A DNA stretch of 62,844 nucleotides, counting the filler, from Squatina squatina (lineage: Eukaryota): NCBI GenBank assembly GCA_031763465.1. It is 4 parts of 3 records of this genome, joined end to end, with 100 filler letters (N's around TTAATTAATTAA, not from the genome) between each part and the next. Parts side by side here need not be neighbours in the genome. Positions count along the whole stretch, not along the records: positions 35,384 to 47,992 come from JARFOE010000234.1; 3 more parts are not named here. One strand, 5' to 3'. Under the pieces are notes generated by a model. The model was not told where the DNA came from. It was given only the letters and a program-made list of their open reading frames with translations, and did not search any database. Both the position numbers and the translations under genes were made by a program. Positions 1 to 62,844 of this stretch are shown here, one piece after another; position 1 is the stretch's first letter; each line of letters opens with the position of its first letter.

Positions 1-1407
1 AATACAGATTCTATTGGTCCATTCATACTGGAGTACAGAATCTCAGTGCCCATTCATACTGGGGTACAGCTCCACAGTGTCCATTCATACTGGGTACAGA
101 GACACAGTGTCCATTCATACTGGGGTACAGACACAGTGTCCATTCATACTGGGTACAGAGCCGCAGTGTTCATTCATCCTGGGTACAGACCAACAGTGTC
201 CATTCATACTGGGTACAGACACACAGTGTCCATTCATACTGGGTACAGACCAACAGTGTCCAATCATACAGGGGTACAGACCCACAGTGTCCATTCATAC
301 TGGGTACGGACACACAGTGTCCATTCATACTGGGTACAGACCCACTGTGTCCATTCAGACTGGGTACAGACCAACAGTGCCCATTCATACTGGGTACAGA
401 ATCAGAGTGTCCATTCATACTGGCTACAGACCCAGAGTGTCCATTCATACTGGCTACAGACCCACAGTGTCCATTCATACTGGCTACAGACCCAAAGTGT
501 CCATTCATACTGGGTACAGACCCACAGTGTCCATTCATACTGGGGTACAGACCGACAGTGTCCATTCATATTTGGGTACAGACACACAGTGTCCATTCAT
601 ACTGGGTACAGACCCACAGTGTCCATTCATACTGGGTACAGACCCAGAGTGTCCATTCATACTCGGGTACAGACCCACAGTTTCCATTCATACTGGGATA
701 CAGTCCCACAGGCTCCATTCATACTCATGTACAGAATCTCAGTGCCCAGTCATTCTGGAATACAGATTCTATTGGTCCATTCATACTGGAGTACAGAATC
801 TCAGTGCCCATTCATACTGGGGTACAGCTCCACAGTGTCCATCATACTGGAGTACAGAATCTCAGTGTCCATTCATTCTGGGTACAGATCCACAGTGTCC
901 ATTCATACTGGGTACAGACCAACAGTGTCCATTCATAAAGGGGTACAGACCCACAGTGTCCATTCATCCTGGGTACAGACCAACAGTGTCCATTCATAAT
1001 GGGGTACAGACCCACAGTGTCCATTCATCCTGGGTACAGACCCACAGTGTCCATTCATAATGGGTACAGACCCACAGTGTCCATTCACACTGGGTACAGA
1101 CCCAGAGTGTCCATTCATACTGGATACAGACCCACAGTGTCCATTCTGTAGCCAGTATGAATGGACACTGTGGGTCTGTACCCCAGTATGAATGGACACT
1201 GTGAGTCTGTACCCAGTATGAATGGACTCTGTGGGTACAGACCCACAGGGTCCATTCATACTGGGGTACAGACCCACAGTGTCCATTCATACTGGGGTAC
1301 AGACCCACAGTATCCATTCATACTGGGTACAGACCCACAGTGTCCATTCACACTGGTTACAGACCCACAGTGTCCATTCATACTGGCTACAGACCCCCAG
1401 TGTCCAT
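1..1407. repeat. Tandem satellite/minisatellite, ~30-31 bp unit (GTGTCCATTCATACTGGGTACAGACCCACA), with an internal inverted block at ~1146-1233
   Basis: Unit repeats visibly ~45 times and explains all long repetitive ORFs at 14-1442. The variant block at 1-80 recurs at ~759. Confidence 0.97.
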
Positions 1408-1544
1408 TCTGTCGCCAGTCTGAATGCACGTCATATACCTAGAACTTTAAATACTGTTCCGACATCTGCCTTAAAGCTGGCTACAGCAGCAAATTGTCAG
1501 GTGCCCAAGGTTCCAGGCTCCACCTCCATGGATGGAGTACCAAG
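1408..1544 (+). CDS. EPC1: Enhancer of polycomb homolog 1, 3' part of penultimate coding exon
   Basis: Encodes SVASLNARHIPRTLNTVPTSALKLATAANCQVPKVPGSTSMDGVP(R), matching the recalled EPC1 C-terminal region (NARHIPRTL..VP.SALKLA.AANCQV.KVP). Ends at donor AAG|GTAAGC, phase 2. The 5' part is replaced by satellite. Confidence 0.93.
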
Positions 1545-2206
1545 GTAAGCTCCATTCTCTGACTGAAGACCTGCATTTTAGAGAATCTCTTGCTTTACTG
1601 TACAGTATAGATTTATTTTAGTTGAGCCCTGATGACATTGACTTTTTCTTTAAATGTAATAGTTGACAGATATTTAACATTCATGATTTGGGTTGTAATT
1701 GGACTCTGTTATGGAAGAAGAGTATTGCCTTGAACAACTTATTTCCTTGTGTGCTGTAGTAAAGATGCATTTTATGATGTAAATAGTTTACTTCTGGACG
1801 GTGACCTTCTTTATTCATGCAGTCTCCATCACCCAATGAATGGATTGTTGCCCAATCTTGAGGATGATCGGGTGGGGTGGGGGGAGGAAAGTGTGTGTGG
1901 AACCAATGGGATTTATCAGAGATGCGATATCCCAGCAGGCTTCAATTATGTGCAGACTTTGCTCTTCTGGTCTCACCCATTTGAGGGTTTGTCTGGCAAC
2001 CGTTTCAACCTGTCACTCATTTGCGGCAGGAAGTTCAGTTGGAGAGCACCTGATATACAAGTTTATGGAAAATGAAATCCTTTTGTAATCGGTAGCACTT
2101 ACTTTCAGTTTTAATTTCTAATTGTGGCTAGTTGTTTTGAACTAGTGCTTTTGTGTGATTTTCCGTTTTCGTTCACATTTATATTGCTTGTGTGCGCTGG
2201 TTTCAG

Positions 2207-2291
2207 TCAAGTCAGCAAAAACGATACTACAATTGACCTTCTGTCAGAAAAGGACAGGGAGGATGGACAAGTGGATGTGGAATTGATTTAA
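2207..2291 (+). CDS. EPC1: Candidate alternative terminal exon of EPC1: (S)QVSKNDTTIDLLSEKDREDGQVDVELI*
   Basis: TTTCAG acceptor after a T-rich tract. Open in the phase-2 frame required by the 1544 donor. Followed by AT-rich UTR-like sequence. Confidence 0.55.
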
Positions 2292-3232
2292 GCTGAAAGG
2301 CGAGGAGCTGAGCTCCTTCTTTGCCTCACTTCTTGTTCACTGAAATCCTGTCCATTTGACTCCTTCAACCAATGATCCTATTCCTTTCCTTAGCACTGGA
2401 TATAGGTGGTCTCCTNNNNNNNNNNNNNNNNNNNNNNNNNNNNNNNNNNNNNNNNNNNNNNNNNNNNNNNNNNNNNNNNNNNNNNNNNNNNNNNNNNNNN
2501 NNNNNNNNNNNNNNNNNNNNNNNNGGGGAATGTGTCATTTTGTAAAACTGGTTTCAAGCCACCAGCAAAGGTTAGACCGGTTCAGTTTAAGCCAAGCAAT
2601 GATATTTGTCCAGACTATCTTAAAGGTAACTACAGAGCAACTTACCTGCTTTTACAAAGCATGGTAACTCAAGACACATGCTTTGGCACTTTTGTGCTTC
2701 AGCCTGACATCGTAATCAACTAAGAAAGCTCCCTGCTTCTGATTTCTACTATTTGACATGGTTCATTTGAATGTAAAGGTTTAATAGTTCATTTATCTTT
2801 GACATAGTTTTTGTTCTTTTGCATTTAGTTTCCCCTTTTTATAATGAAGTGGTTATTTTTGTCTTTTGCCTCATTACATCAACCGTCTGTTGCCTTCAAA
2901 CTTTATATGCAGTAGACAGTATAGCAAGATGATGTATTTTCATGGTTTTTGTATGGTGGCTAGCTCTTAGAAGAACTATGTCCCCAATGGTTCTTTCTCC
3001 TTCTGCCTTCCCCAAGACAGTTTTGATTAGTTTATTTTTCTGTGGAGATTGAATCACATTTAAAGAAAGAGGGGAAAATCTCAAAATGTAGGTGATAACT
3101 GCATTTCTCTCGATCAGTACCCTTTTTCACAATGCTGAATGCTGGAGAACATTTCAGGAGCTGGCTTGAAGGAGTTGGTGAGCTCAATTGTGTGACATCA
3201 CCAAAACTCTCTGTTCAAGTGGATAAACTTCC

Positions 3233-3259
3233 CACACACACACACACACACACACACAC
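3233..3259. repeat. (CA)n microsatellite
   Basis: Direct reading. Confidence 0.95.
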
Positions 3260-6100
3260 CTTCTGAAAATCTTAAAAATGATCATAATTCTTTAATGGTT
3301 TGAATTTTTATATAAAGGGGTACTGATGATGACTCACTCTTTAAACATCACACCTGCAGGAAGTGTCTCTCCATAAACACGTCACTGGCCCTGCAATTCA
3401 TAGCGCCATAGAGACGTGATGTTGCCACCCAGATGGTGAAATAGGAGTCATAAAAGGAGACTTTACTACAGCACATCGGGAAACTTTAAGGGTAGGAGCA
3501 GGAGGTTGGGAGGCAAGTAAAGTGCTTTTGTTTTTTTAACTGCTGCTGTCTCTCTGGAGTGACCTCTCTGATTCTCTCTCCCCTTTACCTTGGACATCTT
3601 GTGCCATTTTGTGTAGGCATGCAGNNNNNNNNNNNNNNNNNNNNNNNNNNNAAATTTATGTGGCTCTTTTGGCATTTTGAAGACCATGATTCAGTAAGAC
3701 CTGTGAGTTCTACTTTGATATTTTTAAATAATACATTAAACAGTGAAGGAACAGTTTTTATCCATGGCTAATCTTTTTTGTGGTTTTAACTTAATTAAAC
3801 CATTCATGTTCATAGCTCTTGGTAGAAGATTGTGTAGCTGATATTAAAATGATGTTTTAGTCTTTTATATTGCTTCAGGCACAGAACAGAGTAGTTCTTG
3901 AATGTGATGTAAGTATTAACTAAAAATCTAGTTAATGTGTATAACCTGTTAGCAAGAAATTTATTGGAGGACTGCTTCATTTTTTTTTTTTACTAAGTAT
4001 CTGCTTTGTGCTTCAATAGAACAGCAAAATCATGGAAATTTCTCCAGGGAGTGCTAAGCAAGAATAACTTAACTGTGTGCCCTCCCTGGGTATGTTTTGC
4101 TGGCATTTCCTCATTTTAACAATGAATGGAACAGATGTGTACTATAGCTATATAATGTAATAAACATGTGCGCAAGTGAAGTGGAAATTCTGAGTAAGCA
4201 GACTGGCTTAAAAATGTACATTGTTTGAAATAACAATTGTTGATCTGCGCATGCAAATCAGTAAACCATCCTCTAATTTTATTGGGGTGGGTGTTATGCA
4301 ATAACATGGTCTTCTGGAATTTATTTGATCATCTTCCGGGGGCGGTGGTGGAGAGGAATTTCCCAGAGTTTTTCCTAAATTGGCCTAAGGTTTATTTTCT
4401 CTTTTTGCCTGTCTCAGGACATTGCAAGGTTGCCTAGATAGGTGAGTGAATGGGTGGTGGTGTGAAGACGTTACACCATGTCAATATAGAAGAGGCTCAA
4501 TGCATCAACTGATTCTTCACCTGTCCTCTTTTGGACTGTCATGAGTTTTTACACCTTTTGCAGTTGCCATATAGATCCCATGATAATTCCTTATCTGATG
4601 CTAGATTTAAGGTTTCAATCTTGAATTGCAACACAATTCTTTTTCTCATTAGTGGCAGTTACTGAGATTGTAAACTTGACATTTATTGGTCAATTCTTCA
4701 GCTTAAGCTGTAAATCTAGGACTAGTCTATTTAATTTTACTTGAGTTTGGCATTATGTAGGTTTTGGAAGATTTTTGATAAATATATGGTGAAAACGTGC
4801 ATCATTGCTTTAANNNNNNNNNNNNNNNNNNNNNNNNNNNNNNNNNCTCCTGCTCCTATTTTCTATGTTTCTATGAAATGATTCTTGAAAGGATTGACTG
4901 CTGGTTCCTCTACTGGTAATTTGCTGGGTCCAGTTTACATTCAAAAATCCAAGCTTTCATGTTGGCCATTAATCAAGTGCAGGGTATCATCATTGATCTT
5001 TGGACCATGCTATAACAAAAACACTACGCATGCTTCATGTTGTTTAGGAGAGAACATCATCTGTGGCACAGGATAATAGTCTAAATTTTTGAGGAGTGCC
5101 CTTTTTGTGAAGATCCTCTTGAAAATATTGAATTGCGGTGGAGAATTTCCCAACACATATTGCCATAATGGTTACAAATGGTTATTTAGTTCAACTGTAG
5201 GAGAAATGGGCATCGCACCATGCCATTCTCTATAAATATTAGACGTTTCCACTTCAACATCATTCTCCGTTGACTCAAGTGGACTGAGCAAGCAAACTAT
5301 GATCACCCATCCCAGGCAAAAGCCCCGTCTGTATTCACTACAAAGGAATGGTGTATGCCATGAATGCCTTCTAAATAGGGATAACAGATTATTGAAGCCA
5401 TTGGATCAAATTCATCAAGTAAAGATAGTGCAGAACATTTTGTAGATAGCAGTGCTTTTATATTAATTCACAGTAAGTGACCTCAATTCCTTAGTTTTTT
5501 ATAGATCAGGTTGAAAACCTCATCTGAGGTTATTACTTTAAATTGCATTTCATTTCTCTGAGATTACGGAGTCTGTTTCACTAATCTAGCCATCCTTTAG
5601 AGAGCAATATAATTTGTCTGAAGAACTTTGGCATCCTATACCAATGCAACCAAGTCAGTTTACTAGTCCTTGCTGATGTTCGGCACATTTGGTAACAAAT
5701 TACTGGGCAATCCATTATTAAGACAAATGGCTTGTTACTCAGAAAAAAATACACAGAAACCACGAGGCAGTGACTGAAATAAATTGTGGATCTGACAGGT
5801 TAGCTGCATATATAGCAAGCAAAATGTCTGGCCAGATTGGAGTCAGTGGAAATGAGTGCTCGTGTCAAAATCTTGTGCAGGTTACATACACAAAACACAG
5901 AATGGGGACAATGGGAGACTGAAACTTTTTTTCAATTGAACAATTGGTAGAGATCACAAGTGAGTCATTTCATAAAACCTAGCTAAATTTGGGTTACTGC
6001 AAAGGTCAATTTGACCCATTGCTATTGTTGTGTGTTTTGATGTAAATATGAAAAATGATCACAGAGCAGTGACTAACAGTGTATCTCTCTCTTTCTCCAG

Positions 6101-6173
6101 GGAAAACCATGACACAGAAAAGCCAGCACTAAACAGTATAGCAGACAATACAGTGGCAATGGAAGTAACGTAG
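6101..6173 (+). CDS. EPC1: EPC1 canonical last coding exon: (R)ENHDTEKPALNSIADNTVAMEVT*
   Basis: Strong acceptor ctctctctttctccag. Conserved EPC C-terminus ...VAMEVT*, with EPC1-type KPALN. Phase matches the 1544 donor. Confidence 0.96.
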
Positions 6174-9100
6174 TGTCCACAAAGACAGCTGCAGCCTTGG
6201 GAACTCATTTAGGTGCTATGCATCAATAGCGTTTGTGAATGCAAGGGTTGGCGGAATGCAGNNNNNNNNNNNNNNNNNNNNNNNNNNNNNNNNNNNNNNN
6301 NNNNNNNNNNNNNNNNNNNNNNNNNNNNNNNNNNNNNNNNNNNNNNNNNNNNNNNNNNNNNNNNNNNNNNNNNNNNNNNNNNNNNNNNNNNNNNNNNNNN
6401 NNNNNNNNNNNNNNNNNNNNNNNNNNNNNNNNNNNNNNNNNNNNNNNNNNNNNNNNNNNNNNNNNNNNNNNNNNNNNNNNNNNNNNNNNNNNNNNNNNNN
6501 NNNNNNNNNNNNNNNNNNNNNNNNNNNNNNNNNNNNNNNNNNNNNNNNNNNNNNNNNNNNNNNNNNNNNNNNNNNNNNNNNNNNNNNNNNNNNNNNNNNN
6601 NNNNNNNNNNNNNNNNNNNNNNNNNNNNNNNNNNNNNNNNNNCCTCGGTATTTTGTATATGGTGAACATACTTGGTTCCCCTCTGGGTCCCTGAGTTTCT
6701 GTGTATCATGTAAAAATGGTGACATACATACAGATTTGAAAATTAAGGCATCGGTTTGTAAATGGGGATGGAACTACTTCATGGAGACATAGGGATCTTC
6801 CACTTATATTTGTTCTAACGCAAGTAACAAGCTGGAAATGAAGTCACACTTTTTTTCAGAAGCAGAGAAGCTTCTGCAAAATTATTTTAGCACTAATTAT
6901 TTTCTATGCTGCTTAGAGATTTTTTTGCTCAATTGAGTTTAAACAAATTGGACCTCCTTCAAAACAAATCTGAGCTGTATCAGATTCCCTAGCTTTTTTT
7001 CATAGTTCATTCATCATTCAGTTATTTTTGTATCTGTTCACGTTGTAATTTTCTTGTTGATTTTGTGCTCCTGTACACACAGACTTCATTCTTCACTTGT
7101 TCACGTGAAAAAGAGAAGAAACAACAAGGAGATAAGGGAGATGAATGCAGTAGTTGCTGTACGTGTATCATCATTCCAGTTTCTGAAACAGCCAGCTTTT
7201 ACTTTCAGATTCTTGTGAAGGCTATAAGGCCAGAACCACGATATCGGGTGCCTTCCTTTGGAAATAATAGACCTCTCTTCTGTGAAGAGATTGGTACTTA
7301 ACAGACTACTACTAGTGCTTTGTCAGTACCTGAGTCTGAATGCCCAGTCCAATGGCATATTTATCCTCAAGGTTTTTAATCCCACCTGGAATTGTGACAG
7401 AACTCTCACAAAATAAACCCAGGGCATTATATGTTGACCAACAGCTGTGTTTTTTTTTTTAAATTTTGTATCGTGTGTTGGAGTTATTTTTCTTGCTACA
7501 TTAGAAAGAAAAGTAATTTGTGTATTTACAGTATTTTGTAATTGAAGCATTATGAAATGTGAGCTCTCACCATTTTACCATGCTGGTAAGTTAGATTTAA
7601 AAAAAAAATCTGGGGGGAAATTATGTGGCTGGTAATGCATTGAGNNNNNNNNNNNNNNNNNNNNNNNNNNNNNNNNNNNNNNNNNNNNNNNNNNNNNNNN
7701 NNNNNNNNNNNNNNNNNNNNNNNNNNNNNNNNNNNNNNNNNNNNCGTATTGGGTCTTACAAAGTTCCTTACGATGGTCAAATGTCTTCTTCATCGGTAAA
7801 AGCTTGAATATTAGCAGACGTTTAAGTAATAAATGCTGCAAGGGTTTTCATACAGATCCCTGACACACTCGTATCTACATGATCGTGGATCGCGTTAGAA
7901 ATTTGTATATCATGGTTCCAATCATGATCATAGATATAGGTATCGGTTCAAATGTAGACAAATCCTACCGACATACACTAGGAGGACATGTTCGGAGCTT
8001 TTGTATGATAATCTGTTCTGCTATGTTTTGTTCGCTAAAACGTCAAAACTCAACGCGATTGTAATTCACATACCTGTTCCTCGAAATTCGCATATTATGA
8101 GTCGAACTTGAATAATATATTATCGTATAGTGTCATGATCAGTCGTGATGAATGAATTAATGAATGATTATTTTCATTTTACTACTTTATTGAATTGCAC
8201 AATTAGATCATTGGAAAATAATTGCCTCTTAGTCATTACTTTTATGTTTAATCAGTGTGGCAATGGAAACATTCTTCATTTATGAAGTGCCCACATACAA
8301 ATAGGATATTGCTGTCTTTCTAAGGGGATTAATTGCCTAGGGACACCGTCCCTTTAAGAAACTTGTGCCATGGTGTTTCCATCTTGGCCAGGTGATCTGC
8401 ATATATAAATATACCAGTACTTAAGTTTTATTCCCCTCACCCATCAGCAGAAAAGATTCTCTTCTAATGGTCCAATAAAAGTCAGTTCTTCAGCATTGTT
8501 CTTTGTACATTTGACAGTACTGAAACAATTTTGAAAATTACCTTTTTAAACAATTTGCTCCATTACCAATGTCATATTCTTCAGTAATTATTTGCTGTGT
8601 CTCTGTATTGGTTCATCGGATTGGCTTTGCTCCAGTTGGTTTAGCCCAACTTAGATATTCGTCAGCAGGTGGTTGATACCAACTTCTAGTTTCAAAATGT
8701 GTTTTGAATATCATTTGGATCCTTCCCTGTGGCTGTTATCCAAGATACCGGTCTATTTTGTCTTCCAACATTGCTGGACTTTCAGAACTGTCAGACCTGC
8801 TCCAAACTTGCCAACATACCCTACTTAGCCATCAAGTGAAGAGGCAGATTTCATAGCCACAAATGTGTTCCTTTCTGCTCCAGGCACATACACCTCTGGT
8901 TTTAGTTCTACCAAAATTTCAACAATTGCCTCAAACTCGGTGCCTGTTTTAGTTCAAATTGGTATCAAAATTAATGTACAAGAAGAAATGGACCAAACCA
9001 GTAAAATCTGCATTGATCTAGTAGGTAACGCAAGGCATCAACAAAGTCCACGTGACTTTCTAAATATTATAGAATGATACAGCGCAGGAGGCCATTCGGC

Positions 9101-10326
9101 CCATCGTGCCTGTGCTAACTCTTTGAATGAGCTGTCCAATTAGTCCCGCTACCCTGCTCTTTCCCCATAGCCCATCCTTTTCAAGTATTTATTCTATTCC
9201 CTGTTGAAANNNNNNNNNNNNNNNNNNNNNNNNNNNNNNNNNNNNNNNNNNNNNNNNNNNNNNNNNNNNNNNNNNNNNNNNNNNNNNNNNNNNNNNNNNN
9301 NNNNNNNNNTTTTAAAATCTGATTTGCCAGGAGATGGCACAGCTTTCGGGTGGGATGTGGAGTCTACATATCGTGATGCACAAGGCTTTGTAGTTGTGCG
9401 GAGCAGGTCAGATGCACCAGAGGGACTTTTCCGGTCCGCCATTGTTTATGTGGTCGTACTGAGGCCGCTTATAACAGCCTCTACCTTCACCACGACGGCG
9501 ATCATCTAACTCAGCACAGAGAGGGATTGAGTCTGAGACAGTCCTGGTCTGTATAGCCCTGGCCTACACTGGGCATGGAATTTACTGACTTTGCAGCAGG
9601 GTAACCCCAATATGTATATTTCTGTATAACCGTGGTAATAAATTTGTCCTATCCGTAGTATCCTTTATTTTGTAAATACCTGTTTGTTAACGTGAGGAAT
9701 AATGTGATAATATTTTTATGCATTAGTGAAATGTAAATATAACGTATGAATCAGGACTGCATCATTAATCTAGCTGTCATACAAAATCCCTGGAGCACTG
9801 TAGCCGTGCACTACCCAATCCCTTACCGTGTACTGTGGCTCCACATTAGGAACAATCCAATAGTACCATGTGGAGCTGGATCTGTGCCAAGATACAAGGT
9901 AGAAGTTAGCCCCATGTTGTGTAACTACAAACAATCACATCTGCCAACACAGATTTTATTGTGACTGGCAAGCTGGAATTAATGAAGCAAAATTAAAAGA
10001 CAGACAAACTTGTTGTAGTCTGTTAATTTGTTAAACATAATTAAACACGATTAACAGACTTGCATAGAACAGTACTTTAATTCCAACCAATATTGGAGCC
10101 TTACTGTTTGCCACGCTTTGTGCTTCTGCCCTTATAACAGAAACNNNNNNNNNNNNNNNNNNNNNNNNNNNNNNNNNNNNNNNNNNNNNNNNNNNNNNNN
10201 NNNNNNNNNNNNNNNNNNNNNNNNNNNNNNNNNNNNNNNNNNNNACATTGAAATTATTTCCAAGTTCTATGCAAAATATATTTTTTTTAATTTACAGTTT
10301 TAATTGATTCAGAGTTTTTTTTTCAG

Positions 10327-10414
10327 GGCAAGTCTTATGTGTACGACCATGTTTTTGCATCAAATGCATCACAAGAGCAAGTGTACAATGCCTGTGCAAA
10401 AAATATTGTCAAAG
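10327..10414 (+). CDS. KIF5B: Kinesin-1 heavy chain exon 2 ([29 protein letters not shown])
   Basis: 88-nt exon, tttcag|...AAAG|gtgagt, KIF5 motor sequence. Paralog assigned from EPC1-KIF5B same-strand synteny. Confidence 0.9.
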
Positions 10415-10917
10415 GTGAGTCATGTTAATGAAAAGTAGGTATGTGTTGAATTTGTTTCATAAATTTTCCATTGCCAAAGTATTAACAATTTTGATTTGGA
10501 CTCTATTCTACGTATTCACTAGGTGGGGGAAATGCTTCTCACCTCGCCTTGCTTTAAACTGTTAATTTTACACTCAGAAAGGTACATCTTCCTATTGGTG
10601 TTTTAATGCTGTTGTTGTTATTTATTTGAGTGCGTTACCACTGATTGGAAAATAGATCCCATGTTCTCCAGTTCTGCCCTCACAGCCCACGTTTTATTGC
10701 TCTCAGCATTTAAAACCAAGACAATTTCCCCCAATTTACTTTCTCCAATGCAAAGGCTTTTTAATAAAATTTATCCAATGCTTTCAAAGCTCGGATTTCC
10801 CCATATTTTGCACTATGTTCCAAACATGGCTTCACCAATGATCACCATGCCTTCTCGGTGCATTCCTAACATTTGATTAGCCTGGCTGATGAAAGGTTTG
10901 CAATGATTGTTGAACAT

Positions 10918-11097
10918 CAGTTGGCTCAGTAGGGAGCACCCTTGCCTCTGAATCAGGTGGTTAGGGTTCAAGCCCATTAAAATGCTCCATCCAGTGCAGT
11001 ACCGAGTCAGTGCTGCATTGCCTGAGGCATCACTCTTCTGATGAAATGTTCAACTGAGATCCCATCTGCCTGTTCTGGATGTTAAAATTCCATAAGA
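10918..11097 (+). mobile_element. tRNA-headed Deu-domain SINE (SacSINE1-like), 5' part
   Basis: A box TGGCTCAGTAGG and B box GGTTCAAGCCC, then a CCAGTGCAGTAC.. Deu-like core homologous to the reverse complement of 52070-52160. Confidence 0.7.
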
Positions 11098-11294
11098 CTA
11101 ACGAGTAGGAAGTCGTGCTTGCAGGGGGCATGAGTTGGGGATAAAGCTACAACACTGTTTCCCCGATTCTCCAACCAGCGTNNNNNNNNNNNNNNNNNNN
11201 NNNNNNNNNNNNNNNNNNNNNNNNNNNNNNNNNNNNNNNNNNNNNNNNNNNNNNNNNNNNNNNNNNNNNNNNNNNNNNNNNTTTCTAATTACAG

Positions 11295-11399
11295 GGAACA
11301 CTTCATGATCATGATTGTATGGGAATAATTCCCAGGATAGCCCAAGATATTTTTAATTACATTTACTCCATGGATGAAAATTTGGAATTCCACATCAAG
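11295..11399 (+). CDS. KIF5B: Kinesin-1 heavy chain exon 4 ([35 protein letters not shown])
   Basis: 105-nt exon, acag|...AAG|gtaaaa, GIIPRI motif. Confidence 0.93.
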
Positions 11400-11925
11400 G
11401 TAAAAGTGCCCTCAAACCAAATGTAATCCTTTGTTTTCAAACATTCTCGTGATGTGGCTATCTCTGGCAAGGCTGACATTTATTGCTCTTCCTTAGTTGC
11501 CCTTGAGAAGGTAATGGTGGGCCATTTTCTTAATCGCTGCAGTGTAATGGTTTGATTCAACTGAGGGACTTGGTTGGCCACTTCAGAGAGCAGTTGAGTC
11601 ACTTATAGGCCAAACCAGGTAAGAATGGCAGGTTTACTTCCCTGAAGGATAATAGTGAACCAGTTGAGTTTTTTTACAACAATCTGGCCAACAATGCTCA
11701 CTTTTACAGCTTTCATTTAGTTGTAGTTTTTAATTTAAAAAAGGAAACTGAATTCAAGTTCTCAAACTGCCATTGTAGGATTTGAACTCGTATTCTCTGG
11801 ATTATTAGTCCAGTAACATAACCATTGGGGGAAAAAAACTTCGGCAAACAGCTTTTAAAATATATTTAATGTACAGTAACAGTTTCTTTGCGATTAATTG
11901 GTGTCATTTAAATTATATGTTCCAG

Positions 11926-11974
11926 GTTTCCTATTTTGAAATTTATTTGGACAAGATTAGGGATCTTTTGGATG
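11926..11974 (+). CDS. KIF5B: Kinesin-1 heavy chain exon 5 (VSYFEIYLDKIRDLLD)
   Basis: 49-nt exon, tccag|...G|gtaaga, hallmark kinesin motif. Confidence 0.95.
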
Positions 11975-12269
11975 GTAAGATTCTTCATTTTCTCAAATAT
12001 AGATAGACAAATTACCTGGGGTAATTTTGAGCACGAACTAGGGATTTATTTTTATGCCTGAATTATATATTTGCAAGCAGTATTGCCCAAAAAATCTTCA
12101 TTTGAAGTCTCGGGTAGAGTTGTAGAAGTTGCTACCATTATAGTTTTGTAGATTATAAAAATAGAGAGCTCCATAGTTCTTAAATAGCTTTAAATTGTTT
12201 AAAATAAAACATGTTAATCTCTAAGGCACAAGTGAAATGTCACCAGACTAGTTCTGGCTGAAAGATATA

Positions 12270-12606
12270 GGGGCCCCAATTGGTGTACCTTCGTGCCCAG
12301 GTAATGCCAATCAGCAGCGCTACCCGGGCATGAAAGCAGCATAGAGTCAAAAAATGATCATTTGAAGTATTGGGCCTGGTGGCGCTCAGGCCTCATTGGC
12401 ACCAGGGTCAGACGCGCAACATCATAAGATCATGCGCTGACCCCCTCCAAGCCCAGCCACAATAACCCCTGTGCCATGGGTGAGCCACCTTCGGAATTGG
12501 AGGCCATTGGCTTTGGCAACGACAGGTTCCCCCTGTTGCCACCAAGGCCAGTTAAAGGCCTAGGTCCTGTAATGGCAGCCGCCATATTTAAACAGTGGCC
12601 CACGTT
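12270..12606 (+). mobile_element. GC-rich interspersed repeat (putative non-autonomous DNA transposon end), homologous to 39887-40238
   Basis: Both copies start GGGGCCCCAATT and share collinear blocks (GGCAACGACAGGTT, TTAAAGGC, CCATxTTTAAACA). Confidence 0.7.
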
Positions 12607-12706
12607 NNNNNNNNNNNNNNNNNNNNNNNNNNNNNNNNNNNNNNNNNNNNNNNNNNNNNNNNNNNNNNNNNNNNNNNNNNNNNNNNNNNNNNNNNNNNNN
12701 NNNNNN

Positions 12707-12828
<122 letters not shown>

Positions 12829-13264
12829 TGATGTAAACATGTTCTTTTACAGTGCTATACCTAAAAAAGTGTTCACCAGCCATCCACTTTGAGAAAGTTT
12901 CTGTGATTTCCAGATCAATAGTGTGAAAAATGCTTCACATACTCTAAGCTTAATTGTTTTCATAAAAATTTTAGTATTTTCATGCTGAAATTGACCCCCA
13001 AAGTGTGGCAAGTGTTTTTTTGCCATGTAAATTTAAAGGAGGGTTTGTTTAATACAGTTTTGGTCAAAAGTTTAAACACATTTATGCAATATTTCTCTAA
13101 ATTTGCTAAAACCATCTAATCTACCATCAAACATTAGGGGATGGGAAACAGTTTGATATTTTATCAATTTGTAAGAAGGACTGCAACATACTTAGTATCC
13201 TTATTTTCAATCGGACTCATTGGTTGTCAGGCAGTAACATGCAATGATGGCAAAGATGATTCTG

Positions 13265-13364
13265 NNNNNNNNNNNNNNNNNNNNNNNNNNNNNNNNNNNN
13301 NNNNNNNNTTAATTAATTAANNNNNNNNNNNNNNNNNNNNNNNNNNNNNNNNNNNNNNNNNNNN
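13265..13364. other. Artificial scaffold spacer (44N-TTAATTAATTAA-44N)
   Basis: Palindromic all-frame stop linker at 13309-13320. Confidence 0.97.
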
Positions 13365-16214
13365 GGAATTCATTGGTATAGTGAAATTCATAAATGTCTG
13401 CCTTGTACTAAACTGTTTTGCAGGTTTTTCCCAATCTAACTATAATTCACTAGTTGGTAGGTTTCAAAGTTGTCTGCTTTAATTGTAACTTTTTAGGAAC
13501 TGTTAATATGTTAAAGTAATTTAGTATGGCTTGGTATTTTGTAGACCAGTGCAGGATTCATTGGGATAGCCAGTTTTACACTTTCGATAATTATGAATGC
13601 AATAACACATCAACGGAACTCAGATTATGTTGTAAATCATGAGCAATTTATCAGAAACTCAGATAATGTAACTTTCCTGGAATACTGTCCTACTCAAATT
13701 TGTTACATACTTAACTATTTCTACAACAATTCAGCTTTAAGACGACCAAGGCTATAACATACATTGCTATCATTTTGCAATATATAATATCATTGGATAT
13801 TTCTGACATACTGTATTGTTTACCTAATTTTTATTCTTTTTGTTCAAGAGTTGTCGAGATCACAGGTTAGGAATAATTCGTAGTTCAAAACTAATTACAG
13901 GTTGCGGGACATAAACCATTTCTTGAAGTGATTTCCAAGTTGGTAACTTGGCTCACAATAGACCTGTTTCTGCGTGCCTTTACAGTGAAACCAATTCGGA
14001 CCAATGCCTTCAAAGGTTGAAGGCTACAAGAAGTGATTTGAATGATACCAATCAGCACAGGAAAACTATTTCAGATTGATATGGACTGGCATTCTACCAA
14101 AGAGATCCAACAGCTTTAAATTGGTCGATAAATGGTTATTTACAATCGGATTCAACTTGATCCAGGTTTGTACATGGTCTCTGATTTGAAATATTGACTC
14201 AGGTAAGCCTATATTAAACATCACTGAATGGAAAATTTCAAACTTTACATGACTTGTTTAGACATTTTGAACCGTACATCAGTAAACAGGAACAGAAAGA
14301 CACACAGCAGTCAATAAAGCATGCTTAGCCTTCATTTGGCCAAGTGCCACGGCTGTAAAGATGACGCCATTTAGGATGTACATGGCTGCGTTGAGCGAGC
14401 ACTCTCTTTTCCTAAAGTTAAGTAGTTTTGACAAGTAACTCATCTACAGCCATTCCACACAGCTTTTTTGTCATTTGCATTCTCATTATAATAATGTGAT
14501 TTTACAATGTGGAAAGTGTAAGTACTCACAGCCTTGTAAAACCACTGCATTCTACTCAGGGTGACAATTCAACACAACTTGACAGCAGACGGAATGCAAG
14601 ATCCATGATTGGCATTTTAACCAACTATAAGTGAATTGTGAATACCAACTTCACATCACAAATCATAGCAATAAAGCAATTGAACTTCCTCTTTTAAGTT
14701 GATTTGATATATGCTGGGTGGTACTGGAAAAGACATTTATATCTGATAGGAATTTAAGCAGGATTTTGCTGCTACAGAGTAGGAGGAATTTGGGTTATTT
14801 CAAAACAGGAAGCTATACCTGTGTACAATTGGTTTTTTTGTGGGTTGGTGGGGAGGAAATACAAATAGAAATGGAACACAGCAACTACCAACCATGACAA
14901 AACTCAGACAGTAAAAGGATCATTAATAGCTGGTTAAAGACAGGCTTCCTTCCTTTGTCTCTTTTATAGGCAGGCAAAAGCATGCTTTATGGAGACAGTG
15001 CATCCTTTGAACTACTGTGTGATTCTTATACATTAGGACAATAAGATCAAGAGATAACCTCAAAAGTTTGTTTTTCAAAGCTATAGGCCAATCTGGTATT
15101 AGCAAATCTGATAAAGAATTATCAAAGCTAAAGGAAATGAAATAAGAAAATATTCAGTACACTCAGCTCATCATGCGACATCTGTGGAAAGATTTCTGAC
15201 AAAAGAGTGATGAAGAAATGTCATCGACCTGAAGCTCGAACAATGCAATCCAGATACAGTCCGATATTTTAATGTCAGACCTCAACTTTGTGGTTATTGA
15301 AACCAAGCCGGATACCACGCATTAGTCTGAGAGTTAATGTGTTGTTGCTGTTCTTGTCAGCAGTGCAGTGATCTGAAATGTAAAAATAAATCCAATAATT
15401 AAAGAAAAATCAACGTTTTGACAGTGAACAGAACGTGTAAGTTCAGAAATGTATTCCGTCGTGAAAAGCTTTGATCTGATTTAACATTATGTGCCAGCGG
15501 CAAATCACATGCTTTGGATTTTTTTAAAATACATTTCAGTGCTGTTGAGACGAGTTTACTTTGAACATTCTGCCTTTGACCATTCTCACAGAGGCTGTCT
15601 GACTGGTTACTGAGTTCTCTGAATTTTGCTGGCCCTTTACCCGCCCCAGTAAATGGCTCCGAGTGGTTATGATTCAGTTCTCTTTGCTCCTCGGCACAGA
15701 CTCTATGCCCCATTGCGGAAATATCAAAGTCGATCTTCTTAAATTAATTACATGAAACTTTGTGAAAGATAAACAATTGTTCAAATCAATACTGACAACT
15801 GGTAACATTTTGTTTCAGAATGTCGGAAATACATGTTAACCGAATGACAGTGAAAATTTAATCAGCTTGCTTGCTTTTCATGTGATAGAATTTCATCCGT
15901 TTGCATTTCACAGATTGCATGTTAAGAGTTTTGTTACTTGAGGTTCAGTGATTATTTCACCAGGAATCTGGCGCAGCAAATTCTCGCCCAATTTATCACA
16001 ATAGAGGAGAAACTCGCCCCTGGAAGACAATTTGGAGCAAGTTACAAAGTAATATGTCCGCCTGGGATCGAACTAATAGGTCTGTGCAAGTTAGGCGAAC
16101 GTGTAAATCATTACCTTACGGAGTTCTCTGTTCGGTTTGTCAAACATAATTCAGCAGATGTGGCAACAAGAGCAGGTCAAGGCTTGGTATGTTGCGGGAA
16201 GTGTCTCACCTCCT

Positions 16215-16770
16215 GACTCCGCAAATCCTTTGCATCATCTACAGGGCACAAGTCAGGATTGCTTTTGAATATTCCTCACTTCCCTGGATGAGTACAGCTG
16301 CAACAACACTCAGGAAGCTCGACCTCATCCAGGAAAAAAGCAGACACTAGTTTGGCACTCAATCCACCACATTTAACATTCACTCCCTCCATCCTACCTT
16401 ATCTGCAATGTGGACCATGTACAAGATGCACGGCAGCAACTCGCCAAGGCTTCTTCTGCAGCACCTTCCCAACCCGCGACTTCTACCACCTAGAAGAACC
16501 AGGGCAGAAATGACATGGGAACACCAGCACCTCCAAGTACTCCTCCAAATCACACAACATCCTGATTTGGAAGTCTGTTGCCGTTCCTTCCGCGATGTTG
16601 GGTCAAAGTCATAGAACTCCCTCTTTAACAGCACTGTGGGAGTACCTTCACCACACGGTCTGCAGTGGTTCAAGAAGGCGTGTCACCACCACCTTCTGAA
16701 GGGGAATTAGCGATGGGCAATAAATGCTGGCTTTGCCAGCGACGCCCACACCCCATGAACGAATAAAAAC
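16215..16770 (+). mobile_element. 3' end of a CR1/L2-group LINE (decayed RT C-terminus plus 3' UTR)
   Basis: Translates as IYRAQVRIAFEYSSLPWMSTAATTLRKLDLIQ. Ends GGGCAATAAATGCTGG...GAATAAAAA. The same tail occurs inverted at ~11435-11545 and ~42325-42435. Confidence 0.8.
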
Positions 16771-19700
16771 GTGAATCACTGAGTCACCTCTCTCTGCACT
16801 GAGGGACTTTCTGTTTATCCAACTAGTTTTTAAAAAATGATGAGAAGGTATGATTTCTGCCCCCACTGTCCTTTCAGGTAGCGATTTCCAGAGCACCAGC
16901 AACCTCTGGGTGAAATCATATAAGGTTTGATTTCCGGCCCATAAATAGGCAGGCGCTGAGTCAAAGTAGTTTGTCTCCCAGTCTGGTCGGTGGATCTGCA
17001 CTCGGCAAACAAAGAGCTGGAGATTAAGACACATGCTTTTTCTCTTTATTTGTCTTTCTTCGATTCGCTGGGCTACGGGGATATGTCAGGTGAGTGAGAG
17101 TGCACTTGCAGAGAGCTGGCACGGGATCGACGGGCCGAATGGCCTTCTTATGTTCTGTTGCCATCCATTAGCTCATGTCCTGTTGTGTTAATCATCACAA
17201 GCAGTGCCAGACAGACAGAGCGTGTCCGACCTCCCCGGGATGTGCAAAAGGCATCAGTTTAGGACAAATACACCAATCAAATGTTCAACCGGAGCTGAGA
17301 GTAAAACAAACACAGCGAAGAGCAGAGGGAGATTGAGGATTAAAGGCAAACATAATACCAGATTGAATTGGCCAGGTGCTCATTCCTCACTTCGGGAGAA
17401 TGGCACCCATCAGATCTCGGTGTTCAGGTTATGTTAATGTTCTGCTCTATTGTGTACAGACAGGGAACGCTGACATAACAGGAGGGACCTCACAGTGCTG
17501 GAGACCGAGACAAGTACACTGACATCTTTACAAAAAGTTACAGAGCACAACATGTGCTTAAAATTCCCCGGATTGTTTTCCCGCCCGAAAGTCACAACCG
17601 CTCCACGGAAGGTTTGAACCTTCCCACCTCAAATTAAGAGCATGACGCACGAGCGACTGTTCTCCTTAGAGCAGAGAAGGCCAAGTGGAGATTGTGATAT
17701 CGTGAATAAGGCGAAACTGTTTCCAGTGACAGGTGGGAGGTGGGGTGCGGGGGTGTTTCTAACCAGAGGACCCACATTCAAGCTCACATCAAAAGAAGCA
17801 GAGGCGACGTTAGGAATCATGTTTTTGATCGAGTCAATGTGATCTGGAAGGCACTGCCTCAATTCCCAATTAAGACAAATGCACAAATCAATGAACACAA
17901 TATACAGATAGATCAAAATACACATGTAACTTCCAGCAATGTAAAGTGATTTACTCAGGAGGTATAAAGCAAAAAGCCACCTTCCAGTCACCAGTATTAG
18001 AGTTTATTTTATGGTGTTGTTGTAGCGTGGCCAAGGCGTGTAATGTGCGGAATTTAAGCTCCAGTCTCCTTGGCGGCGTGGGATGGAATCCCATAGCTTA
18101 AGCTATATTTTTGTCTGGCAAAATGCGAGATGGGACGTTCAAAATAAAAATGCTGGAAACATTCAACAGCCTCTGAGCAGAGATATTCTTCACCAAGAGC
18201 CATTTTTGGTGGCATTATGGGCAAGACCACTGCAGCTGGTCTGTGGTGGCGTGACCTTATCATTGTTAATGTTCTGCTTTGTGGTCGCAGGAACTCAGCA
18301 AGACTGTGATAGTGAAAGCGCAAAATTAAAATCAGAATCTGCGGGCACCACTTAGCAGGTCAGGCAGCGTCTCTGGAGAGACTCTCGCTTTATCAGGTCA
18401 GCATTCTGCAATTTGATGGAAACTTCATACAGCTCACACCTTCCATTCTCAGCACCCCGGAAAACAATCAGATACTTGGTGATTTGAGCAAACAGAGGAT
18501 AGCCAGCAATGCAAAACCAAAAAATTCGATTTCTGAGTCGACTAAAACTCACCATTTCTGTGTGATTAAATAAAGGACGCCACACCTAAAAAATTAAATG
18601 CAGCAACATATGCACACAGTCCAATGAATTAATAATCCAGCAATGCAACCACTCGGCCAGCTCGTTGCATGAGTAGGGCTTACAAGTTCATTTAGTTTCT
18701 TTGCTTTAAACGCAAAGCTTCAGAGGCAGGAAACGACATGATGAGTTCTTTGTGACTGGAAGGCTGTTTCCAGTGAGGTTCAGCAGGGCTCAGTATCAGG
18801 TGCCTTGCTTTTTGTGGTATATATCAATAAATTGGACTTGAATGTGCTATCATTAAGAAGGTTGCACCTCCACCATCTCAGTTCCAGAAGCAGAAAGGAT
18901 GTGAGATCAAGCACCGCTCCAGAGAGTTAAGCACAAAATCCAGATTGTGGGGTACAGTGTAGGATTATCACGGACTAGTTGTTTTTCGGAATACTGACTT
19001 TACAATCTTAGAATCATCAGTACCTTATAGTCATCAGTAGCAGATTTATAATAGTATGTAAGAATTAAATAAAAAGGTCTGTGGTTATCAACTGTATGCA
19101 ATGGTGGACTGAAATGTGTACAATGTGTAATGTTTTTTTCTTATGCGGAAAAGTCTGTCAGTAAGCTGTAACCAGACAAGCTGGGGTGAGAAAGAGATTG
19201 CCATGGTCGAATATACTGCAGTTAGCCGGGGAACTGAGGTTAGGTGCAGTTACCTTTGTGCTGGAATGTTACAACATCCGCAGTGAATTATGAAAACAAA
19301 GGCCCACAGCAGGGGCCGCATCTCAACCTTTGGAGACATTTTCCTTTTGTGTTGCCACAACCACCCCACATCTGAGTTTTGAAGGTCAAACACAGATGAT
19401 ACAAGAGTGTTAAGCCTGCACAAACCAGGGTGCTGCGAACATGGCATCTTTTCGCTTTTGGCGTCAGCTTTGAATGAGAGTCAGGTTAGAAGCAGGGCGT
19501 CTTAACAGGCACAAACTGTAGTAGATTTCAGGAGCAGAAGATTTCAGGAAGATTCAAAGAGATCCCCGGGAGACGAGCAGAGATGATAGACAAGAGACAC
19601 AGGGTGCAGCTCACTCATGAGTGTAAGTGGTGATATAAGTCTCAATTATACTCTGTAAACTGCTGCTCGAATACTGTAATGTATTAATTCTTGCCTGTGA

Positions 19701-19964
19701 TGAATAACGTGAAATCTCTGCCCACAATATGGGCCAACCTCGAATCATTTGGAAACTTGGTCCCTCTGGGATCTTAGACACAAATCACTGAAAGTAGCAA
19801 CGTGAGTCAATAAGGCCTTAATAAAGCAAACCAAGCCTTGGGGTTCATTTCTAAAGGTGTGGAATTGAAAAGCAGAGAAGTTATGTTGAATTGTAGCGAA
19901 CCTTGGTTAGAGCGTGGTTAAGATGAAGGTTTCCAGTTCTGGTCTCAATATTCTGGTCCTCATA

Positions 19965-20345
19965 GGTCCCGCGCTGCCGCTTCGACAATCATCCAGATAG
20001 CGCTGGCCAGAGGCTGGAGCCGGCCCCTCATCCCTGACCCCAAGCCCCCGGATAAAACGGCCAATCAGCCGCCCCGTGACGTCAGCCCGCATTGTGGCAT
20101 CGCCCGCCGCCCTACCCCGCCCCGCCTGGCTGCCATCTTGGTGTGACCGAGCTCACTGCGCATGCACGGCCATTCACTGCCCGAAGAACCGCGCGATTCA
20201 AAGAAAAAGCGACTTCAGTTTGCAGCAAAATCGCCGCTCGCTCTTGACGGAGAGACTGAGAGTTTGTCCCGCGCAGGAGGGACAAAGCGGCGACTGACCG
20301 GTCGGGTGAGGTGCGCATGTGTGAACTTTGTTCCAAGAGTCACGC
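19965..20345. promoter_or_regulatory. CpG-island promoter, probably bidirectional
   Basis: Sharp CpG enrichment. CCAAT (20061), full CRE TGACGTCA (~20077), GC boxes, YY1-type GCCATCTT (~20132), NRF1-like TGCGCATG (~20157 and ~20313), possible donor CGG|GTGAGG (~20305). Confidence 0.75.
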
Positions 20346-20440
20346 CCCTGTGTCACCCATAGGGGCCTTTCACCGCGCGCTGCATTGTGGGAGCTCAGAC
20401 CCGCCATGATCCAGCTCAAAATTCCCGATGCCCCAATCTC

Positions 20441-20513
20441 ATCTCTCTCCAGCATTGACACAAAAAAAAAATCTCTCTCCAGCATTGACACAAAAAAAAA
20501 TCTCTCTCCAGCA
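20441..20513. repeat. 30-bp tandem duplication (ATCTCTCTCCAGCATTGACACAAAAAAAAA) x2.4
   Basis: Direct reading. Confidence 0.9.
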
Positions 20514-21403
20514 GTCGGAGTGTGGGAGCTCGTGAGTTGGAGGGCGGTGACTTGTGGAAATTGCAGCCTCCATTACAGCTGCTACTTTCAGCCCAAGCTG
20601 TGCCGCAGTTGAGGAGGGAAGGAGAGCAGCAACCGCCAGAGAGGAGACAGCAACCGCGAGAAAGGAGATCTCTGCTTATGCTCAAGGAAAAAGGAGGAGG
20701 AGAAGATAACTTTTTTGGAAGCTCCAGAACAGCAGCAGACAGCCAAAAACACCGGAGCTGAAGTCTGCATCGGTGGAGCAGCTGAGGCGAGTGCAGCTAA
20801 TTGCGTGGGTTCCAACTGAGAGGAGGAGACGCCAGCTGCAGTAAAGCAGACTGCTTTTGACAAGAAGCAAAATTCTGCAACAAGAAGGCGCATGCAGAGG
20901 AGCGGCATTTGAGAGTGAGAGGGAACTGTGACAAGGAGAGGGGAGAAGGAGGGGAAAATAAAAACCAACAAACATTTTCCACAAAAGGGAGAGAGGAGAA
21001 GTCAACCACCCGATATTACCACCAGGAAGGAGGGAGAGCCAGGAAGAACACAGTCTACAGGTGGGTATAAGTGCATTCTCCATTAAGTGACTTTGTAATT
21101 GTAGTTGGGGGGAGGGGAAAGAAGGCGAGGAACATCGACGGGGGCGGGGGGCGAGGTAATTGCAACACCCCCTCCCCATTGCCTGGCCCAGGACAGCTGG
21201 AGCTGCCTGGGTGAAGACCCCCATTTAATTACTTGGACTTTCTTTTGGAGGAGAACCTGTGCCCACGCAGTTCCAACTGTCCTGGGGGAAGACATCATCT
21301 CCCCCCACCCGAAGATCACCGGGGAAAATATCAGAGGAGAGTGCACCCCAGCACACCCACCCAACGGTGCAAGGGAAGACCCACCCCTGCAGCCTCCCTC
21401 CTT

Positions 21404-21406
<3 letters not shown>

Positions 21407-21434
<28 letters not shown>
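21407..21434. repeat. (CT)n microsatellite
   Basis: Direct reading. Confidence 0.95.
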
Positions 21435-21437
<3 letters not shown>

Positions 21438-21499
21438 CTGCCTTCTCTGCGGGCACTTCCAAAATTTATGTGAAAAACCAAGGCCAATTACGACCAAAC

Positions 21500-23085
21500 G
21501 GCCTGTGACATTGGAGTGGGTATAGCTCTAAAGAGGGTATTGCCCCAAGCCCAGCGACATGTCGGCTCCGTCGTCACCAGTGGCAGGGCAGGCGAGGTCA
21601 TACGCGGACGTGGCAGCTACAGCTACGGCCACAGCTACGCCCGCTGCTCCTGCCCTGTCGCCATTCAGACTCCTGACAGAGAAGCATGGGATGAAGAGCT
21701 ATGCTCACTGCAACATGACCATCGAGATGTGTGCTTAGGCAATTGCCGAGGTTGTCGGCCCCTCGGCCATCATCGCCGCATCAAAGATGTATGGGAATGC
21801 TGTGTTCTTCCGGCGCTCGGAGCGGGCGGTGGCCCTGGCTATCAATACGGGGCTCACGCTGGGCGGGACTTTCCTGGCGTCGACACTCTGGAGGCCGTCG
21901 CACAGAGAATTATTATATCCAACGTCCGGCCCTTCATTAACGCGGAGCTCCTCCTCCCCCGCCTGAGTCAGCTGGGGGAGGTGAGGTCGGGGATCACTCC
22001 CGTCCTGCTCTGGTGCAGGGAGAGCAGCCTGCGACATGTCTTGTCCTTCCGGCGCCAGCTCTTCGTGCGGATGGCACGGGCAGAAGACACAGGGGCCTTC
22101 ACGGTTTTCTAAGGAGGGGACCACTTACCACGTCTTTTGGTCCTCGGACGGGGGGGCGGTGCGACGCCTGTAAGGAGGTGGGGCATGTTGGCAAAAACAG
22201 CCCCACCTCCAAGGCCGCCAGCACAGCCAGGGCGGCCGAGGTTGGCACCGCAGCCATTCCTCCCCCAGATCCTACACGAATGACATCCGGTGCGCGGGCG
22301 ATGCCGGAGACAAGTGCCATCACTGCCTCCGCCAGGGGGAGTGGACACCGTCTGGGGGGAAGGAACGCGCTGTCCAGAGCAGACACCTACGTGAGGGGAG
22401 TCCCATCCGAGTCCTATCGGATATTGACGTGCTCGTCACCTCAATCTGTCAGGAAGCCGCGCCGAGCGTTCCCATGACCGCACCCATACGGCAGCCAAAG
22501 AAAAATCCACGGCCGGTCTCGGGCCCGGAGACAACGGGAAGCAGGGACCGGAAGGAGGGTCCTCTGCCGAAACGGAGGTCATGCTGCCTCCGGGGTTGTC
22601 CGGTGAAAAGCGGAGGTGCCGCTCTGCATGGTCGCAGGAGGATCTTCACGAGTCAGGTCCCTCCGGTCTGGAGGAGTCGGTGCACGGTGCGAGTCCCGCG
22701 GCCACACTTACCGTCTCAAAGACACGCCGTCGGGGGCCCCTCGTCATTCGGGAGGGCGGGCCGGAGTCACTCGTCGGACAGGTGCCTCCCGGGGACGGGA
22801 AGTAAATCCTGCCTGGGGCGGGGGCCATAGGACTGGGAGAGCAGAAAGAGTCAATGCAATTCGTCAGTGGGTCGAGCAACGTGGAGGCTGAGACGGGCGA
22901 GGCAGACGGGGCTAACCCTGCCCAGCTGCATTTGGAGATCGCCCATGCATTGCTCGACCTGGGGATGAAAGGGTTAATGAGACGCCACCCGCTGGTTCAG
23001 AAGGTGGTGGCGATGGGGAATGCCCTGCGTCTCCGTCCCCACCATCGGTGATGGCTGTGCAGGGGGAGTGCAACATCTTCGTGTG
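21500..23085 (+). mobile_element. Tx1-clade (L1 group) non-LTR retrotransposon ORF1, decayed
   Basis: Joined frames give AEVVGPSAIIAASKMYGNAVFF...RIIISNVRPFI...LRHVLSFRRQLFV...CDACKEVGHVGKNS, i.e. Tx1 ORF1 motifs plus a degenerate CCHC knuckle. Contains a stop at 22110 and frameshifts. Confidence 0.88.
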
Positions 23086-23086
23086 G

Positions 23087-23440
23087 AAACATAGAAAATA
23101 GGTGCAGGAGTAGGCCATTAGGCCCTTCGAGCCTGCACCGCCATTCAATATGATCATGGCTGNNNNNNNNNNNNNNNNNNNNNNNNNNNNNNNNNNNNNN
23201 NNNNNNNNNNNNNNNNNNNNNNNNNNNNNNNNNNNNNNNNNNNNNNNNNNNNNNNNNNNNNNAGACCTTGTGCATATTTAAGTCCGAGATAGATAGATTT
23301 CTAATCAGGAAGGGAATCAAGGGTTATGGGGAGAAGGCGAGAAGGTGGACTTGTGAAATATCAGATCAGCCAATTGAATGGCGGAGCGGGCTCGACAGGC
23401 CGAATAGCCTACTCCTGTTCCTACTTCTTATGGTCTTATG
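23087..23440. mobile_element. CR1 (shark HER1-like) LINE 3' tails: minus copy 23087-23162 and plus copy 23265-23440, either side of a gap
   Basis: TGAATGGCGG..GGCTCGA..GGCC.AAT.GCCTACTCCTG stem region and TTCTATG-type tail. Confidence 0.88.
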
Positions 23441-23488
23441 GAGATCATTGCAACAACAACAACAGCAACAATATTGTAAATGACAAAC

Positions 23489-23602
23489 TTGCTTAGTATA
23501 ATAAATAAAAGCAGAAAATGCTGGAAATGCTTAGCAGGTCAGGCAGTGACGTTTTTATTTCAGATTTCCAGCATCCGCAGTATTTTGCTTTTGCTTAGTA
23601 TA
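23489..23602. mobile_element. Short interspersed element (family also at 41596-41745) flanked by a 12-bp direct repeat
   Basis: TTGCTTAGTATA at 23489-23500 and 23591-23602. Body AGAAAATGCTGGAAAT..AGCAGGTCAGGCAG. Confidence 0.7.
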
Positions 23603-23992
23603 TTACAAGGTGTGCCTGACTACTCTTGCCTTGTCTAAGGTATGATTCTCTAAGAACCTAATTTCTTCTACAAGGAAAGAAAATTCCTGTATGCCACACT
23701 CTGGCCCTGTGGGACATCTCAGGTGTAGTATCTGAATAAGGGTTGCTATTCATGTCACTTCAAGGATTCAAATGTATAGGTGAAATAGTAAAACATTCAC
23801 ATTTAACTACAGTTGAAGACACTGAAACAATGCAGTTACCACATTAATTTCTGAAAGGCAAGTTGTTTGAGTTTTGCTAAATAAGTAAAGATATTGAAAA
23901 ATTGAGGGGGTGCGGATTAATAAAACTACTTTGTGGCTGTTTCTCATCTTATTTTTAACCACTCTCAAAGTCTTTTGCTTACTTTTCAAAAG

Positions 23993-24236
23993 TTCATTAT
24001 TTTTGACGGTGTTGTGCAAAAGATGGGCACATTACACAATTGCACCAATCAGAAGTGTCCTACAAAAGTGTGGAAACCTGACACAAATAGCCACCACACT
24101 GCAAGGGATTATGATTGATTTGGTAGAAAGCAATAGCAAAGTGTCTAAGGAATATTCTTCACCGTGGCATGCAGCCAAATTTCTGGAGGAAGAATCTGAC
24201 ATCCTGGTGGAGGAGTTTCTCAAACATGTTAGATAA
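23993..24236 (+). CDS. Candidate terminal coding exon of an unidentified gene (...SKEYSSPWHAAKFLEEESDILVEEFLKHVR*)
   Basis: Polypyrimidine tract plus AG, an 80-codon open frame with protein-like helical composition, tandem stops TAA TGA, then AT-rich sequence. Confidence 0.45.
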
Positions 24237-37398: not shown

Positions 37399-38230
37399 GG
37401 GTAGAGTTTTCGCCCAACATTGGCGTAACCTGCACAAACGATCACGGAATTTTAAGCATAAATTACATTCAGTGCAAATCGAGTTTCTTTTGTGCTAGTT
37501 TAAAAAACATGAGCTGAAAGGTGGCCCCGCCCACAAAACTGGCCACGCTCCCAGGGTGAAATAATCACCATTGGGAGTGATGTTGAGTGATTGTGTTTGT
37601 TTGCAGACCTTCGAGGAGACTCTAAAAACGAAACTTGTTCTGTTGGGTGCGATTTAAAAGCTTTTGAATGTAATTGTTTTTCAATTTACTAAGAAACTGA
37701 CTACTGTACCCCAATATAATCATGAAATGGTTCTGTATANNNNNNNNNNNNNNNNNNNNNNNNNNNNNNNNNNNNNNNNNNNNNNNNNNNNNNNNNNNNN
37801 NNNNNNNNNNNNNNNNNNNNNNNNNNNNNNNNNNNNNNNCCTTGATCTATTTAAGAGTGGTAAACTGGTGCAGTTTGGTTAATACAGCTGAAAATGGGTT
37901 TATCACAAAAAATAAGCAATTTCTAGTGCACCTGAGTAACCCGATTTTGAATAATTGAAAATGACTTTAAAAAAAATAAACAGAGCTACTTGCTCGTTAT
38001 ATTGGGGTACAGTGGTCAGTTTCTTAGTAAATTAAAAAAAATTATATTCAAAATCTTGTAAAAGATGCCTATCAGTGTTCTTGCACCCAAAAGAACCAGC
38101 TCAATTTTAGAAACTCAACCTGAGCAGAATGTAATGTGTGCTTAAAATTCTGCGATCTTTTGCGCTGGTTTGACTGATTTAGGTGAATTGCGTGGAATAA
38201 AGCAGCGCAACCAAGCGTAAACTCTACCCC
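37399..38230. mobile_element. Foldback/MITE-like element with long imperfect inverted arms
   Basis: Termini GGGTAGAGTTT...AAACTCTACCCC. 37677-37720 is the near reverse complement of 37997-38040. The centre is a gap. Confidence 0.75.
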
Positions 38231-39886
38231 AGTATCAAATTAATTTAGCAGCAGCACAGATACCAATAACAGTTAGCTCTGCTGATCATTTTTGAAATGA
38301 GTTGCGCTACTAAATTTGATGATGCTGGCCCTGAATTTGCTCAAGGAATGAGATGGACTGCAGGCCTAATTGGGACAGGCTTGCAACCTCGGAGAGGTGG
38401 AAAATTGGGAGGGAGCCTGTATTGCCGGGTCTTCACGCCAAAGAAATGAACACCAGGATATCCTGCGGGGGTGGGCAGCAGTTGCGCCAGCCCCCTTGCA
38501 GCCTGACATAGTAAAAGGGGGCAGGACTGGCAGGATGCCACCAGCCTGGTACCGGAGTTCCTGAGAGTCTTATTTCCTGTGCTCTGAATGTGCTGTACTT
38601 CGGCAAGGTGCACGTTTGCAGCACCTGCCGTGGTTAGATGTCGACCTCACAGGTCAGGTTCATACCCTCGCAGACCGAAGTAACACTTGAGGCACTGGGG
38701 TCAATTCCAACATTTTTACAAATTGTCCAGACTGATCAGTTAGCTTTGCAGGTGCCATATTTCATAGAATGATAGAAACTTACCGCACACAAGGAGGCCA
38801 TTTGGCCTGTCCTGCCTGTNNNNNNNNNNNNNNNNNNNNNNNNNNNNNNNNNNNNNNNNNNNNNNNNNNNNNNNNNNNNNNNNNNNNNNNNNNNNNNNNN
38901 NNNNNNNNNNNNNNNNNNNTATGTACTTTGCTATGGAAGGGCAGTAATAATTGCTACAAATCTAGCATGGTTTACAAATACATATGGAAATGTTATACAG
39001 TAATTGACTGACTTTTGTTAAATGAATGTTTGACTTGTTACCACAGTAAATCTTGATGACAAGGAAAATTATTTCATTTTAATAAAAAAAAAATTACAAG
39101 AAGAAACAGAACTGGAAGTCGCAAATATGTCTAGATAATGGCAATCGAACATCACCCGAGAAGACTATTCCATAAAAACAGGGACAGCAAAAACACTGCA
39201 GATCTGTGAAATCTGAGCAATAATGCTAATATCCAAGACAGGGCAGCAGGTGGCATACTCCATCAGTAGAGCTGGTGTCAGTTGAGAGCAGAGGTACTCG
39301 AATAAATAAATCCAATATTCTGACAAACCACCATTACATTTTTTTTAAACAATTCTTTACTTAATTTCTTGTTGTACTCTTCCTAATCAAATTTTCCATA
39401 AAACTCAGTGGTTCAGAACTGCTGTGGCCAGATGAGCAAGGCAAAGTAGTTTGCGCAAGGCAGTAGGCAACAGTCAAATTTTGGAGGTGCATGCACACAC
39501 CAGCATCTCATAAATCATGAGACAAATTCTTAAAAATCATGAGATTTGGTAAGGAATCATGAGTTGCTATTTTTTTTAAAAACATAGACCAATATAGATT
39601 GACAGTTCAGTTAGAAACCTTATTAGTGTCTTTATTTAATCTTTGGGTGAAACTTTAATTGCATTATTTTGAATTTAATCACGCAATGCTAAAAAAATGT
39701 GGCAAATGTTAGATATATATTAGGTTAACTTGCAAGCTTTATTACATGGCCGGAGTGTGAGCAAAGACACTTCAAATTTCAGGAGCAGAAAGCCTTCCTG
39801 CATTTTGCGCACCAAGATGGTGGAGGGCTTGCCATCAAATTTTAATGATTCAACTCCAGCTGGGATGAAAAAATGTAAAACATTTC

Positions 39887-40238
39887 GGGGCCCCAATTCA
39901 TCTGGGCTTATGCCCGAGTAGCGCCAATTTGCGGCGCTACCTGGGTGTAAAATCAGCATAGAGGCCTAAATTTATAAAATGATTTATTGGGCCCGACGCC
40001 CGACAGCATATAGGCCCTGCTGTCGGACGCACAGTCATAATGTCGCGCGCCAACCCCTCGGCGCCCGCCCACAACCCCCGTGCGCTGCCTCTGGATTTGG
40101 AGGTGGCCTCCCCCACGACGCCACTGGCGCTGGCAACGACAGGTTTCCAGTCATTGCCAGGGGCCCTTAAAGGCGAATGGCATGCACCATCGGTCACCAT
40201 CTTTAAACATTGGCCGACGTTATTGTTGGCCTATGTGT
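39887..40238 (+). mobile_element. GC-rich interspersed repeat, same family as 12270-12606
   Basis: Collinear homology, same GGGGCCCCAATT terminus. Confidence 0.7.
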
Positions 40239-41813
40239 NNNNNNNNNNNNNNNNNNNNNNNNNNNNNNNNNNNNNNNNNNNNNNNNNNNNNNNNNNNNNN
40301 NNNNNNNNNNNNNNNNNNNNNNNNNNNNNNNNNNNNNNCAATACTGGCGCTGTAACTGATCCTGAAAATGAATGCAAGAGCAGTTCAGGCTGATTCCAAC
40401 TTTTCCTCCTTTAGGGAAGCGACTGCCCTCTACTTGGAAAATTGGCATTGCCAATTCACATGTGAAGAACCACATATGAGCTTATTAGAAACTATAAGCA
40501 TAGATTTCCTTACCGTGGAGACACACAAGACAGTAAATAGTTCATGAGAGCTCCTTTAATGAAACTATGTTAACCAGATTTTGTTTCAAGGCCGTCAACT
40601 AATAACAAACCACCAAGAATTACTACAGCATTCGCACTGTGTGCTTTAACCTTTTCAATTCCACACTGATCGATAAGGTAAATTCACCGATCCTGCACTC
40701 CCAGCAGGAGACCATGCTCAAAAGGAGGGTGGGTCAAAAACGGGTGGTTTTGAGTCGGCTGAGATGCCAACATTATTTAAATCTCAAACTTCATCCCAAC
40801 CCGCCTCCAACCACCCACTTCTGGGACTAACGGAGGTGGACCAAGGGGCGGGAACTTCCATGCCAGAAGTTCCAACATTCCCAACCTCAGTGGGACCATG
40901 CATAAAGTTGATGCTTGGTACAGCCCGTGAGATGAGGCAATTTGGCTCAAGCAAGCCTGTCGTTTTTATAGTGCAAGTAGGAGCCATGTGCCAGTCCAGT
41001 CGAGGGAAGTGGCCTGGACCCCTAAAGGATTTCTGCCCTTTACTGAGGGGGCCAAAGGGGCAGAAACATAGTTTCACCAAGGGTACCTGGGTTGCAGGTG
41101 CCAGGTTTGTCTGCCATGTCGGGCGAGATGCACCCCAGAGTGGTGCAGGCACCCACTGGGCCCATGCAAATGAAGTGCCCTCCTACTACAGTGGGGCACT
41201 GTTGGAGGACACCAGCAGGCACATTCCCAGCAACACAGCTGGGATTAAATCCTGTGCAATTTTAGTGCCCATATATTTAACTAGAATATTTGGAATCATT
41301 TTAAAACAATTATTCGTAAAGTTTACCCTAATTCTTACTTGTCAGAACACATACATTCTTTATCCAGCGGATTAGAATTAAGGAAAAAAAGACTTGCATT
41401 TATATAGTGCCTTTCACAACCTCAGGATATTCCAAAGCACTTTACTGCCAATGGAGTAATTTTGAAATGTTTTCACTGTTGTGATGCAGGAAACACGGCA
41501 GCTAATTTGTGCACAGCAAATCCATGAAGATAAGAATTTTTAGGAAGAACAATAAGCAATTAAGCCCAAACAAACCTGTCATTTTCATACAAAAGCAAAA
41601 CACTGTGGATGATGGAAATCTGAAATAAAAACAGAAAATGCTGAAACTCTGACAAAGGGTCATCAACCTGAAGCGTTAACTTTGTTTCTCTCTACACAGA
41701 TGCTGCCTGACCTGCTGAGTATTTCCAGCATTTTCTGTTTTTATAAATAGTTATTGTTAGCTAATGTGAAATTCTGCAGGCCAGTGAAGGTGATTATTTT
41801 CTGCAGATCTTAC

Positions 41814-41936
41814 TTGCGTGACACTTTGAATGAAGATTTCTTTTGGCTCTTCTCCGTTTGGATCAGATACTTCAAAATGGTCTCCAAAGTCGCAGAACAC
41901 ACGGCAGCACACTCCATATACATCAGCACTGATGAA
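41814..41936 (-). CDS. UBA6: UBA6 exon (FISADVYGVCCRVFCDFGDHFEVSDPNGEEPKEIFIQSVTQ)
   Basis: 123-nt phase 0-0 exon, cttctag|...CAA|gtaaga. Matches recalled UBA6 FISADVHG..RLFCDFGDEFEV.D..GEEPKEIFI. Confidence 0.95.
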
Positions 41937-42870
41937 CTAGAAGAGGAAATGCACAAAATTCCCATCCATAAATCTTAGAGGCCCACAGAAGCATTTGAAG
42001 GTCAAAGATAAAAGGAACAAGTTCCTGATTTCCTTCAGACTGTGACCTATTGTGCACATGGACACAGGTTATGGTTCTACATCGCAGTTTGCAATTTTTT
42101 TTGCAGTCAGAGTATTAGTCCTTGGTTCAAGGAACACAAATCAGATTTGTGAGCTTTAACCCAATAAAGCCAGGATCTCCCAATGTCAAATCGAATCTGT
42201 TCCAAGATGAATATGGAAGTCTGGGACAACGCGAGAGGCAAGCACAAACGAAGAACAGAGACAGGGAAGAAAAGAGATACAAGAAAGCTAATTCGAAAGA
42301 AAACTGATTGACGTCAATTTTTTTGAATTATTTGTTCTCAGGATGTGGATGGCACTGGCAAGGTAGGATTTATTGCCCAACTCTAATTGACTTGAGAAGA
42401 TGGTGGTGGGCATTCTCCTTGAACTATTGCAGACCTTGATGTTCAGTAAGCCAGAGATGAAACATAATTGTATGTAAAAGACTACATCAGAAACATTCTA
42501 CAAGTTCAGTCTGACCAGGACCTGCTAAATATTTTGAAGTAAAATTTCTTCAATGCAATTTTATTTTTGGATGATTTTATGGTTTTGGTTGGTTTTCCTC
42601 ACAGGACAGAAAGGTTGCTACATTGTGTTACCGGTTTGTATTTTAATGGCTCTTGTTACATTGCACATTTTGGTGCCGGATCAATATAACCCCATCATAC
42701 ATCACTTCATCAGGATCAGTGCTGCATATCAGATTCTAGACAGGCAAGGTAACGCATTCCACATTGGCCNNNNNNNNNNNNNNNNNNNNNNNNNNNNNNN
42801 NNNNNNNNNNNNNNNNNNNNNNNNNNNNNNNNNNNNNNNNNNNNNNNNNNNNNNNNNNNNNNNNNNNNNT

Positions 42871-43154
42871 AAGGATACGGGGTAAGCCATTTAGGACTGA
42901 GATGAGGAGAAATTTCTTCACCCAGAGAGTGGTGAACCTGTGGAATCCTCTACCACAGAAGGCAGTTGAGGCCAAATCATTAAATATATTCAAGAAGGAG
43001 TTAGATATAGTTCTAATTGCTAAAGGGATCAAGGAATATGGGGAGAAAGCAGGGACAGGGTACTGAATTTGGATGATCAGCCATATTGAATGGCGGAGCG
43101 GGCTCGAAGGGTCGAATGGCCTACTCCTGCTCCTATTTTCTATGTTTCTATGTC
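42871..43154 (+). mobile_element. CR1 (HER1-like) LINE 3' end, young
   Basis: RIRGKPFRTEMRRNFFTQRVVNLWNPLPQKAVEA plus (TTCTATGT)n tail. Further copies at 56405-56577, 57704-57967, 58637-58821 and 4847-4874. Confidence 0.93.
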
Positions 43155-43589
43155 TCATGAGTAACCTTCATAACTTACCAAAATCAATAAATGTTGTTTA
43201 AAAATGAAACAGACATGCACAAATGCCTCTGCCAAATAAATCTGAGATGGAAATGGATTTATGAAGAGATTGCAGAATTGCAACTGCTTTAAACATGAAC
43301 CCTGCATTTGAAGCCAAGAAGATTCCATGCATTAGATGTTTGGTAAACAAGTTATTGTAGTTCTAGGAATGCTGGAATCTGATTTGAAACAGTCACAGAG
43401 GTAAAGTTAATGCATAGGCAGTACATAAAATGGGAGTTACTATTTTGCCCATTTGAAAAAACATCCAAAGCAATGAATAACTTTGCTCTGTATGTTTTCT
43501 GGGAGCTTGGGTACATTAACGTGTGCTGAAAATAACACTCCAATCAGAAGTCACCTTCAAGAGCACTGCTTAAACCACAAATTCCTCCA

Positions 43590-44074
43590 GCTGAAGATTG
43601 GAAAGTCCAAAGGCATCATCTTCAGACCCCCACTACAAACTCTGTTCCCTCGCTGCTGACTCCAATCCCCTCCATGGCCACTGTCTCAGGCTGTACCATA
43701 TTGTTTGCAACCTTAGCATCCTATTTAACCTTGAGCTGAGCTTCCAGCCTTGTATCCTCTTCATCGGGGGAATTACAGAACTTACTTCCACATCTGTAAC
43801 ATTGCTCATCTCCACTCCTACCTCAGCCCAACTGCTACTGAAACCCTCGTCCATCCATGTCTTTGTCACACCCAGACCATACAATTCCAAAACTCTCCTG
43901 GCTGGCCTCCCCATTTGCACCCTCTGTAAACTTCAACTCATCCAAAACTCTGCTTCATTTTTCTAATCCTGCATGAATCCACTCACCCGTCTCCCTGTCC
44001 TCAATGCCTACATTGGCTCTTGGTCAGCCAACACCTCAAATCTAAAATGATCATCCTTGTACTTAAATCCCTTC
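43590..44074 (+). mobile_element. L2 LINE ORF2 C-terminal fragment
   Basis: IHVFVTPRPYNSKTLLAGLP..LCKLQLIQNSA resembles the L2 IHAFVTSRLDY.N.LL.GLP..LQL.QN.A motif. Confidence 0.85.
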
Positions 44075-44594
44075 NNNNNNNNNNNNNNNNNNNNNNNNNN
44101 NNNNNNNNNNNNNNNNNNNNNNNNNNNNNNNNNNNNNNNNNNNNNNNNNNNNNNNNNNNNNNNNNNNNNNNNNNCAGAGAGGTACAGAGTGGGGATCAGA
44201 TACTTCCCAGAAGGAGGGAAAGACTTCAGATATTGAGTCTACCTGGGCCACTGGTACATACCTTTTAGTGCGCGGTTATGGAGAGGTCTTGGAGTAGGAC
44301 GTGTGATGCAGAGTCACCTACAGAAAGGGCAATTGAATTTTAGCTTCAATGAGGGAAGCAAAGCAGTTAAAACAGTAGCCAACTGAACTACAAAAGCCAT
44401 CCAGAAATTGAACCACTTAGTCTAATTACAAGGGAATATGACTGAAAGAATTTTTTATGTCAGTAAGAGTATGAAGGTATTCTATTCATGGGTGCTGACT
44501 GTTACGAAAGAGCAATATTAAGTTCTAATTAAAATGTTTTTTCTCTAATAATTAAGTATTGAAACTAAATGTTATACTTTGCTATTTTTTCTAG

Positions 44595-44872
44595 TATTCT
44601 CTAAAGATGCAGATTCAAGATGTAGTAAGAATTACATTCCCAAAGTGCGAATGAAAACCTTAAAGATGACTATTGTCCTTGTGACCACCTTTATCATTTG
44701 CTGGACCCCGTACTACATCCTGGGATTTTGGTACAATTTTTTCCCTGCCATGATAAACAAGAAGGAACTTCCTGAATCAATCAACCATGCGCTGTTTACT
44801 TTTGGGATGCTGAACAGTTTTGTGGATCCAGTGATTAGCCGTATTGGTTATCTCAGGCTCAGCAATGGCTGA
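44595..44872 (+). CDS. GnRH receptor paralog, last exon (ICL3-TM6-ECL3-TM7), divergent
   Basis: Acceptor ttttttctag, phase 1. Encodes RCSKNYIPKVRMKTLKMT...FIICWTPYY...LPESINHALFTFGMLNSFVDPVISRIGYLRLSNG*. AATAAA at 45041. Confidence 0.92.
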
Positions 44873-46529
44873 TGCAGTGAGCTAAGATTATACTAGGCAC
44901 ATGTAAAGTAAGAAAAAGGCAGTTGTCTAACAATGCCTTGAAATCCTCCTGGTCAATTAATTGTGAACGTTAGCACTTAGAATCGTTATTTACTCCCATT
45001 TTCCCCGAGAATGTTTCCTATCTTCGGTGGGCCGCTAAGCAATAAATGACAAGTTAATAAGCTTGTGATGGTAATGTGCAGCAGCTGAGTGCTGTTGGAA
45101 AAAAGGGTGTTAAATGTCAGTCAACTTGCGTGATCTTCTGGATGATATATTAAAGGTTTCACTTATTAGTCTTTTCCCTTTTCCATAGTGAAACTGGTGA
45201 AGGAGACTCACTGGCCTCTTCAGCTGTCCAGTGAAGATTTGTGTAGCTACTTATTGCTGTGTACTCAGCTAGAAGAAACACTTTTCAGCTCAGGCACCTC
45301 TGGATTAACATCCAAACCAACCCAAAGTGCTTACATGCTCGTTAACACATAGAACTGCTCCAGGATGCACACACTAAATTATTGGAGTGGTCTATTTCTG
45401 GTGGAAATAGACCTTAAACAAGTCTTCATGGGAAGGAAAGTTAATCACTGAATTGAAGGTATCGCCTACTGGGTACGAGATAAGTTTTTTTAACATAATG
45501 CGTGAGAGATAATACTCCTTTTAGGCTTTCATTCTCCTTTTACTCTAGTTAGTGTGGATCAACACAGTCCTGCCACACTTTTAAAGGGTTAATCAAGGAT
45601 TGTATTTTTTGGCTAAAAGTATCAATACCCTCCAGCCTCATTATAACTAAAGCCCATAGGAGCTAAATACTTGTAATATTTATAATGAAATACATGTTCC
45701 ACAACATAAAATGAAACATAAATACATTTGGGTGCCAGTGTTAACAGATGTAGTGTTACAACAACAACAAAAACAACTTGCATTTACATTGCACCTTTAA
45801 TGTAGTAAAATGTTCCAAGTCGCTTCACTGGAGTGTAATCAGACAACATTTAACACTGAGCCGAAGAAGGAGACATTAGGACAGGTGAGTAAAAGCTTGG
45901 TCAAAGAGGTAGTTTTTAAGCAGCACTGGAAAGGAGGAGAGAGGTGACTAGGCAAAGAGATTTGGGAAGGCCTTCAGTTAATCATGGTTGAATTTAAACC
46001 TTTCCTTTCTCACCTGCTAGCTATGCAATTGCACAAAAGTATTGTATTTATTCTTAATTCTTTGAGATCCTTCTGTCAGGGGATTTTGACTCTTATTTTG
46101 CCTGGGAAGGCTCACCCAATAATATGATCATTAGGCCTGTCTGAATGACATTGCTAACTAATACAGGATTACGAACAGCTTTTTGTTAGAAACAGGATTT
46201 AGACTGCCCAAATTCATTTGGATTTGAGCTCCGTTTCCAGATTGGAGAGGGCCATGTCTACTCCACTGTGCCACCTAGTTTCCCCCAGAAAATATACTTC
46301 TAATACTGATTGCCCCATTCTGATGAACACTTTCATCCCTTTTATTTTAAGCTGTAATGATAAGAATGAAACACAATAATTATTTTTATATTATCTGAAG
46401 GATAAAGGAGCTGGAAAAAGCATCATAGTGGTTGGAACCTGGAATAAAGAAGAGCACATCGCATGGGCTGCAAAAAATTCAGCAAGGTCTTATCAATGGA
46501 GAGAAGATGGAACACAGAAAGTGAGGTAA

Positions 46530-46818
46530 ACTTGCAGGATTGTAATATACAATAACTCACTGGTTAGGCCTCAACTGGAGTATTGTGGACAATTCTGGGC
46601 ACCAGATGCAAAGGCTGTAGAAACGGTGCAGAGGAGGTTTACCAGGATGTTACGAGGGATGAGGGACTTCAGCTATGAGGAGAGGTTGGAAAAGTTAGGA
46701 CTCCTTGGAAGAGAGAAGGTTAAGAGGTGACCCAATAGAGGTTTTCAAGACAATGAAAGGTTTTGATGAGAGAAAAATTAGACTCTGGTGATTGGATCAA
46801 TAACCAGAGATCATAGAT
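46530..46818 (+). mobile_element. CR1 LINE RT C-terminal fragment
   Basis: LVRPQLEYCGQFWAP...VQRRFTRM..GMRDFSYEERLEKLGL. Confidence 0.9.
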
Positions 46819-47069
46819 NNNNNNNNNNNNNNNNNNNNNNNNNNNNNNNNNNNNNNNNNNNNNNNNNNNNNNNNNNNNNNNNNNNNNNNNNNNNNNNNNN
46901 NNNNNNNNNNNNNNNNNNATGGTCGGTATGAGTGCCAGGGATTTCACAGCACTTCTGGGGTTCTGTGTCTGAGCTGAGAAATGAAACTGTTAATAGACTA
47001 AGAGCAGCAAAATAGCTGGAGCAGTGAACAATGCATCATTAAAAAACAAGTGTCACAATTAAGAATGCA

Positions 47070-47314
47070 TTAAAGAGAAAAGTACCCATAAATAAGTGGA
47101 TCAAAGCAAGGATTTAGTAACCCAAAGACAAATAAGAAATGATTGATAGGTTCAGGCAACTTATTGTGCAGATCTGGATCAAACCAGTACCAAATTCCCA
47201 TGAGGTAGTATGGAGTCCAGCAGATGATGAAAGAAGTGACAAATGCAATGGTCATTTTTATTGTTTTCATGCGAGCTTGTGGTAAGACATTCCTCGATCG
47301 GTTGAGGTCCATCT
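47070..47314 (-). CDS. GNRHR: Type I (mammalian-type, tail-less) GnRH receptor, last exon
   Basis: 245-nt coding exon after tttattttacag, phase 1. CWTPYY motif; ends NPCFDPLIYGYFSL* as in mammalian GNRHR. Same strand as neighbouring UBA6, as in human. Confidence 0.97.
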
Positions 47315-47992
47315 CTGTAAAATAAATATTTTGACAAATTCAGCACCTCCTGAAGTAACATGGAGGTCAGCAGTGAACACCAAAATGCACAATATGGTAA
47401 ATAAGGCATATAGTGTTGGTGTGGTTCTAAAGTAGCGTTGAAGAAGAACATTGAACAATCCCGAGTGTAAACCAACTGGAAAACCAGCTGTTCGCAATCG
47501 AATATATTTTCTGACATGTACATTCATCTTCCTGGACTGCTCCATTCTTCCTCGACATTGCAGTGGCACTATCCAGCTCCATCCCTACTCCTGCACACAA
47601 AATGCAACACTGTACATGCTGAAAAGAAAATGAGATTGTTTGATGCTGTTGTAGAACTTTCTAGTTTTTGGTCTTTCAGTGCTGGGACCTGGGATTGAAT
47701 CGAGCCCGGACTGATAGAATGAAAGTGCCCTCTTGTCTATAAGGGCACTATGGGAAATGAGTTTGAGCTGTCTCCACCTAGTCAGGATTGGCATTGCACA
47801 TGGGTCAAATTCCTACACCAGAAAGCACTGTGGCTGCAGTGGGAAATAGAATGGTCACACTGGTTTCTGTCTCTCCTCTTTCCCTTCTGTTTCTGTGTTT
47901 TTCTAATCCTTCTTAAATTTTGCTGTTTTTATCTTTCTCACTCCCCACCTCCCCCCCACCCAATTTGTCTCTGTAAAAATGTTTCCCCTATT

Positions 47993-48092
47993 NNNNNNNN
48001 NNNNNNNNNNNNNNNNNNNNNNNNNNNNNNNNNNNNTTAATTAATTAANNNNNNNNNNNNNNNNNNNNNNNNNNNNNNNNNNNNNNNNNNNN
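47993..48092. other. Artificial scaffold spacer (44N-TTAATTAATTAA-44N)
   Basis: Linker at 48037-48048. Confidence 0.97.
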
Positions 48093-49084
48093 TAGTGGTC
48101 ACGGACACGCTGCAAGACCAAAGGTAGGAGCTTGCAAAATGTTTTGACTGAGCAAAAAGGTTGTACACGATGAATCTTGCAACTGAGGTATTGAGGAAGC
48201 TTCAGTTGAAGTGTTTTTAAGAAACCGACTTCTTGACTTTTGACTGGCCATTTGACCACAGGGCAGTTTTTAAACTTAAAAGTGGGTTGTTGCTGCATAG
48301 ATAAATTTTCAGATAAATGAAATTCCTGTCACTGTGAGGAATAGCCTGAATCAAAAGCTCATCATGTTAAAAGTGTATTGCATTTTCTGCTGGGTGTCAT
48401 AACGGAGATGGAGAGGTTAGTGTTATGTTTGCTTGCAATGCCAATCTGATCAAATGCATGCACATTGCACACTCCATATATTTCAGTCTGTCCGCACTGT
48501 TAGGGCCACTGAGGGATTTCAGCAATGAGCAAATCTTCAGAAATGGGTAAAAATTTTCTCAAGCACATAATTCATTAATAAATACCTCTCAAAAATTATG
48601 AGGCATAACTGATGAAAATGTTATAAATATAAAAGCATTGGGAGTTATGAAGAAAGCCTTCTCGTGCCTCTGGACTATCCACTGGACTGCTCAGCTCATG
48701 CCTTGAACTTCCAGAGGGTGGAGAACAAGGCTCAGATGTATCATTATGAAATTTTACTGTTACGAATATTTGACAGGGTTTAACAATTTAGAAGAAATTT
48801 TCCAACTGTGTGCTTCCGACTGCGAGCCTCATCTGCTGGAAGTTCACAATGAAAATATCAGATGTGCCGTGTGTATGACTTCCCAAAACATTAATGGGCA
48901 GGTTGGGAGTGTGCCTTGATGGGCGAGGAAAAGGGGGTAAAGTAGCAGAGGTTGGAGATGAGGTGAAGGTTTGCAAGCACAGAGGATTCAAGGTGAGTTT
49001 TTTGAGGCGGGACAAGTGAGGACGGCAGTTTTGAAAGTGAGGCGGACAGTATCAGAAGAGAGGGAACCATTTACAATGTCAGCA

Positions 49085-49390
49085 AGCATCCTCGTGTTTA
49101 AATCAGTTCATGGCCATGTGCCTCCATATCTCTGTATCTCTTCCAGCTCTACAACTCTCTGAGAAGTCTGTGTTCCTCCAACTCCGGCCTCTTGTGCATT
49201 CCCGCTCCCTTTTTCCCACTAATGGCAGCCATGCCTTCAACCACCTAGGCCCACATTGTGGAGTTCCCTCCCTAAAGCCCATCGCTTCTGCACCTCCATC
49301 TTTAAAACCCTGATTAAAACCCAGCTCTTTGATCAAGCTTTTATTAACCCCTCCTAATATCTCACTCGGTGTCAAGTTTTGTCTGATTAT
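49085..49390 (+). mobile_element. L2 LINE 3' fragment
   Basis: ILVFKSVHGHVPPYL motif; homologous to the reverse complement of 32050-32370. Confidence 0.75.
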
Positions 49391-51807
49391 TCTTTTTCAT
49401 AGGCAGTCCCTCAAGGTCGAGGATGACTTGCTTCCACTCTGGAGTTGTGGGTCCTGAGGTGACTGNNNNNNNNNNNNNNNNNNNNNNNNNNNNNNNNNNN
49501 NNNNNNNNNNNNNNNNNNNNNNNNNNNNNNNNNNNNNNNNNNNNNNNNNNNNNNNNNNNNNNNNNCCACCGACTTGCAAATAGTAAAACAGCACAAATTC
49601 TACGATTTGTGACAATGTTAACTGGACCTCTTATTGTGTCGACAGTTAAGAAAGATACCTCACTAACAACTCAAAACCTATAACTCCCTATCTCAGTGAA
49701 ACTTGGTAAGTACAACTATTAACATATTAGGGACAATACATTAACACATGATATTAATTGCACCAATTTACATAGGCAAATTTTTAAAATCTGGTTAATT
49801 AGAAAACCGGGTTGCCTCATTAATTCAAGGACCATAATTCCTACCTTTATGAAACTCCGATATCATTGTTGTGTGATTAGTATAACATCTAAATTAATTA
49901 TGCAAATTACCTCTATTAACATATGTAAATGTGGTTAATTGCAAAATAAAGATTCTTCTGCAGCTCAAAAATGTCAGCTCTCTCGTGAAATTTGGAGCGT
50001 GTACAGGAAAACCAGCACTGACCTAACTAGAGAGTGGCCCAATGTCACTTAATCTATTATTAGCACAACACTTTGAATTGATATTGTACCTCATATGACA
50101 TACCAATCTTTGTCAACCTATATCTGATGTGCTGACATCATTTTATGCCATTTAATGCAAGAACTGTGTTTGCTAGATTAATCAATCGCCATGTTAAATA
50201 ATGGTATCCCAAATGCATCTTATATGTGAGAAATGACCCTGACAGTCTGATTTGTGCCTTTGAAAGCCACCAAAATAAGTCAGCAACACCTATAAAAAGA
50301 TCTATTAACGTGCCCCTCCCACAAGGACATAATCAATATGCACATATATATAGATATTTCTGTTTAGTTGTATGAATATTTAAAATACTTGGCAAGAAAT
50401 CCAGCAGGGCATGAGGAGAATTTTTTACACAGTGCATTTCAGTAGTAACTTTCAAAAGAGAATTGGATAAATACTTGAAAAGGAAAACAAGGGCTACGGG
50501 NNNNNNNNNNTTCATGCAGTGTAGGACTTTTTAAACTCTGGGTATTAAACTGTAATGTGAATATTCGCAGTATGTAAAATAGAATTTGGTAGCTTCAGAT
50601 ACAATAAAGCATTATGACAACAAAATGAAAATTACAGCATATTGTAGTTATGAATAATGTTGAAATATAAAATATTTTGATTGGGAAGAAATATTTAGCA
50701 GTGGAGTTACTTATAAAAGGAAACTGGAATTTGCTGTGACAGAACATCAACATATTCAATGCACTAAAGGCATCAAAGCAGAATTATACATCAGCAATGT
50801 TGGATAAATGATATTTGCTGGTCAGACAATTGTTCTCAGTTAATATGTATGATCTATAAAACAGACGGGGTCAACCTGAACNNNNNNNNNNNNNNNNNNN
50901 NNNNNNNNNNNNNNNNNNNNNNNNNNNNNNNNNNNNNNNNNNNNNNNNNNNNNNNNNNNNNNNNNNNNNNNNNNNNNNNNNCCCACCGCCACCCCAACCG
51001 GAGCCCCAACCTCTCCCTAACCTCTCCCTCCCTTCTCTCCGCTCCCCGGCTGTGGCCTGGTGCCGCAGGCCTACCCGCCCGATAGACAGATAGTCCGCCA
51101 GCCTCTCAATCTGGCTGGCTGCAGCCAGAAAATGGATTTCACAAATGGTAATCAGGTGTTGCCGTTAAATTCAGCAGATCCTGAGGGAGTCCCGTTCTGG
51201 GTTTCTACAAAACGGTCTTCCTTCCATATACCGTGCCCCCACTGCCCTGCTCCCTCCCCAAAAGTATTGTGACCTCAGTGTCTTGATGTAAACAGTAGGC
51301 AAGGAACTGATACCCAGCGGGAGTCAGCATCATTAGGAAAAGACAGGAGGAAAGGGAAGAATATTGGAAGGAAGAAAAGTAAGGATTTATTTTGTACAAC
51401 AGTTTGGAAGTTTCCTGAAGGCATCCATGTGTATCAATGTGTCTGATGAGAATGTTCTGTAGAAATCCATTAGGTCAGCACTGCTGAGAGTAGTGGAGTC
51501 AGTACACAGCTGGCTAGCAATCTCAGCAGATATATGTGGAGAGGGATTAAAGAGAGAAATGTCTCTGTACCATATGTAGCAATATATTAACTTTTGAAAA
51601 GTCACAAGAGAATTTGGAGGTGAAATTGGTCTCAGGCAGCAATGCAACCAAGCAATAGCGAATTGGCAGCCTGCTTTACACCCCGCCTGATTTTTTTCCC
51701 CATTAAATTCTGCAGACTGCCGATAGTGGGACCAAAGACTAATTTCGCCCCCATCAAAGGAATGACCATTGAAGGTAGAGCGGTGAATTTAGGGCCAAGG
51801 TGTTTCA

Positions 51808-52200
51808 AGAAAGAAAGACTTGCATTTATATAGCACCTTTCACGACCACCGGATGTCCCAAAGCACTTTACAGTCAATGAAATACTTTTTTTTTGAAGTG
51901 TGGTCACTGTTGTAATGTAGGAGATGCGACAGTCAAATTGCGCAAAGCAACCCCCGTAAACAGCAATATGATAAAGACCAGATAATCTGTTTGTGATATT
52001 GATTGAGAGATAAATATTGGCTAGGACACCGGGGATAACTCCCATGCTCTTCTTCGAAATAGTGCCATGGGAACTTTTATGTCCACCTGAGAGCAGTTTA
52101 ATGTCTCATCCGAAAGATGGCACTTCAGACAGTGCAGCGCTCCCTCAGTACTGCACTGGAGTGTCAACCTAGATTTTCGTGTTCAAGTCCCTGGAATGAG
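51808..52200 (-). mobile_element. Deu-domain SINE (SacSINE1-like) with L2-type tail
   Basis: Deu core (GTTTAATGTCTCATCCGAAAGATGGCAC..GACAGTGCAGC..TCCCTCAGTACTGCACTGG) plus tail AAGAAAGACTTGCATTTATATAGCACCTTT. Tail-only copies at ~41385-41525 and ~62118-62215. Confidence 0.85.
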
Positions 52201-53070
52201 CCCATGCTTGCTGACTGCTCACTCAATCAAGATCAACCTCAACAACAAATCTGCAGCAGTCTTGCTTCAGTCGTTCCAAACTTTTTACATTTTTGGAATG
52301 AAAAAAACTCTCATGTTCTCTTCCTAAGGACACTAAAAAAATTGATTTCAGAATGTTTTAAAATGTCTTCATGCTTCTCCCATTCTGATAGTTTCTCTCA
52401 GGATATGGAAAGTACCAGGTTGTAACTTTTTCAGGAGACACATGTGAGGGGGACAAAGAGAGTGTTTCAGNNNNNNNNNNNNNNNNNNNNNNNNNNNNNN
52501 NNNNNNNNNNNNNNNNNNNNNNNNNNNNNNNNNNNNNNNNNNNNNNNNNNNNNNNNNNNNNNNNNNNNNNAGGGAATCTTATTAAACCGTGGACTGCACT
52601 AGAATGCATGTAATTCCTTTCCTCTTAAGACACGCTGCTGAGATAAAGAGAATCCTGCAATATTATAATATGAAGATCATCTACACCCTAAAGAGGTCTT
52701 CAAAAATTAACTTCCAAGTGGTTTGTGATGGTAGCACAGAATCGCTGAGGCAAGAGGAAACTTTCATTTATCTTTTAATTAAACATTTAAAAGAGAATGC
52801 AATGAAAAACATTTCATTAGCTGAGCTTCCTCTGGTAAACCAAAGGGATCATTCTTCATGCAGGAAATGGTTATTTTTAAATTCCCATGTGTTGATTACA
52901 ACTGTCTAATATAAGTATGATATTGGAAGATTCTCTCTTTATCAGTGCACTGTGTTTTAAGAGAGAACGAATTCCACATAGTCTGTGCGGCTGACAGTTA
53001 AACGAAGTGCCTTCAACTTAAAATTCAACTTGGTTTAAAAGAAAACCCCATAAAGCTCAAACAAAAATGA

Positions 53071-53259
53071 CTAGAACTCTTTCGGTAGCCTCTTCTTCCC
53101 CTCAGCATACAGGCTGTCTTGATTATTAGGCTGAGACTTTATGTAGTTCAATCTATGGTCTTTTATGTCGGTAATGTACCTGCTGTTCTCTGCTTGATCA
53201 GACCAGAGGTGAGTGTGAGCATTCCACTCCAGCTGCTGTTTTGTAAACGTGACAAAGTT
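53071..53259 (-). CDS. Candidate terminal coding exon, unidentified (NFVTFTKQQLEWNAHTHLWSDQAENSRY...KKRLPKEF*), 5' end in gap
   Basis: 62 open codons abutting a contig edge, protein-like composition. Confidence 0.45.
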   Translation of the reverse strand, partial: NFVTFTKQQLEWNAHTHLWSDQAENSRYITDIKDHRLNYIKSQPNNQDSLYAEGKKRLPKEF

Positions 53260-55242
53260 NNNNNNNNNNNNNNNNNNNNNNNNNNNNNNNNNNNNNNNNN
53301 NNNNNNNNNNNNNNNNNNNNNNNNNNNNNNNNNNNNNNNNNNNNNNNNNNNNNNNNNNNAACTGGACACCCGGGACAGGCAAGGGAGCAGGAGATGGGTC
53401 TCATTGATGTGGTTAGCATGGAGAGAAAGTAGAGAGAGAGAGATGTGGATTCAGGGCTAGGGCAGGGTGGAGACTGATGAGGTTTGGCTTGGTGGGCAAG
53501 GGGAAGTGGGGAGCAGCAGAGGCATCTGAATGAATGGTCTTAATCTTAGTGACAAAAAATTTCATGAGCCCCTCTTATTTACTGTTTAAGGTGAGGCTGG
53601 AGGAGACAAGGGAGAGATTTTTAAGAAGAATGATTGGCAGGGGAGAAAAGTTGGAGGTTATATTTGCTTTCCTGGAAGAATGCATGGTTTCGGCAGAGGA
53701 GAGTGAGGTCCAATAGTGCTTGATGCGGCCAACCAGATCTGGTGATGGGCAATCTACAGAAAACAAAATCAGTCCTGTGAGTGAGTGAGTGAGGCTAAGT
53801 AAATCATGTGGATAACATGGGTGGCATAAATCCCACATTGAACAGCACAACATTGAGAATTCTGTTTATGTGATAAATGCCGTATAAACTATGGTCATTC
53901 AATTTTTTTTAATCCATTATATTATAAATCGGAGTGACTCCTGCCAATGACCCAGAAGTTGTCAGCTCACAAATTTAAAAAATAACAGAAGGGGTTCTGT
54001 ATAAAAGACAACTCTCATTTTTTTCCCTTGTTGGAAATAGTTTTATTATAAAGAAATGCAAATAAAATTAAAAACGCACATAATTTTCCCCATTGGCAAT
54101 TTGATTTATAAACATGTGATTAAAAAATAAACACTAAGTGATCGAGCAATTGTTTTTATCCTCTTGCTCACCTTGCTTTCTGAGTTCCAAAAGGAGCTCC
54201 TTGAAACTGTTTCACTTCCGTTGAGTGATCAGCCGAGGTCGGATATTGACAGCGGCTTCAGACTCTATCGAGTTACAATGAGCTGCTGGTTCATTTCAGG
54301 CTGACATTGAATGTTGCGCGACGGCTCCTAGCATCTGGGAACGTGCATCATCAGGGCGCATAATGCACGACTACTTCCAGTTCGCTGACAGCAGTAGCAT
54401 CCATTATAAATATATATTTCTTGTTTGCCAATTTTCTCCTCTCCTGAAGGTACTGGTTCTTGTGGAGCACAGTTCCACAGATGCCAACAGCCTTCAACAA
54501 TTTACCAAAGTGGACACTATTTGTGTATTTGCTTAGATGTGTGTGTTGGAAGTGGAGGACACATGAACACCTTCCGGTGGGATTCACATGATGATGATCA
54601 GAACTGGGAGCACTCTCATCTCTGCAGACTTCATCAGTTAATTCAGATAACTCTGTATAGACAGGCGATCAAACCTGGAACCTTTTGGACCGCATGGCCT
54701 GTGCTACACTTGGCAGTATATTTACCCACTAGGTCACTGGGCCAATTGAGTAAGAGGCATTTTAAATAATTTTCTTATATAGTACGTTCAGTTCTAAACC
54801 TTCCATCTTATGTGATGTAGTTGCTTTATGGCAGCTGTTTACATTGGCTTTTGTAAACTAGGACATATGGTTGACTGGTACTAAGTGTGCTGGCTTCACA
54901 GCCAAATGGTCTCCTGTTTGTATGGCCGGGCCCTTTGCTACTCGATGCTGCCTCTCATGACTCTTGGCTGTGATGTTGGATAGAGCACTTTACACACTTC
55001 TCATAAGAACAAGAAAGGGTGAACACATATGGCTAAAAATGACATTTGTTTGCTTCAGTTGACTTTAGCTTAATGTTTTGTGTGACATTCTTTAGTCCAC
55101 TATTTCAACACAAATATTAACCCATTTATTTAATCTGCAGACAGGCGATTGTGTCAAGGGTTTTTCTGCTAATATGGCTCGGTTTTAGTTCCATCGAGGT
55201 GGTATCAGTGATTTGCTTGTCCAGAAAGGGAATGATACTTAC

Positions 55243-55329
55243 TCAAATTGTCCTCATCTTCAGTATTTTCCAAACCAGGGCTGAAATACTTGAATGGACC
55301 GATGAACGAAGAAAGTGTGTTTAATTTAT
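55243..55329 (-). CDS. Candidate internal exon, unidentified ((D)KLNTLSSFIGPFKYFSPGLENTEDEDNL)
   Basis: 87-nt symmetric phase 1-1 exon with acceptor cttcttttttcag and donor gtaagt; only one frame is open. Confidence 0.5.
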
Positions 55330-58300
55330 CTGAAAAAAGAAGCATATAATAGAACATTAGTTTTATTAGACTTTCATGTCTTAGGTCCCAAATATCCCAT
55401 CCATACAGCATTATGGGTTATATTTTCCTATGTTTGAGAAAAATAGGAGAAATGCATGTTATTCATGAAATTAATGATCTGCTAACAAAATCACAGGCAT
55501 ATGTGGTTTAAAGATCTGTGATTCCTCTGAATATATCTCTTTCTAAGTGGAAATGGCTAAAAAAGAAAATCTCAATGCATCTGCAACATCTCTCATGTGT
55601 GACGCAATAACAAATGTCACAAAGGTTTCTTATCCAGCAATGGAGTGCGCACATTGTTTCATGACAGAGATCAAAGCCAAATTTAGTGGACCCAATTTAT
55701 AGAGACCCGCCTCTGGAAGCACTGATCACTCACTGCTGTAGTAGAGTGACATGAGCAGAGTTTGGTACAAAAAGATGGGCCTCCAAGGAGGCAGCTAGAG
55801 TGGTGGGATGTCACAGATTGAGTCAACATGGTCTCAGTAGTGAGAAGTCTGGAATAAGTTCGTAAGTGGCCAATCAAACAATCCAGTCAGGCAAGGCACT
55901 TTGCATTCTTACAGAATGTGAGATGATGTTCTTATTAGGGAAAGCAATCTTCTTTCGCAGTGAAAATAGGATGCAATTTTTGTACAGATTATGAGAGTGC
56001 AAACTTAATTCACCCTGTGCTACACAGCAATACAAACCAAACTGTTAACATATGAAATGTGCTGTGTTTATTTAAGCTCATAAATCCAGTGAAATTTAGG
56101 CACTTGATTCGAAGGCCTGTCTGTCAGTGCACGGCGATCAGCTGAACAATACCACCAACCATTAGATCCGATAGACAACATAGCAGGAGGATGACCATCC
56201 GTGTCAATGGGAAGACAATTATAAGTTGTCTGGGTTTGTCAATTTGACACAATTTCAGCATACAATAGATTTTAAGATACTTTCCATTCACACTATGGTT
56301 CAAAGTATTTGTAATGGCAGGGATTGTGTGACTGTAGAGATGTAGAGACCCTGGAGTATATCATTGAACACTTCCCTCATAGGAAATTTGCAGGCAGCCC
56401 ACAAGATATATTCAAAAGGGAGTTAGATGTGGCCCTTACGGCTAGGGGAATCAGGGGGTATGGAGAGAAAGCAGATACGGGGTACTGAGTTGAAAGATCA
56501 GCCATGATCGTGTTGAATGGCGGTGCAGGCTCGAAGGGCCGAATGGCCTACTCCTGCACCTATTTTCTATGTTTCTAAGATATCCACACTGTTACACTGG
56601 AAACTTCTGGATACCCAACTTAGACACTGACATTTGATTTGCTTTACTACTACTGTATGAAAGAAGAAGAAGAGATGGCAAGGATTTTTCTGATTAAAAG
56701 TAAGCAGTCTGCATCCTGCAACCTGTCTTAATAAATGCAGGAGATAACCAAGGTTGAAAGAGTAAAAGGCGATGTAGATCAGGAAGCAGGTGATGCCAGG
56801 CTAAGGTTTGAAAAGCCTATAGACTATAGGAGGAAGGAAAAACTGAGAACATTCAGATCCTGGGACAAATGGAGTTGGAGTAAGAGATGGTCTGATGATC
56901 CTCCCCAGATTTAACACAAAGAGGAAGGAGGCATTATGCTCATCTTCTCCTTTAAAGTTATGAATATGGAAGAATGGTTTACCACATAACAAGTTGCAAT
57001 GGTAAAATTCTAGGCCATTCATCTTCTATATAATTTACATTGTATACATCAACTGGGAAACCAGCTACCTAAAAATTCTCTCATTACAGAATAAGTTTCC
57101 TTATAAATGAATGGGAGACATTTTTACATGATCCCAGTTCCTTGTGGGTATTGCATGAGCTCTAACTGTGCATCATTAAAGAATAGCCGTGACACTTTGA
57201 TTGTTGTCAAATGTTACATTCATCCTCGCGGAAATCAACAGGGGTGAAATCTTTCCTTGGCGGCAGCACAAAATAGGCGTCAGAAACAGCAGCCTGTTGT
57301 ACACAATGTACAGGAAAATCGGGTGGCGTTTAAAACTGGATATCGATTGATTCGCTGTCACCCGTTTTGTGATATTGCCAGCGTTGAACCTCACCCCAAT
57401 ATGTCTTCATTCACACAATGTTCAAAACAATTGAGGTAGAAAAGCAGATAGGTTTAGGGAGAGGATTCCAGAGCTTAAGTCGAGGTGGCAGAAGGCACGG
57501 CCACTGATGGTGGTACAATGAAAATCGGGGATGTGCAAAAGACCAGGAGGAGAGTAGAGATCCAGGATGGTTGTAGGGCGTGAGGAGGTTAGAGATAGGG
57601 AAGNNNNNNNNNNNNNNNNNNNNNNNNNNNNNNNNNNNNNNNNNNNNNNNNNNNNNNNNNNNNNNNNNNNNNNNNNNNNNNNNNNNNNNNNNNNNNNNNN
57701 NNNTAGAACTAGGTCATTCAGGTGTGAAACGAGGAAGCAATTTTTCACCCAAAGGGTTGTGGAACGGTGGAACTCCCTCCCCCTGGGGATGCTGGGTCAA
57801 TTGTGATTTTCAAAACCGAGATCGCTAGATTTTTTGTTAGGTAAGGGTATTCAAGGTATATGGAGCAAAGATGGCTAAATGGAGTTGAGGTACAGATTAG
57901 CCATGATCTAATTGAATGGCAGAACATGATCCAGTGGCTGAATAGCCTATTCCTATATTCCTATGTTCGATTCCTATATCATAAATATTCCTCTTTTTTA
58001 ATTAACTATTAAATAACCTTTTAAAAATAGCATTGTGAGACAGGTGAGAAAATGCTTTTCAGGAAGCAGTTTCCATGGGTGTCTCAATCCTTGCTGCATC
58101 TATGTCAAAAGGCAAAACTTGCATTCATCTGACCAGGACCCTACCAGGAGGAGGCCACCATAGATCTTTTCAGAAGGTTGGCGGAAAGTGCAGAATTGAT
58201 GGAACCTGTTGTGTTATTCAAATACTCTGATTTGCACTATATGCTATCTGAACTTTTCCACACACACAGTGATTATGCACAAGCTCATAATGGAGCAATT

Positions 58301-58823
58301 AATGTCAGTACCCAAATGGATAAGTGTGCTTATTTTCTCATAATGTACCATCTGCTCCTATGACAGAGCAAGCAGAACAGTTGCCCACTAGAATCTAAAG
58401 ACTAACATTCACCAGAACACCCCTCGTCAGCACCACATTTATGTTAAGCTCCAGCACAGATACAGACACTTTGCAAGAACTAGATAACGATATAGCTGTG
58501 GAATTACAGGATGGGCACGGAACACTTCTGATGAGGAGGTAGCACCGATGCTGGTCCATATATGGTCAACTGATGAGTTCTATGAGGAGAAAGAACTGAG
58601 CAGGCCTATTTTTGAACTGAGGCTGGTACAGCAGAGGCATAAATATATTCAAGAAGGTGTTAGATATAGTTCTTATGGCTAAAGAGATCAATGGATATGG
58701 GGAGAAAGCAGGAACAGGGTACTGAATTTGGATGATCAGCCATGATCATATTGAATGGCGGAGCAGGCTCGAAGGGCCGAATGGCCTACTCCTGTTCCTA
58801 TTTTCTATTTTTCTATGTTTCCA

Positions 58824-59480
58824 TAGGGAGGGGCGAGGCCATGAAGGGATTTAAACACAAGGATCAGCATTTTAAAGTGGAGGCGTTAGAACGAAGTTAG
58901 GTCAGCAAGGACAGGGATGATTGGTGAATGGTACTTGGTATGGGATAGACTGTGGCCAGCAGCATTTTGGATCAGCTGATGTTTACGGAGAGTGGAGGAT
59001 GGGCGGCTGGCCTTGAGAGCATTGCAATACTGAAGTTTGGAAGTGATAAAAGATGTGGAGAGGGTTTCAGCAGAAGTTGGGCTGAGGTAACTGTGGAGAC
59101 AGGCAATGTTATGGAGATGGAAGTAGGCAGTCTTCGTGATGGAGAGGATATGGAATCGGAAGTTTAGTGCGGGGTCAAATACGAAGCTGAGGCTATGAAC
59201 AGTCTGGGTCAGCCTGAGACGATGGAGACAATGGCTGGGAAAGGAGATGGAATCTGTGGCAAGGGTACAGAGTTTGTGTTGGGGGCTGAAGACAATGGCT
59301 TTGGTCTTCTCATTATTTTCCTGCAGGAAATTGCAGGTCATCCAAGATCTGACAACGCAGGCTGTGGCGGGGTCAGGAGAGATAGAGTTGGATGTCATCT
59401 GCTTACATGTGGAAACTGACCCATTGTCTGCAGATGATGTTGCCAAGGGGCAGCATGTGGATGAGGAACAGGATTGACCA
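58824..59480 (-). mobile_element. L2 LINE ORF2 reverse-transcriptase region, decayed
   Basis: Minus strand reads FLIHMLPLGNII..FHM*ADDIQLY (YADD motif with a stop), continuing into ITKTAYFHLHNIA. Confidence 0.9.
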
Positions 59481-60876
59481 AGGATTTTACTTTGAGAGAG
59501 TCCAGAAGGGGTGGAGCCAAGTGGGGCAAATCCCACTCAGCTGGATAATGGAGGAAAGTCGCTGGAGTAGGATGATAAAGATCAAGGGGGTACAATTCAA
59601 CTATGTTTTGCCCTGTTAGCGCCTCCGAGGGGCGCTAACAGAGGGAAAATGCACAAAATGGCGCCAGGAGGTGGCCACCATCATGCTAATCAACTATGAA
59701 GGACATTACAACTGACACAGATCTTTTCCTCACCTGACTTCCACAATCCATTTCCAGTCTGGGGTTGCTAAATACTGATCAGGATCAGAAACCCTGGGTA
59801 TTTTCCTCTTTTTAAAATAATTTTTTTTTCACTCCACTGACACTGAGATCAACTGAAATGTCCCAGCATCATCTCAGTTGAAGTTAGCTAGCTCAGTACA
59901 GACCAAGTGATTGGACATTGGATTTTCTTGATCTATATGGTTCAGTACCATAGCACATGTTGTAGTACTCACTTTTAAACAATATCATCCTCATAGCCTA
60001 GAAATAACTGTTTGTGATATTAGCATATGAGCCCTTAATGATATTCCTTTATCTACTATTTTGAGAGGCATAAATCTATTGAAATGATTTAGAAATTGAT
60101 AGAGATAGTCCTAAGTAAAATTTTAAATTAAATTTCTGCCTGCTCCAGCGCAGTGCTGGAATTATTTATGAGATGAGGTGCAGATTGACGAGCTTTTGGG
60201 GGAATCGCCTCATCTGCACTCAGTGCTTCTCTCATGATTGTGACTAAGATTGAGAATTCAGCATGTAGGAAAACATAGGAGCAAACCAGATGCCCTACCA
60301 CTTAATACAGAGGTCCATTAATGCACCAATGCCATGTGTCATGTCATTTTTGGAAATATTTTTGTGCCCTTTTCATGATCATTTATACCCCNNNNNNNNN
60401 NNNNNNNNNNNNNNNNNNNNNNNNNNNNNNNNNNNNNNNNNNNNNNNNNNNNNNNNNNNNNNNNNNNNNNNNNNNNNNNNNNNNNNNNNNNCTGTCCCCC
60501 AGCCCTGTGAAGTCAGTTGCACATGGTCAATGCTAGGTAGATGAGTAAGGCCGACAGATATCGTTGGCAGCATCTTGGTGGATGACACACTGTGATTGGG
60601 GTGCTTCTGGGAAAGCATCCAACATTATGGTTCATCAGGCATTCACGCAGTGGGCGTGCTGTCCCAGCTCCCATTGGGAAGCGAAGCCTCTGCATGTACT
60701 AGTTGTCTGCCAAAATGGTGTCTTGCCAGTTCTGACTGCGGATGTGGGTACGAGGATCCTTGCGACTGGGGACTAATCAGCTCTTGTGCAGCCTTACCTG
60801 CCTGCCATCCCTTTGTGGGCCTGTTTATTATTCCACAAGGGGGAGAAATTCAGTATAGCCCCATTTGGGGCACTAA

Positions 60877-61115
60877 GGGGCCGAAATTGCTCTGCTTTGC
60901 GCCTCCCGTTAGCGCCTCCGGGGGGTGTGAATGGGGCACAAAACTGTTTTCATCGGTAGGGGGTGGGGGGATCACTACCGGCTCTTGTGAAACTGCACGG
61001 GAGTTAGCGGAGGTGCTGACACGGTAGAGTCCCTGGCCGCCGCGCAACTGCCGATGATGTCATTGCCCCTCCGAAGCGCTAACGGGGCGGGAAAAAAAAG
61101 GGGAATTTCGACTCC
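60877..61115. mobile_element. MITE-like element with short terminal inverted repeats
   Basis: GGGGCCGAAATT...AATTTCGACTCC termini and subterminal CCCGTTAGCGC/GCGCTAACGGG. A related end lies at ~59586-59680. Confidence 0.7.
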
Positions 61116-62844
61116 ATATGCCTTATTAACATTGCACACACAGCATGACGAGATTTTCTGATCACTACTTCTAGTGTAATTATAAACCAATTGTTTGAAC
61201 GCTTTAAAGGTTTAGCCAGAAATAGCAAACAGATAGAATCGTCCTGCTCTCCTCACAATGCGGCTTAAACGTCGCAAGCAGAGAAAGTCTTGCCTCACTG
61301 TTGGGGCAGATTAGAGGGAGCTTTACCCAACATCTGTGGGAGCCTAATGCTGACACCGGGAAACATAGGGAGATGTTCCATTCCTCAGCACTGACATGCT
61401 TCAACTTGATAAGCACAAATTCAACAAAAAGAGTTTACATTCAAAGCGAAAAAGTATAAATCTGACAGTTAATTAAGAGAACAAGCAGCCGCTGAGCCTT
61501 TCTCTGCAAAAGTGGGCCGTCACCTGTAATTATTTCATCCATGTGCAAACTCCAGCAGGATTTCAAATAATATAAAACAGCAAACCTTTCCTAACCCCAC
61601 GTTATTAAATCATATCAATTAGAAAAATAGGTCAAAAAGCTCTTTACCTTTTGAAACGCCCAGCAATCATGAACGGCGAGTACTTCACAGAAGTAGAATT
61701 TTTTAAAAAAGACTATAATAATTTTAAGGAACACACACTGCACTGTCAGCAGCAGAACCAGAACACCACATTGGCCATCTCATGGGGACATCACACAATT
61801 GGTTTCACTTACTGTATAAATTAGGCCCATGTGGACCCTCATTTGCACAGTTGTTTGTGCCGTATATTATCCTGGAAATTAGGCTGCGCTGAAGCAATAT
61901 GAGCTCCCTGTGGGTGAGACTCTGAGCTGGGGGTGTGCATTCAGAAAACTGCCCCTATAATGTACCATATATCGGTGCAAAACCTCTATCTGTAGGTGCA
62001 ATTCCATGATTCAGTGCTCCCAGTGGGAAGTGATTCTCACAGGGAAATCGTGGGTCTGGGTTTTTCTGAGCAGTGTCTGCAATCTACTTTCTACCAAGCT
62101 GCATTCTGGAATAAGGAAGAAAGACTTGCATTTCTATAGCGCCTTTCACCTCCTCAGGTTGTCCCAAAGTGCTTTACAGCCAACGAAGTACATTTGAAAT
62201 GTCGTCACTGTTTTAAGCCTTATAAATTGAGGCTGTAAATAGATGAGAAACAGTTGTATTGTTGTAACTCTGTCCTTATCATTTCCCTCAATATCACGGC
62301 ATTTGAAAAGGCAGAGAGATAATAGCAACGACATACTTAAACACACGTTTAATAATGATCAAGGTCACTGATTTGCACTCTCCTTTCAAATATGGATGCA
62401 GTTGTTTGAATGTCACCCTAAAATACCACTAACCATTCCATAGTACAGTAGAATAAAATCACAATTTAACATGCAATCACCATAAGACAGTGACTCTGAT
62501 AATTTACTTGAGATAATACAGTGTATGCTCTGACTCACAGGGAGCCATACCACAGGAGGTCTGCTACAGCTAAAATAAGGGATAAAAGAAAGAGAGTGTA
62601 AGCCTATAACCTAACATAAAGCTTTACAAGGCCTCTGCGTACATCTCCCAATGCCTTTGAAACCCTTCGATCTCATTCTTACTGGCAGGTATCCATTTTA
62701 TCTATATTTACCTGATTTCAGGTGACTATTTAACACAATAATCACCTGCTGTCGCAGGCAAATTTCTGAGGTATTTTCCCTGGAGATGAGCAAGCTCTCA
62801 AATGATGCATTCATCTATCATGGGGAGGTTTCTGGTAAACAATC

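What the first reader, a model, noticed from the sequence alone, without database searches (positions are those of the whole stretch)
41814..47314. Two convergent GnRH-receptor genes at the UBA6 locus
Seen: UBA6 exons (-), then a GnRHR last exon (+, 44595-44872), then a tail-less type I GNRHR last exon (-, 47070-47314). Known: human has UBA6 and GNRHR adjacent on the same strand with no coding paralog between, and cartilaginous fishes retain extra GnRHR subtypes. Inference: this is an old local inverted duplication, with the second receptor lost in mammals. The two exons are well diverged, so it is not an allelic duplicate. Caveat: 100-N gaps separate the contigs, so true spacing and orientation depend on the scaffolding.
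Basis: partly seen in the sequence, partly recalled or inferred. Interest (0 to 1): 0.72.

Follow-up and report, generated by a model that had tools for sequence, protein, structure and literature searches.

The report
Ancient paired shark GnRH receptor genes
This shark DNA holds the last exon of the mammalian-type receptor for the reproductive hormone GnRH facing the last exon of a second, nearly tail-less GnRH receptor found in sharks, coelacanth and sturgeons; the pair is likely a very old duplicate whose linkage one paper predicted and another denied.

Summary
Both exons are real, with canonical splice acceptors. The - exon (47070-47314) is the tail-less type I GnRH receptor. The + exon (44595-44872) belongs to a clade of chondrichthyan, coelacanth and sturgeon receptors that I identify as the described subtype 2a/IIa-1; the gene is already annotated in public shark genomes. 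The 12.6-kb record has 8 gaps of 100 N that hide many exons, so the 2.2-kb spacing is a minimum. No contig from 8 runs of relatives bridged the gap between the exons. Linkage is still well supported: the two genes share a record length in 16 of 17 species, with identifiers within 2 of each other in 8. Sefideh 2014 predicted this 1a-2a pair; Williams 2014 called them not syntenic. The best trees join 2a to type IIa, not to its neighbour, which fits a pre-genome-doubling pair, but AU tests do not reject a type I sister (p 0.15-0.17). I did not find two features in accessible papers: the clade lacks Tyr7.53 (24 of 24) and has a 10-residue tail (19 of 19 chondrichthyan rows), yet is more conserved than type I. 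The scan noted this pair before in elephant shark DNA (e1-9150366).

The parts
44595..44872 (+). Last coding exon (ICL3, TM6, ECL3, TM7, 10-residue tail, stop) of the GnRH receptor subtype 2a / IIa-1
   Evidence: 98% identical to the Pristiophorus japonicus orthologue over this exon
47070..47314 (-). Last coding exon of the tail-less type I (1a) GnRH receptor
   Evidence: 96% identical to the Pristiophorus japonicus type I exon
41814..41936 (-). UBA6 internal exon (human residues 183-223)
36373..36501 (-). UBA6 internal exon (SCCH domain)
   Evidence: PF10585 E 8.6e-7
35635..35763 (-). UBA6 internal exon near the C-terminal part
46819..46918 (.). 100-N gap of unknown size between the two receptor 3' ends; its left edge (about 46550-46818) is a high-copy repeat
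   Evidence: not bridged by any listed contig
44075..44174 (.). 100-N gap; together with the gap at 42770-42869 it would have to hide the 5' part of UBA6 and exons 1-2 of the 2a receptor (inferred)
   Evidence: in 3 runs a contig extends 244-248 bases left of 44175 with no listed match to the left contig
35384..47992 (.). The scaffold record that holds UBA6 and both receptor exons, bounded by concatenation linkers

Best explanation
The + exon ends a type II-like, nearly tail-less GnRH receptor gene (most likely subtype 2a/IIa-1) and the - exon ends the type I receptor gene; the two are likely neighbours across sharks, rays and chimaera, and likely the surviving copy of a receptor pair that arose by local duplication before the vertebrate genome doublings. 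Shown: exon identity and clade membership, loss of Tyr7.53, short tail, strong conservation. Inferred from database proxies: adjacency in other species (about 0.93). Inferred from the scaffold: tail-to-tail orientation (about 0.8). Inferred from trees and published models: pre-doubling origin (about 0.6). Predicted function (about 0.5, untested): the 2a receptor binds GnRH through a conserved pocket and signals through G protein with weaker coupling than other GnRHRs and, with almost no tail, desensitises slowly like type I. Tetrapods appear to have kept type I and lost 2a; sturgeons kept 2a.
For: Clade A (chondrichthyans, Latimeria NP_001273666, paddlefish, sturgeon) has support 100/100 and holds the + exon; the - exon falls in type I, 100/100. 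The coelacanth member carries the ICL3 and ECL3 motifs that Sefideh gives for 2a. Same longest-record length for both genes in 16 of 17 species with data, including Latimeria; identifiers within 2 in 8 of 17 (e.g. scyTo_0016114/0016115 on a 119,214-base scaffold; GCC22883/GCC22884; XP_067838438/9). Control: the third shark receptor (type IIa) has a different record length in 9 of 9 of these species. The three UBA6 exons on three contigs are in correct order and strand (1 in 24 by chance, my arithmetic). Best trees join A to IIa: SH-aLRT 86, 86/84, 89/80. A has Asp2.50, Tyr5.58 and the longer ICL3/ECL3 of IIa and is 58.5% (median) identical to IIa against 45.5% to type I. Pocket residues K3.32, Y6.51, Y6.52, F7.39, Y6.58 and the DRY motif are kept in 24 of 24 (roles from PMC12207466 and PMC5662886). 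A is more conserved than type I in 6 of 6 species pairs; 7 of 9 listed differences to relatives in the exon are synonymous (truncated list).
Against: AU tests do not reject A+type I (p 0.147; p 0.17) or A+IIb (p 0.169); exons 2 and 3 alone carry no signal; no column at 85% consensus supports any of the three groupings. No lamprey or amphioxus sequence was in the trees. Record length and identifier order give neither strand nor distance. Leucoraja is the exception (113.5 Mb vs 90 kb records). No contig bridged 46819-46918 in 8 runs. The human Tyr7.53Ala mutant does not signal and Tyr7.53Cys couples less well (PMC5662886), and Asn5.39 is Phe in 24 of 24, so ordinary signalling is not assured. 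Identity with Sefideh's 2a rests on motifs, not on a matched accession.
Confidence: 0.6

Rival explanations
1. One reading: the + gene is an inverted local duplicate of the type I gene, made in the jawed-vertebrate stem after the genome doublings; its short tail is shared by descent with type I.
For: Adjacency; both have very short tails and a Gly-Tyr pair near the C-terminus; A+I is not rejected (p-AU 0.147 and 0.17); exon 2 alone slightly prefers it (delta lnL 0.38, not significant).
Against: Never the best full-length tree; A has the type II state at 10 of 10 type I-diagnostic columns (these may be ancestral states) and IIa-like loop lengths.
Confidence: 0.22
2. Same origin as the best explanation, but the 2a protein is an atypical receptor: it binds GnRH but does not activate G protein, acting as a scavenger, decoy or modulator of its type I neighbour.
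For: Tyr7.53 replaced by Ser/Cys/Asn in 24 of 24 against Tyr in 209 of 210 other GnRHRs; human Y323A is uncoupled; pocket conserved and protein strongly constrained.
Against: DRY, Tyr5.58, Asp2.50, Asp7.49-Pro7.50 and Trp6.48 are all kept in 24 of 24; an invariant Tyr four residues after 7.53 lies on the continued TM7 helix in the model (H315-343, low confidence at the end) and might compensate; scavengers usually need a tail for internalisation (recalled).
Confidence: 0.2
3. The juxtaposition in this window is a scaffolding artefact.
For: Every join is a 100-N gap of unknown size; most exons are missing; no bridging contig.
Against: Same record in 16 of 17 species and consecutive gene identifiers in independent assemblies; UBA6 exons correctly ordered across gaps.
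Confidence: 0.05

Closest known systems
GnRHR 1a-2a pair of Sefideh et al. 2014 (PMC3912137; parts 1-3 of 6 of the text read)
   Same: They proposed 1a and 2a as one of three type 1/type 2 pairs from a pre-2R local duplication, and noted that the coelacanth 2a scaffold has neighbours of the human chromosome 4 region that holds 1a.
   Different: They had 2a only in coelacanth, on a different scaffold from 1a, and invoked a translocation of 1a. Here both genes lie on one scaffold, and 2a is found in chondrichthyans and sturgeons too. The parts I read do not mention a short tail or loss of Tyr7.53.
Type IIa-1 GnRH receptor of Williams et al. 2014 (PMC4232701; sections 10, 11, passages, supplement 1 read, supplements searched)
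   Same: Equated with Sefideh's 2a; reported in coelacanth and as fragments in chimaera and skate, along with type I.
   Different: [quoted passage not shown] Their IIa-1 also includes lamprey receptors, which I did not test.
Mammalian type I GNRHR (PDB 7BR3, 9U4W)
   Same: The - exon is its orthologue and ends at the same residue.
   Different: The + gene resembles it only in having almost no tail; it has Asp2.50 and Tyr5.58 where type I has Asn.
Tailed type II GnRHR (Xenopus, PDB 9U4Y)
   Same: Best sequence and fold match of the 2a receptor (54% identity, TM-score 0.92 by target).
   Different: Type IIa tails are 35-102 residues and keep Tyr7.53 in 116 of 117; the chondrichthyan 2a tail is 10 residues with no Tyr7.53.

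Membership tests
Type I (1a) GnRHR: - exon | No C-terminal tail, ending 4-5 residues after Tyr7.53 | tested here: met
   5 residues after 7.53; 4-5 in 43 of 43 type I rows
Type I (1a) GnRHR: - exon | Groups with mammalian, coelacanth and chimaera type I | tested here: met
   100/100
Type I (1a) GnRHR: - exon | Asn2.50 and Asn5.58 | not testable with these tools
   exons 1-2 are absent from the window; present in 43 of 43 orthologues
Type I (1a) GnRHR: + gene | Asn2.50 and Asn5.58; membership of the type I clade | tested here: not met
   orthologues have Asp2.50 and Tyr5.58 in 24 of 24; separate clade
GnRHR 2a / IIa-1: + exon | Orthology to the coelacanth 2a receptor | tested here: met
   100/100 with Latimeria NP_001273666; that this protein is Sefideh's 2a is inferred from motifs, not from a matched accession
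GnRHR 2a / IIa-1: + exon | Longer ICL3 with an SKExxLR(r/c)S-like motif; P(e/p)S in ECL3 | tested here: met
   degenerate ICL3 motif and PES present; 5.58-6.48 span 52-54 vs 50 in most type I
GnRHR 2a / IIa-1: + exon | Grouping with lamprey receptors (Williams's IIa-1) | not tested
   no lamprey sequence was among the fetched hits
Type II GnRHR as defined by a tail (PMC5662886: all tailed receptors are type 2) | Long cytoplasmic C-terminal tail | tested here: not met
   10 residues in 19 of 19 chondrichthyan rows; 16, 17, 17, 23 and 94 in 5 bony-fish rows
Vertebrate GnRHR / class A GPCR | (N/D)PxxY motif with Tyr7.53 | tested here: not met
   Ser 15, Cys 8, Asn 1 of 24; the window exon has Ser
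Vertebrate GnRHR / class A GPCR | Seven-helix fold and GnRH pocket residues | tested here: met
   on the sawshark orthologue P0228: model pLDDT 73, top matches 9U4Y and 9U4W; pocket residues kept except position 5.39
Vertebrate GnRHR / class A GPCR | Activation by GnRH | not testable with these tools
   needs a cell assay
Pre-2R type 1/type 2 doublet | Linked partners closer to unlinked paralogues than to each other | tested here: inconclusive
   best trees A+IIa; alternatives not rejected, p-AU 0.147-0.17

The most novel reading that the evidence does not exclude
Jawed vertebrates began with two nearly tail-less GnRH receptors side by side, and the 2a receptor, which lost Tyr7.53 in the common ancestor of sharks, coelacanth and sturgeons yet is more conserved than type I, is an atypical GnRH receptor that binds the hormone without ordinary G-protein activation and tunes its neighbour.
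Probability: 0.2. Interest if true: 0.8.

Novelty: new member of a known kind. Interest (0 to 1): 0.5.

Why it matters
It bears on a published disagreement about how the vertebrate GnRH receptor family arose: the 1a-2a linkage predicted in PMC3912137 and denied in PMC4232701 appears to hold across chondrichthyans and, at chromosome level, in coelacanth. It also breaks the rule that tail-less receptors are type 1 and tailed ones type 2 (PMC5662886). A second near tail-less receptor that naturally lacks Tyr7.53 gives a direct test of why the tail was lost, which PMC8741216 leaves open, and of how a class A receptor works without that tyrosine.

Tried and rejected
No whole genome is held for this window, so the missing exons could not be sought elsewhere in the assembly. 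tblastn with full-length orthologues found no exon 1 or 2 of either receptor in the window. Run search: no RNA holder listed; best DNA holders share 0.11 of words, i.e. relatives at about 92%. Contigs of 8 of the 24 listed runs were laid; none of the listed pieces bridges 46819-46918 (tables truncated). Allelic duplicate rejected: 56% identity and separate clades. Pseudogene rejected as unlikely: open frame, canonical acceptor, 98% identity to a sawshark orthologue. Ancient gene conversion between the neighbours: exon-wise topology tests were uninformative. No shark UBA6 record was recovered, so the UBA6-2a-I order could not be checked in other species. The mixture-model careful tree did not finish; the quick tree is cited. 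Pfam scan of 68 of 1134 open frames of 30+ codons found no further neighbour in the record. Rows left out: partial, truncated or duplicated models P0009, P0045, P0046, P0173, P0234, P0236, P0237, P0240, P0257 and most short unnamed fragments; group labels were mine, from names and trees. Literature: 10 searches found no paper showing the 1a-2a linkage or the 2a tail and Tyr7.53 features. Roch et al. 2014 (GCE 209:118) is not held, and I recall it and later catshark and salmon GnRHR papers treating chondrichthyan receptors and synteny, so prior description is not excluded. Figures and Sefideh's Figure S1 were not seen.
Full report
Observation. Both receptor exons are at the stated coordinates. 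The + exon starts after a pyrimidine-rich AG at 44594 and runs to a stop at 44872; the - exon starts after an AG at 47316-47315 and runs to a stop at 47070. Both hit Pfam 7tm_1 above its cut-off and GnRH receptor structures best. They are 56% identical. The exon at 41814-41936 (-) is UBA6, and two more UBA6 exons lie at 36373-36501 and 35635-35763. The closest relatives of both receptor exons are from Pristiophorus (98%, 96%) and Heptranchias (95%, 94%), so the source is probably a squalomorph shark.

Assembly. The window is four records joined by N-flanked stop linkers; the locus lies in 35384-47992, nine contigs of 0.5-2.6 kb and eight 100-N gaps. Only three UBA6 exons were found, and exons 1-2 of both receptors are absent. 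About 190 UBA6 codons are missing across one gap, so gap sizes are unknown and the 2.2 kb between the stop codons is a minimum. The scaffolding looks sound: the three UBA6 exons, on three contigs, are in the right order and strand (1 in 24 by chance, my arithmetic). Contigs from 8 runs of relatives cover both exons but none of the listed pieces crosses the gap between them, whose left edge is a high-copy repeat.

What the genes are. The - exon is type I (100/100). The + exon falls in a clade, here A, of sharks, rays, chimaera, coelacanth, paddlefish and sturgeons (100/100), annotated in public genomes mostly as GnRH II receptor-like. Its coelacanth member has the ICL3 and ECL3 motifs that Sefideh et al. 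give for subtype 2a (PMC3912137), which Williams et al. equate with IIa-1 and report as fragments in chimaera and skate (PMC4232701). The match to 2a is by motif, not accession. No tetrapod, lungfish, gar, bowfin or teleost member was among the 120 of 1102 hits listed.

Linkage elsewhere. The exception is Leucoraja, where type I is on a 90-kb record and the A model lacks its last exon, which would fit a split assembly. As control, the shark type IIa receptor has another record length in 9 of 9 of these species. These proxies give no strand or distance.

Origin. Sefideh et al. proposed three type 1/type 2 pairs (1a-2a, 1b-2b, 1c-2c) from a local duplication before the two genome doublings but had 1a and 2a on separate scaffolds. 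[quoted passage not shown] The data here favour the first on linkage. On descent, all full-length trees join A to IIa (SH-aLRT 86; 86/84; 89/80). A has the type II state at 10 of 10 type I-diagnostic columns and is 58.5% identical to IIa against 45.5% to type I, and it shares IIa's longer loops. Against this, A+I is not rejected (p-AU 0.147; 0.17), no consensus column supports any of the three groupings, type I is a long branch, and no cyclostome was included. I put a pre-doubling pair at about 0.6 and a later duplicate of type I at about 0.2.

The 2a protein. Across 24 A, 43 type I, 117 IIa and 50 IIb rows: position 7.53 is Ser, Cys or Asn in 24 of 24 A rows and Tyr in 209 of 210 others; position 5.39 is Phe in 24 of 24 and Asn in 209 of 210 others (one gap). 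The tail after 7.53 is 10 residues in 19 of 19 chondrichthyan rows and 16-23 in 4 of 5 bony-fish rows (94 in one Huso model), against 4-5 in type I and 35-102 in IIa. K3.32, Y6.51, Y6.52, F7.39 and Y6.58, which papers tie to GnRH binding or activation (PMC12207466 passages; PMC5662886 passages), are kept in 24 of 24, as are DRY, Asp2.50, Tyr5.58 and Asp7.49-Pro7.50. A ligand role for Asn5.39 is recalled, not read. A is more conserved than type I in 6 of 6 species pairs (e.g. 84.5% vs 77.9% chimaera-Heptranchias). A model of the sawshark orthologue gives seven helices with TM7 running straight almost to the end, no helix 8, at low confidence there, and matches the Xenopus and pig GnRHR structures first.

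How it likely works. Shown: conserved pocket, lost Tyr7.53, very short tail, strong constraint. Inferred: it binds GnRH. Predicted: it signals with weakened coupling (human Y323C couples less, Y323A not at all) and desensitises slowly, since the missing tail explains this in type I. The rival, a non-signalling modulator, gets 0.2, because the rest of the activation machinery is intact and an invariant Tyr one helical turn after 7.53 could compensate. Expression was not testable: no RNA holder was listed.

Novelty. Ten searches of the held library found no paper showing the 1a-2a linkage or the short tail and missing Tyr7.53. Roch et al. 2014 was not held, and subscription papers on chondrichthyan GnRHRs may cover these points. 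Other papers seen as passages only: PMC5207463, PMC6135963, PMC12515627. Verdict: real, new member of a known kind, useful for a published dispute and for a clear pharmacology test; interest 0.5.

Noticed in passing
window 13265-13364, 35284-35383, 47993-48092: N44 + 12-base six-frame-stop linker + N44: the window is four separate records joined together, so features outside 35384-47992 are not neighbours of the receptors.
   Followed up: yes
window about 6015-6173 (+): Last exon of an Enhancer of Polycomb (EPC) gene, PF06752 E 1.2e-12, in another record.
   Followed up: partly
window 35035-35283 (+): Cysteine-rich exon-like frame resembling the repeats of GCC2/GCC3-type proteins (resemblance recalled); no Pfam hit at E 0.01; in another record.
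   Followed up: partly
window 58133-58360 and 58399-58539 (+): Open frames that read like exons of an unidentified gene; no Pfam hit.
   Followed up: partly
window 1-1500 and about 19900-23100: A tandem repeat array open in several frames at the start, and a GC-rich stretch with broken frames including a CCHC-like motif at 21941-22474, probably a decayed retroelement.
   Followed up: no
proteins P0039, P0040, P0186, P0187, P0169: Tail-less type I GnRHRs in frogs (Spea, Pelobates, Engystomops), a caecilian (Rhinatrema) and lungfish; the two 2014 papers read list type I outside mammals only for coelacanth, chimaera and skate.
   Followed up: partly
proteins P0044, P0239, P0241, P0242: Paddlefish and sturgeons keep the 2a receptor, although PMC3912137 inferred its loss in early ray-finned fishes; no sturgeon type I was among the 67 hits.
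   Followed up: partly
protein P0008 (Amblyraja radiata, XP_032874732.1): The skate 2a orthologue is annotated as 5-hydroxytryptamine receptor 7-like and fused to an endonuclease-domain N-terminus, probably a gene-model error.
   Followed up: partly
window 44873-45795: The flank 3' of the + exon aligns at about 92% with single contigs of relatives in 4 of 4 runs and has a polyadenylation hexamer at 45041; possible 3' UTR.
   Followed up: no
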